64,000 nt of DNA from Anthoceros angustus (taxonomy: Eukaryota > Plantae > Anthocerotophyta): NCBI GenBank assembly GCA_010909165.1, contig MU008161.1, forward strand, positions 1,984,001-2,048,000, read 5' to 3'. Shown here one piece after another: positions 1-64,000 of the stretch. Every line of letters begins with the position of its first letter. Within the stretch, counting starts at the first letter, position 1. Both the position numbers and the translations under genes were made by a program. The notes beneath the pieces are model-generated. The model was not told the DNA's origin. It ran no database searches and worked only from the letters and a program-made list of their open reading frames with translations.

Positions 1-2333
1 TTGGTCTACACCTGGCTCTGTGGGTACCTCATCTGACGAGTTCCTAGGTTCAGACACATCTTGTCGTTTAGAACTTTCAAAATGGACAGCAATGTAGGAT
101 AAGTGAGACATCCACTGGTAGAAGGCCACTAATGAGCCACCTGTAGAGAGATGTCGAACGTCCAGCTTCCACTCTTGGGAAGACAGAACGCAGATGTCCC
201 TTAGAACACCACTTCTCATGAGCCACCCAAGAACTAGTGCTGCTCGTCGGAACCACCTGAACATCCACAGGGCATCGATAAGAGCAAAAAAGAAGACGAT
301 TCGGGTTTTCTCGTCATCCATCTCAAGTAGTGCAAGCATGTCCTTTACATTCTCTGCCACCTGTAGCAAGCCAAAAAACGAGCGATAAGGAATTCATTCA
401 GAACAGGAACACTCATTGGAGAACCAGGACCAGGATTGCAGACAATAGTGGACTAACCCAGGAGCTGATTGACAGGCTAGGCAGTTGAGGTACCTTATCG
501 TCACCCAAGACATCTGAAAGCAGAGACAGACAGGTGTGAACCAGCTTGCTCTCAAACTGCTGCAACATGTTTAGAAGGTGGTAGGTGTCCTCGTCATTTC
601 TGGATTTGGCACCTAGTGCTGAGAGAATCACGGCACATGTCACGATGGTTGGCTCATGACCCGCTGCCTTCATCTCAGCTAAGATATCTGCAGCCTTGTT
701 TAGTAGACCATCTTTTAGACAAGCATCGAGGGCCTCTGTAAAGGTTAATACATTACACAGCGATGGGGCCGCCTTCACGGAATCATACACACTGAGTACC
801 TGCACATTCGGAAAGCCATGCCACACCAAGTCAGCCATGCCACATTTGTCAAACCACTAACTTCAGAGCCACAAATATTAAGCATCAGATATCTCTCTTG
901 CAGAAAGTCCATTCACCTTCTCCACAGCACCAACTGCCTTGTAACAGGTCATCAGAGTTGTAAATGTGACAACATTAGGCTGCAAACCAGCTTTAGACAT
1001 CTTTTCCATGATCTGCTGTGCTCCAGAGGGGTTGCACTGATTGCAATACATATCCATCATGGCATTGAAAGTGGAAACAGTAGGCCGGAGTCCAAGTTCC
1101 TCCATTCCCTCAAAAATGCTCTCTGCTTCCTCAAAAAGACCCTGTTGTGTGCAACCAGCAATGAGAATACTGAAAGTGACAGCACTTGGGCGGCATCCTC
1201 TAGCCACCATCTGTCTGTAGACTTTTAATGCTTCACTGATATTCCCTACAAATGCAGAACAGCAGTAATAGATTAGTGGACCTTGAATGTGTGCCCGTAC
1301 AACCAGCCGCCAATGAACTTGATGCAGGAGGTTCATACCCAACATAAAGCTCACCAGCGCAAATATGTACTCTCATAAGTGAAGTGTATGTGACGACTGT
1401 TGGCTTCAACCCCTTCTTCCTCACAAGGTTAAAGAGGTTCACAGCTTCCTTCACATGCTTTCCGGCGACGCAAGCAGAAAGAAGTATGTTGTATGAAATG
1501 ATGTTTGGCTGGATCCCCTCTTCCACCATTTTCTTGAAGAGATGCAAAACACTGGCCAGCGATGTGCCAAGCTTTACACAAGTATCCATCATGATATGGT
1601 AGGTAACCTCATCCCGCTTACAAGGGAGATGCTCCATCTTCTGAAACAATTCAAGAGCTGCTTCCACCCGTCCTGACCTACTGCGAGCATCAAGCACCGC
1701 ATTGAGCAATTCCGTGTCAACCTTCACCTGCAAATCCTCCAAGCTTGAGTAGAGTTTCTCCACCCAATCCAAAGATCTGGGATGACCGAACATGTTGATC
1801 AGAGTTGTGTACAAGTGTGGATCTCTGGAAGCCAACCCCTGAAACTGCATCCAGCGGAAAACCTGCCATGCAATTTCGGGCAAACCTCTCTGCCCTAGAT
1901 CATGGACTACAGCATGCAATGTGCGTTGCAATCTCTCTTGATTATCTGGAGGGGCAACAACTTCAGCGTCCTGTGTCTCAGAATCAACGACTGTGCATTG
2001 ATCTATCCATCTGTGAAGCACATCATCTATAGAACCACCGTCTGGCAAGCTCAGAATCTGAGACACCAGCTTCTCCTTCGCCTCTTGTTTCAGACGCAGC
2101 TCCGCCTTGAATTCCTCAGAGTGGGATTTGACTAACTGGTCTTCAGGAGAACTGCTGTCACCGATCACAGCACCTGATGCCTCATCCGTGTACCTCCTGA
2201 CTCGAGCGTTGCCGAAGCCAGCAGACGGAAAACCATGTGGATTTCTGTGAGCTCTGAAAGCCTTGCAAATGCGGAACACCTGCACCCTGCCGCCACACCT
2301 CAATGCTGACAGCATGAAAGGCGGCAAGACCAT
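1..2333 (-). CDS. P-class pentatricopeptide repeat protein with C-terminal SMR (small MutS-related) domain; multi-exon, 3' end outside window
   Basis: ATG at 2333. Exons in ORFs 1233..2333, 878..1354 and 413..838 carry 35-aa PPR motifs (VTYHIMMDTCVKLG, ISYNILLSACVAGK, VTFSILIAGCTQQG, STFNAMMDMYCNQC). A further exon from ~361 downward reads ...SSQEWKLDVRHLSTGGSLVAFYQWMSHL, matching the plant SMR start LDxRxLSxG. GT-AG junctions seen. Confidence 0.88.
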
Positions 2334-2470
2334 CAGAAGCTGTCCAGATTCTGGTTCTCTCCGATTCCGAACACAACCGCCCTAATCCAGGACCACAAAA
2401 CACAACACCTTTACTGCATCGACTTCCTTCAAGTTTGAAACTTGCAGGTAACAGACACTTCGCATTGGCC
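2334..2470. promoter_or_regulatory. Putative bidirectional promoter/5' UTR region (137 bp between divergent ATGs)
   Basis: ATG of the PPR-SMR gene at 2333 (-) and the likely LPA3 ATG at 2471 (+). Confidence 0.5.
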
Positions 2471-4807
2471 ATGGCTCTCGATGCAAATGTGTGCTCTCTT
2501 CTCTCGTCCTTCTCAGGGACCCAACAGCAGCTGCAGTCTGCTCCTTTCTGCTGCTCTTTCAGACACTCAGCCTGGTCTGGCTCCACCTCTGCACTCCAGC
2601 AGGATGGACCAGGCAGGCGGGTCAGGTTGGCTGCTGCCCAAGGCAACTGCTACGGTGCTTCTTCCGGATTTGTGCGTGATGCTGGCTACTCCCCTGTTAG
2701 CTCGGCCAGGGCCAGCACGCAGCTGACTGACCCATTTCAAGGAGTTGCGGTGTACAAGCCATCGTCTTACGAGGTCATAGTCTCTGGTACGTGAGTGTCT
2801 TCAGGTTGGGATTACACATTCTGAGAGCAGAAAATTCCTTTCCCTCAGACAAGATTTACTCACCTGACCACCTGTGAATTTCAGATGCCGCGAGAGCACT
2901 TGGATATGCGCTGGATGACGGCAAGCTACGACTGGAGATAGAGTTTCCGTAAGTGGGCTTAGTTACCTGACTGTCATTTTACCACCCATCTGCTGGCCTT
3001 GGGTCTGGTATGGATGATGCTGATTGTGATCTCTTCATTTTGCAGTCCTTTGCCAAGCAGCGTGTCTGGGTATAAGGTGCAGTGAAGTCTTGGCCTTTTG
3101 GACATTTCTGTGCAAAACTCTTTCAGGTTTTTGCCGCATAGACCAGTTGTGTGTGGTGGGTGATGTTGAAGTCCTTGGGTGATCGCTGCTCACCTTTTGC
3201 TCATGTGGCACTTGTGCTCTGCTCTTCCAGGGAGCATCTGATGAGTTCATTGAGGCAAACATTCAATTAGCTATAGCTCTTGCTCGGAAGCTGCATGAAA
3301 GCAGGGGTACTGTATCGCAGCTAGTGAGTGTCACTCGGTTTTTGCATTTTTCCCAGAGCTTTGCCTCTGTGGCGGACTAGTATTCTACAGCCTTGACGTC
3401 CTTAATCTGTCATCGGAAGTAGGTGTTTCCTGACAAGCCAGAGAGGAGGCAAGCCTCAAGGACCTTTGGCTCTGCACTTGAGCTTGTGAGTATCAGCGCT
3501 GTCATATCTGTTATGTTGCGCAAGTCGATTGGCTCCCAACTTGAGCTCATTCATTCATGCCCATCCGTCCTGCTGCCTTCCGCTCAGACCAGTGGGATCA
3601 GCTTAGGAACTCTGGAAGATGCGCCAGGCAGTGGCAGCAAGGGTTTTTTGGCATCTATCCGAAATGCTTTGGACTTCGATTTTGGAGAGAACGTTGATGG
3701 TTGGTGCTCTCTGCCTTATTTATGCTCCCTTGTTTTCTGCTTCTGAAGGCCATGCTCAAGTTTACTTCTACACAGCGTTGGACCATAATTGCAGTCTGGT
3801 CGTCTTGCATCAGACAAGTTTCAAGCTGCGGAGCCTCCGTCCTTGTATATCATCATCAACTGCAGCACCACTGACCTGCCAGCGATTGAGCTGTTCACCG
3901 TAAGTTTGCCTTCCTACCTCAGCCTGAGCATATAAAAGCAGTCTAGCGATCTAACGAGGGTGTCTCGCTGACTACGCTGCAGAATACGTTGGGGTCGAGC
4001 ACTCCTGTTGTGTTGTTTAATCTGGAATTGGACACTTTAAGGTAGATATCTAGCCCACAAACTCCTTCTCCATAGTTCAGATTGCAGGTAGTAATCTTTC
4101 CAAATTGCTCTTATGTCATGCAGAGCAGATCTTGGTCTCTTCGGCTTTCCTGGGAAGGATATCCAATATCGCTTCCTGTCCCAATTTCTACCAGCGTTTT
4201 ACATCCGCAAGCGTGATTACTCCAAGGTACCAGACTCCTGCTGCAGCACAAGTGCGTCGTTCACCAAACTGACTCGGTCTCGTGGGTTCAGAGCATTGCC
4301 GTGGCACCGTTTATTCTGAACTACAGTGGTGTCCTGCTCCGACAGTATCCAGGTTCATCGATCAACTCGCTTCGATTGCAGTTCTGCCTGGTGGAAACAC
4401 CGGATGCTCACCTTTTCGTATGCAGGCCCATGGCAGGTCATGTTGCAACAGAATGATGGATCATATGCTTGTGTCTCTGAAGCCAAGGAGCGGTTCACGC
4501 TTGGTCAAGTGAGCAAAGTTGTATCTTCAAAGGATGTAGTCTGTCTGGTTCCCCATGAACGACGATGTATAACTCACAAGGTTTTTGGTAATGGCAGACT
4601 AAGGAGGAATTACTAACATCCATGGGACTGCAAGAAGAGGACCAAACTATGGCCTTTCTCAGAAGGGGCTACAAGGTTTGTACCGTCCTTGCCGTGGTGG
4701 AGTGACTTCGATCGAGCCGAACTGACGTCTGTTCCCCGTGGTGGCAGACATCGACATGGTGGGAAGATGATCTCAGCGAAGAAGAAAGCGCAGAATGGAG
4801 GAGGTAA
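2471..4807 (+). CDS. LPA3: LOW PSII ACCUMULATION 3 (DUF1995) chloroplast PSII assembly factor, multi-exon
   Basis: Spliced exons give [11 protein letters not shown]|[32 protein letters not shown]|[65 protein letters not shown] and [19 protein letters not shown] (TAA 4805-4807). N-terminus resembles a Ser/Ala-rich transit peptide. Confidence 0.9.
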
Positions 4808-5096
4808 TGATGTGAGCCTCCAGATATTTGTTTATGACACAAATAGCTGCTCCAGCCAGCTAGCCATCTACTACTGTCATCTATGAGAAGCCAATATGAA
4901 CTCCCAGTGGAAAGCCACTTCAGTAGTACACAGCTGTATTCAACATACACAGAATAACATATTTCCAGACTCTCTCAGTTGAAGCCGGCGGTGACCAGTA
5001 TCCCCCACGAAGAGATTAACCACGTTGCCAGAAACTTGAATGATGGTTAGAAAATTGAATGCAACCATCATGGATACATATGGCCCCTGAAATTAG

Positions 5097-6953
5097 TTAG
5101 TGTCCTCTGGTCATCTTGATCCTGGGCATGGATTTCTTCAATTGGCGAGCCCGTTGTTTTTCCTCCCGTTTCCGTAGGGCCTCAGGACTCAGGTGGACCT
5201 CCAGATCCTCCAGTGCTTTACGTCTCTCTTCCTTCTTTTTCAGAAGTGCTTCTTGTCGGGCACTTTCGGTCTCCTCCCTAACAATCTTCGACCTGACGTC
5301 CTCTGCTCGGCGGTGTGCCTGAACCCAGAGAATCACGCCTACACAGGTCAGACCCCGAAGTACTTGTCTTTGTAACTGGAACAACAAAACTCAACAAAAC
5401 CTCGCTACCAACCTCTTTGCTGAGCTTGAATCGGCCCACAACATCAATGAAGTAAGGTACAATAGCTATTAGGCGTGTCAGCTCTGTCAGCTCTTCTATT
5501 GGTGGGATGATGAACTTAAAATGGAGAACCTTTCTGTGTTGTCCTCCGGGATACTGATCTGAGAAATGCAACGAGACAAAATACTTGCCATGCTTCGCAA
5601 ACGCTTTCTCTCCGAACAACTGCAAGACAAAAGGCAACAGGTTCCGTTAGCACACCCCTAACATTCCACCAGCAGGCTCCCTTCCACTACGTACAACCTC
5701 AAAGCCTCAAAGTGAAGAACCTGATCAATGATTGCATCCTTCAAGAGATCAGAGGCGATCTCCCGAGATTCACTAATCACCGCCAGCTCGTCCGAAAGAC
5801 CCTTGCGCTGTGCAGAAGACGACAGAACGGTAGCAAGAAGCTGCAAGTCCCTGGCTTCCTTGTGCAAGGACTTGGCAAGCTTCCGCCGAGTGACGGCAAA
5901 CACAAAGGGCTCCATGCTCTCATCGTTCATGTTAACCTCAATCAAAAGCTCATCCTTCTTCGGACTGAGCACATACCACATCCTTGCAATCAGGTCATGC
6001 CGGGACTGCAGATCCATGGTGGCTAACAGCGACTGGCAGTATCTCCTCCCACTCGCATAGAACTTGAAGATGTTCTGGCCCTCCTTCAGCAGCAAAGGAG
6101 AATCCACTCCCTCTCCAGTTCCTAACAAACTAAAATTCTTGTCAAAAACGCTGTCCTTAGCTGCAAAAAGAGCTGCCCACTTCAGGGCAATGTCCTCGTT
6201 CATCTTCCTACCCATATAGTACGTGATTGCAAATACGGTCAGAAATGCTAGTACCGCAGCCTCCATTAAGTAGTACTGCGGGCCCTTGGGAGTGCTGCTT
6301 CCCCGAGCTATGCCACTGTCCTTCCCAGCAGTTTCCTCAGTCTTCACAACCTGCTCCTCCTTTTCCTCCTGCCTATGATCCGGAACCACCTGCTCCTCCA
6401 CAGGAAAGCCTTCAAACTCATCCTCATCCCACCATTCCTGCCGGAGCTTGTTGTCCACCACTGGAGCAGCCACACCTCCACTCGCAGCCTCTGCTCCTCT
6501 GTTGCCCAACATAACACATGAAAACGATACACAACGCAAAGATGAGCTTCAGCTGTGACGACCTGCATGAATACAGATGCCCAGCATCAACAGTCATCCC
6601 TACCTGGAGGGCACACCCGGAGCATCCTCCCCTTGCACTTCCTGCTGCTCTGCAGCGGCAGCAGGAGCTGGAGGCCCACGATCCGTCTCCAGCCCGCGAG
6701 GCTGCGGGACCGGCGGTGGCACCACTATGTGCAGCTCAGGCTCGTCCTCCACCTCTTCCACATCGTCGAATCCCTCGAACTCGGACGCTGCCTGCGCCGC
6801 CAGGATGAACGAGGAGGACCGAGCGATCTCCTGACCCAGCAACATCAGCACTGAAGCCAGCGCCAAGTACCACCACAGCCGCTCCACCGACAATCGGGGG
6901 AGCCATTGCTGCAGCGTCCCACGCCGCCGAACCATTCCCAGCAGCCTCAACAT
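5097..6953 (-). CDS. CCDC47: DUF1682 / CCDC47 (PAT complex subunit)-like ER membrane protein, 4 exons
   Basis: N-terminal hydrophobic signal, acidic WDEDEFEGF, a TM segment (YYLMEAAVLAFLTVFAITYYMG), LLKEGQNIFKFYASGRRYC, and a basic coiled-coil C-terminus ending KKSMPRIKMTRGH*. Confidence 0.85.
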
Positions 6954-7414
6954 CGCGCTCTGTGAAACCCATCACCGTCTCCATCACGATCCAGCTTCAA
7001 TTCTACATCAAACATCAAACCCCCGACGCATCAAGCCAGACTGAGCATCAAGCACCACTTACAGTTGCTGAGATTCCGCTTCCGCTCAGATCCTCCCTGC
7101 TGCCCACTATCGGCCCACTATCTTAATGACAAGCCACTGGCCCATCTCAAGGCAGCTGCAAAACCCTAAGCGAGCTGGGAATCAATTCTATCGGAGTCTG
7201 AATTACAAAACAGGGAGCTGCCAGAATTTCCGGGTCTTTTCTATTTGTCAGGTTGTTGAACAAGCATCTTTCCTTGTTGGTGGGTCGTTGTTACCTTGGA
7301 GGGTTGTTAATTGCTTGTGGTAGATTGACCTGCATTTAGCTCATTGTCGGACGGTGGGTCGTTTGATCAGATATCAGATCTGGGGCCACATCTTCTGTCC
7401 CTTTGCTTGCAAAC
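6954..7414. promoter_or_regulatory. Divergent promoter region between CCDC47-like and ISPD, with GGCCCA/GCCCA site II-like motifs
   Basis: gcccactatcggcccactatc at ~7102-7122 and tggcccat at ~7138; the flanking genes are divergent. Confidence 0.35.
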
Positions 7415-9439
7415 ATGACCATGGAGTGCATTACTGGGATGGCCTTAGCTCCCGGCTCCGCTGCCTTGTCCTCCTCCGCTTTTAGCAGACAACGTTGGCA
7501 ACAAGCAATTGTGTTGAAGACCTTCCCACATTCGCTCCCGTTGCATGCCTTTCAGTCAGGTGGTGGAATTTAGTACACTGTACACATTTGGTACATTCTC
7601 CCCGGGCTGCTCCCGGATTTACCTTGATGGTTGAAATTACAGCTCTTGTAGGTCCTGCCAATGCACAAACATGGAGACCACGGGGGAGACGAGGTTTGGT
7701 CCATCTCCGATTTTTCTCTTCTGCTGACTACAGCTTGGCACATTCCTTGAATAGCTCCAGTGGTTGTTGCCCAGGAGGTACATGCTATGTCCCTTCTCGA
7801 GCTGTTCTGGCAAACGATTCTCCATCTGCAGGCACCAACTCGGACCTGGTGGGGTGCTGACCGGTTGACAAAAGCATGTTCATTCCTTTCCTCTCTCGGA
7901 TCAGACACACATTGGTAATGGGATTTCTCACTGTAGTACTTTGTCTTCTCCAGGTTGTTCCTGACAAGAGTGTTTCAGTCATACTGCTGGCGGGCGGCAA
8001 AGGCAAACGAATGGGGGTAAGTGTGACCGGATTCCCAGATTGTGTTGAATATGGCCCTTTTAGAGAGCAGGAAAGGAGTGCATGACATGGGTGGGGGTGC
8101 ATGAATGGCAGGCCAACATGCCAAAGCAGTATCTCCCTCTTCTGGGTCAACCGATTGCTCTGTACAGGTACTTCATGCCTGGAGTTGGGGCTCTTCTAAT
8201 CACTCCCTTGTGCCGTAGCTAGGAGATAGACCAATCTGACTAAGGTGAAGCTGCTGGGCAGCTTCTTCACATTCGCAGGCATGGCGGAGGTGAAGGAGGT
8301 GGTGGTAGTCTGTGACCCCTCATATCGTGACATCTTTGAAGGTATGCGTGTTTATCTTCCCTCTCTCCTGAACATGGCCTCTCCACTCTCATGCTGTACT
8401 CACAAGAATGCGCTTGCAGAAGCTGGCAAGGACATAACTGTTACCTTGAAGTTCGCTCTACCAGGGAAGGAAAGACAAGATTCTGTTGAAAGTGGATTGA
8501 AGGTTCAGAGACCACAGCATCCCATCCCTCAAGTCACTAAATCACCAAACTGCGTTTGTCTTACTTCTGTCCCCGTTCTCTGCAGGAAATCAGCCCGGGG
8601 TCAAGGCTGGCATGTGTGCACGATTCTGCACGGCCCCTTGTCCTTGCTTCAGACATCAAGAAGGTAGCCACCATACCAACCCATGTCTCCTTGTAAACGA
8701 AAACCACCCAGCGTTCCTATTGTGGAAAGGAGGTTCTGTTGATGTGAATCCAGGTACTGGGTGATGCCTTCATTCACGGAGCTGCTGTTCTTGGTGTGCC
8801 TGTAAAGGCCACAATAAAGGAGGTGACATTTATCGTTCCCACGCTTGTTTGCACTTAGTATCCTCTCCTCGTACTTTCTGCATCCAGCTTACTTCGGGTT
8901 GTTGTCTCCGCACAATCAACAGGCAACTGAAAAACAGTTTGTTGCGAAGACACTGGACAGACGAACTCTCTGGGAAATGCACACTCCTCAGGTACGATTT
9001 TCCGATGAGTCTTCCTACATCCGTCTGGCAGCTTTGGAAACTGAACCTAACTTCACCTCATCCGGCAGGTCATTGAACCAAGCCTGCTTCGGAGGGGATT
9101 TGAGCTTGTGAAAGAGTACGTGACTCTATCTTTGAGGTAAAGATTGAGATGGGGTTTCCTTTCTAACCATCATTTCCGGGTGATTTATTCAGGAAATCCT
9201 TGGAGGTGACTGACGATGTGTCCATCGTCGAGTATCTTAACCATCCAGTGTACATTACTCAAGGGTCTTACACAAATCTTAAGGTGATAATTGCAGGTCA
9301 CTTGAATCTGGTACTAAGGGGAAAATCTGGCAATGCCTATGGTGCTGATCCCTTTTGTTCACAGGTAACCACCCCCGACGACCTCATCGTGGCTGAACGA
9401 ATCCTTCACGGTGAAAGGGGCAAAGTGGCGGCCAGATAG
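7415..9439 (+). CDS. ISPD: 2-C-methyl-D-erythritol 4-phosphate cytidylyltransferase (MEP pathway), plastid-targeted, multi-exon
   Basis: Exons give [16 protein letters not shown]|[84 protein letters not shown] and YTNLK|[14 protein letters not shown]. All junctions checked are GT-AG. First in-frame ATG 7415 (alternative 7421). Confidence 0.95.
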
Positions 9440-9469
9440 TATGTAATCTCGTGTTGGAGAGGAGCCTTC

Positions 9470-10134
9470 ATACACGACGGCAATGTCCGTGCACGATTCG
9501 ACCAGAGACAAACAGAGGGCAGATCCAAATACTTTCAGGTCGATTGTATCCTTTAGACAGCCTAGAAAGTGGTGAACAAGAAGACTCGCGTTAAGACAAG
9601 AATCGCCCACTGCAGAATGTTACTGGTAGACCCCAGAGGCGATGTTACCTGCGCTGGAGCACAGATTCGGCAGTCTTCAAAGTTTCTTTCGCAGCACACA
9701 GAAATATCATTTGCAAGAACACTCACTTCTTTGCGCAACCGGAAACTGTCCTATGGTAATCTCACTAACAGCACCAGCAGCTGGATTTCCTGCTTCAAAT
9801 ACGCCAGTACCAGATTTCGCTTCTGCATCACATTGGCTAACTGATAAGCACCCACAGAGAAACATATCCTACTCTGATGCACAAATTAGCACTGTGACTG
9901 CATTTCCTTCTCTCCAAAGCTGCAACGATTGCAGAATTGCCTCAGATGAACGAGACAGAAAGGGTGCCAAACCTGATACAGCAGCCCCATCCTGTCAAAG
10001 CCACAGCAAGTCCTGGGCTCTATTTGCTCCAGGCTGCAGGTTGGGTTTGCAATCTCACGTGTCGGAGCGTAATGGAGTCAGATCCGATGCAGCAGCTACC
10101 AAGAACCATAGCTCATTGAGAACCAGATCTTGAA
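9470..10134 (-). pseudogene. Degenerate spliced coding remnant of unknown family
   Basis: Exon-like blocks bounded by AG/GT (10059-10134 QDLVLNELWFLVAAASDLTPLRSDT; 9973-9991; block from 9919 LWREGNAV). Downstream frames are interrupted by stops and no family was recognised. Confidence 0.25.
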
Positions 10135-10949
10135 CTGTTCAACGACAAAATTGCTATGAGAATTCTTGCTGGAACAGCAGCAGCAATGTGCATTGATATA
10201 GTGCCTCATCTACTAGAAAAGAAGCAGAGACTCGGTCGGTAGATTTTGACTCAGGCTGAGGTTTCAAATTTCCCTCTCGTGTGCTCACCTAAGACGTTTC
10301 AAATTTCCTTGAAACCACAAGCTACAGCTCTACAACTCCCTTCTTTCCTTCCTTATAACCTCCATGATCCATCACCTGTTCATCCACACAACGAGGCTGT
10401 GAGACGTTTCTCCTGTCAATTGCATGCGAGCCTGAACTTCAAAAAAAAAGGAGGAAAGGAGAAATGAGAAGACCCTAGTAGAACCAAACTGCTGAGCAGA
10501 TCGAAGAAATGACAAGACCCTAAAAGAAGCATGTGCTGCACCAACAGTGTCTAGCTGGAAACGATACCTCACAGTTGATTGAAGGCATTACAGGTAGGTT
10601 GCTTGTGATGGGCCCTGTTTTCACCAGAATATCGTCAAGAACTCGAGAAGAGATCCAAGTCGACCTCTGTCTCCAGCTCCTCCAGGTCGGTCCTCTTCCA
10701 TGCTTACAATCACTGTCAAACCTCTCCGTTTGCCTGCTCCTCTAGCGTGCGAGGCGCCGCGATGCTGCTGGCCAAGGACCCAGCTCCCATTCTGAATGTC
10801 GATCCGTGGAATTGTGAATGTTGAATCACTGGTTGTGATATTTGCAGGAATCCAGGCTGCTTCTTCGGATACTGTGGCCTTTGATAGGATAGGAGTTCAC
10901 GTTTGTGATCAACACACAAATGCCGCTTCGGTACGTTTGCTCAAGGCTG

Positions 10950-11620
10950 CAGGTTGGTTTTGCAGTCTCTCGTGTTGGAGCGTAATGGTGTCAACATGAA
11001 GGCTTCTGGAAGACGTTGTCTTGATTAGTTTGGTAACGGACTGCAGGAGCCGAAAGGGGATCCAACAATCCAAAAAAGGGACCCATCCTTAAAGTTTGAC
11101 CTATCCTTGGAATCTCTGAAAGATTCGTCTCCATGACTGGTGGAGAAAACAACGAGACAGTCGCTCGTAAAATGCAAGGGTCGAACTTTTCCGGCTCTCT
11201 TGCTCACGACTTGGCTCCCCTCAACGTCTGCGCCCTCGGCCTTCTTGCTTGCGATAAGGCTGCATGTGCCTCGACAAGCATTGATCACAAACACCTTGGG
11301 CTTCTTGGCCAGATAAGTGCATTCAGTGATGGGCTTCAAAATATCAACAACAACATAAAGCTTCTCCTGGCCTGTTCCACTTTACAATTATACTTGAGTC
11401 ATATATCTAGCCTCCTGAGAAATTACATACTGTAGATCTGCACATGCCGGACATCTAAAACAGCCTATCCACACACACGTAAATGAGATGTACGAACCTT
11501 GAAACTCGACCTCAGCTTTGGCCAGGTACTCTTTTCGCCCCAAGATGACATGACCATCAATCACGCTGGCACACTCTTTGTTGGCCTTCAAAATAAGTGG
11601 CTTGCCTTGAGCGTTGTCGG
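10950..11620 (-). pseudogene. Caspase-like (clan CD, peptidase C14A-type) p20+p10 domain, frame-disrupted
   Basis: ECTYLAKKPKVFVINACRG (Cys codon 11276-11274). p10-like SDCLVVFSTSHGDESFRDSKD..GSLF at 11165-11073. Upstream QYVIS-CA-GGA-GGC at 11420-11410 becomes SHGG with one added base. Beta1-like QGKPLILKANKE at ~11610. Confidence 0.75.
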
Positions 11621-12574
11621 AGATATCTGCCCAAAACTAAGCGTAGTGTGCATAACCCCTTTCTTTCACGGCAATCACCTTTTTGACGAGCTCATCTGCC
11701 AGGATACACTGGCTTTCCCTGTATCTATAGCGTGAGGGATTCTACACATTCACATCTAAGAACACCTTCAACGAGTGTAACCCCTGGACAACCCTCATAC
11801 GAAGCACAAAATGCACGAATCTGGGGCGTGATATATTCATGCAACAACAATTCAGATCTCAAATAGCCTTCAGCTGATCAGACTAAGATATCTAAGTGGC
11901 AATCTATTTAGGCATTTAATTCCACAAAGATATCAAGAAATCCTGCAGATATGAAAGTCGAGTTGGCTCGCAATTTTGACTATCAGGCTTGGAACCATAA
12001 TTATGGAATAACATCCATTATCGATCTCAAGAAAAAACAATGTAAGTAGTTAGTAACAAGAAAGCATAATATCATCAAGGTTTGAGCATGAAAGACGAGA
12101 GAAACGATGTGGCTAAAGCATTCTTATATACGTGCAAACGAGAGAAAAATCCTAGCGTTCGGGCACGCTAGTTTTCAATCAACTCCTAAATGTGTCTCCT
12201 TCTCCATATGCTCATATGGGTATAAAATAGCGCACTTCACCTCCTTTAACACTATTTTCAAAACAAAGGTGTAATTCAAGCATCAAGTGGATGAATTGTT
12301 CCTCACTTCCAATGGTCATACCAAGCCCAACCTTGCCCAAAGATATTTCTAGAAGCTGCCTCAAGTTGAACCCATCTTTGCTGATAAACCCATTTAGAAG
12401 TTGAAGCCGATCTTTTCATGTTGCGGTTCACCAAAAACTCTCATTCCTAACCACTAGAGGTCTACCACCATAAGATCCGACTGCTTGAAATATATAATCC
12501 CCCCCCGAATCCTTGAGGTATGATGCTACTACTTCCCAAATATCATCTTTTTCAATGAAATCCATGAGAAATAT

Positions 12575-13805
12575 TTCGACCCCAAGAAATATAAGTTTAC
12601 GTTCCAGGAGATCGAATATCTGGACCATGAGATTGTGCCAGGAGGCATCATGCCACAGTTGGCTAAGATTCAAGCAGTGATACAGATGCCAAGACTCAAG
12701 GATATGGCCTCACTGCGGGCATTTCTGGGGTTGGTCAACTATTACCGTAGGTTCATGAAGAACCTTAGGTCGATTTGCAAACCTCTATATGTGATGTTGA
12801 AGAAGGAGGCTACATGGCACTGGGATCAAGACCAGGAATTGGCTTGGCAAGATCTGAGGGATCAGCTGGCGGAGAAGCCCATGTTACTCAGACCCGATTT
12901 TGAGGCCCCATTTGTGCTACATACCGACTAAAGCATTGCAGGCATAGGCACAATCTTATCACAAGTCGATGCAGAAGGGACAGAGCGTGTTGTGGCATAT
13001 GCCAGCATATCTAACAATTCAGCGAAGGTGAATTACTCCTCGTATGAGGGTGAGTGCTTGGCTGAATTCAGCATGAGCATGCCTTCAAATGTCTCATGCC
13101 GATTCTGCGAGATTTCAAGTGCATCCACACTGTCTTCTACAGCCATTAGAGCCACGAACAGACTAGGCACTGCCTTCCCTCGGCCAGTGTCCTATCAAAC
13201 TCCAGTAACATCACTATTATCCTGTAAGGATTGCGACTGAGGGCATCTGCGTTGTGGTAGACCTTCCCTGCCCTGTGAATGATCTCCATATCATATTCAA
13301 ACAACATGAGCGCCCACCTGGCCAACTTGCCACCAACTTCATGTTGCTCATGAGCCAATGAAGTGGTTGATGATCAGTTACCAACTGGAATCTTCGACCA
13401 AACAAATACACTCGAGAGTGCAGCACTGCCCAAGAATGGTGAGTGGAAGGACAGAAGAATGTGTGGAGACTACCGACCACTGAACAAGGTTACACCAATG
13501 GAAAGGTATCGATGCTAACGCACGAGATCTTCGGCCGCGATTTGCAAGGCGTATTTCACTACATTGGATTTCCGCCCGGGATTCAACCAGATTGTCATAG
13601 TAGAGCAGGATAAGTGCAAGTCGGCATTTTGGGGCAAGGATCAATTGAAAGTGAGAATCCATGCCCTTTGGTCCAAGAATGCTTCTATATATGTCTAGCG
13701 AGTTGTTGATCTGGAACTATGGGGACTGTCGTTTGTTCGATGCTACATTGATGACATCTTCGTCTTCAGTGAAACACTAGAGGACCACCTGGAGCATCTA
13801 TAGAC
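12575..13805 (+). mobile_element. Rearranged Ty3/gypsy pol fragment (RT-C/RNase H-N on +, RNase H-C inverted on -, RT-N on +)
   Basis: LRAFLGLVNYYRRF...PFVLHTD*SIAGIGTILSQ...VVAYAS...YEGECLA (+). WAVLHSRVYLFGRRFQLVTDHQPL / KLARWAL / ADALSR (-, ~13064-13432). RRMCGDYRPLN...LDFRSGFNQI...MPFG...YIDDIFVF (+). Confidence 0.9.
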
Positions 13806-16800
13806 ATAATATTAATCCGTCACGTCATCAATCCGGTGTTTTAAATAAGCACCCGAAAGAGTGCCACATCATCCAACTAGAAAACCCCGTTGTGAACCGA
13901 GTCTTAAAACTTGCCATCATGAAACTTAAACCAATTTACGGAGGTTTTAGATGTTTGTAAAGATTGGGACATTTGCAATTTTGTAAAACACCCTCTCCCT
14001 AGTAGTAATTACTAGATTGTCTAAGTCGATTGAGTAATCTTGTGAGATGAGTGGAATCAGAATGCCGTGTTGCATGTGTCAAACAACGCAATAAACTTAT
14101 CCATGAAAATGATTGGCATACCTTATTGTGTTGCCCATCTTGATTGATGAATAAATATGTTCTGCTTTCTCTATGCCTTAGCACTTGAATGCCTAAACAA
14201 AATAAGAGTTCTCGACAGGATGTCATAGAGAAACTCTTTGCAAGCATTAATCTAGTATCTTCTCGGATAGCCTAGGAATTAGACATAAGACTTTATCATC
14301 GTAGACACCTAGCACTATAAAATGATTATTATATCATTTGATGTAAATGTTGCTATTTGAGTTTAACCTAGAAAAACCTAGGGACTTCAAGCTAATTTAA
14401 AATACCACTTCATGGCGCTTTGCTTGAGTCCATATAAGGACTTTAATAGTTTGCTGGCATTATACTTTTTTTATCTTTAACTTATATACCCTCGTGTATT
14501 TCCGTATAAATTGTGTGGTCGAGGTCACCATATACGAAAGCTATTTTAACATCTAATTGGATGAGCTCATAATCGTGATGAGAAGCCAAAGCTATGAGGA
14601 TCCTTAATGAGGTTATTTTTAGTACATGGCTAAGAGTCTCATCATAATCGAAACCATATTTTGTGAATAACCTTTAGGAATTAATCGACTTTATATCTTT
14701 GTATACCGTCATCCGCATTTAATTTAATTCGATGGTCCATTTAAAACCTACAAGTTTTACATTTTAGTGGTAAGGTGGTTAGTGTCCAAGTTTTGTTAGC
14801 TTTCAAGGAATCTAATTTTGACCTTATTGCTTTCTTCCAATTTTCTCTTCATGCACATGTGATGGCCTCTTGATACTTGTGCCAAAATATTCTTAGGGTC
14901 CCATTAGTAGGGGAATATCTATTAATTTTACTTGCGTTAGAATGTTGAAGAAGGAGGCTACATGGCAATCGGATCAAGACCAGAATTGGCTTGGCAAGAT
15001 CCGAGGATCACCGCTGAAGCCCATGTTACTCGTAACCCGATTTTGAGGCCCCATTTGTGCTACATACCGACTAAAGCAGTGCATAGGCACAATCTTATCA
15101 CAAGTCGATGCAGAAGGGACAGCGTGTTGTGGCATATGCCAAGATATCTAACAACAAGGTGAATTACTCCGTGATGAGGGTGAGTGCTTGAATTCAAGCA
15201 TGAGCATGCCTTCAAATGTCTCATGCCGATTGCGAGATTTCAAGTGCATCCACACTGCTCTCTCACCATTAGAGCCACGACTAGGCACTTCCCTCGCCGG
15301 TCCTATCAAACTCCAGTAACATCACTATTATCCTGTAAGGATTGCGACTGAGGGCATCTGCGTTGTGGTAGACCTTCCCTGCCCTGTGAATGATCTCCAT
15401 ATCATATTCAAACAACATGAGCGCCCACCTGGCCAACTTGCCACCAACTTCATGTTGCTCATGAGCCAATGAAGTGGTTGATGATCAGTTACCAACTGGA
15501 ATCTTCGACCAAACAAATACACTCGAGAGTGCAGCACTGCCCAAGAATGGTGAGTGGAAGGACAGAAGAATGTGTGGAGACTACCGACCACTGAACAAGG
15601 TTACACCAATGGAAAGGTATCTGATGCTAACGCCAGACGAGATCTTCGACGCGATTTGCAAGGCGAAGTATTTCACTACATTGGATTTCCGCTCGGGATT
15701 CAACCAGATTGTCATAGTAGAGCAGGATAAGTGCAAGTCGGCATTTTGGGGCAAGGATCAATTGTGAAAGTGAGAATCCATGCCCTTTGGTCTGAAGAAT
15801 GCTTCTATATATGTCTAGCGAGTTGTTGATCTGGAACTATGGGGACTGTCGTTTGTTCGATGCTACATTGATGACATCTTCGTCTTCAGTGAAACACTAG
15901 AGGACCACCTGGAGCATCTATAGACATAATATTAATCCGTCACGTCATCAATCCGGTGTTTTAAATAAGCACCCGAAAGAGTGCCACATCATCCAACTAG
16001 AAAACCCCGTTGTGAACCGAGTCTTAAAACTTGCCACATCAGCGAAACTTAAACCAATTTACAGCGGAGGTTTTTAGATGCTGTAAAGATTGGGACATTT
16101 GCAATTTTGTAAAACACCCCTCTCCCTAGTAGTAATTGCTGACGAGATTGTCTAAGTCAGGATTGAGTAATCTTGTGAGATGAGTGGAATCTGTAATGCC
16201 GTGTTGCATGTGTGCTGAAACAACGCAATAAACTTATCCATGAAAATGATTGGCATACCTTATTGTGTTGCCCATCTTCGATTGATGAATAAATATGTTC
16301 TGCTTTCTCTATGCCTTAGCACTTGAATGCCTAAACAAAATAAGAGTTCTCGACAGGATGTCATAGAGAAACTCTTTGCAAGCATTAATCTAGTATCTTC
16401 TCGGATAGCCTAGGAATTAGACATAAGACTTTATCATCGACGTAGACACCTAGCACTATAAAATGATTATTATATCATTTGATGTAAATGTTGCTATTTG
16501 AGTTTAACCTAGAAAAACCTAGGGACTTCAAGCTAATTTAAAATACCACTTCATGGCGCTTTGCTTGAGTCCATATAAGGACTTTAATAGTTTGCTGGCA
16601 TTATACTTTTTTTATCTTTAACTTATATACCCTCGTGTATTTCCGTATAAATTGTGTGGTCGAGGTCACCATATACGAAAGCTATTTTAACATCTAATTG
16701 GATGAGCTCATAATCGTGATGAGAAGCCAAAGCTATGAGGATCCTTAATGAGGTTATTTTTAGTACATGGCTAAGAGTCTCATCATAATCGAAACCATAT

Positions 16801-17100
16801 TTTTGTGAATAACCTTTAGGAATTAATCTGACTTTATATCTTTGTATACTGTCATCCGCATTTAATTTAATTCTGATGGTCCATTTAAAACCTACAAGTT
16901 TTCTGTTTAGTGGTAAGGTGGTTAGTGTCCAAGTTTTGTTAGCTTTCAAGGAATCTAATTTTGACCTTATTGCTTTCTTCCAATTTTCTCTTCATGCACA
17001 TGTGATGGCCTCTTGATACTTGGCAGGCCAAAATATTCTTAGGGTCCCGCCAGTTAGTAGGGGAATATCTATTAATTTTACTTGCGTTAGAATGTTGAAG
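12794..17100. repeat. Direct tandem duplication, two ~2.15 kb units (12794-14941, 14942-17091)
   Basis: ATGTTGAAG occurs at 12794, 14942 and 17092. The units are colinear and differ mostly by small indels. Confidence 0.95.
13820..14005. mobile_element. Probable CACTA-type terminal fragment (duplicate at ~15935-16135)
   Basis: Subterminal motifs TGCCACATCA and CCCCGTTGT, shared with 28830-29960. The fragment ends ...CTAGTAGT. Confidence 0.35.
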
Positions 17101-18925
17101 GCGCCTCCCCCTAATATCCGTGACATTGTCAGGTCAAGAAGTGTCCTCTTTGGTATTATCCAGATTAGGGTCTTGAGGTCCATCCATTTGTGCGATATTT
17201 TGTGGATGAGGTAAGTAATTAATATTTTCCAAATTCAGATGCCTACTTGTTGGAGCATCATATTGTGAGAGCGAGCTGCCCTAAATGGTCTTGTTGTTTA
17301 TAGTTATTTGCTGCTAGTCATTTTCTACACTCCTAATATACATGGCCAGGTATTTTGCAATAGCCACAGATCGGTTTGCATTAGGGGTTATAATTCCTCC
17401 TTCCTTTGCTGGGATATGATCCCCATCCACGATGGCTACCTCTGAAAGTGACCACGTCCAGATCCCCTACCTCGAGATCTGCCTCTGCCACTGAAGAAGG
17501 CGCTGGAGGATGCTTCTCCAGCATATGCGAAGACCTTTCATCTTGCCTCTTCAATAAGCATTGCACTAATTACTTTGTTAATTGTTAGGGGTTGTACTCC
17601 CGACAAACTTTGTACCACAGTGATCCAGGTTTCCGGGAGTGTTGATAAGAGGAATGCGGCTGTGAGATCCTCAGAGATATTCAAGCCCACATCTTGAAAT
17701 TTGATTGTCTAGCTGCGCAAGATCATTGCATGATGATCTACGGGGTCACCTTCGGCCATTCGAAGTCCGAAATAATTTTTTGTGGTATGGATTGTGTGCA
17801 TGATGTCAGTAGCTACGTAGACTTCATGCAGTTGCTTCCATACACCAGCTGCAGTTTCTGTGCCTTCTAGTTGCTGGAGGTTTCCCTGGCGTATGCTTTG
17901 CATAAGAACATTTCGGCCTCTTGGTTCTTTTCTTCCCATTCGTCTTTTTGAGCTTAAGTAGCATTTGGTGCAGATGGTTGGGGAATCGGGACGGTTGGAT
18001 TGCCCAAGCCGCCAACATAACCCCAAAGTTTCCTCTCCTTTAAGATGTTGGTTATCCGAAACTTGCACATAGGGAAGTTGTGTTGCTGCCCATTAAAACT
18101 CTCTTCTTTTGACAAGGATATATGTGAAGCTAACATGTTGGGTTTGCAAGGTAAAGATGGTATGTCTAATTGTGTCGTTGATTGCTAACTGCAGAATAAT
18201 CACTACTTTGTAGATTTTGTGTGATTGAGTGCTTTGCTCAAGAGTGGTGATTTTGTATAGTATGGAATCCTGAATTTCTTGAATTTCATCTGCAAGGATT
18301 GGGTGTGGGAAGTTTGGCTGTTTGGACAGAATGTTAAGGTGGGTGGCAATGCAATCTCTTACATGTGCTGGTGAGAGCTTTGACAAATCTATGTCGAACT
18401 GCATGGTAAACTGATGGATCATTGCGAGAGACCTGATATTGCGATTTGGATGTATGCGCAATCATTATAATCGGTTGAGTTGAATTCTCCTCGTAGGAGA
18501 ATGTTGATTTGTGAATGTTCTCCTAATGCAGAGTATATCCATAGATTTTCCTTTGCCTCTTTTAGATAGGTTTGCACTATGCACGTTCTGCGCTGTTCAA
18601 GATGCTGAGAAATTTGTATAGCACGTCTGCGCAAGCAGTGGCGCCTTTGATGGCCGGGCATGATGGAGGCTTATACGGGTCATGATTATACATGTAAGAT
18701 TGGTGAGCGAGAAGCCTACTCTGATACCATGTCATAATCAGGCAGTAAGATTCGATGTATTCAATTGAACTGTAAACGAGCGCACGAAGAGCGCTTTTCA
18801 GAGGGGCAAGGCCCAGAAACGTTATGTCTCTTTAAGGTTTAAGACGTAACCATTCGTATCATACTCGTATTGAGACGTGCCCTAAAAGGACATTATACTA
18901 CTTACTTTAGCAAAGAAAGGGTCTG
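16140..18925 (-). mobile_element. Ty1/copia LTR retrotransposon, internally deleted (gag joined to post-integrase linker and RT); RT part duplicated at ~14010-14941
   Basis: gag FNGQQHNFPMCKFRITNILKERKLWGYV, LLSTLPETW, and a CGYCKIPGH knuckle at ~17330-17360. RT KANKTWTL...RYKVRLIPKGYSQKYGFDYDET...QLDVKIAF. PBS present, and the 5' LTR begins at 18730. Confidence 0.88.
18718..18729 (-). promoter_or_regulatory. Primer-binding site complementary to tRNA-iMet (TGGTATCAGAGT)
   Basis: The plus strand reads actctgatacca, immediately followed by TGT (the LTR terminal CA on the minus strand). Confidence 0.85.
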
Positions 18926-19498
18926 TCATGCCGTGTGATACTAATCTCTGCACTTGGGTTTAGTGTTTGATTAGCATTAATTAATCTAATTACTTATCTT
19001 CAAGTAAGTAATTAGTGTTAATTAATCTAAAGTGCTTATGTTAATTAAGCGTTGATTAGTGTTAATTAATCTAATGTGCTTATGTTAATTAAGCATTGAT
19101 TAGTGTTAATTAAACATGGTTAGCAATAGCTAAGTGGATAAGCTCAAGTAATATGCTTTGGCATATTCCTTGCATATTATAGTGTATTCTTAGGATACAA
19201 TAGCTAAGTGGATAAGCTCAAGTAATATGCTTTGGCATATTCCTTGCATATTATAGTGTATTCTTAGGATATTTCGCATACCGATGCCAATAGGATATCT
19301 TAGGAATATGCCAGTGGTCTAGTATATAGACCCTTCCATTGAGGACAAGCTCAGATCATAGCTTGTCCTCTAGATATGCAATGCAAGGCGTTGTGAGGAG
19401 GCCAAAGCTATGACTGAGAGCGATGTGAGGAATTTGCGTGTTGTTCTCGTGGGAGAGTGTGTTTGTGCCACACGTGCGAGCTACTCCCTCCTGTTGTT
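18925..19498 (+). repeat. Left LTR-like direct repeat
   Basis: Colinear with 30732-31303 (gtgatactaatct...cacttgggtttagtgtttgattagc through gagctactccctcctgttgtt). Contains an internal ~72 bp tandem repeat. Confidence 0.85.
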
Positions 19499-19524
19499 AC
19501 AAGCTATGATCTCGTGTGTGCACT

Positions 19525-20075
19525 AGATAGGCGATGCTAGGCGATGCCAGGCGATGCTAGCGTGCTAGGCGATGCCAGCGATGCCAGGCGATGCTAGATG
19601 CTAGGTGCTAGGTGCTAGGTGACGCTAGCGATGCCAGGCGATGCCAGGCGCTAGGCGATGCTAGGCGACGCTAGCAGGCGATTTGTGCAGGCCAAGGCCA
19701 AGAGGAGGAGGCAAGGCCAAGGAGGAGGAGGCAAGCCCAAGGCCAAGGAGAGGAGGCTGAAGAAGGCCAAGGAGACTCAAGTCCAAGGCCAAGGAGAGGA
19801 GGAGAAGAAGCCCAAGTCCAAGGCCAAGGAGAGGAAGAAGCCCAAGTCCAAGGCCAAGGAGAGGAGGCGAAGAAGCCCAAGTCCAAGGCCAAGGAGAGGA
19901 GGCGAAGAAGCCCAAGTCCAAGGCCAAGGAGAGGAGGCGAAGCCCAAGTCCAAGGCCAAGGAGAGGAGGCGAAGAAGCCCAAGTCCAAGGCCAAGGAGAG
20001 GAGGCAAGAAGTCCAAGGCCAAGGCCAAGGCCAAGGAGAGGAGGCAAGAAGAAGAAGCCTACCAAGGAGAGGAAT
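19525..20075. repeat. Short tandem arrays: ~10 bp GGCGATGCYA units, then ~40 bp CAAGGCCAAGGAGAGGAGG..GAAGAAGCCCAAGTC units
   Basis: Periodicity directly visible. These arrays produce the low-complexity shadow ORFs at 19658-20183. Confidence 0.95.
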
Positions 20076-20599
20076 GAGGCCTCCACAGGGGCTGGCCTTT
20101 AAGGCCAACCAACCAAGGGAGAAACAAGAGTATTTTACTCTTGGGCCCTGGATTCCAAGGGATAAGGGGAAGCGGATAGACATGGGTATGTCATCAGTCC
20201 ATTTGATTTCACTTTCTGTCCAAAAGTCCTAGTCGGCACCCCATCCAGGTACTGATCCACCCACGGTGCTTAACTCTGAGTTCCTATGCCTTTGCTATCC
20301 AACTCACCCAGCTCACATTTTTGATATAGCCTGCAGAGTATTTGTATGTGATTTTAACATGCATAGATACTTAGAGGTTTCACTAATCACGATCTAAGAT
20401 AGCGGGTGTGTTAACCTTGATTAAGGGTTTGATCTAGCCACTAACCGCCTGGAGTGCATGCTCGACACACTCGATCCGGACGGAGCTACCAACCAGAAGT
20501 CCATCGAGCGAATTCAAGTCCCGACCAAGAGGAGAAGTAACACCTCGATTTTGGTACCACCAAGGACGCGGAGGAACCCAAATGACACAATCAACAATC

Positions 20600-22880
20600 T
20601 TTGAAGGATCCGTGGAGTGGCAACACACAAGACAAAGTGCTGGACAACTCGGTAGCGGCGAGGAGGACTTGTCTCTTGGAGTCGTCAAGATGGGAGGAGA
20701 CAAGGATCGAATGGAGTTGTTCACAGGACGAGCGGCACCTTGCCACGGAGGACTTCATCGAGAAATGCAGTGCGGTGTGTGCGGAGATGGAATTGAAGAC
20801 CGGATACACGAAGCGATACGGCTTCATCCAAATGCCAAGTACTTGGGGATGAAGCATTGGCGTGCTATCGCGAGCACAAAGGTTGTTGGCCTGGAGGAGG
20901 CAAGAAGCCCAAGCCCAAGGCCAAGGAGAGGAGGCGGTGCACCGTGGGCACGATCCCATCGAAGAGATGTTTGACATCTTCCGGAGTTTCGCAAGCACGG
21001 ATGAGAAGATCTCCGGTGACACACTTCAAGATGAAGTCGGCGAGATGGCTTATCAAGAATCGACCGGTTGATGTGACACCAAGATCATGAGTGACCGTGC
21101 TGCAGAGAATGCGGGCATTGCCATATACGCTGCGCATGAAGGTGCAACAAGCGGTGCACAGACGAAGGGCAACACTACACCCTCAAGGAAGTGTACGAGA
21201 TGGCTGATAGGGCCCGCCGACACTTTCTCTCGTCTTTGTTGCAAGTGATTACTCCGGCACAAGTAGGAGTGGTGGGCGACATGGCCAAGCGGAGGTCGAG
21301 TGGAGGAGCTCGGCGAGACAAGCCAGCCCACACCAAGTGGCGAGCCCTGCGTGAGGTGCCGAGGACGGACCATTCCCCTCATGAGTGCGAGCATGCATTC
21401 GGAGGAGTCAAGGGTGAGGAGCCATGCCCTAGGTGTGGAGGTACGGCACAATGAAGCGGCATGTTGGGAGAAGCATCCGAATTGCGGCCTACGGGTTATC
21501 GAGCGGCGGCCAATGCATCTGCGTCAACCTCATCCACAAAATCGGCGAAAGCAAGTGGAGGAGGCAAGCCCAAGGCCAAGTCCCGTGGACAAAAAGCGGG
21601 AAGCATCAAAGAAGGCGATGGGCGCTCGTGGCACGCCTTGCAAAGCTGGAAGTTGGTGCGGAAGGCGAAGATCAAGGAGAGCGGCGGTTCATCATCGAGG
21701 ACGAAGAAGATGAGCACAAGCTTGGATACATGGCGGCGTGACCGGATCCAAGGGCAAGGGAGGACTTGTCTCTTGGAGTCGCCAAGATGGGAGGAGACAA
21801 GGATCGAATGGAGTTGTTCACAGGACGAGCGGCACCTTGCCACCGGAGGACTTCATCGAGAAGTACGCGTGTGTGCGGAGATGGAATTGAAGACCGGATA
21901 CACGAAGCGATACGGCTTCATCCAAATGCCAAGTACTTGGGGATGAAGCATTGGCGTGCTATCGCGAGCACAAGGCGAGGCTGTTGAGCGACACTGGAGG
22001 ACCAGTGAGTAGCGCTCAAGCTGGAAGGAACCAGGCAGACGGAGTGGCACCGAGTGGGCACGATCCCATCAAGAGATGTTTGACATCTTCCGGAGTTTCG
22101 CAAGCACGGATGAGAAGATCTCCGATGACACACTTCAAGATGAAGTCAGAGACCGCAAAGATGGCTTATCAAGAATCGACCAGGTACGTGACACCAAGAT
22201 CATGAGTGACCGACGCAGAGAAGTACTTGCAGCATTGCCATATGCATGCGCATGAAGGTGCAACAAGCGGTGCACAGACGAAGGGCAACACTACACCCTC
22301 AAGGAAGTGTACGAGATGGTCGACAAGATAGGGCCCGCCGACACTTTCTCTCGTCTTTGTTGCAAGTGATTACTCCAAAGACAAGTAGGAGTGGTGGACG
22401 ACATGACCGACGCGGAGGTCGAGTGGAGGAGCTCGGCGAGACAAGCCAGCACACACCCCAAGTGACGAGCCCTGCGTGAGGTGCCGAGGACGGACCATTC
22501 CCCTCATGAGTGCGAGCATGCATTCGGAGGAGTCAAGGGTGAGGAGCCATGCCCTAGGTGTGGAGGTACGGCACAATGAAGCGGCATGTTGGGAGAAGCA
22601 TCCGAATTGCGGCCTACGGGTTATCGAGCAGCAACCCCGCCAATGCATCACGCCAACCTCATCCACAAAATCAAGAGCAAAGGCGCCGTGGAGGAGGCAC
22701 TGCAAGTCCCGTGGACAAAAGAAACGGGAAGCATCAAAGAAGACGATGGATGCTACGTGGCACGCCTTGCAAAGCTGGAGAAGTTGGTGCGGCGAAGATC
22801 AAGGAGAGCAGCTCATCATCGAGGACTAAGAAGATGAGCACAAGCTTGATACATGGCGACCGGATCCAAGGGCAGGGAAG
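20600..22880 (+). pseudogene. Gypsy gag with two CCHC zinc knuckles, present as two ~1.1 kb tandem copies (20662-21758, 21759-22878)
   Basis: CVRCxGTDHSPHEC (~21348) and CPRCGGTA(H)NEAAC (~21425) are recoverable across small indels and repeat at ~22470-22590. Confidence 0.75.
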
Positions 22881-22949
22881 AAACCTCCGCCTACGAGAGA
22901 AGATAGCTCGAGGAAGAAGAGGATGTCTTGACACCAGCGGAAGACACGG

Positions 22950-25117
22950 AAGGAAGCTTGGGATCCTCTTCCGAACCTATGCCAAGATGCCAAAGTCGTT
23001 TGAGCCATTGCCAGCAACAGCAACTGTGGGAGCAACATCAAAGTCAGTGGGCGATGTGGAGAAACCCATGCACGGACGGAGACGATGGCACAAAAGCTTG
23101 GAGATGCCATGTTTCACCTACAAGACATGGGGTTGAGCGTGAAGGAAGTCGGGGTTTGACTCGGCGGATGTTGACAACCCTTGAAGGCGAAGCAAGTGTC
23201 CAAGATTTGCCACAGGTGGCAATGATGTCATTGCGACCTCGAGCCAAGCATCTCGTGGAAGCGGAATCAGTGGGAGTGGCTTTGGTCAACAATCGGAGAG
23301 GCACATTGAAATCAATGGATTCGCACCAAGGAGGTGTTGATTGACACCGAGCACACCGGTGATCGTTGGAAGAAGAGTGAAGGAAGCGTTGGGTCTCCAC
23401 CAAGAAAGGTTGAAGGAAACCAAGTGGAAGATCCAGACCTGGGACCACGGAGCATGTGTTGGGGTGACAAGGTACAACTGAAGGTTTCATTCAAACCAAG
23501 AATCAGACTTCACCTTTGTCGAGGTACACCGCTTGGTCAGATCACGAGACATTTGATGTCTTCTTTGGGAGCGGACGCTTTGTACAAACACAGAGTCATG
23601 GTGGATTTGTGGGCGGAGGTCTACTATCGACCAGTGGAGAAGCTGGAGCAAAACCGATGAACGGATTGCCGCATCCCTCTGCGGCATGGCAAGGATCATG
23701 AGAACCTCATTGCCAGCGTCTACCCAGTGTTTGGCGCCGTAGTGAAGGACACGCCATACGTGCTTGAACCTCTTGGCGTGTGTCTAACAACGACCGATGG
23801 AGGATTTCGGAGGAGGAGGAAGACAAGCTAGGGTTGCAACCACCCTCGGAGGAGGTTCTTCAAGTCGGGAGCTGGTGATGCGGCAATGAGCCGTGCAAAA
23901 GGCTGTGGAGGATGGTGCAAGAGGACCCGGTGCCCTATGAGGAGAACTACGTAAGTTCTTGCCTAGGGTTGAGCCTGTTTGTGACCTAAACACCCGGTCA
24001 TCACATGGCGACCTCGGGAAGACGGAAGCTTCGGATCCTCTTCCGAACCTATGCCAAGATGCCAAAGTCGCTTGAGCCATTGCCAACAGGAGCAACTGGG
24101 AGCAACATCAAAGTCCAGAGAGTGGGCGATGTGGAGAAACCCATGCAGATTGCTGACGGAGACGATGGCACAAAAGCTTCTGGAGATGCCATGTTTCAGC
24201 CTACAAGACATGGGGTTGAGCGTGAAGGAAGTCAGGGGTTTGACTCGGCGGATGTTGACAACCCTTGAAGACGAAGCAAGTGTCCAAGATTTGCCACAAC
24301 AGTGCAATGATGTCATTGCGACCTCGAGCCAAGCATCTCGTGGAGAAGCGGAACGCAATGGTGGAGTGGCTTTGGTCAACAATCGGGAGAGGCACATTGA
24401 AATCAATGGATTCGCACCAAGGAGGGTGTTGATTGACACCGAGCAGCCCGGTGATCGTTGGAAGAAGAGTGAAGGAAGCGTTGGGTCTCCACCAAGAAAG
24501 GTTGAAGGAAACCAAGTGGAAGATCCATCAGCTGGGACCACGGAGCATGTGTTGGGGTGACAAGGTACAAGTCAAGGTTTCATTCAAACCAAGAACAGCA
24601 GACTTCACCTTTGTCGAGGTACACCGCTTGGTGATGCATACATTTGATGTCTTGCTGGAGCGGACGCTTTGTACAAACCGAGTCATGGTGGATTTGTGGA
24701 CGGAGATGCCTACTATCGACCAGCCGGAGAAGCTGGAGCAAAACCGATGAACGGATTGCCCGCATCCCTCTGCATGGCAAGGATCATGAGAACCTCATTG
24801 CCTACACCCAAAGGTTTGGCGCCAGAGTGAAGGACACGCCATACGTGCTTGAACCTCTGGCGTGTGTCTAACAACCGCAATCGACCGATGGAGGATTTCG
24901 ACGAGGAGGAGGAAGACAAGCTAGGGTTGCAACCACCCTGAGGAGGTTCTTCAAGTCACCGGACGGAGCTGGATCGCAGAATGAGCCGTGCAAAAGGCTG
25001 TGGAGGATGGTGCAAGAGGACCAAGGTCCTATGAGCCGAGAACTAAGTTCTTGCCTAGGGTTGAGCCTGTTTGTGACCTAAACACCTGTGTCATCACATG
25101 GCGACCTCGGGAAGACG
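22950..25117 (+). pseudogene. Gypsy aspartic protease region, two ~1.08 kb tandem copies
   Basis: VLIDT(G)AQPVIVGRRVKEALGL at 23334 and ~24426, followed by DFTFVEV..FDVLL. Duplication junction at ggaagacgg (~24018/25109). Confidence 0.75.
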
Positions 25118-25119
25118 GC

Positions 25120-25545
25120 ATAGTGCTCGTGGAACTCTTTGGAGGCATTGACGCTTGAAGCATAAAGTGTGGCATCAGTGCTAAGATACGCATTGTGACC
25201 CGGATCCAAAAGCAAGGATCGTGTGTGCCAAGAGACTTGATGGGGAGTACCCCAACCTCCGACGGGAGTCGAAGGGTTACCGTAGGCGCCGATGGATGTT
25301 CGCATGATAGGGTTGTCCCATTTGAGTTGTCTTGGCAACCGTGGACCTTGTCATCGCAGTTGGGAGGCCAAGGACTATCCTCGCAGTAAAGGGTCAAGGT
25401 CTCAAGGATCCAAACAAGATTGTTCTATGACTCGATGAGGATCTTGCGCTTGATCCGTAAAGGGCAAGAAAGGCCTTGCGATACATGTTGGAGAATGTGC
25501 CAAGATGAGCGTGAAGAAGCAAGTCTGTGAGGATTTCTGCATGAT
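25120..25545 (+). pseudogene. Cytosine-5 DNA methyltransferase (DNMT) catalytic domain, motifs I-VI, within gypsy pol; 3' truncated and indel-damaged
   Basis: IVLVELFGGI (25120-25149, motif I), CDPDPKAR (II), PMDVRMI (III), VDLVIA(G)WE(C)QGLS (25341-25380, IV), GQGLKDP..RLFYD (V), RYMLENVP (ENV at 25491-25499, VI). Order and spacing are correct. Confidence 0.85.
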
Positions 25546-25549
25546 CCGA

Positions 25550-26470
25550 GGACTGAGAATTTAGGGACCAGGGACCCTGACCTGGGACCAGACACACGTC
25601 TGGAAGGAGACCAAGAAACGGAGCCTCCCGCACAACGCGGCAGTGGCCGAGGACTAGGCGCGAGGCCATAATCGCGGAGGACATGGGAGGTCCTCCATTG
25701 CGCGCTTAGCTTCCACAATTTCTCCCACGCGTGCCCCTCGCCCTGCTGCGCAAGGGGAGCTCGGGGCCTCTGACCACGTGGGCTGAGGCTATGTCTGACG
25801 GAGGGAGGTGAGGCCCTCACGGCCTCGGAATTTCCCTCGAGGTAACCACGATAAGGATGTGAAGATTGTGAGCCTAGGCAGCGTACCGGCTCGGGCTCTC
25901 TGATGTCGATGCAAGCATCTTGAGTGCGGTCATGAAGCGGATCGAGTGCGTGATTCTGACCTGTTCCACAGTCATGTTATGGCCGCTCTGATGGTGACAC
26001 GGGTTTTGCTTCATCTCTGCTCCTACTCCCACTCGCTCTAAAGCTATCTAATTGCTTTGTGTCTTGGCAGGATCATCTTGAGGATTGAGGAGGATCTTGT
26101 TCCTCCCGAAGATTACATGTGCTGAGGACTCCGATGCTCGAAGGCCTCCAGTCCCTCCGACTCGGAGAATCCAAAGGAAGAGTCCTCCGAGGGAGCGGAC
26201 TGGGATTAGGTAGCAGGGCATGTAGGCTAGTTGGGGTTAGATAGGAAAGTTCCGGACTCTCCTAACCCCGGACCTCGAACATGCTCGTGCGGCTCTTTTG
26301 AAAGAGCTTTTAATATATCTGCGGGGTTTTCTTGTGTAGGCACATACTCCAGTTGCTTGACTAACCTTGCTTGCGTTTGGGATCTTTGTGTTTGAGCTCG
26401 AAGTGAGATCAAGATTACGGAAGTGAGATGAGGAGTCAAAGTGTGAGCTCCTCTTCACTCAAGGTCACCG
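25550..26470 (-). mobile_element. Ty1/copia remnant interrupting the gypsy element
   Basis: RNase H tail QLEYVPTQENPADIL(T)KALSKEPHEH at ~26250-26360. The rest is degenerate. Confidence 0.6.
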
Positions 26471-27149
26471 GAGGATCCTTCAACCTTAGCTAAGGATCTA
26501 AATACTCCTATGTGTTTTCGTGGAATCACCTCAATCGCCATTACACTAATGACATTTCGTCACGCATGGTCCTTCAACCTCTTCCGGATCTGCATTTCAA
26601 CATTTCAACATGCCTCTACATTTCGGATGTTACGACTAACCATGCTTCGTGAAATCCCTCGTAGATTGGTTTTCAGCACTGCATACTATGTAGATTATCG
26701 CCGTGAAGTGGCCTATCGAAACTCTATACCTATTGTCTATTAGAAATTAGCTCGTGAGGCGCCTTCTTGGCGCTGGATTGGCCATTTCATTAGGCGACTT
26801 TGTCTTGCTAATATGCAAGAACTGCATATCATTGTATTACAAATCTTTATATGTAGCACCTTGATCGAGGTTGTCCTAGTGTATCTCCATTGGAATTGCG
26901 GTGCAATCCAAAAGGAAGTACACTAGGATTCCTACCTAGATTCGCAGTTGCTATAAAATTTTCAATATACTCCACGGCCTAGGTTGAACTCACTACTCCG
27001 GCCATGGAGTAGCGAGATTGTATACATGTCGACCAGGCCCTTGATGAGTCGGCCAATTTTACCCCTGCATCTACCTAACATGCATATATAGCCCTACATG
27101 CAATATCTAAACGAATTCCCATGGTTCAAGGAAGTTGCCTTCCTCGGCC

Positions 27150-27430
27150 CTCGAAATAGGTTTCTATCTACATACTATTTTCCCAAGGACCAAGGAACAT
27201 CCTTCCGAAACCGCGAAGACCAAGGACTCGAAATAGGTTTCTATCTACATACCATTTTCCCAAGGACCAAGGAACATCCTTCCGAACCCCGAAGACCAAG
27301 GACTCGAAATAGGCTTCTATCTACTTGCTACTTTCCCAAGGACCAAGGAACATCATTCCGAAACCCTGAAGACCAAGGACTTGAGTCTGTTCCTTCCGAA
27401 ACCCCAAAGACCAAGGACTTGAGTCCTACC
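27150..27430. repeat. ~75 bp tandem repeat (3 units plus partials)
   Basis: ctcgaaatagg recurs at ~27151, 27227 and 27302, with ccaaggac subrepeats. Confidence 0.9.
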
Positions 27431-28269
27431 TATTTGAATAGATAGGACTACGGACTCGTGTAGCGGACTTGAGCGGCCACCGCTGTGACCACACCAAGTG
27501 GCGTCCTCCCATCACCACTTCCTAGGACTCCCTCTTGTGCGTGGGAAACTAGGCGAGGTAAGAGGAGCTCTGCTCACGACATTGATTGGTGAGTCCGGTG
27601 AGGTCCTCGGGTTAAACAACATGTTCAAGCCACTTGTTGGATGAGAAGCTTGTTTCTTTGAATATGCGTGGGTCATTGTGCTTCTCCTTCCAAGTCGAGC
27701 TCTCGAAGCAGCTGAGCACAGGAGGTGTCTTGGATTGGATATGGGAGTCGTGACACCGTAACCATCGGCGTTATGTGAGTAGGGAAAGCTTCGAGGCCGT
27801 TGGAGCTCTCGTAAAATCTAGCGTAGATAGACTATTCTATTCCTCATCCATCTTATATGTCGGCTAAAACTTTGTGCGAGATAAGAAGGACATGGTTGTG
27901 GGATGACGCGTTCATGATCTCACATCAAACTTGAGTGCAGTCAATCACATACTTGGGGAACCATATCTTGCGGATGTATGTATCGGAGGTAGGCTACAGG
28001 AGGGTGGGCAAACCAAATCCCTTCATGTGGTTTTCAATAATCTCCGCATGCTACACATGGGGAGCCTAATGAGGCGATACAACTTTACTATGTATGTGCT
28101 CGGTGTGATGCCCACATCTTGTAGCAGCCCTTCAAGCTTGTGCATTTCTTTGTGGACACGGAATCTAGCGAGAAAAGTGCGGCATATATGTTGCAGTGAC
28201 ATTCCACCGAACTTGTTATTGCCAATGGTGGACATGTCATAGCGTGGCTGGAAGACAAACACGGTTTTC

Positions 28270-28815
28270 GATAGGTTAGGCGAGAAAGGATGTCGTGACA
28301 TGGGCCACGATAGTTGGGTATGCAAATCATGGGCTTGGCCAAGAGGCGCTTGTTGGACAAATGGAGAAGGAGGGCACGATTGTGGGCAACCATGTTACCT
28401 TTGCTTGCCTTCCGAGGCTGTGCAACGCAAGTGCCTTAAGGCGGGGCAGCACTCCGCATTGTGGAGAGAGACTAGATAACACACTTGTGGGCACTTGCGG
28501 TGGACATGTAGGCAAAGTGTGGCGAGTAGAAGATGCGCATCAAGTTTTTCAATGCTTGAGCCCAAAGGATGTGGTGACTTGGAATGCCACGATTCTTTGG
28601 GTATGGACGAGAAGGGCTTGGTCAAGAGGCGCTATTTTTGTATGGACGAATGCAGGAGGCTGCTTGTGGCGATGAGGTTACTTTTGCTTGCCTTTTGAAG
28701 GCATGTGCAAGCATTGGTGCCTTCTGAAGGCGGTAGGCACTCACGCTTGTGCAAAGAGGACATTTGGATAACGACTTGTGGGCTTCGGTGGACTGTATGC
28801 CAAGATGCATGCCTC
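28270..28815 (+). pseudogene. PLS-class PPR (organellar RNA-editing factor-like) gene fragment
   Basis: KDVVTWATIVGYANHGLGQEAL, VTFACL, VEDAHQVFQCLSPKDVVTWNA and VTFACLLKACASIG across frameshifts. Confidence 0.8.
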
Positions 28816-28829
28816 GTTTTTGACAGCTA

Positions 28830-29960
28830 GAAAATTCTTACACCGACATTTTACAATGGCTGGCACTATTTATAAATCGATAAATTTGTATAACATTTTA
28901 CAATGTATTTGCAATGAACATGCACATCGGCAATTTCACTAATATATAGCCTCATAAATGACATAAATCGGAAAAGGTCTCTTCCACATATTTACAACGG
29001 CATTTCGACAAGCATGCCACATCAACAATCTTACTAATATATAACCTCATAAATTACATAAATAAGGAAAAGGCATGCCACATGCAATCTTACTAATATA
29101 TAACCTCATAAATTACATAAATAAGGAAAAGGGCCACATCCTCTTACTAATATATAACCTCATAAATTACATAAATAAGGAAAAGGTCTCTTCCAAAATT
29201 TTACAACATTTTACAACATGCCACATCAGCAAATAATATATTTATTCATGGATATTGGCTGGCTTGTGCATTTTACAACCATAGTTCTGACGCATGTGCC
29301 ACGTCGGTAAATATACAATAAAATGAATAATCCAATAATATAACATAAATTGGAGAAACCATTTTACAATGATATTTGCAATGAGCTTGCCATGTCAGCA
29401 AATAATAAATTTATTTATAGATATTTATATAAAATGGTTTTCATGCGTTTTACAACCATAGCTACAATGCATGTGACACGTCAGAAATACAAAAAAAAAG
29501 ATAATCCCATAACTAACATAAATCCAGAGAAACATATTTACAACATCATTTGCAACGAACTTGCCACATCAGCAAATAATAAATCTATTCATAGATATTC
29601 CAATAAATGGTATTATTCCAAAAATCAAGTCTTGCACAATTTACAACCACATCTACAACAAACATGGTTTACAACGTCTTTTACAAGTACCGTTTTACAA
29701 CATCCTTTATGCCACGTCATTATAAATTCAACAAAATGTAGTTTTATTAACAAATAACCCCCATAGTTTTCTAAATCAAAAGAGTTTATGCACAATTAAC
29801 AACGTCATGTACAACGAGCAAGCCATGTCAACAAACCCCGTTGTAAAATTTGTGTCAACATGCCATGTCAACAAATCCCGTTGTAAAATTGTCAACATGC
29901 CATGTCAACAAACCCAAAAATCCATGCCACATCATATTAGTTAGGAACCCTTGTTGTAAA
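28830..29960. mobile_element. AT-rich array of subterminal-type repeats, probable DNA transposon (CACTA-like) end region
   Basis: Many direct and inverted ACATTTTACAA / TTGTAAAA, TGCCACATCAGCAAAT and TGCCATGTCAACAAA motifs, plus ~47 bp tandem units at ~29030-29190. Confidence 0.5.
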
Positions 29961-30119
29961 TGTTCAAAAACTTACAAGGCTTTGAGTCAGTAAGAGTGTT
30001 GTAGTTTCCTCTAACTAAACTTAGACCCATTTGTAAAGGTAGCCCCTCCTTGTAGTGGAAGGAACTGTCGATTGCTTGGGCAAGCATTTGACATGAACAT
30101 GATGACCGTTGTTTAGCGC

Positions 30120-30480
30120 TGAGTCGCACCAACTCAAACCGAAGAAGGCGAGGTTGAAGCAGGGTTCGGTGGGTGAAGGATATTCCGACTCGCATCTCAA
30201 CAAGAGAAGGCGAGTTTGGAGGCAAGGAGAGTAAGCGCGAGAGCAAGCGTGCTGCATTTGAGCCACGCCTACATGAGTGGTTAGCGCCGAGTTGAAGAGC
30301 AACTAGCCACTAAAGGAGTTGGGAGACATCGCGACATGTGTTTGCTTTCACGCTATGGAGATGGGGAAGTACACCAAAGGAAGTTCCACATAGATCTAAT
30401 CAAGGATGAACAAGTGTTCCGCAGGAGGCACAGCTCGAAGGGCAAGAAGAAAATGACGAGCAACCTGGGGGAGAGTAGTC
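30120..30480 (+). pseudogene. Gypsy pol pre-RT fragment
   Basis: FAFTLW(E)MGKYTKG(E)FHIDLIKDEQVFRRRH at ~30343-30432, the segment that normally precedes gypsy RT. Confidence 0.55.
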
Positions 30481-30599
30481 CATCATAAAGCGCATGAGGA
30501 TGTCAAGACAAGCCTCCACTCATGGACAAGGTTCATAACCTCGACGACATTCCAAGGAGATTGGTTTTGTGCACAATGCGCTACGTGAGGTGCGTGACG

Positions 30600-31400
30600 T
30601 GTGTAGTCTACTAATGATAATGTTTTGACTTAGAGTCTCACATTATCGGGGATTGGTTGCACCTATATATCTAGATGCGACATTAGATTTGTTTGCTTGG
30701 TTGTTGATCGAGGAAGTTACAAGTTTACCTGCTATCATGCCGGTGATACTAATCTCTTGCTTATATGAATTCAAGTGCTTACCTGCATGTATGTGTGATA
30801 CTAATCTGCACTTGGGTTTAGTGTTTGATTAGCATTAATTAATCTAATTACTTATCTTTAAGTAAGTAATTAATGTTAATTAATCTAATGTGCTTATGTT
30901 AATTAAGCATTGATTAGTGTTAATTAAACATGGTTAGCAATAGCTAAGTGGATAAGCTCAAGTAATATGTTTTGGCATATTCCTTGCATATTATAGTGTA
31001 TTCTTAGGATACATAGCTAAGTGGATAAGCTCAAGTAATATGCTTTGGCATATTCAGCACATATTATAGTGTATTCTTAGGATATTTACGGCATATGCTG
31101 ATGCCAATAGATATCTTAGGAATATGGATGCTGTGTGGTCTAGTATAGACCCTTGGTGAATGATCGGATGTGACATAGCTCTGTCTCATGCAAGGGTGTT
31201 GTGAGGAGGCCAGCTGACTCAGAGAGCGTGTGAGGAATTTCGCGTTGTTCTCGTGGGGAGAGTGTGTTTGTGCCACGATGTGCGAGCTACTCCCTCCTGT
31301 TGTTTATTGGTTGCACCTATATATCTAGATGCGCATTAGATTTGTTTGCTTGGTTGTTGATCGAGGAAGTGCTTATATGAATTCAAGTGCTTACCTCGTG
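30600..31400 (+). repeat. Right LTR-like repeat with partial internal duplication
   Basis: 30732-31303 matches the left repeat. 30652-30790 recurs at ~31306-31395. Confidence 0.8.
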
Positions 31401-31720
31401 CGACAGGTCGGAGGCTCATCCAACCCTCCCACACAAAGCATGAGCATTCCTTCCAGCAACCACATCCTTCTCTAACATGCAGCTCTTGAGCATCCAATAC
31501 AACCTCGCCATTGCAGCCCATCGCAAAAGCTTGCTCGCAAGAGCCAGCACCCCTAGACCCAATACTAACCCTCGGTCCTTGAGGAGTTACACAGGAGGGA
31601 GAATCTGGAATAGGTAGGTCTGAGTTATTCCCAAGGACCTGGAGGATGGGCTCTATGAACAATTTCAATTATCGAAGTCAAAACTCATTGTCGAAACCAA
31701 CACTCCCCATGTGCCTATTG

Positions 31721-31797
31721 AATCCTCAACTCCATGTTGCAAGCCTCGAGCTCCATGTCGCAAGCATCTCAAGGCTTGCAACATGGAGTTGATGATT
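31721..31797. other. Isolated long inverted repeat (miRNA-precursor-like hairpin)
   Basis: TCAACTCCATGTTGCAAGCCT (31726-31746) is the exact reverse complement of AGGCTTGCAACATGGAGTTGA (31772-31792). AATC/GATT extends the stem after one mismatch. Confidence 0.6.
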
Positions 31798-33266
31798 ATT
31801 GGGACTTGTAGGAGGCAACAGAGCAACCATTATAGACGCTAGGGGGGCTACTTTGCATAATGGTATGATCAAAACACTAGCATTGAACAATGTAAACATA
31901 TGCTCAACATCACTAAGTACTCACTTACTTCATCTGACATGAACCAAAAATTAAAAAGGGACAATTAGAAGCAAACTAGTGAACAGGAAAGGAGAAATGA
32001 GAAGGATAAATGAGAAGATCCTATTAAAACTTTTAGTTTGTTGCAAGAGCAGTGTCTTGCTAGAAAGATACACTTGGTTGAAAGCATTACAGGTTGGTTA
32101 CTTTTGATGGGCCCTTGGGTTTCGAAATTTGAGAGTGAATGTTTCTCATTAAGCTCTACGTGCCTATATGTCTACATAGGTATCCAAGATTATTTTTTTC
32201 TTTTTCTAATGAATGTAATCTTGCACAAAAGAGCTATTCGAGGGAGTTCAAAGCATCATATTTACGGTATTTTGAATTAATTCATGAAGAACTATTAGAG
32301 GGAGTTCAACGCATCATAGTAACGAAGATTCGGTATTTTGAATTAATTCATATATATTTTATGATACAAAGAATATTTTTAAGTTTTTTATGCGTGCATT
32401 CTTGTGCCATAATTAGCAAATCAGGAACTCCCATCTCGCTCATCATTCCTATTTAAAATTGGATTTCCAGGCTCTTCTTATAGCACCAAGGGCATCACTC
32501 CCTCTAGGCACCCCATCTAAATACGGATCGAAGCACAAGATGCTTAACAACCACATTGTTATAAATGCGTAGATGTACACATATGTACTTGTTTCCCACG
32601 GTCGCCATGTGTTGCTTGTCCCGCTTTGCCTTGATTGCACCCTGAGGGGTATAGGAGGCTCTTTCCCACACTTGCATTATTGGTACTCTATTGGCATTGC
32701 TGGCTCTGCATAGGGTGCTGGAAGCTCTTTCCCACACTTGCATTATTGGTGTTCTGTTAGCATTGCTGTAAATGCAGCCCGGGTTTCCCTTTTTTCTGAA
32801 TTCAATATAATGCAACTCGCCTTGCACTTCACACAATGGCTCATCGAGCAAAATTGCCCAAGATATTGTGCTTGCTGCCTACTGTATGCATCAGAACGAA
32901 TACTGGAAACGGTAATATGTTGTCATTATGTAGTCATTGTGCTGAATGTAAGAAAACACAAAACATAGGTACATATGTGTTAAAATGTAGATACATATTT
33001 GTTGATATGGGAAACGAGTTGAAGCGAAAAGGTACAATGAGAGTCATAATGGGCCGCGAGTTACGGAACGGGGCACGGCTGTGAGCTGGTGGAGGCAGTC
33101 CGTTGGAGGCAACGGCAATGGACGGGTTTGAAACGGGAGAGGGAGACGGTGCGAGGGTGACAGAACCCTCTCCCCGCCAAAGGTGCGTCTTGAAGTGGGC
33201 AGCTGTGGCCATGGCGCCTGGCGTGAGGCAGCGAGCGTGATCGACGCCAGCATCGCGCCCGAGAGG

Positions 33267-36200
33267 ATGTCGACCATGGTCGGAGTGCGAGGGGCGCCCG
33301 CCATGGCGCCGGAGCCGGAGGCCAGGACCGGGGCCGTGTCGGGAATGCACGATGGCATCATTCAGACCCCCAGCGCCTTCTACGCCGGCGGCAGCAGCAA
33401 CCCTTCTTCCCGCATCTGGGGCGCCTCTCCCCCGCCGGCCTTCTTCCGGGTCGGCGATCCCGCCGGCCCCTTCGCGGCGCCCGCAGAATCGTCGGATTCC
33501 TCCTACGCCACAGCTCCCGTCTCCTTCGCCTCGGGCTGGAGCGGGGCCAGAAGCCACAGGAAGAGTGCAGTGTCTGCAGTGCCTCCAGGTCCTGCTGTCC
33601 CTGCGGTTCCTGCGGTGCCGGCGGTTCCCGCTTCTGCATCCTCCGCGGGCGCCTCTTCTACATTTGTGTCAGCTTCTTCTTCATCCTCGTTCCAGTCCTT
33701 CTCCTCGCCAACCTCTGCATTTTCCTCACCTGCAGCCGTCTCGTCCTCTGCTCCCGCAGTGGGATCTGGATCCAGCGGATCTGAGGCGGCCATGGCCAAG
33801 GGCGCCAGGAGGCAGGCGGGATGGCGGGATTCGGGGCCTTCCGCCCGCGCGCCGGCTGGATTCCGCGCCGGCCAGGAGCAGGAAGGTGCGTCTGGTGAGG
33901 AAGCTGCGTCCGGGAGGCACAAGGCTGTGTTGCAGAATTCCGGCAAGGCGAGTTTCAAAAATTCTATGAAGGGGGAGTCCTGGAATTCCTCGGATTTGCG
34001 CACGGCAGAGGCCGGGTTCAGGTTCCAGTCCGGGAGCATGAAGGGGTCCGGGGAATCCTCGGCGAGTTCTGGCGACGCCGGGTTTAGGTTTGGTGCGGAT
34101 AACGCTGCTGCCTCTGCTGGAAGTGGGGGTGGGTTTAGGTTTGGAGCGAGAGTTGCTGCGGATGAGTTTCGGGCCTCGGGTACCGCTCCCATGGCATTTT
34201 CTTCCCAATCGGAATCATCGGTTTTGAGTGGTTTGAGTCGGTTGGATTTGAATTCGGAGACCGCTGCTTCTGGAGTGAAAGCAGGAGCAGGTCGGGAAAG
34301 TGTCTTCTCCCGTGATGTGTTTGGCAGGGGGAAAGTGGAGCACGGGGTGGGATCTGTGAGACAGAATGCTGATGTCGGTACATTGCCACGGGCTGACTCT
34401 CAGTCACCTGGGTTGAAGTATGGTGTCGAGCCACTTACGGAGAGTAACAGAGTGAGCTCCAAGTTTAATCGGGGGACCCCGTTGCCAGGTGATACTGCTG
34501 CAGATGATGCAATGGAAAGTTCCAGTAGCAATGCTTCGAAGTTTGGGCAACAAGGGTTTTCGAAGGAGGAGGTCAGCAGCGGGCAGTCTAGGTTCCAGGT
34601 TGAGAATGCTGGACAATCCCCGGATGCGCCTCATGCTGACATTTCTGGTAGAAGTAATGGTAGGTTCAAGCTGGGCAGTGGTGCAGCAGCTATTACTCAT
34701 AAGCAATCTGCACCGGATTACGTTTCACCAAATGCCAAGTTTGCTGAATTCACGGGTGAGACATTGCGGGGGGTAGGAGACCAAGAGAATTTTAGACCCA
34801 GGGGTAATGGGAGGACTCTTGATCGAGAGCCCTTATTTTCTTTTGAGGGGAGGTCTTTTCCTGCTGCCTTTCTGAAGACTGGCAATGCCAGTGCCGGGCT
34901 CGCATCTCCAGCTTCTTCGAATGAGGGGTCGTCTCCTGTTTTTGTTTTTGGAGCTACTCCAGGAGGACGTGCAGGAACCTCACAGGTTGAGGAGACAGAT
35001 GCTTCAAGGTTGCCTCGAGGACTCTTGAAACAGAGGAGGAGATCCTTTTCAACGAAGGCGAAAGGCTCGGCTTCGTCGGGTCATACCTCTGTTCCTTTTG
35101 GAGATGTTACTTCTCCAGCAACATCCAGTGTGGCGCAAGGGGAGGCTTCCTTGGCTGGTGCAGCGTTTGATTTCCAGCAAGCTGCAGACATTTTTTTCAG
35201 GGCAGGGCCTGTTCAGGGCTCTGGTGAAATTCCCAGCGGTGTGGAGCCTGCACATGGAGCCAGCCCTCCCAAAAGTCCCACTGGAGAGCCTCAGTCTGCT
35301 GATGTCCCAAGTCCTACTGTTGGAGGGGCGGATGGGTTATCACCTCCGCAGCAGGTTGGTACAACAAACTGGAATGCAGTTTTTGCAGGCGTGTGCAATC
35401 TGTTCAAACAATCGTTCTCACTCCATGATAATGCTGAACAGGGAGGCTTCAGTGGCGCAACATCTCCACCTCTGCCTCCAATGGAGCCTTTACTTTTCAG
35501 CTTTCAATCATTGGGTTTGTCAGGTCCAGTGTCTGAAGGGAATGCTGGTGCCAACTCTTGCCCTTTCGTTTTCGGTGCCACCAAAGCTGTGCCTGTGGAA
35601 AGTCAGCAACAAGCGAGTGCTGTGAAAAGGAAGAAAGGAAAACTGCATCAGTCCTCCAGCCGAAAGTCTGGAAAGTCTCCTTCTTTGAATGCCAAGCAAG
35701 GCTCCACAACCAGTTCTGATGACCGATCTCCCTCACCCATGGATTTCTCACCGCGAAATGAAGAGGACATGGAACAACAAGATGGATTAGGGGCTCTTCT
35801 CTCAGCTGCGGCTAACCTTAGCATTGGTAAAGATAGCAGTCCAGAGAATGCCAGTGCAGAACAGGAACCCGCTGAGGGGAAGGGTGGAATAGAGAATGAT
35901 GGCTCGACTGTTGCTGGTAAAAGTGGAAAGTCAAAAAGGTCCTCTTCGGATAGCAGCTCTTTGTCAGAAGATGGTGAGGGAAGTGCTAATTCACCTGAGA
36001 GTGATGGAGGAAGCTCTAACTGGTCTGGCTTTGTTTTTTCTGCCAGCCCTTTGCATCCAGCTTCGGGTGTGCAAAGGCGGATTGTTCGTAAGTCATATCG
36101 TGAAAAAGGCCCTGAGATGAGGAGATTTGTGAGTGTCAAAGGGCATAGAGAGTTATCTTCTGGCACGGGTACCTCATTGTCAGCAGGTCAAGCAATTGCT

Positions 36201-39200
36201 GAAGATTTAGGGTCAAGGTTACACATATCTGATAGACACGCTGGTACCAGTCCAAGAGCTACAGAGGTAGATGGCTCATTGAGAAGCTCCGGTATCCCTG
36301 AGAGCCAGAACATAAAAGCCCCTCAAAATGGTGGAAATCCATACAGGGCAGAAGCAAGGGTGGAGTCACTAGCAACACCTGCGAGCCCCAGGGCTGCAGT
36401 AGCTGTAGCAGCTGAGCAGGCCTGTGAAAAATGGAGATTGAGGTATGTCTACCTGAGCAAAAAGGTTTTGTTTCGACCACTGGTCAGTTTATTTGGCGGA
36501 GCAGTGCTGCTTTGTCCATATGTAGCTTGCAAATGTGGGTAAGAACTACTGGTAATGGAGTGCAGGGGCAACCAGGCTTATGAGAGTGGAGATTTTTCTA
36601 AAGCAGAGGAGTACTATTCTCGCGGTGCTGGCAGTGTCTCTTCGCATATGACGTCGCAAAGCTGTGTCCGAGCTTTGATGCTCTGCTACAGCAACAGGGC
36701 TGCGACTAGAATGGCCATTGGAAGAATGAGGGATGCCATTGGGGACTGTATCCGTGCTATGTCTGTGGATCCCAACTTCTTACGCGTGAGGCTACGGCTG
36801 GCTAAGTAAGTGAGCAATGATGGTTTTGGTCTGGTGGACTGAAGTGCCCAAAGACTGCAGGTCTGTTAAGAGGGTTTTCATGTAGAAGTTGTACTAGTGC
36901 AGGGTAGTCATTGGTTATTGGAGCTTGTTAGAAACTCATCTTTGTGTTTGCATCCAGCTGCCATTTGTCTCTAGGAGAAACGGAAGCGGCTTCAGCTGCA
37001 TTCAAGGAGTGTTTGAAGCGAGTAAAGGAAGGAGACCATGTTCTAGACTCAAAGATTGCAGCAGAGGCTGCAGAAGGGTTGAAGAAATCACAGGTATCCG
37101 TCAAAATCAGGCAGGCCTCCTTACAGAAAGCTTGTGTGTTTTACCGGATGTACCAGTTGTGGCAACCCTGATGGATAAAAGGCTTCAGCGGGAAACACTT
37201 TTTTGAAGCTTGTGATGAGCTTGAAAAAGTTTGAGTTGAGCTTCTAAGATTTTGAGCTGGTGGTCAATGACATGTCTCTTCTTGTGAAATTCAGGTTGTA
37301 CAGGAGTACACTGACCGGGCATTGGAGCTTTTGAAGACCTTGAATGTGGCAGATCAAACAAATGCTCTGCGATTGGTGACGGAAGCATTAAAACACAGCC
37401 AATATGCAGACAAGTTGGTGGAACTGAAAGCCATTGCTCTACTTTTGGTATGTTGAGTATGAAAGTAGTGCCATCACGTGTATCATGAGACCTGTAGCAT
37501 GTGTCAGTTTTGATGTTTTCCAGCAAAGCATCTGACTGCACCAAATCTGGCCAACAGTTGAGGAAGTACGAGGACGCTGAGCAGCTCTGTGAGCAGACTC
37601 TTGTTGCGGCAGAGCGAAACTATCCTATGTTGGATGCGCCAAAGAACAGTAACAGTGAATCCTCTCCTGGGCAGCCGTACAATATTTGGAGGTGGAAAGT
37701 TGTTGCTAAATGTAAGTACCATCTTGGGAAACTGGAGGAATCTCTAGAGTACCTGCAGAGGATAGAGAAATTTACGCCTGCTTTCAGTGACAGGTAAGCC
37801 CTCTCTGAAGTCTCTGCTCTTGCTTGTCATCACTCACAGTTTCTGGGGTTCAGCTTCAGCCAATAGCTCTGAACAATTGCTATTTGAAAGCTTTTATTGA
37901 ATTAGTTTGCTATATAGCAGTCTCCAGTTTGGCTAGTTTCATGAATGCTTCTGTGTATGAGCATTTAAAGACGTTGTGTAACTGGACAAGTCTGAAACCT
38001 TAGCATTGGAAGCAACCTGTTTTGCAGGCTGGATTTCTGGCAGATTTTGGACATCAAATCTCCCCAGAGTTCAACGATTCGCAATCTTTTGCAATATAAG
38101 GTTCGCCTGCTTGAAACTGTGGTCCTTGGGATACAGCAGAACTGGACGTCAAAGTTGTTGTCTATTGTTTACATTGCTGATATAATGTTTTTATTCATCC
38201 ACAGGCTGCAGGTAATGAAGCTTTCCAAGCTAACAGACATGCAGATGCAGTGGAACAGTACACTGCTGCGCTAGCTTGCAGTGGGGACTCCCGCCCATTC
38301 AATGCTGTCTGTTTATGCAATCGAGCCGCAGCCTCACAGGCGCTAGGGCACATTGCAGATGCGATTGCAGATTGCAGCAGGGCAATAGCCCTTGACCCGA
38401 AGTATGCAAAGGTTTGTGTAGCCCTCTTCCTTTTTACTTGCCTCACTTTTCTCAAGCATGAGTCTAATCTGGACTCATGCTTGAGGATACTAGCTGATGG
38501 ATGCTTGAAGCATATGAGTCAGTTGATTGCTGTTCGTCGAGCATGAGTCTCTGAACCCCGAAGTATGCAAAGGTTTGTGTAGCCCTCTTCCTTTTTACTT
38601 GCCTCACTTTTCTCAAGCATGAGTCTAATTTGGGCTCGTGCTTGAGGATACTAGCTGATGGATGCTTGAAGCGTATGAGTCAGTTGATTGCTGTTCGTCG
38701 AGCATGAGTCTCTGAACCAAGACCAAGACTGAAGCCTACGATGTGTGCAGGCCATTTCAAGGAGGGCGACTTTGCATGAGCTTGTGCGGGATTACTCTCA
38801 GTCGGTCAGTGATCTGCAACGGCTGATTTCTCTGCTTGAAAGCCAGAAGCTGCATGGTAAGGGCAACCACGGGGGTAAGCCGAAATCAACCAACGGTGGC
38901 CAGGACCTACATCAAGCCCGTGAAAGGTTGGCTAAAGCGGACGAAGAAATCAGGACGAAAAAGAAGGATCACCCTCTGGACCACTATCTGATTCTGTAAG
39001 TCAACCTCTTAAGCATCTGAGGTGAAATTGAGAGGGGTGATGCCATGTTCAGGGTGGTGATGCATGCTTCTGGAATGCAGTGGGGTTGAGAAAGTCAGCA
39101 CTAATGGCGAGATCAAGAAGGCATACCGGAAAGCAGCTTTGAGGCATCATCCTGACAAGGTATGTCTGCTCCGATTTCGCCCTTCACCTCATCATCCGTA

Positions 39201-39781
39201 GCCAGCAAGAATCACCGTACTCATAGTTTCAGTACGGTTCAACATATTCGTTTGTCACGTCACACGGCTTGCTTACTAAGTGTGTGGCTCATCATTCAGG
39301 CGGGCCAGTTTGTGGTATGGAATGATGGAACTGATGACACCCTGTGGCAAGAAATTCGTGATGAAGTCCGGAGGGATGCAGAGCGTCTCTTCAAACTCAT
39401 CGGGGAAGCAAACGCTGTACTTTCAGATCCGATAAAGGTACTTAATGCTCTTTTCTTTCTTGAATATGTATGTTCCAGCCCCGTATCCCGGCGTCTGACA
39501 GTGCGTGCTTGAAACGGCAGCGTGCCCAATACGATAAACTTGAAGACGCACGCAAGATCGGAGTGCATGGCGCCGACATATACTCTGACGGCGCAAGAAA
39601 TAGGCGACATCACTCATCAGACCGCTACGAGTCGTACAGCGGCTACACGCAACAGTATCATCGGACGCAAAGTGCTCCGGATGCTGCACAACCTGACACC
39701 TACGCCCGAAGGGGGCGCAACTTCTCGCACTCCAGCTACAGCGCGGGTGACGGTGGTGGGCGATACGATTGGGACGATTGA
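33267..39781 (+). CDS. TPR-repeat + J-domain (DnaJ) co-chaperone, TPR15/TPR16-like; 3.2 kb low-complexity first exon
   Basis: First in-frame ATG 33267; exon 1 ends 36442. Spliced exons give ACEKWRLR|GNQAYESGD..CYSNRAATRM..DPNFLRVRLRLA, AAGNEAFQ..CLCNRAAASQALG..ALDPKYAK, AISRRATLHE, J-domain IKKAYRKAALRHHPDK (~39115-39160), and end RYDWDD* at 39781. Confidence 0.92.
38396..38718. repeat. 161 bp tandem duplication covering an exon end, splice donor and intron start
   Basis: cccgaagtatgcaaag|gtttgtgtag occurs at 38396 and 38557. The copies differ by 4 transitions and no indels. Confidence 0.95.
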
Positions 39782-40309
39782 ACCTATTTATGTAGGATGT
39801 TTCATCTTGATATCCTGTCCGCTGTTAGAAGACTGGTGTGTGTGTCACAGAGCAGCGGAGACTTTGCAGTCATTTTTTGGGGTGTGGGCAATCTACAATT
39901 GGGTTGCAATGGGACTATGCACGCGTTCAAGCCGTTGCTAACTTCCCCACCCGCTGTGCAGGCATCCACTGGAGAGGTAATTCTTGGCCCTCTGGATGCC
40001 ATTCTCAGATTCGGAGGAAAATTGAAGGGCTCGGCTTGGTAGGTAGAGCACGGCGGCCTTGAGATGCTCCCACCCCGACGAGAACATCCAGCAGAATCGC
40101 TGTCTGAACTGCAAACATGGACTCCATTCGTCCCTAGCTGCTGGCAGACAGATTCAAGCTCTCCTCCAACAAAAACTTCACAACACTCAAACCAACACCT
40201 TAAACAAAACCATCGCCATAGCCAGGAAGCAGCAAAGCTCTTTAAAAGCCAGTGCACACTACACGCAAAACTCAAGCAAAGTGACCAGGAAAGGAAGTAC
40301 CAGTTGAAG

Positions 40310-40615
40310 CTATTTTGGAAAGAGCTCTTCCAGCATCGTAAAGCGTCCAGCCCGCACGACTGTCATACAGCCACAGCGCTCAGCTCTGGGAGCTATTCCA
40401 TGATTTCCGTCCATGGGTTCTTAGCCCTTCAGGTCTTCCCACACTAGGCCAGCATGGCTGCAGGTCGCAGGCAGACACAAGGGAAGGGAAGGTGACTTCA
40501 GTCGGCTAGATGCCTGCCATCAGCATTTTTTCGTAGCACAGGAGAGCGTCCTGACCCATACCGTGCTGACCATAGGCTGCAAGAACTCCATTCCATGCAC
40601 CAACTTCTTCACGGG
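40310..40615 (-). pseudogene. PLS-class PPR gene fragment
   Basis: VGAWNGVLAAYGQHGMGQDALLCYEKMLMAGI*P-EVTFPSLVSAC..HAGLV..HGIAP..CGCM..RAGR. Confidence 0.75.
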
Positions 40616-42117
40616 CAGACTTTTAACGTGGATTGGAGCGTCGGTTGGGGCGTCTTGGGCCGACGCTCCAGCAGGCCAGGCGGCCCTCTGCACTCGAGGG
40701 AGGACAGTAGACGGCCAGCTCCTGTCTCCTTCGTTTCTTCATTTTCATCCCTTGGCTTGGGTCTGTCAGCTTCTCGGCAGAAACTCGGAACTTTGATGCA
40801 AGTCAGATATATGATCGAGTGGCAGTTCACAGGATGAAACAATGGCGGAGGGCAGATTGTTGTGCCTCTCACCTGAATTCTCGGACTCCACTCTTCCACA
40901 GCTTGGGCTGAATCTGCTATCAAGCCTTTCACGGCCTGATGTTCGAAATACCACGTGACCAGGACCAGAGCCGCTTGCTTCATCCCCGCAGCGGGTGGGC
41001 ATGCACTGGCCATGGCCCCGCCCAAGCCGTCCAGAAAGCCCAAAGAGAGAGCGAGTTTGCGCAAGGCTTGTGAGGCTGCCGGTTAGGTGTTCAGCTCCCA
41101 TCCAGACTGTCGGTCCATAGAATTGTGGATGTCGAATCACTTCTTGTGTTTGGAGGAATCCAGACTGCGTCTTTTCGGATGCTGAAGGGCTTGACAGAAA
41201 CGTGAAATTTGAAACGCTAGGCCAGCGTGCAATGTACTCTTTCAGACAGACTGCAGTGCAGCCTAGTTAGATTCCTAGCCCATGTCATCGATTGAGATTG
41301 GTGCAGGCAGCTCCCCGGAAAGTAATGCAACCGTTGGCTTTCCCACGAGGTGCACGTCATGCTGTGTTGTTGTTGATATGCAAGCTTGTTCCGTTTGTGA
41401 GAAGGGAGAGGAACACAAATGCTTGGTGTGCTGAAGTCTCGTAGAAAATGCATCCACGTATAGTGCGCACAGTCATCACAGGCTGGGCGCTGGAATGCTA
41501 TGCGGAGATTATTCCTGAGGAGAGATAGCCTCATGAAGGACCTTTGGACGGAAATGAGGACACCGAACCCTCCTGCAGGAACCCACCAGAGACACCAACA
41601 TGGAAAGATGCGCTGCATTTGCAGAATGTCGACAATCTAGTACTGCAATACACAGCAGCTTCAATCTGCACCTCTTCAGATGACAGCTTTGTCAATCGGC
41701 AAAGCTTGATGTACAATTCTATCCCGCTTCCTTTGATGCGGTTCACCAACAGACATTCTCACCTTTGTCAATTGGCAAACTCTGAGTAGAGAAATTTAAT
41801 TGCTGAAATCGGAGTTTTCTACTCGGTCGGTGGCGACCCCGGAGCAGGCCCCGTTGGTGCCAGTGGCCCTGTCGCGTTAGGGAGGAAAGACACGGGCAAG
41901 CTGGCCTGCAAGGGTGGCGTGTCTATCTGAGCGCCACCGGATCGTTCTAGCTGACGCTCTTTAACCTGCAGCAGGAGCATCGAGCAGGCAGCAGCTCAGT
42001 CACCGTCTTAAGCTTGGGAGCTTTGAGACGGAAGACCTCTCGCTCCCTGGCACTCGACCTGAGTCTCTGCAGAAACGCTGGGCCAGCGTGCAATGTACTC
42101 TTTCAGCGACAAAATGA

Positions 42118-42405
42118 TCACTGTGCAATGCCGCAAACCTGGTGACGGTGGTTCAAGGGTTGATGCTGCCAATTCTCATGTTCCAAACCCGCACTGGTGA
42201 GCTCGGTGCTGCCGGAACCTGCAATGAAATCAAGAACGGCACGAGATTCTCTACATGAATTCAAGTTGTTCAGCTGATGGAAGTGCGGAAGGACGACATC
42301 CATCTTGAACGCACCGTCTGCTTCTGCTGAGGCGATCGTGAAGACTGTGAGAAGCATGAGAATCAAGAGCAGAAGGAGAGACGTGCTGCCCTTGCCCTTG
42401 TCCAT
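42118..42405 (-). CDS. Putative small secreted protein (95 aa), MDKGKG family copy 1
   Basis: MDKGKGSTSLLLLLILMLLTVFTIASAEA-DGAFKMD: basic N-region, hydrophobic core and an A-x-A cleavage-like site. Confidence 0.4.
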   Translation of the reverse strand: MDKGKGSTSLLLLLILMLLTVFTIASAEADGAFKMDVVLPHFHQLNNLNSCRESRAVLDFIAGSGSTELTSAGLEHENWQHQPLNHRHQVCGIAQ

Positions 42406-43179
42406 GCCGGTGGATGGTTTCGGTCTCGGGACAGCGCTGCTGCTTGATATCGGAGACATGCGGATATGTCCGGTGCCGAGGATTATTGTACAGAAGTGTG
42501 CCATGACTATGTCTCCTTCTCGGCAGTTCTCTCTGACCTGTTCTGCACCATAAATCTTTCCTTTCAAGATCAAGGTGAGACGGTTTAGACTCAGTCGGCG
42601 GACCGTGTGGGGTCGGACCTGTTGATGAAAGCATTGCTGCTGACGATATACGTAGGTCCGTAGTTAATCGTCTTGTCTGGACGCTGCGGACTGGCTCACC
42701 TTATTACTTTGTGACTCAGTCTTCACAGTGGAGCCAAACTGCATAAAATATCCGCAATCCCACAATCCCGCGTAGGGTAAGTGAGACATTTTCCCCCTCC
42801 TTGCTTCACCTTGCTTCATCAGTCTAGTGAGTCTGCTGCCTGGTGGTGGTGAACTGTGGATTCCTTGGTAGGTATGCAGAGCAGGGAGTGATGAGGGGGT
42901 TCAGATGGATGTCTTCCTGCTAGTCCAGGCCTTTGAAATGAGTAGGGCCAATTGAACATTTCTCCGAGGCAGAGCCTGCCCTTCCCTGTTGTTGAAGAGC
43001 GGGGTTGAGGGGTGGGAAGGTGGATGAACGTGATAGGGCCATTACCGTGCCAGAGAGAGAGATTCAGCAAAGTTCAGTATGCATGCTGCTGCGATTGGCC
43101 GCAGAAGAAAATGGACAGGCTCTAACCCGCATTGTTGAGTGACTGTTGCATATGCACTTAAGTTCGGTGTTTGATCAGG

Positions 43180-43565
43180 TGTGAACGGTGAGAAGGCTGT
43201 GGAAGCCCCTATTCCGATAAACTCAAGTGCTGCTGCTACCAACCGATGCTTTGCTGGTGCTGAAAGCCATTGCTCTTCTTTTGGTACGTTCAATATGATC
43301 AGGGTTCGGGAATTGTGATCATCACATGTTTTCTGAGACTTGTAGCATGTGCCAGTATAATGTTTTTCCAGTAAAGCATCTCGCTCCAGATTAACCGGCT
43401 GGCACTTCACGCAGTATGAAGTATGAGGATCAGCGATGCTGATCACACTCTTGAACATTGCGGCACAGCGAAACTGGCTAAATGTAGGTACCATCTCAGA
43501 AAACTGGAGGAATATCTGAAGTACCTCGGATAGAGGCCTGCTTTCAGTGACAGATAAGCCAGGGC
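43180..43565 (+). pseudogene. Intron-containing degenerate copy of DnaJ-TPR gene exons (~37330-37800)
   Basis: ctgaaagccattgctct..ttggta, aagtatgagga, gctaaatgtaggtaccatct..aaactggaggaat and gcctgctttcagtgacag align with 37420-37800, including the intron. Confidence 0.85.
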
Positions 43566-43688
43566 TCCGGACAATTGCGATGTGAATGCTTTTCTCGAAT
43601 TCGTTTCAAGCTGTATACCAGTCTCCAGAAAGGCTAGTTTCACGGAGGAAGCCAGTCCTGGGATGTTTCATCTTGACATCCTGTCCGG

Positions 43689-46600
43689 TGATAAAAGTGG
43701 CAAAGCAAAAGTCGTACGAGACTTGCACACGATGCTTCGCATAATTGAAGTAACTAGAAATACAAACAAAACTGTCTTATGTCTTTCACGAAACGTCGCT
43801 AAAGCCCATTGCCTAATTTAGTGGGCTAGAGTTGCACTCTTTCACACTCCCACTCAGCTCTAGGCACGCTAAGGTTGCTTAAAGGACTCCTAAGTGACTT
43901 GACGATTGGATCTAATTCAGATTAGCTTCATCCACTCTCGCCACTTGGCAGCTCCCACTTAAGCTTGGAAAGTACTATTTTGTCGTTGACTTGGCCTCCT
44001 CACCTGCTAAAGTGATGATATCACTACCATCAATTACTCCAAGTCCTTCCCTATGTTTGTTGTGTTTATGAGTCGAAAGAGGCTTAGTAAAAATATCGGC
44101 AGTATTATCCTCGGTATTTACATAAGCCACTACCACCACTCCTCGTGAAGTAACATCGCGTATATAATGGTGATATAGCTCAATGTGCTTAGTACGAGCA
44201 TGATAACGAGGATTAGCGACTAAAGCTATAGCCGACATGTTATCACAATTGAGCAATGTAGGCTGAGGCTGGGGCCATTTTATATCACTTAGAAGTGAAC
44301 GCTCCCACTCAGCCTCTTTACCTACTTCAGTAAGAGCTTTATACTCCACCTCTATCGAACTCAAGGCGAGACTTGTTTGCTTCTTACATCTCCAGCTTAC
44401 GGAGGCGCATATTATTTTATGTTACATAAAACAATATGCGGAAATACTTTTCCGCGTGTCGGCGTCAGAGGCTCAATCGGCATCTACATATCCAGATAGC
44501 TCAAACTGTTTTCGACCTGTGAAAGTGTAGCAGATGCCATATGTTGAGGTACCACTCACATACCTCAGGATCCTCTTCACTGCTATCCAGTGCTTCCTGC
44601 CCGGATTCTGAAGGTATTGAGCAGCAGCATTAACATCATACATGATATCGAGCCTAGTCCAATTAACCAAATAGAGGAGACAACCCACATAAGTAGCATA
44701 AGGGATAGTAAGCATATCCTCACGCTCAGCATCAGATTGTGGGCAATCCTCAGAAGATAACCGAATACCAACCGCCTCGAGTAGATACGGGCCTAGCTGT
44801 TTGCATATTAAAACGGGTTAAGATTTCTCTTACATACTTTTGTTGATGCATAAATATTCGGCCATTAGGTCGATCTCGAAGAATCTGAATCCCGATACAC
44901 CATCGAAGAACCCCAATATCCTTATATCAAATTCGGCCCAAAGCATATCCTTAACAGAGTTAATTAACTTCATACTAGTGCCAAACATACATATGTCATC
45001 AACATATAAAGCTAAAATGATAAAGTTGGAGCCATCAGCTAGATAATAAACATTATTATCAACATGGCTTTGAGTAAAGCCAATAAACTTAAGACGACCA
45101 TCACACTTATAAAACCATTTGTTAGCACTTTGTTTTAAACCATAAAGGCACTTTAGCAGCTTACAAACTAACTCCGCATTAACATCTTCATAACCCTCGT
45201 TTGACATATATTTCCTCCTCGAGTTCTCCATACAAGAATGCGGTACAAACATCCATTTGATGGATTTCTAAGTTCAACTCTGCGGCTAAAGCTAAAAGAA
45301 CCCTTAAGGATTGGGTCTTAACTATCGACAAGAAAGTCTCCTGGTAATCGACGCCAGCTACCTAGCTATAGCCCTTAGCAACTAGCCCAGCTTTATAACC
45401 TTCAATAGAACCATCAGCATTTAATTTGGTCTTAAAGACCCACTTGCAAAGTATGGGTTTATGACCAGGAGGAAGTGGAACTAAATCCCATGTATGATTT
45501 TTAAGCAAAGAATTGTACTCACTTTCTATTGCCGCTTTCCACGCAGCACCATTAGGTCCATCCAAGGCCTCTCGATAGGTAGTAGGTTCACCATCGCCGT
45601 CAAGAGCATATGCAAGGAGAGCCCTAGGATCGCTTGAAGGTGAATTAGTGAAAGCGTAAAATCAGCATGAATAGAATTATCTTCTATATTTGCTTCACCA
45701 TTTCGCATTATCGCATATTTCCAGCATTAGTATTAGCTAAAATATCCGTAAGTGCCCGTACGCACGTGGTCTCGATACGGAGGTTCCGTGACTGGACGGA
45801 GCCCCACGCCTCCTGCAGTAGATGAGCGACGGGAGGCGCCGGCCCAACCACATCTTCAGCCCGCGCTTCATCCCGCGCTCCAAGTTCCACCTTATCCCGT
45901 TCACCCGTTGTTTCCGTGCTGTGACGTTTCCTGCCGCTGCTCACTCGCCACCACTTGCCTGCACCACGGGATCTGCCGCCAATCCTTGATCGCCGCACTC
46001 ACCTCGAGGGCCGGCATGGCTGACGGGAGGTGAGCCGAGCCCGGAGCCTTGCTCCGCCTTGGGATCGCGCGCCCTCGCGCTCAATCCTCAAGACGCCAAA
46101 GGAAGCATCAGCATGCTGCAATCCTTGTCCAGCATTCTGTGTTCCTTCAGATTGAGAGCCCGGCTGCTTGTGGGAAGAACGCAGGCCTTCTGCAGGCCAT
46201 CCTTGGTCGCAATCATGGTCGACTCCCTGCCCATGATTGCGATGCAGGTCTTGTCCTCCAAGCACGGGAGCGTGGGGCAAATGTGGCCATGCTGCAATGT
46301 CCTGCAGCTCCTCCTGCCGTGTGAACTGTCACCTCCAAAGTCTAGATTCCTGTGTGAACTGTCACCTCCAAAGTCTGGATTTTCGTCTACAGTTGATTCC
46401 TGTGAGGCCTGATCAGTGTCTCCATTTGCTGCAGAGACTCCCACTGCTCCCCCTCCCCGCTCAATGACAGGAGCTTCGTTGAAGATAACACTCCTGGCAT
46501 ATGTCAGTTGGTGGGTGGAGGGTGAATACAGTCTATAAGCCTTCACCTGATCTCCACAGTTCCATTTGTCAACATCAGTTTGAGTGACAGCTGGTGTATT

Positions 46601-47692
46601 ACTTGTGGCTGCAGCAACTATGGGAAGAGGCAATGTGCCATCCACGTACTGCCATACCTCTTTAAACTCAAGTGCAGTCTTCATTCTTATTCTCCGGATG
46701 TTATACTTAGTCTGCTTGAATCGATCTGTAATCGACTCGATATGTTGGTCGTGTTAGTAGCCATTGCGGCGAAGAAGTGTGTTAATACACTGTGTGTGAG
46801 GTGGGGGAATTATGATCCTCGGCCTGGCTGCAACAACCTCCTAGGTATTTTGGCACTACTTAGTTAGTTATTTAGTAATCTGCATGGTTATCAAGCTTCA
46901 CATGAAGCCAATTCACCACCAACAGATGTGGCCTTCTCTGACAGGTGTGTCTTGTGGCTCCAAACGATGCAGCATTTAAGTTTTACCGTTTCAGTTTTCG
47001 GGTGGTGGAGGCGTATGTGGCCTCCGAACATTTAGGTTTTCCTCCCTCGGTTGCTGCAGGCTCTCAAGCATAGAGATTACAGCATCGATCCTTTCATTGA
47101 TCTCATTCAAGCAATGAACCATTACTCTGGGATTGATATAGGGAGGCGCATCTCCTTGCCTGGGCAAGGTAAGGCCGTGTTGTTCCCGTGCTGCAATTTG
47201 GTTGTTAGGATTCTCCCAACGCAGAAACTGTCTCCTTTCACTAAGAATTTCAGAGAGACCTGTCCTGCCCTGTTCCCTAGCATGGGGTACCCAATTTCGA
47301 TGGGTAGTGACCCTCCGTTGATCACGCTAGGAGGCGCCCAATTCCTGAGAATTGTTATGGGATTGTTCCTTGGCACTGTGAAATGGGAGGCCACGCACCG
47401 TGCGCCTCTCCGTCTTCTAGGCATTTTTTAAGTCAGTTGGAGAAGCAGATAGCACGCACGCGATGCGCAGATCATAGGCATTGGCAAATCAGCATCCGAG
47501 ATCATGGACATTGAGCCCATACATCCGCCTATTCGAGACCAAGTGGCAAAGCAAAAGTCGACGAGACTTGCACACGATGCTTTGCATAATTGAAGTAACT
47601 AGAAATACAAACAAAACTGCTCTTATGTCTTTCACGAAACGTCGCTAAAATCCTATGCCTAATTTAGTGGGCTAGAGTTGCACTCTTTCACA
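43689..47692 (-). mobile_element. Ty1/copia with short (~158 bp) LTRs, gag fused to the post-integrase region
   Basis: LTRs at 43689-43846 and ~47534-47692 (TG...CTCTTTCACA). PPT AGTGGGAG at 43847-43854. RNase H (DNMSAIAL..RTKHIELYHHYIR..ADIFTKPL), RT (LKCLYGLKQSA, LALYVDDI, CKWVFKTK), and gag EVWQYVDGT joined to KAYRLY..RSVIFNE. Confidence 0.9.
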
Positions 47693-50600
47693 ATAGAAGG
47701 CTGTGTGTGTCATTGAGTGGGGACTATTATCTACTCTTTTCTATACAGGTATCGGTCTTGCCTAGGCAGCAAGGCCATTACCTCTATCTCACTACTAAAA
47801 TAGCAGACTCTGTAGTACTCCACACTCTTACCTAAGAAATTACAGGCCTCCTACATCGAGACCTTCCCGTGTGATGTAGAGCAATGACGATGGTCAGGCG
47901 AGCTATGGACACACGAGGTCAATCGACGAATGGCCCCTGACGCGGCGCCGAAGGTAAATGGAATTCCTCACGCATAAGCTTCCTGTAATACCGCCCAACA
48001 AGGAGGCACGGGCACACGGCATACATGCACAAGGGCAACACGGCGAGAAGCTTGCAAGGTCGAGACAAGAGCCAAGCCGCAATGAGCAGGAGGCACTGAC
48101 TGGTTAAATCTGCGTGCCACTACATATAGCGAGGCATGCACTAGAATTGGCACCACTTGAGATTACATATAGCTGAGGCATACCGCTAGAATTGGCACCA
48201 CTTGAAACTACATATATGGGCATGCATGTCCTAATGGCTTAGGCCAAATGGACACACATTTATAAGAACGTACATCTTGAGCTTACATGACGTAGATGGG
48301 GTGCCTAAAAGGAGTGGATGCCCTTGGTGCAAGTAGCTTAGGCATACCATGGTACAAGTTGTTAAAGTACCAAGTCCCATGATGTAAATTGCCCTTAGTG
48401 GACTTAATAAAATTCTTCAACTGCTAGAATTGCTAGAATTGGCACTACTTCAACGTTTTGGCGCTTCAGGAATCCTATGCGCCTACATACTCTAAGTAGC
48501 TTTGCTGCAAAGGCCACATGCTCCAAAATACAAAGCTTCAAGCTTCAATCTAACCACACGAATTCCTCTTCACACCGTCTCGCTTCTTCACCGGCACAGC
48601 ACCTCACATTCACTGTGTGGTGTGTAATTGGATTACATAGGTATGTACGTTTCTAAGCCGTTGCAAACTGCCCCACCCGCAGTGGAGGCAGGCGCCCATT
48701 GGAATGTTGGTTGGAGAAGTTTAATTACCGAAATTGGAGCTAACTACTAGGCTCCGTGGTCGGGGTAGCCCTGGCAACTGCCCCCGGTCGCTGGGGTTCT
48801 GACCCCTGGCAAGCTGTCGGACACGGGTGGCGTGCCTACCTGACCGCCACCGGATCGCCCCAGACGACGCACTCGAACCTGCAGCAGCAGTAGCATTGAA
48901 GTGTTAATACCGCCTGCTGTGCTTGTAGGTGGTGGGAATTATGATCCTCACAGCTACAGCAACAACCTCCTAGGTATTTTGGCACTACTTAGTTAGTTAT
49001 TTAGTAATCTGATGGTTATCAAGCTTCATGAAGCCAATTCACCACCAATGATGTGGCCTTCTCCGAGTGTGTCTTGTGGCTCCAAACGATGCAAGATTTA
49101 AGTTTTACCGCTTCGGTTGGTGGTGGAGGCGTATGTGGCCTCAACATTTAGGTTTTCCTCCCTCGGTTGCTGCAGCTCTCAAGCATAGAGATTACAAGAT
49201 CGATCCTTTCATTGATCTCATTCAAGCAATGAACCATTACTCGGGATTGATATAGGAGGCGCATCTCCTTGCCGGGCAAGGTAAGGCCGTGTTGTTCCGT
49301 GCTGCAATTTGGTTGTTAGGATTCTCCCAACGCAGAAACTGTCTCCTTTCACTAAGAATTTCAGAGAGACCTGTCCTGCCCTGTTCCCTAGCATGGGGTA
49401 CCCAATTTCGATGGGTAGTGACCCTCCGTTGATCACGTTGTGGAGGCGTCCAATTCCTGTGAGAATTGTTATGGGATTGTTCCCTTGGCACCTGTGAAAT
49501 GGGAGGGGCCACGCACCGTGCGCCTCTCCGTCTTCTAGGCATTTTTTAAGTCAGTTGGAGAAGCAGATAGCACGCACGCGATGCGCAGCATCATAGGCAT
49601 TGGCAAATCAGGCATCCAGAGATCATGGACATTCAGAGCCCATACATCTGCCTATTCTGAGACCAAGTGGCAAAGCAAAAGTCGTACGAGACTTGCACAC
49701 GATGCTTTGCATAATTGAAGTAACTAGAAATACAAACAAAACTGTCTTATGTCTTTCACGAAACGCTAAAATCCTATGCCTAATTTAGTGGGCTAGAGTT
49801 GCACTCTTTCACAATAGAAGACGCGTGTGTGTGTCATTGAGCTGTGGGGACTATTATCTACTCTTTTCTCATGTATCGGTCTTGCCTAGGCGCAAGGCCA
49901 TTACCTCTATCTCACTACTAAAATGCAGACTGTAGTACTCCACACTCTTACCTAAGAAATTACAGCCTCCTACATCGAGACCTTCCCTGTGATGTAGAGC
50001 AATGACGATGGTCGCGAGCTATGGACACGGTCAATCACGCCATGGCCTCTGGCGAGAAGACGCCACGAAGGTAAATGGAATTCCTCACGCATAGCAAGCT
50101 TCCTGTAATACCGCCCAACAAGGAGGCACCGCACACGGCATACATGCACAAGGGCAACAGAAGCTTGCAAGGTCGAGACAAGAGCCTCGAAGCCGCAATG
50201 AGCAGGAGGCACTGACTGGTTCGGTCTTCAGGCCACTACATATAGCGAGGCATGCGGCTAGAATTGGCACCACTTGAGATTACATATAGCTGAGGCATAC
50301 GCTAGAATTGGCACCACTTGAAACTACATATAGCGGGGCATGCATGTCCTAATGGCTTAGGCCAAATGGACACACATTTATAAGAGCATCTTGAGCTTAC
50401 ATCGGTACGTAGATGGGGTGCCTAAAAGGAGTGGATGCCCTTGGTGCAAGTAGCTTAGGCATACCATGGTACAAGTTGTTAAAGTACCAAGTCCCATGAT
50501 GTAAATTGTCCTTAGTGGACTTAATAAAATTCTTCAACTGCTAGAATTGCTAGAATTGGCACTACTTCAACGTTTTGGCGCGCTTCAGGAATCCTATGCG

Positions 50601-53060
50601 CCTACATACTCTAAGTAGCTTTGCTGCAAAGGCCACATGCTCCAAAATACAAAGCTTCAAGCTTCAATCTAACCACACGAATTCCTCTTCACACCGTCTC
50701 GCTTCTTCACCGGCACAGCACCTCACATTCACTGTGTGGTGTGTAATTGGATTACATAGGTATGTACGTTTCTAAGCCGTTGCAAACTGCCCCACCCGCA
50801 GTGGAGGCAGGCGCCCATTGGAATGTTGGTTGGAGAAGTTTAATTACCGAAATTGGAGCTAACTACTACTAGGCTCCGTGGTCGGGGTAGCCCTGGCAAC
50901 TGCCCCCGGTCGCTGGGGTTCTGACCCCTGGCAAGCTGTCGGACACGGGTGGCGTGCCTACCTGACCGCCACAAAGAACAACCTCCTAGGTATTTTGGCA
51001 CTACTTAGTTAGTTATTTAGTAATCAGATGGTTATCAAGCTTCACATGAAGCCAATTCACCACCAATGATGTGGCCTTCTCCGACAGTGTGTCTTGTGGC
51101 TCCAAACGATGCAAGATTTAAGTTTTACCGCTTCGGCCGTGGTGGAGGCGTATGTGGCCTCAACATTTAGGTTTTCCTCCCTCGGTTGCTGCAGCTCTCA
51201 AGCATAGAGATTACAAGATCGATCCTTTCATTGATCTCATTCAAGCAATGAACCATTACTCGGGATTGATATAGGGAGGCGCATCTCCTTGCCTCGGGCA
51301 AGGTAAGGCCGTGTTGTTCCGTGCTGCAATTTGGTTGTTAGGATTCTCCCAACGCAAACCGCTCCTTCACTAAGAATTTCAGAGACCCCCGCCCTGTTCC
51401 CTAGCATGGGGTACCCACTGGCGGGTAGTGACCTCCGCTGATCACGCTAGGAGGCGCCCAATTCCTGAGAATTGTTATGGGATTGTTCCCTTGGCACTGT
51501 GAAATGGGAGGGGCCACGCACCGCGCGCCTCCGCCTTCTAGGCATTTTTTAAGTCAGTTGGAGAAGCAGATAGCACGCACGCGATGCGCAGCATCATAGG
51601 CATTGGCAAATCAGGCATCCAGAGATCATGGACATTCAGAGCCCATACATCTGCCTATTCTGAGACCAAGTGGCAAAGCAAAAGTCGTACGAGACTTGCA
51701 CACGATGCTTTGCATAATTGAAGTAACTAGAAATACAAACAAAACTGTCTTATGTCTTTCACGAAACGTCGCTAAAATCCTATGCCTAATTTAGTGGGCT
51801 AGAGTTGCACTCTTTCACAATAGAAGACGCGTGTGTGTGTCATTGAGCTGTGGGGACTATTATCTACTCTTTTCTATACAGGTATCGGTCTTGCCTAGGC
51901 AGCAAGGCCATTACCTCTATCTCACTACTAAAACAGCAGACTCTGTAGTACTCCACACTCTTACCTAAGAAATTACAGGCCTCCTACATCGAGACCTTCC
52001 CGTGTGATGTAGAGCAATGACGATGGTCAGGCGAGCTATGGACACACGAGGGTCAATCGACGCAATGGCCTACAGTGACGCGAGAAGACGCCACGAAGGT
52101 AAATGGAATTCCTCACGCATAGCAAGCTTCCTGTAATACCGCCCAACAAGGAGGCACCGGGCACACGGCATACATGCACAAGGGCAACACGGCGAGAAGC
52201 TTGCAAGGTCGAGACACAAGAGCCTCGAAGCCTCAAGAATGAGCAGGAGGCACACTGCAAAGGTCGGCGTGCCACTACATATAGCAGAGGCATGCAGCTA
52301 GAATTGGCACCACTTGAGATTACATATAGCTGAGGCATACTGCTAGAATTGGCACCACTTGAAACTACATATAGCGGGGGCATGCATGTCCTAATGGCTT
52401 AGGCCAAATGGACACACATTTATAAGAACGTACATCTTGAGCTTACATCGGTACGTAGATGGGGTGCCTAAAAGGAGTGGATGCCCTTGGTGCAAGTAGC
52501 TTAGGCATACCATGGTACAAGTTGTTAAAGTACCAAGTCCCATGACAGAAATTCGTCCTTAGTGGACTTAATAAAATTCTTCAACTTCTGCTAGAATTGC
52601 TAGAATTGGCACTACTTCAACGTTTTGGCGCGCTTCAGGAATCCTATGCGCCTACATACTCTAAGTAGCTTTGCTGCAAAGGCCACATGCTCCAAAATAC
52701 AAAGCTTCAAGCTTCAATCTAACCACACGAATTCCTCTTCACACCGTCTCGCTTCTTCACCGGCACAGCACCTCACATTCACTGTGTGGTGTGTAATTGG
52801 ATTACATAGGTATGTACGTTTCTAAGCCGTTGCAAACTGCCCCACCCGCAGTGGAGGCAGGCGCCCATTGGAATGTTGGTTGGAGAGAAGTTTAATTACC
52901 GAAATTGGAGCTAACTACTAGGCTCCGTGGTCGGGGGTAGCCCTGGCAACTGCCCCCGGTCGCTAGGGTTCTGACCCCTGGGCAAGCTGTCGGACACGGG
53001 TGGCGTGCCTACCCGACCGCCACCGGATCGCCCCAGACGACGCACTCGAACCTGCAGCAG
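46775..53060. repeat. Triple direct tandem of a ~2.1 kb unit (copia leader, 5' LTR and flank)
   Basis: caacctcctaggtattttggcactac occurs at ~46834, 48964 and 50980. LTR copies at ~47534, 49659 and 51661. Confidence 0.95.
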
Positions 53061-53206
53061 CAGTAGCAACAGCACCGAGCAGGCAGCAGCTCAATCACCG
53101 TCTTAAGCATGGAAGCCTTGAGAAGGAAGAGAACTAGGAGCACTCGCTCGCTGGCACTTGGCCTGATTCTCTGCAGAAACGCTAGGCCAGTGTGCAATAC
53201 ACGTTT

Positions 53207-53486
53207 TCAGCGGATAAAGGATGACTGTGCAACATCGCAAACCTGGTGACGCCAATGCTCATGTTCCAACCCCGCACTGGCAAGCTCGGTGCTGCCGGAA
53301 CCTGCAATGCAATCAAGAACGGCATTCGGTTTGCTACATGAATTCCAAGTTGTTCCCCTGATGGAAGTGCGGAAGGAGATCCATCTTAAACGCACCGTCC
53401 GCTTGTGTTGAGGCAATTGTGAGGAGAGTGAGAAGCATGAGAATCAACCGCAGAAGAAGAGATGTGCAGCCCTTGCCCTTGTCCAT
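53207..53486 (-). pseudogene. MDKGKG family copy 2 (frameshifted after ~50 aa)
   Basis: MDKGKGCTSLLLRLILMLLTLLTIASTQADGAFKMDLLPHFHQGNNLEFM*. The homologous AVLDCIAGSGSTELASAGLEHEHW continues in another frame. Confidence 0.4.
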
Positions 53487-54251
53487 GCCGCTGGCTAGTT
53501 TCGGTCTCGGATTTTTAGTGTGACACTTTCTCAGCAGTGGAAGCGCTGCCTGTTGATATCGGAGACCAGGGAAGATGTCCAATGCCGAGGATTCTTGGAC
53601 AGACGTGTGCAGAGACTATGTCTCTGCCCCGGCAGCTCTCCTCTGACCTGTTCTCTGCACCAGAGACTTTTCCTTTCAAGATTAGCAAGGTGAGACAGTC
53701 TAGACTCAGCCGGCGGACCGTGTGGGCCTGTGCATGAAAGCATTGCTGCTGACGTCGTTCATCAGGCATCTTTTGGGTAGGAAATCGTCTTCAGACGGCC
53801 GTAAGCAAGTCTCCGTGACTGTGCACTGCGGACTTGCTCATTTTGTTCGTTTGTGACACAGTCTTCACGGTAATGCCAAAACTGAAATAACATGACCGCA
53901 ATCCCACAGCCGAGGGCTTGCCACAAGTTTGTGTGCAATAATTCTGTGAGTGAGATGTGTCATGAAAATTGCTCTCCAGATTCCCGACCTTTCGAGGAAT
54001 ACATCAAGCGCATGAGATCAACCATCGGCACGCTAACTGCAGATGCGCTTCATCTGGCGCAAAGGAAAAGCGGAGGCAACCAAAGTAAAGCCTCTTTCGA
54101 AGTTCCGACGAGTCAGGCTGCTACCCCAGTTAGCACGTTTCACAATACAAGGTAGACGTATTCTACTCCCGCGTATTCGGGGTCTTTCACGTCTCAATTT
54201 GTGGAGAGCTCGAGTTCTCAGATTCGGCACGCACAAGCAGCAGCGGCTTAT

Positions 54252-54746
54252 ATGTCGTCGGACCTCGTTGCGTGCTATTTTGTGAAAGAGGATATGCGAT
54301 CGCAGATTGGATCAGCTACCTTCTGATTAGTCAGGCGACAAAGTCATTCGCAGGTCGGTGGAGAGATGCCCTCATCCAGATGCGGCAGCGGGGGCACCTC
54401 CCCCTGGAGATCCGTCCTATGCCTAGAGAGTATCTCTAGTCATCCCCCTCGGCAAGGTAGAGTGATAGCTCGGAAAGTCCCCCAACGATGCTTGTCCTGA
54501 TAGGTCACTGATATGACAGTTTTGTTGAGCCTTCCTGAAGACTCAACAAAACTGTTGTCACGTGTTGAAGGATTGCGCATTAGGTTTTCTCAGTGGCTTA
54601 CACTTACTTGGCTGTTCTTTCCCGTGTACTGCAGGCCTGCAAGCTGCAGAAACAGCTCGAGCAATGGCAACTGATGCATCCTGGTCTGCAAGAGATTATG
54701 CAGCTTGCAAGCAGCTTCTCTCAGCCTGTGAAAGCATCGAGTGCAG
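54252..54746 (+). pseudogene. SYP61: Syntaxin-6/SYP61 N-terminal fragment (exons 1-2, degenerate)
   Basis: Degenerate MSS..YFVKED exon 1. Exon 2 reads KLQKQLEQWQLMHPG..(A)KQLLSACESIE.Q followed by a GTGAGA donor. Confidence 0.7.
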
Positions 54747-55264
54747 GTGAGACATTTTTCCCTCTCCTTGTTTTGCCTGGAGCTTAGCATCTTCCTAGGA
54801 GATTCTTATGACGGCTTTGGACTGCCATCTACATGTTCTAGGGTGTGGCTTGCTGTGTACAGTCTAGTCAGTTTGCTGCCTGGTGGTAGCGAACTGGGGA
54901 AATTCCTTGGTAGGTCTGAGTGATAAGGGGGTCCAGATGTCTTCCTGCTAGTCCAGCTTTTGAAATGAATTGGGCTAATTGCAGATTTCTCCGAGGCAGA
55001 GCCCTGCCGTTCCCTGTTGCTGAGGGGCGGGGTGTAGGGGTGGGAAGGTGGATGAACTTGATAGGGCCATTATCGTGCAGAGAAAGATCCAGCAAAGTTC
55101 AGTGTGGATGCTACTGACGTTGGCCGCAGACGAAAATACACAAGCTCTACTTGTGCTCTGGTGAGCCCAAGCTGTTTCAAGTATGCATGATTGCTGTGTT
55201 GCATATGCACTTAGTTCGGTGTTTTTTTATCAGGTTTCAACGGGTTTTTTTATCAGGTTTCAAC

Positions 55265-55860
55265 GGTGAGGGAAGGCTGTGCAAGCCGCTACCTTGAGAA
55301 AAAGTGCTGCGGCTACCAACCGATGCTTTGCGGGAACTGAAAGACATTGCTCGTCGTTTGGTACTCAAGTGTACTCAGGGTTCGGGTATTGTTATATCAT
55401 CACATGTATTATGTGACTTTTAGGATGTGCCAGTATGATGTTTTCCAGCAGAGCCTTTCACTGCAGCTTAACCTGCTGGCAGTTGAGGAAGTATGAGGTT
55501 GCTGAGCAGCTCTTGGCTGAAAGATTAACAATGGCAGCAACATGTTTTGCAGGCTAGATTTCTGGCACATTTTGGGCATCAAATCTCCCCAGAGTTGAAC
55601 GATTCGTAATCTTCTGCAATGCAGGGCTCGACTGCTTTCAACTGTGGTCCTTGGAATATGGCAGGACCGGATGTCAAAGTTGTCTTGTATTGTTTGTATC
55701 ACTGGTATTAAACTGGACAGGATGTCAAGCGGCTTCAGGATGTTGCGTCTTGACATCCTGTCCAGTTTCAGAAGACTCGTGTGTGTGTCACGAGCTGTAC
55801 GGACCTTGCATCCTTTTCATTGGATGTAATCTAGAACTGGCAATGCAATTGGACTAGAAG
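55265..55860 (+). pseudogene. Second intron-containing DnaJ-TPR gene fragment
   Basis: Aligns to ~37380-37600 and 38025-38170 (atcaaatctccccagagtt..acgattcg) and to the 3' UTR at 39797. Confidence 0.85.
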
Positions 55861-56277
55861 AAGAAGAGAAATATATTATACTCCCATTGGACTACCTGTA
55901 CAGATACGTACGTTTGCAAGCGGTTGCTAACTTGTCCCAGGCGCTGTGAAGACGTCCAGTGCCATGTCCGCTGGAGAGAATTGTCGTTGCTGAAATCAGG
56001 CAGGCGGAGGCGGCGCCCCTGGCTCCACCTCGTGCTCGGGACCCCCGTATTGGGATCCGCTTTGGGGCAAGCTGCGCTGCGCGGGTGGCGTCTCTGTCGG
56101 ATTCGCACTGGATCGGCCCAGCTGACGCACTTGGACCTGCGGCAGCAGCAGCGAGCAATCACCGCCTTTACTAACCCTGGCAGCCTTGGGAAGGACGAGG
56201 TCTACGACCTCTCGCTCGCGGGAAATTATCCTGTAGATTCTTCGCAAGAACTCTAAGGCAGAGTGCCATTTACTTTT

Positions 56278-56598
56278 TTAGCGATTGAGCGATGTCGAAC
56301 ATCGCACCTGGTGACGGTCGCTCAAGGGTTGGTGCTGCCGATGCTCATGCTTCAATCCCGCACTGGCAAGCTCGTTGCTGCCGGATCCTGCAATGCAATC
56401 AAGGACGGCACAAGGTCCTCTTAGCATGAATTTCAAGTTGCTCAGCAGATTGAATTCCAAGTTGCTCAGCAGATAGAAGTGCGGAAGGAGATCCATCTGA
56501 AGCGCACCGTCCGCTTCTGTCGAAACGAGGGTGAGGAGTGTGAGAAGCATGAGCATCAACAGCAGAAGAAGAGACTTGCAGCCCTTGCCCTTGTCCAT
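56278..56598 (-). CDS. MDKGKG family copy 3, putative small secreted protein (106 aa)
   Basis: MDKGKGCKSLLLLLMLMLLTLLTLVSTEADGALQMD...; an in-frame 24 bp internal duplication (LLSNLEFN/LLSNLKFM). Confidence 0.4.
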   Translation of the reverse strand: MDKGKGCKSLLLLLMLMLLTLLTLVSTEADGALQMDLLPHFYLLSNLEFNLLSNLKFMLRGPCAVLDCIAGSGSNELASAGLKHEHRQHQPLSDRHQVRCSTSLNR

Positions 56599-57411
56599 GC
56601 CGGCTGGCTAGTTTCGGTCTCGGATTTCAGTGTGACACTTCCAAGTCAGTGGATACTGGATAGCACTGCTTGATATCGAACACCTGTGGATATGGCCGGT
56701 GCGGTTGTGGATTCTTGCACAGAAGTGCAAGACAGTGTCCTCGGCAGCTCTCTTTTGATCAGGTGGCCAAAGCGGCTTCATACCTCTTCTGCACCAGAAA
56801 TGTTTCCTTGCAAGCTAAGAAAGGTGTGACAGTCGAGACTCAAGTCGCCGCACCGTGTGTGGTCACACACGGTGCTGCCTTGCTCCTTTTGTGACTCTTT
56901 CGTGACACTGCGGAGACCAAGGGCAAGATTTTTAGGACCGCTTGACTGTGGAGTTCCGATGAACCCATGTCTCACTCCTTGAAGGGAGGACTCTGTGACT
57001 CCTTTCGTGCCAAGTCGTGTGAGTGGTGACAAAACGGCATAAAGCATGCGCGATTGACAGCCGCGCGCGGTCCAGCCACAAGTTTGTGCGCAGTAACATT
57101 CTGTGTGATAGATGTGTGACGAAAATTTCTCTTCAGATCCCAGACCTTCCGATCAAGAGATCAAGCAAATCCGACCAAGTCACTGCACTGCTCGCTCGTC
57201 GGCACGCTAACTACAGCTGTGCTTCTCGCGCAAAGAGAAGGCGGAGGAACCGAGCTAATGCCTCGTCCGACAAAGCCAGGCTTGTTAGTTACCACGTTTC
57301 ACAATCAAACGGAGACGTACTTTACTCCCGCGTATTAGGGTTTCTACAAGTCTCATTTTGTGCAGAGCTGGAGCTCTCGGATCCGGCACGCAACAGGCAT
57401 CAGCGGCAGCG

Positions 57412-57643
57412 ATGTCGTCGGCCCCCGATCCCTTCTACCTTGTGAAAGAGGAGATACAGGATTCGGTGAGTACGTCTGTATTTACTGTTGAAGGATTGCT
57501 GGTTAAGTTTTTCTCAGTGGCTAACACTTGGCTGTTCTTTCCCGTGCTCTGTAGGCCAGCAAGCTGCAGAAAACAGTTCGAGCAACGGCAGCAGATGCAT
57601 CCTGGTCTGCAAGAGACTATGCAGCTGGCAAAGCAGCTTCTTC
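57412..57643 (+). pseudogene. SYP61: Syntaxin-6/SYP61 N-terminal fragment (exon 1, intron, partial exon 2), truncated by an AT-rich insertion
   Basis: MSSAPDPFYLVKEEIQDS|gtgagt...gtag|ASKLQK..FEQRQQMHPGLQETMQLAKQLL closely matches the SYP61 start MSSAQDPFYIVKEEIQDS. Confidence 0.8.
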
Positions 57644-58104
57644 AAAATATTAATATTTTGTTAATATTTACATGATGTGGCGACTCGTGCAAGGGAACGC
57701 GACATGCCGGTGACATGACCCATTGGGCATTTTTCAGTAATTTGACATTTGGTAAGCTAAAAAAGATAATGAATAAAAAGATAGTCTGAGAAAAAGATAA
57801 ATTTTGTTTTATGGAAGAAATTTTGATGATTTCGTATAGCAGAAAGTGATGTGAGGTGAATGAAATTTGGTTTTTGAATGGAATTTAATTTTATCCTTCA
57901 CTTCAAGTTTACGATATCTTCTAATTCGTCGGAACTACCACTTCAAAACATTCAAGACTTTCCTTGGATATGTCATGCAATCCTCCAAATATATTATTTT
58001 AATTAAAAATATTTTAATATTCTCTACATATACATAACATATATATATACACATACTGGTGCCACTGGGATCATTGTTCCATGCTCTACCCGTAACACTA
58101 GCTC

Positions 58105-58322
58105 GGGAGGCTTGGTTGAATGACTTAGATCTTTTTAGATTTTTCATTTAGATGTGGTCAGGAGGCTTGGTTGAATGACTTAGACCTTTAGATTTTTCAT
58201 TTACATGTGGTCAAGAGGCTTGGTTGAATGACTTAGATCCCTTTAGATTTTTTATTTAGATGTGGTCAGGAGGCTTGACGGAATGACTTAGATCTTTTTA
58301 GATTTTTCACTTCAATGTGGTG
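58105..58322. repeat. ~54 bp tandem repeat x4 within an AT-rich insertion (57645-58660)
   Basis: gaggcttggttgaatgacttagat..tttagatttttcatttagatgtggtca units. Confidence 0.9.
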
Positions 58323-58666
58323 GCCATTTGTGCGAGGTTGCACTGAGGATGTATCTCCCTCTGACGGCCTTGTGCGTTTTGGTTTTCACTTTTGTCTAGA
58401 GCCTATTGTGTTGTCTATCATATGTTCATAAAACACTGGACATAAGATAAAAAAATTTATCTATCATTTATCGTATTTTATCATCATGTTAATTATAAAT
58501 ATATCTCAAACAACCAACACATTTTAATACTTCTGAACAAATTGCTGAAATCGTGTCGACAATTTCTTTACAGCCTAAATGTTGTAAGACAATCACTTAG
58601 CCTCGTTTTCCTCTCCTTACAAAATTATACTTCGTCACTCACGATATTAAATATTCCCCCTCCATA

Positions 58667-60627
58667 CACTAGTAGTTTCTGGGTACATACGCATGAACAT
58701 ATTGTACCTTGAGTTGTGGACTATCGACGGTTACACATGCGCTATCTTCAATATAATGCTGAAATGCGGACACGGCCAACCATTGGCCGCGAAATGACAC
58801 GTTTCCCAGCCATTGCTTCCAAAGGGATCACATGCCAGAGGACGCCTACCCAAATCCGACATATGTATATTTGCAGCTGCTCTTGACTTTGAAATGACTA
58901 CAAAGACGAGCTCCAAGCATGGCAATGTAGGCAGCAATACACACCATTTTTTGAGCTCTAAGTCTACATACACTTTCAATATAAGTAGCATCTTCAAGAG
59001 CTTGTTGAGCTGGAGATGGAAGACTACTTTGGACGATCCTGGGCAAAAGGTTGCATAGCCACAGTGATGCTTCCTGCTCCTCATCTCTCTCTTAGGGTTC
59101 GCAATTGCCTCAAACGACGTCTCTGGTATGTGGAAATTAATCTGTCTGAGTTGGATGGATGGTTTCAAATTGCTTTGCTTCCTGAGCAACAATGCCAACC
59201 CATTCATTGCCTTTGCAGGATTTCATAGCGAAAAGCTCCTCCAACTGCTAGTCTTGCTTGGGACACAGGCCATGCTGATCAACTGCAGGTGAGAATGTCA
59301 CGAGTTCCTGACATTTGCTGTCTAGAGTCTGGAAAGTTTTTGGTGAGCTAAAAACTTGAGCACCATCAAATTTGCAGCTCCATATGCATCGCAAGCTTCT
59401 GAGATTCTTCGTTTCCAACGTTTATAGGACTCCATCAGTAAATCCATCACTGTAATTAGGAGCAGCCCATGATGGATGACGCCAACTACTGAGTAGGAGG
59501 CCAAAAGCTAATGCTAGCTTCTCAGCATGTCTACATGGAGGGCCGCCTTTCTGCTTGTCAACGATATGTGACCATTTGAACACCATTTCTTTTCTTCCTT
59601 TATTGCTTCCTCCTCCATATATGTTGGTTTAGGTAGCTTCAGATGAGCATCACAACTCTAAGCACCAATCGTGAACTTAAGAGGTCTAAAGTGATTCACT
59701 TCAACCAAGGCCATTAACGGCCTTCTTCTGGCCATGGCCGGCATCTCACGTGGTGCTTTCTCATCCTCTTCATACTGCCAGCAAATATATAATCCCAGGA
59801 AGGAATACATAATCTTTCAGAATGACGAACTACATCGGTTGGCACAAGGTTATGAAGAACAACATGATTATCTTGGAGAACCTTAACAAAATCCTATGAA
59901 ATTTCCTAGTTTTCTGTTGCTGGTACCCGTTTTTTCTTGGTTGCTTCCTCTAGGCAATGCCAAAACACATGTGATAACTCCGTAGAGAGCTCTTTTCATG
60001 GCCTTCGAACCGGGTGCCTCATTCCTTCTATTTAGACGAGTCATTCCTTCACCACCTTGGAAAAGGCCTTTTTGCTTGACGTAAAGACATGAATTTATTG
60101 AAGGCACTATCCTGTCGGAATTTCTGCATATATAGTTCTGTTTTCAAGTTCCTTCATGATTAATTAATCATTTTCATCCATACCTTGTAAATTTATTTTT
60201 TAATAAGTATATCATAATATTAACACGGGTAAATACCGTGCCATGTCATGGAACAACACATACCATATGCGGGAATCCTTAAAATACATTATTATGGAAT
60301 TAAAGTATTTAAAAGCCGCTATGGCAGAAGGCATGGCCTCCCCAAGGTCAGGCATGGTCTGGCACGCTTATGGGCCCACGCATGGCTTAGCAAGGCCTAG
60401 GCCCGCCAGATCATACCATTTTAGTCGAGAACTAACCAGAGTTACGGGGGCATGATAGTCCACATGCAATGTGTATACCCGAGATAGCAGCCCAGAGGCA
60501 TTTATAACATTGAATATAACAAGCGCATTCAGATCCAAGTATTAAAACTGTCAATATATTAGATTTTCTTGATGTGACAAATTAACATTACATCTTGTAG
60601 AACAAGGCTTCCATTTTTCTAGTAGTG
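58667..60627. mobile_element. Possible non-autonomous CACTA (Pack-CACTA) element carrying gene fragments
   Basis: Left end CACTAGTAG; right end TTTTTCTAGTAGTG (reverse complement CACTACTAG, 8/9 match). 3-bp flanks ATA / GTA. No transposase inside. Confidence 0.4.
58800..59500 (-). pseudogene. Degenerate coding fragment of unknown family, paralogous to 63050-63950
   Basis: Shared translated blocks RIS(E/D)ACDAY.AA, TFSPAV.QHG, SLWLCNL, EDAT and AMLGA.LCS.F. Multiple stops. Confidence 0.55.
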
Positions 60628-60785
60628 GTATACTTGGAGACTCAAGAGGAATATTATTTGGAAAACCATTATGAGAATTCGAAAGATCCGAAACAATTTC
60701 ATCCCCAATATGTTGATCCACACCATGATCGTTATGAAGATCATTTTGAGCATCATTTTGAGAACGAGCAGGACCAACAAGAATT

Positions 60786-62060
60786 TTATTTTTTTATTTC
60801 TACACGACCATTTTGTTGTGATGAGTAAGGAATAGTGGTCTGATGTTGAATACCAAAAGAAGATAAATAATTCTGAAATTTTGTTGAAGTATATTCACCA
60901 CGGTCCATTGTGTCTACGCAAAACTTTACGCATGTGATTAGTACAGCGATAGAAGAAGTAAACAAGATAAAAGCTTTTGCATCTTTTTTCTCCCGTTCAG
61001 CTTGCTCAATAGGAGTACTATTCACTCGATAAGCTTCAGTGCCATCAACAAAAGGGCAGTCCCTTTTGAGAGCACCTTCAACACAAAACTTCCATATTGC
61101 AAAATTACTCCCATTAAACTTAGTAATACACGTACACACCTCATTATCAGAAGCCATAGAAAATATCTACTAACAATGAAAAAATCACAAAAAAAGAGAA
61201 ATAACCTTAAAAAAAAGCTAGAAAAAAAACAACCAAAAAACCCTCACAAAAATCCGGAAAAAGACTAGAACCTTCAACTCTTAGAGCTGGTACCTCCAGC
61301 CAAAAATCCTTCACAAACTGGAACCTTAAGCCAAAAAACCCTCACACAGTGGAACCTTCAGCCAAAAACCCTCACAAACTGGAACCTTAAGGCCAGAAAA
61401 CCCTCACACAATGGAACCTTCAGCCAAAAAACCCTCAAAATTGGAACCTTCAGCTTCTAGAGGTGGTACCTTCAACTAGAAAACCTTTTTGTTGCGCTAA
61501 CAAAAACCTTTCATTGCCCTCACTAAAAACACTTTCGTTGCACTCCTCACAAAACGTTTTCGTTGGACTCCTCACAAAACACTTTCATCGCACGTATAAT
61601 TTTGTCTAAAAATCTTCAAACGTAAAATACGTGGTTTGGACATATGTTCTATCAAAACTTAGCTATGATACCTTGATAAAATATGCCAAGAACACAACAA
61701 GAAACACCATTTGGGTAGAAAGAGGTTTCTTCAGTGACCCTTTTTTTGCACAAGGACTTTCGTGAACTCCAAATTGCACGCTGAAAAATCCACACTAAAA
61801 TCGGTCGTTTTGAAGAGTTTAAGTCTTATTTACACGTCTAAGTCATAAAGCTAAATGTGTGTCCAAATGGCTTAGGCCAAATGGACACACATTTACAAGA
61901 ACGTCGTAATTAAGCATCGCTTAGATTGGTACTTAGATGGGGTGCCTAAAGGTAGTGGATGCCCTAAGTGCAAGTAGCTTAGGCACACCATGGTACAAGT
62001 TGTTATACACCAAGTCCCATGACGGAAATCGTCCTTAGTGGACTTGAATAAAATTCTTCT
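60786..62060 (-). mobile_element. Truncated Ty1/copia: gag N-terminus fused to integrase core, leader with ~30 bp tandem repeats, PBS-like site and LTR
   Basis: MASD..KFNGSNFAIWKF..VDGTE joined to DRGEYTSTKFQNYLSSFGIQHQTTIPYSSQQNG. ggaacctt..gccaaaaaccctcaca repeats at 61290-61460. GGTATCATAGCT (-) at ~61660-61671. The ~190 bp segment at 61865-62060 recurs at ~48230, 50350 and 52390. Confidence 0.75.
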
Positions 62061-62284
62061 TTTTTTCTAAATAGATAAAGCCACATATTAAACTCAAACT
62101 CATGAGATAAAAAGTACCCGTGAGATTATTTATCTATATAATTTAATATCTAGTATACACACATTATTAAAAATTTAATAAATAGATAAAACCACACACG
62201 TGCACATCTATGCATATAAATTATATTTGATCCTAAGTAATCCTAATAAATTACTGTAGACTGCTCTCGTCTACGATGGTAGGT

Positions 62285-62450
62285 CAGCCCGTCCTCCTAA
62301 GGTTTTGCTTAGCAATGTGTGGTCCCAGCTTCTCTTGCACGGCTGAGGCTTTGGCTCAAAAATCAATCAGCCCGTCCCCCTAAGGTTTTGCTTAGCAATG
62401 TGTGGTCCCAGCTTCTCTTGGCACGGCTGAGGCTTTGGCTCAAAATTCTC
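62285..62450. repeat. 83 bp tandem duplication
   Basis: cagcccgtcc.cctaaggttttgcttagcaatgtgtggtcccagc occurs at 62285 and 62368. Confidence 0.9.
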
Positions 62451-63049
62451 CAACCAAGTTCAAAAGTAAAAAATGGACTGTATACAGCCGGAATTCTTGT
62501 GTATACAGCCGGAATTCTTGTGCTCGTGCCTGGCCTCTAGTGAAAACCTCATTGCCTGTGAACCCAACCCCCCTTGGTCACCCTCCACATGAGTGCGTTA
62601 GTAGCCCAACCCCTTTCTAGCTTCAGGTTTGGCATCATGCCGCTAGGGAAGTAGTCTTTTGCTCTACACTGCACAGATCTGGCTTTCCTTATGAAGTAAA
62701 GTTTCACCAAAAAAAATGAAAGCACAAACTCAAAAAACAAATCAGCTACGCATATACACGGGGGCAACCCTCCAACTCTTCCATGTGATTCAAACTTCAA
62801 AACCATACACTGACATCCAGAAGTCTCACATGATGCACCCACATTCATGAGGATCATGCGAGACTCTGGTCCATGCACAAAGCGGGAAAGCAACCTTCAG
62901 AGACCTTTTTATGGACTCCAGTCGTGGACTCGAACAATGCAACCGTGCGCTATCGTCAATATGTACTGAAATATGGGACCCGGCCGACCCTTGGCTGTTT
63001 CCAGGCGTTGCTTTGAAGAGAGGATATGTCAGAGGACGCCTTCATGAGG

Positions 63050-63950
63050 CTACTAGTATTCTACAATTTGCTTCTGCCAAGTTGGTGGCTAAAAGGGAAC
63101 CCAGGAACAACGACTTCTTGACATTCAGACGTTGCAGCTGGAGCCGGGCCTGTAACGAAGACGCCACGCGCAACCCAGCAATCGGCACAGCTGTTGTCTT
63201 CAAAAGGACTACAGAGATAAGCTCCGAGCATAGCTCTCTGGAGGCAGCAAGAGATACCAGTTTTTCAACTCGAGATCTACACAGTAGCATCTTCAGGAGC
63301 TTGCCGATATGGAAGCATGCTCTGGACGCTCCCCTGGCAAAGATTGCATAGCCACAATGATGCTGTTGCTGTTGCTCCTCCTCTCTCTCTTGGGTTTAGC
63401 GATGGCCTCAAATGACCTCTCTGGTATGTGAAAATCTGCTTGTGCTGGATGGACGGTTCCAAATTGCTTCGTGTCCTGCCAACCCCTTCATTGCCTTCGC
63501 ACAATGCAGGATCTGGTAGCAAAAAGCTCCTTCAACCGCAACCGCCCAGTCCCACTTGGTACAGTGGCCGTGCTGATGAACTGCAGGTGAGAATGTCATG
63601 AGTTTCTGTTTGTTAGACTCGGAAAGGTTTCCAGTGAGGTAACAGCTGCAGCACCATTTTGCAGCTTGATATGCGTCGCAAGCGTCTGAGATCCTCCCCT
63701 TTCACCCTTCAGACGCCACCACTTGCATCAAGTGTGTGGGAACGTAATCCATCACGTGTGGTGGACCCTCCATCGCCACACCCGCCACCCTCTGTTCCTC
63801 ATTAGTGAAGACTGTGGGAAAACCACCATCTCCCCTATAATATGACAAGGTGCCAGGGAACAGAGTGCATTTGTCGGCATGGAGACCATACATAGTCTGT
63901 GAGTGAGCATCCCCATATGGACATTTCCCATCGGTGAAGTGATGCACGAG
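63050..63950 (-). pseudogene. Degenerate coding region of unknown family, paralogous to 58800-59500
   Basis: ORF pieces 63702..63947, 63408..63599, 63277..63522 and 63042..63290 are homologous to the 59 kb copy, with frameshifts. Confidence 0.5.
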
Positions 63951-64000
63951 GTGGGCGTCTCTGACTAAAATAACTCGGCCTTTAAGCGTGGACAGGCTCT

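Follow-up and report, generated by a model that had tools for sequence, protein, structure and literature searches.

Within a 64,000-nucleotide stretch of the Anthoceros angustus genome (the window), we found on the minus strand a broken caspase-type locus that is very probably a fossil: a plant gene for a caspase-type protein like the full-length hornwort P0155, now dead, tandemly duplicated and with both copies since decayed. One copy (copy A) is colinear with P0155 (412 aa) from 11841 to about 10910-10950, and a second, partial copy (copy B) is indicated downstream of it. Both the pre-domain that precedes the caspase core of copy A and the whole of copy B lie beyond what an initial annotation of this DNA had described.

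The caspase-like strings to which that annotation had pointed, ECTYLAKKPKVFVINACRG and SDCLVVFSTSHGDESFRDSKD..GSLF, are indeed present on the minus strand in one stop-to-stop open reading frame (ORF) of 118 codons (11028-11381), which forms the Cys/p10 core of copy A and in which both KPKVFVINACRG and FSTSHGDESFRD are read, with DCLVVFSTSHGDESFRDSKD following KPKVFVINACRG after a linker. A profile search bore out the proposed domain, matching this ORF to Pfam PF00656 (Peptidase_C14) at 38.0 bits (E = 1.9e-9; cut-off 21.4 bits) over profile positions 109-183 of 233 only. The Cys codon (11274-11276) lies in the pentapeptide N-A-C-R-G (INACRG), such that the Cys, Arg and Gly of Q-A-C-x-G are retained and Gln is replaced by Asn, likewise across the plant clade described below. 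The S1-pocket arginine of the p10 motif, which had been read as kept, is present as the Arg of S-F-R (codon 11115-11117), and in an alignment with procaspase-3 the relic core matches both the Cys of xACRG and the Arg of S-x-R. When the core was searched against sequences of solved structures, the best 60 distinct sequences listed were all caspases (insect caspase-1, caspase-3, caspase-6), with E = 2e-4 for PDB caspase-3 and insect caspases, and there was no metacaspase among these 60. We also scored the core with a plant-family HMM, built from caspase-type ORFs linked to NB-ARC-LRR ORFs, and obtained 80.8 bits (E = 1.2e-23 among the 2963 ORF pieces of the window). The caspase-type core is thus a genuine observation, far beyond chance.

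Metacaspases (C14B) carry a D-x-C-H-S-G Cys motif, a Y/F-S-G-H-G His motif and an acidic S1 pocket, whereas caspases proper (C14A) carry their His in S-H-G about 45-50 residues before the Cys and draw their S1 arginines from an R-x-G loop and from the S-x-R of p10. Neither the metacaspase D-x-C-H-S-G motif nor the metacaspase His motif was found in the relic, and by its motifs we read the domain as caspase-type and not metacaspase-type, in agreement with the initial annotation.

To place the relic among known proteins, we used phmmer, which needs no word index, against 1.84 billion representative proteins and obtained 19 matches, of which the best 10 were identified. These were caspase-type proteins of animals (mite, fish, mollusc and insect) alongside a single hornwort transcript, the plant-type Logan proteins P0006 and P0009 and one unnamed sequence, with no metacaspase, MALT1 paracaspase or bacterial protein among these best 10 of 19; the highest identity among them (46%) belonged to the hornwort transcript, from Nothoceros aenigmaticus. 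P0006 and P0009 are part of a family of 230-380-residue C14 proteins that share INACRG, and the next matches of the plant-family profile are vertebrate caspase-8 and caspase-22 (E about 1e-31). The profile search also recovered P0155 itself, whose Pfam C14 match reaches 110 bits. Across the relic core, identity is 39-46% to hornwort P0155 and P0003, compared with 31-42% for the animal matches.

The hornwort transcripts P0155, P0156, P0003 and P0157 (Nothoceros aenigmaticus, EukProt) are colinear with the relic over pre-domain, core and tail, and share with it INACRG, F-S-T...S-F-R-D and an N-terminal CAS-x-EGCPGV. Unlike copy A, they have unbroken ORFs in which both the His (VNAHGD) and the RPG loop are preserved, and P0155 and P0003 additionally carry between His and Cys a long acidic or basic insert that is absent from the relic. 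In a frameshift-aware alignment, P0155 scores 294 against copy A, compared with 73-101 against shuffled DNA.

Followed from N- to C-terminus on the minus strand, copy A begins with a pre-domain motif (IRAFCASYEGCPGV...) at 11746-11841, in an ORF that has no ATG and runs into a stop at 11727-11725; here P0155 residues 12-36 match 11820-11746 at 64% identity (tblastn, E = 1e-4). The motif IRAFCASYEGCPGV... is conserved better than the caspase domain proper, and the pre-domain as a whole belongs to no Pfam family and is modelled with low confidence. The remaining pre-domain continues in a different frame (11570-11745), colinear with P0155 residues ~40-97, and contains GKPLILKANKE (11574-11609) and an in-frame TAG (11639-11637). 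The string QGKPLILKANKE, previously assigned to strand beta1, is colinear instead with pre-domain residues 83-93 of P0155, and the true beta1 matches 10773-10648 in copy B. Next comes a shortened and degraded N-half of the caspase domain (11380-11569), from which beta1 and the RxG loop are missing and whose likeness to the family is by eye only, with no Pfam, tblastn or HMM match; within it, a possible beta3/His-site remnant (11380-11433), again recognised by eye, reads TVCNFSGG*IYDSSIIVK, with its TAG at 11409-11407, and an alternative frame across the His region meets TAA at 11390 and 11384. The core follows, with P0155 residues 262-354 matching 11360-11091 at 39% identity (tblastn), and beyond it the frame must change within a T6 run (11075-11080), the T-run that had been flagged at ~11075, to reach the C-terminal helix. 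The tail itself (10909-11073; …VDTITLQHERLQ…AAFVC*) lies in this shifted frame and shows weak homology, matching P0155 'VLDIMTRMNDKV' by eye. Colinearity with P0155 agrees with the earlier remark that the domain can be read without introns, and argues that the gene behind copy A is of the stand-alone hornwort type, intronless throughout.

The damage to copy A is larger than the two frameshifts and two stops previously counted. Stops interrupt the homologous frames at 11727, 11639 and 11027, and additionally at 11409 or at 11390/11384 depending on the frame, and the reading frame shifts at least four times (near 11741-11746, at ~11440-11495, near 11379 and in the T6 run); a path that does no more than avoid stops would already need about six frame switches within 930 nt. 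P0155 residues 102-121, 129-159 and 181-197 have no counterpart in copy A, and the lost parts include the R-x-G loop, which supplies one S1 arginine and which at this locus is present only in the copy B fragment. Reconstruction through the breaks, as had been proposed, gained nothing in our hands: a read-through of copy A with X at every break added no score beyond the core with either plant or animal HMMs. Pfam returned no family for the ORFs at 11388-11591 (N-half) and 11725-11862 (N-terminal) or for 10624-10896, and the exact product of the 104-aa ORF is not on record in public assemblies.

The catalytic His was an element that a single inserted base had been thought to restore. The underlying DNA string GTAATTTCTCAGGAGGCTAG is present (11426-11407), but the histidine of VIS(H)GG requires an invented base, and at the aligned position (11433-11407) none of the frames, which read ISQEA or FSGG*, contains a His codon. 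By eye, the uninterrupted TVCNFSGG*IYDSSIIVK resembles the family's FVCFVSAHG...SSFIL better than VIS(H)GG does. Since the uninterrupted frame fits the family motif better and no frame holds a His codon, the catalytic His looks lost, and not masked by a one-base error.

We considered whether copy A could instead be a working caspase-type gene whose breaks are consensus errors of the assembly, a reading that gains some appeal from the open 118-codon core, with its Cys and S1 Arg kept, and from the fact that one of the needed frame changes falls inside the T6 homopolymer, a prone spot for a single-base assembly indel. We judge it improbable. At least three of the breaks are nonsense codons in homologous frames, which are substitutions and not indels, and about 70 residues of the N-half are gone, the RxG loop and the His among them; such nonsense substitutions, lost segments and a lost start codon are not hallmarks of homopolymer indel errors, and the number of frame switches and the failure of the X read-through to gain profile score weigh in the same direction. 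The flanking genes point the same way. CCDC47 (5100-6911, minus) is intact, with ~1.5 kb of coding sequence that aligns to plant orthologues with zero frameshifts and best named matches in whisk fern (Psilotum), a lycophyte and liverworts (53-56% identity). The neighbouring PPR gene (413-2333, minus) is seemingly split over three frames, and we examined its breaks (838-1354) as candidate assembly indels; we rejected this, as the same three pieces recur in a Logan contig (L008) from another, fairly distant species, identifying the breaks as introns and not errors. The CCDC47 and PPR pair (413-6911, minus) is syntenic with this contig at 48-68% protein identity, in a comparison limited to the CCDC47/PPR side, as L008 ends 1.1 kb short of the caspase side. 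Since both genes are free of such damage and another species shares the exon pattern, the breaks in the relic are unlikely to stem from assembly error alone. Of the two explanations put forward earlier, pseudogene or consensus error, it is the first that fits the stops, the missing segments and the absent ATG, and we regard the locus as most likely a genuine, non-functional pseudogene.

Downstream of the C-terminus of copy A, we located a segment of a second copy, which comprises a beta1 strand and an R-P-G...D loop (RRGLTVIVSMEEDRPGGAGDRGRL) on the minus strand (10648-10773; RPG motif at 10678-10692). P0155 residues 100-142 match 10773-10648 at 44% identity (tblastn, E = 2.4e-6), and the family HMM detects this piece at E = 0.007 among all ORF pieces of the window. 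In addition, a 58-nt block at the end of copy A (10936-10993) recurs, 90% identical, 913 nt away (10023-10080). Taken together, the 43-residue beta1 match and the repeated 58-nt block indicate that a second tandem copy, B, is partly preserved here. In its middle (10648-10080) this copy shows no significant caspase similarity, with a Smith-Waterman score within the shuffle range, and in a frameshift-aware alignment of copy B the beta1 piece alone stands out.

We infer the following history for the locus. An ancestral gene of the P0155 kind, with a short N-terminal pre-domain, one Peptidase_C14 domain and no introns, would have lain between IspD and the present-day retrotransposon, and would have undergone a tandem duplication with a unit of ~913 nt, after which both copies decayed. 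Copy A would have retained its pre-domain and Cys/p10 core, losing the start codon, the beta1/RxG loop and the His and gaining stops and frameshifts; copy B would have been reduced to the recognisable beta1/RPG segment and the C-terminal 58-nt block. No protease would be produced from the locus.

The 58-nt block has sharp edges and is 90% identical between copies A and B, the remainder of which cannot be aligned as DNA, a pattern at odds with simple uniform decay. Rfam returned nothing for the block, folding gave no significant RNA structure, and its 29-nt core found no match in a metagenome scan. The block may be a tract that live paralogues donated by gene conversion, or else a site that small RNAs target across the family.

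On one side of the relic is the 3' end of IspD, whose exons (7861-9436, plus; PF01128 on 9167-9436) converge on it to within 0.6 kb; on the other, upstream of it, are Ty3/gypsy-type RT/RNase H fragments (12431 upward, including 12524-13237, plus; Pfam RT_RNaseH and RT_RNaseH_2). CCDC47 is 3-4 kb away. GC content across the locus is continuous with the flanks. These surroundings confirm the previously noted ISPD and transposable elements, together with the argument against contamination drawn from them: the relic sits in genuine plant DNA, and contamination is no viable reading. Elsewhere in the window, two identical 90-codon ORFs (13220-13489 and 15331-15600, minus) lie 2.1 kb apart and are a duplicated transposable-element segment (possibly LTRs or nested copies), several frames are open on both strands across low-complexity Lys/Glu/Arg/Gly/Gln-rich repeats (19655-20230), and no Pfam family matches the longest ORF (33183-36542, plus; 1119 codons) at E = 0.01.

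The abundance of transposable elements in the window, with RT/RNase H fragments beginning ~570 nt upstream of the relic, raises the alternative of a gene fragment captured by such an element, for instance as Pack-MULE or Helitron cargo. This we consider very unlikely, as no terminal inverted or direct repeats flank 9.9-11.9 kb, the relic spans an entire gene from first residues to C-terminus instead of a fragment, and no third copy of the 58-nt block occurs in the window.

To address the origin of the domain, we built a maximum-likelihood tree of plant sequences and sampled animal caspases, unrooted and with no metacaspase, paracaspase or orthocaspase outgroup. The relic core falls within the plant clade, which branches with SH-aLRT support of 100 separate from the sampled animal caspases, and its terminal branch is very long (1.89, against a median of 0.2). 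In this unrooted tree, the sampled effector and initiator caspases of animals are likewise joined by a supported branch that leaves out the plant clade. The initial annotation had offered two origins, acquisition from an animal or animal virus and an unrecognised plant lineage, and the second is the better of the two, with plant relatives closest and the relic nested in a plant clade. Horizontal transfer in recent times, with an animal or animal virus as donor, or else an animal contaminant or chimeric contig, might be suggested by the best non-plant sequence and structure matches being animal caspases, and by reviews that place caspases in animals only (PMC5756287, PMC10896300). We nevertheless hold this to be highly improbable: plant sequences are the most similar (39-46% identity over the core, 64% over the pre-domain), ahead of animal matches at 31-42%, the starred branch of the tree lies between plant and sampled animal sequences, and the relic has decayed in place close to IspD and CCDC47 with no break in GC. 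Because plant sequences are its closest relatives, recent animal or viral transfer at this locus is not supported. The plant caspase-type lineage may equally stem from a transfer in the distant past, received by an early ancestor of plants, or from long vertical inheritance in which seed plants lost the gene.

The relic itself is too broken to fold, and the fold could be assessed for its intact homologue P0155. An AlphaFold model of P0155, whose input alignment included animal caspases, has pLDDT mostly above 88 across the domain, and among solved structures it most resembles caspase-3, -7, -8 and -9 (Foldseek E = 1e-15; VIA Z 25.3-25.5; 24-27% identity), with MALT1 (Z 21.7), AtMC4 (18.5), AtMC9 (17.8) and legumain (17.3) ranked lower by VIA. 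Plant metacaspases (C14B) and the MALT1 paracaspase do share the clan CD caspase-hemoglobinase fold and the Pfam family with the relic's family, but with 12-18% identity to the P0155 model and lower Z than the caspases. Animal caspases (MEROPS C14A; caspase-3, -7, -8 and -9 and insect caspase-1) resemble the relic in having xACRG after a KPK-hydrophobic strand, the S-x-R Arg and a p20-linker-p10 order. Compared with them, the relic carries Asn for the Gln of QACRG and resides in a plant genome, the plant type has a novel short pre-domain in place of a CARD or DED, and copy A in particular is without the His, the RxG loop, a start codon and an open frame. The C14 fold is shared as well by bacterial orthocaspases and by caspase-like domains of bacterial NLR-like proteins, and bacterial C14 domains fused to STAND NTPases are known (PMC10952240). 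A search for the family motif in 185,579 prokaryotic genomes found no relative, and plasmids gave no match.

Within the same plant clade and with the same motifs as the relic, we also found caspase-type ORFs (P0006, P0009, P0144-P0154) directly upstream of NB-ARC-LRR ORFs, unlike the relic, whose window contains no NB-ARC or hydrolase partner genes. On plant-like genomic contigs (metagenome, Logan), INACRG ORFs precede NB-ARC-LRR ORFs of the same orientation by 190-280 nt and are arranged in tandem arrays, on contigs L005 (10001-13710 and 15719-20789), L004 (10001-13596 and 14712-19931), L001 (591-6749) and L003 (139-5984). Some of these arrays have a 240-260-aa hydrolase-like ORF ('FHGYEFG') between the C14 and NB-ARC-LRR ORFs, and the C14 ORF of L005 ends in AG|GTAAGT, a canonical splice donor. 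Each pair probably represents one NLR gene whose N-terminal domain is caspase-type, an architecture (caspase-type-NB-ARC-LRR) that is not listed in a survey of NLRs (PMC11218826).

Reviews confine caspases to animals and describe plants as having metacaspases only (PMC5756287, PMC10896300, PMC12521494), and in the literature we found no description of caspase-type proteins in hornworts, bryophytes or plant NLRs. By itself, the locus adds one non-functional member to an established kind of protease and is no discovery; its value is as evidence. Lying between plant housekeeping genes and decayed in place, the relic is clean evidence of the family's residence, and its colinearity with the hornwort transcripts amid plant genes identifies those transcripts as plant genes and not animal contaminants. 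It is evidence that the caspase-type family is endogenous to the plant genome and undergoes turnover through duplication and loss, having been resident long enough to duplicate and die. More broadly, we lean, if only somewhat, towards a view in which non-seed land plants possess old, endogenous true caspase-type proteases (C14A-like, with INACRG), undescribed in the literature searched, whose turnover, like that of immune genes, would proceed through tandem duplication followed by decay, and which would occur either stand-alone or, in other plants, N-terminal to NB-ARC-LRR receptors; the present locus would be one fossil of this family, and its 58-nt block perhaps a trace of gene conversion or a small-RNA target. 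Together, these results support the claim that some land plants possess caspase-type proteases, possibly wired to immune receptors.

What the first reader, a model, noticed from the sequence alone, without database searches (positions are those of the whole stretch)
25120..25545. Ty3/gypsy LTR retrotransposon carrying its own cytosine-5 DNA methyltransferase in a land plant
Seen: in one orientation, between two ~570 bp direct repeats, lie gag with two CCHC knuckles, an aspartic protease (DT[G]A), and then, directly after the protease linker, a C5-MTase. The MTase shows motif I VELFGGI, II CDPDPKAR, III PMDV, IV VDLVIA(G)WE(C)QGLS, V GL.D..RLF and VI ENV. A pre-RT segment (FHIDLIKDEQVFRRRH) follows at 30.4 kb. 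The ORF track misses this domain because of indels. Known: retrotransposon-borne DNMTs have been reported in Symbiodinium dinoflagellates and the charophyte Klebsormidium; I do not recall a description from an embryophyte (needs a literature check). Inference: a gag-PR-DNMT-RT family survived into a seedless land plant and may methylate its own cDNA, either for self-protection or to manipulate host silencing. The W-E-C variant replaces the usual P-C. The catalytic Cys codon is reconstructed (TGG GAG GC CAA, one base missing), and motifs VIII-X are cut off by a copia remnant at ~25550.
Basis: partly seen in the sequence, partly recalled or inferred. Interest (0 to 1): 0.92.

Follow-up and report, generated by a model that had tools for sequence, protein, structure and literature searches.

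The report
Plant retrotransposon relic carrying DNMT3 methyltransferase
This is a broken, partly deleted copy of an abundant plant jumping gene that carries a DNMT3-type DNA-methylase domain right after its protease, a design described before in one alga, and in intact relatives the enzyme would likely methylate the element's own new DNA copies, which is untested.

Summary
The domain is real. A frameshift-tolerant profile built from natural relatives scores 25093-25502 at 58 bits (next best in the window 26; shuffle maximum 20). Gag, protease, methylase and pre-RT pieces are collinear with a polyprotein of the liverwort Calypogeia. That relative's domain folds like DNMT3A/B (Z 28.5). Short-read contigs of three organisms cover the domain; other copies read the catalytic W-E-C.

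Corrections: this copy has lost motif VIII to IX by an internal deletion, and all of RT, RNase H and integrase. Motif X survives at 30058-30113, beyond a 4.5-kb insert that ends in a CACTA terminus; I found no copia match there. The end repeats are split (A-coding-B-A-B), as in KnitGypsy-Dnmt3 of Klebsormidium. W-E-C is shared by moss, liverwort and metagenome relatives. The domain sits before RT in land-plant relatives but after RNase H in unnamed metagenome elements.

Verdict: a dead, non-autonomous member of the Gypsy-DNMT3 kind. Nine paper searches found no land-plant description. This scan noted the family before on other DNA (62 notes, at least 4 genomes, this one included). Enzyme activity is untested.

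The parts
18920..18923 (+). left target-site duplication (GGTC; possibly 5 bp with a homopolymer error on the right)
18924..19498 (+). terminal repeat A, 5' copy; begins TG
   Evidence: 3.0% substitutions against the 3' copy, many small gaps
19689..20075 (+). 35-bp tandem repeat in the 5' leader; the unit recurs at 20894-20936
20662..21762 (+). gag, first tandem copy, with two zinc knuckles (frameshifted)
   Evidence: 21109-21595 aligns to P0066 aa 207-383, score 42 against shuffle maximum 26
21759..22880 (+). gag, second tandem copy (likely an assembly duplication)
   Evidence: (score 56 against 28.5)
22949..24025 (+). protease and linker, first tandem copy; stops just before the methylase
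   Evidence: score 47 against 21.5
24021..25092 (+). protease (24366-24770) and protease-methylase linker, second copy
   Evidence: score 63.5 against 17.5
25093..25502 (+). DNMT3-like C5 methyltransferase domain, motifs I-VI, 9 frameshifts
25503..25556 (+). start of the motif VII region, then the internal deletion joint (motif VIII, target-recognition region and motif IX missing)
   Evidence: sequence read against the relatives' alignment; contig joint 25556 to 30058
25560..30057 (.). nested 4.5-kb insert: CACTA terminus at the right end only, GAA on both sides, AT-rich repeats, PPR fragment near 27600-28850
30058..30113 (+). methyltransferase motif X (CRLLGQAFDMN)
   Evidence: 17.4 bits alone, within the chance range; its identity rests on position and the contig joint
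30338..30431 (+). pre-RT segment; the element breaks off after it, with no RT, RNase H or integrase
   Evidence: score 27 against 16.5
30652..30790 (+). terminal repeat B, inner copy
30793..31304 (+). terminal repeat A, 3' copy
31306..31405 (+). terminal repeat B, outer copy; ends CA
31406..31409 (+). right target-site duplication (GGTC)

Best explanation
The stretch is a relic DNMT3-type cytosine methyltransferase domain inside a dead, internally deleted copy of a multi-copy plant Gypsy retrotransposon, and in intact family members the domain is likely made as part of the Gag-Pol polyprotein, packaged in the particle, and would methylate the element's own new DNA before or as it inserts. Shown here: the domain, its place between protease and RT, its DNMT3 fold in a liverwort relative, the split end repeats with TG..CA ends and a short target duplication, and the loss of half of the domain and of RT, RNase H and integrase in this copy. 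Inferred: this copy was moved by enzymes of an intact partner or lost its genes after insertion; the insert arrived after the deletion. Inferred and untested: catalytic activity, the substrate, and the benefit, most likely that new copies arrive already marked like old silenced DNA.
For: Profile score 58.2 bits against a shuffle maximum of 19.7; collinearity with P0066. A profile of 24 relatives ranks DNMT3A first among solved structures (E 1.7e-18), DRM at 1e-10 and M.HhaI at 1e-4, with G-W-E-C aligned to G-S-P-C. The model of the Calypogeia domain has pLDDT 92.6 and matches DNMT3A/B at Z 28.5, rmsd 2.5-2.7 over 270-271 residues; the best bacterial enzymes score 24.3 (Foldseek agrees). Catalytic positions C104, E146-N147, R186 and R188 are invariant in a 24-row alignment. 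The domain shares one reading frame with RT and RNase H in P0010, and with gag, protease and RT in P0066. Ka/Ks of the domain in 8 pairs of metagenome relatives is 0.04, 0.07 and 0.32, and synonymous sites are saturated in the other 5. In PMC5890265, two SymbioDIRS-Dnmt3 domains methylated CG in yeast, and the authors propose cDNA methylation.
Against: No activity was measured. The only tested plant-lineage member, KnitGypsy-Dnmt3, gave no methylation in yeast (called inconclusive in PMC5890265). Glu replaces the usual Pro before the catalytic Cys. The element shows no CG loss (CpG observed/expected 0.69-0.88 against 0.51-0.62 in host genes and 0.60-0.68 in neighbouring LTR elements); its CHG loss (0.49-0.70) is matched by the unrelated insert (0.53), so host enzymes or read errors can explain it. 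I did not see motif VIII-IX in this organism's own copies: contig depth only shows that most copies leave the window's sequence near 25520-25550. The Ka/Ks pairs are not from this family. No host DNMT3 gene was in my tree.
Confidence: 0.55

Rival explanations
1. The domain is kept as a DNA- or chromatin-binding module with weak or no catalysis, for example to hold the cDNA in the integration complex or to help choose a target.
For: Pro-to-Glu change next to the catalytic Cys; KnitGypsy-Dnmt3 inactive in yeast (PMC5890265); no CG depletion in this element; the domain works from two different places in the polyprotein.
Against: Motif I glycines, the Cys, the ENV Glu and both motif VIII arginines are invariant across distant relatives, which is hard to explain without catalysis. 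Caveat: the loci were picked by a motif IV pattern, so the Cys is invariant by construction; the Glu and Arg residues are not. Human DNMT3B also failed in the same yeast test.
Confidence: 0.2
2. The enzyme is active but acts mainly on host DNA, at the insertion site or in trans, changing silencing around new copies or of competing elements.
For: Relatives end their integrase with a PHD finger (11 of 17 ORFs scanned; Sphagnum P0021), which recalls the ADD/PHD reader of animal DNMT3 (own knowledge).
Against: A polyprotein domain is confined to the particle and the integration complex, where the nearest DNA is the cDNA (inference). K. nitens has an ordinary plant-like methylome (PMC5890265).
Confidence: 0.17
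3. The stretch is a host DNMT3 gene fragment captured once by this copy.
For: The domain is most like DNMT3 among solved structures, and non-flowering plants have host DNMT3 genes (PMC6453930).
Against: It lies at the same place after the protease linker in Sphagnum and Calypogeia proteins; contigs of four runs from three organisms cover it at the depth of the rest of the element; no intron was needed in the alignment; no DUF3444, which host plant DNMT3s carry (PMC6453930), was reported in any relative scanned.
Confidence: 0.03
4. The motifs are chance matches stitched together across frames.
For: Pfam, the word-index protein search and the full phmmer search all returned nothing for the raw frames; nine frameshifts are needed.
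Against: 58.2 bits against a shuffle maximum of 19.7; several frameshifts fall where short-read contigs differ from the window by an indel; all flanking domains are collinear with an intact relative.
Confidence: 0.01

Closest known systems
KnitGypsy-Dnmt3 of Klebsormidium nitens (de Mendoza et al. 2018, PMC5890265; read: main text parts 1-4 of 7 with legends, passages, and word searches in 3 supplement files; figures not seen). Called 'streptophytes (Gypsy-DNMT3)' in bioRxiv 10.64898/2026.05.21.726589 (passages read).
   Same: Intronless, unrearranged DNMT3-like domain in a Gypsy polyprotein; DIRS-like repeat layout A-coding-B-A-B.
   Different: Host is likely a land plant; this copy is deleted and non-autonomous. 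I could not see the domain's position in the K. nitens polyprotein or its motif IV (figures and Supplementary Fig. 13 not held as text), and had no K. nitens sequence to compare.
Unannotated Gag-protease-DNMT-RT proteins of Calypogeia fissa (CAM6101866.1, CAM6082409.1) and Sphagnum (P0016, P0021), and metagenome proteins like them
   Same: Same domain order and W-E-C; best pairwise match to the window's fragment (57 of 138 identical with P0066).
   Different: Only about 40% identical in the domain; the sources name them 'unnamed' or 'hypothetical' proteins.
RT-RNase H-DNMT-integrase-PHD elements on unnamed metagenome contigs (L001, L010, L012, L022, L059 and others; presumably algae, not tested)
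   Same: Same DNMT clade to the exclusion of phage enzymes, W-E-C, and a related integrase-PHD end.
   Different: The methylase lies after RNase H: in 22 of 28 long ORFs the RT motif was found and lay before W-E-C; in the other 6 it was not found. In 3 of 3 land-plant-type proteins the methylase lies before RT.
SymbioDIRS-Dnmt3 of Symbiodinium (PMC5890265)
   Same: DNMT3 domain within Pol; split repeats; the only such enzymes shown to methylate CG.
   Different: DIRS class with a tyrosine recombinase; an independent capture according to the paper.
Host plant DNMT3 (PpDNMT3a/b; Yaari et al. 2019, PMC6453930, passages read) and animal DNMT3A/B
   Same: Catalytic fold and motif order.
   Different: Host plant DNMT3 carries DUF3444; animal DNMT3A reads S-P-C where this family reads W-E-C; neither lies in a polyprotein.

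Membership tests
Gypsy-DNMT3 (KnitGypsy-Dnmt3 kind) | DNMT3-related domain with unrearranged motif order | tested here: met
   Motifs I-VI then X in order; relatives rank DNMT3A above DRM and bacterial enzymes by sequence and fold.
Gypsy-DNMT3 (KnitGypsy-Dnmt3 kind) | Domain lacks introns | tested here: met
   The frameshift alignment over 25093-25502 needs no long insertion.
Gypsy-DNMT3 (KnitGypsy-Dnmt3 kind) | Domain in the same reading frame as a Gypsy RT and RNase H | tested here: inconclusive
   This copy has lost RT and is frameshifted; its pre-RT piece follows the domain. Met in relatives P0010 and P0066.
Gypsy-DNMT3 (KnitGypsy-Dnmt3 kind) | DIRS-like repeat layout A-coding-B-A-B | tested here: met
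Gypsy-DNMT3 (KnitGypsy-Dnmt3 kind) | Key catalytic residues conserved | tested here: inconclusive
   Motif I and ENV are in the window; Cys is seen in other copies' contigs; motif VIII arginines are deleted in this copy and present in relatives.
Gypsy-DNMT3 (KnitGypsy-Dnmt3 kind) | Purifying selection on the domain across copies | tested here: inconclusive
   Seen in 8 pairs of metagenome relatives; no intact copies of this organism's family were on hand.
Gypsy-DNMT3 (KnitGypsy-Dnmt3 kind) | Groups with the K. nitens sequences in a tree | not testable with these tools
   No K. nitens sequence was returned; tree holds none.
Ty3/Gypsy LTR retrotransposon | Order gag, protease, RT, RNase H, integrase; TG..CA ends with a short target duplication | tested here: inconclusive
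   Gag-protease-pre-RT order, TG..CA ends and a 4-bp duplication are met; RT, RNase H and integrase are absent from this copy.
DRM methyltransferase | Circularly permuted motifs (VI-X before I-V) | tested here: not met
   Order I-VI then X.
Host plant DNMT3 gene | C-terminal DUF3444, stand-alone gene | tested here: not met
   The domain lies between protease and pre-RT segments inside terminal repeats; Pfam reported no DUF3444 in 13 related proteins.
Active C5 cytosine methyltransferase | SAM-dependent 5mC formation | not testable with these tools
   Needs an assay.

The most novel reading that the evidence does not exclude
An old green-lineage Gypsy clade with split end repeats carries an active DNMT3 with a W-E-C catalytic loop, has moved that domain within its polyprotein (after RNase H in one branch, before RT in land plants), and is still abundant in mosses, liverworts and hornworts, where it pre-methylates its own cDNA and inserts by cutting a junction inside its repeats. 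That would make bryophytes the first genetically tractable hosts for testing how a transposon uses its own DNA methylase.
Probability: 0.35. Interest if true: 0.8.

Novelty: new member of a known kind. Interest (0 to 1): 0.52.

Why it matters
Why a retrotransposon keeps the enzyme class that hosts use to silence it has been open since 2018, and the known hosts (Symbiodinium, Klebsormidium) are hard to work with. A family spread through bryophytes, some of which have genetic tools (own knowledge), makes the question testable. It also warns that DNMT3 counts in bryophyte genomes can include transposon copies. This copy itself is dead; its value is as a marker of the family and of a non-autonomous deletion form.

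Tried and rejected
No whole genome is held, so no genome-wide copy census. Raw frames gave no hit in Pfam, solved structures (two chance hits), the word-index protein search or the full phmmer search. No RNA holder was listed; this says nothing about expression. Viral contigs held no relative; prokaryote genomes gave 1 relative among 33 pattern matches, a retrotransposon contig in a metagenome bin, likely a contaminant. Phage methylases are distant (24-28% identity in the 15 rows shown). Copia origin of the insert: no support, though a few residues near 25700 on the minus strand loosely recall an integrase core. Reading 25505-25556 as motif IX was my first idea; I dropped it because it fits the start of motif VII in the relatives' alignment better. 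A conserved stop after the methylase, proposed in earlier notes: not general, since P0007, P0010, P0025 and P0066 run on without one; the window is too error-rich to tell. Split repeats were not recovered in the metagenome loci of 7 kb or more, which are mostly too short to hold both ends. CpG depletion as a footprint of self-methylation: not seen. The tree puts the window with the land-plant type, but on a long branch with 38% of columns filled; 18 near-duplicate or partial rows were left out and it has no host DNMT3. A look-up of earlier notes by this sequence found nothing. The atlas gave no reading for the window's own domain; for the Calypogeia domain its best cluster was a mostly streptophyte DNA_methylase cluster.

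Full report
Observation. Standard searches miss them: Pfam 0 of 3 frames, two word-index searches and a full phmmer search were blank. I therefore looked for natural relatives. A short motif IV pattern found 54 metagenome loci; 30 of them gave a domain of 200 residues or more with motif I upstream. One locus, L007, resembled the window most and led to 18 proteins among 1060 candidates, with named ones from Calypogeia fissa, Sphagnum balticum and S. magellanicum. A profile of 46 such domains, run with frameshifts scored as X over both strands of the window, has one clear peak: 25093-25502, 58.2 bits, 9 frameshifts; the next peak is 25.8 bits and 200 shuffles reach at most 19.7.

Anatomy. Against the Calypogeia polyprotein P0066 (CAM6101866.1) the window aligns in order through gag with two zinc knuckles, protease, linker, methylase motifs I-VI, motif X and the pre-RT segment; all pieces but the short motif X beat all 30 shuffles. 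After ENV the window reads about 15 more codons that fit the start of motif VII, then jumps to the residues just before motif X. Motif VIII, the target-recognition region and motif IX are gone. A 4.5-kb insert (25560-30057) splits this joint. It ends in a CACTA terminus, has GAA on both sides, holds a weak PPR match and gave no copia match. Beyond the pre-RT segment there is no RT, RNase H or integrase. The ends are TG at 18924 and CA at 31405 with GGTC on both sides, and the repeats are split: A, coding region, B, A, B. The two A copies differ by 3.0% substitutions, an upper bound given read errors. Gag and protease each occur twice in tandem, and other elements of the window show 2.1-kb tandem copies with the same many small gaps, so these are likely assembly artefacts (inference).

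Other copies. Four public DNA runs from three coded organisms hold part of the stretch. Their contigs cover the methylase at depths like the rest of the element; summed contig depth is no copy number, but hundreds of contigs per run point to a multi-copy family. In run X1 most depth differs from the window by an indel at 25366 (553 of 804), and a loose end there translates to W-E-C; indels at 25478 and 25504 recur in all four runs. One X1 contig joins 25556 to 30058 at depth 35, so the deleted form exists without the insert and is a minority beside a family depth of several hundred. Depth in X1 falls from 872 to 248 to 40 across 25494-25574, which suggests that most copies go on into sequence this copy lacks; I did not see that sequence. 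X1 may be the sample behind the window and is not independent support.

What kind of enzyme. A profile of 24 relatives ranks DNMT3A first among solved structures (E 1.7e-18), then DNMT3C and 3B, DRM (1e-10 to 3e-7) and M.HhaI (1e-4); G-W-E-C aligns with G-S-P-C. The predicted structure of the Calypogeia domain (pLDDT 92.6) matches DNMT3A/B best (Foldseek E 7e-18; Z 28.5, rmsd 2.5-2.7). The Cys, the ENV Glu and both motif VIII arginines are invariant in 24 rows. W-E-C is not peculiar to the window: 10 of the 11 proteins printed cover motif IV and all read it. The loci were chosen by that motif and the proteins by a query that holds it, so I cannot exclude relatives with P-C. In a tree of 33 rows the transposon domains stand apart from four phage enzymes, and the window falls on the land-plant side of a well-supported split, on a long branch; host DNMT3 was not available.

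Two layouts. In land-plant-type proteins the methylase precedes RT (3 of 3); in long ORFs of unnamed metagenome contigs it follows RT and RNase H and precedes an integrase with a PHD finger (22 of 28 with the RT motif found, 6 not found). The Sphagnum model P0021 ends in a related integrase-PHD region. Either the domain moved within one clade or it was captured twice; I could not decide. P0010 carries methylase, RT and RNase H in one frame, so a stop after the methylase is not general. Ka/Ks in metagenome pairs is low or synonymous sites are saturated.

Mechanism. The best-supported reading is a polyprotein domain that travels in the particle and methylates the new cDNA, so that fresh copies arrive marked. 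The position and the conserved catalytic residues are shown; activity, substrate and benefit are inferred. Against it: the K. nitens domain was inactive in yeast (inconclusive, PMC5890265), Glu replaces Pro at the catalytic loop, and the element shows no CG loss. Its CHG loss is shared with the unrelated insert and fits host CHG methylation, which is reported on transposons of the hornwort A. agrestis (PMC10952607, discussion read), or read errors at methylated sites. The split repeats equal a two-LTR circle opened inside one repeat (inference; also raised by earlier notes), and a contig of run X2 joins the end of B to the start of A, but I did not test the insertion route.

Host. Flanking genes are a PPR gene and CCDC47, the latter nearest to streptophyte clusters, with short introns. 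A seed-free land plant is likely; 'hornwort' is taken from an earlier unchecked note.

What is known. De Mendoza et al. 2018 (PMC5890265) describe KnitGypsy-Dnmt3 with the same repeat layout and call it an acquisition in the K. nitens lineage. A 2025 paper (PMC12344493, passages) and a 2026 preprint (10.64898/2026.05.21.726589, passages) cite it as streptophyte without naming land plants in the passages I saw. Nine searches on the methylase and one on split repeats (listing only) showed no land-plant description; passages of PMC6453930, PMC9516144 and PMC9033089 had none either. The library lacks most subscription papers, among them Iyer et al. 2011, which the 2018 paper cites for a DNMT linked to RT; figures, Supplementary Fig. 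13 and the preprint's supplements were not visible and may bear on this. The scan itself has 62 notes with these words in at least 4 genomes, at least 3 on this family in this genome.

Verdict. A real, dead, internally deleted member of the Gypsy-DNMT3 kind in a likely seed-free land plant. The kind is known; its spread through bryophytes and its two domain orders appear undescribed in the papers I could search.

Noticed in passing
window 12470-17100: A second, rearranged Gypsy remnant whose RT is 44-53% identical to the RT of the land-plant methylase-bearing relative P0010, with an RNase H piece on the opposite strand; no methylase peak near it. It may belong to the same clade.
   Followed up: partly
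window 17100-18923: A copia element on the minus strand (gag, PF14223 E 1.5e-18); the methylase-bearing element appears to have inserted into its 5' repeat.
   Followed up: partly
window 25560-30057: Insert with one CACTA end, 3-bp duplication, AT-rich repeats and a PPR gene fragment; covered by contigs in organism A but largely not in B or C; 25584-26007 has no cover in any run. Looks like a gene-fragment-carrying CACTA derivative.
   Followed up: partly
window 12794-17100, 20662-25118, 46779-53068: Tandem duplications of about 1.1 and 2.1 kb with many 1-5 bp gaps in three different elements, while nearby host genes have clean frames; likely an unpolished long-read assembly artefact.
   Followed up: partly
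window 30715-30790: The inner B repeat holds a 41-bp extra piece resembling a second B-A junction, and its junction with A differs from the outer ends.
   Followed up: no
window 33132-36542: A 1136-codon open frame without a Pfam match, low in complexity; its end recalls the first exon of a TPR-DnaJ gene (recalled, not tested).
   Followed up: no
L059:3061-9519: A near-complete RT-RNase H-DNMT-integrase-PHD retrotransposon on a contig filed in a bacterial metagenome bin, likely eukaryotic contamination.
   Followed up: partly
L012:6072-11789, L038:1110-7208: Extra domains in single relatives: a G-patch in L012 and a weak Tudor-like match after the PHD finger in L038.
   Followed up: no
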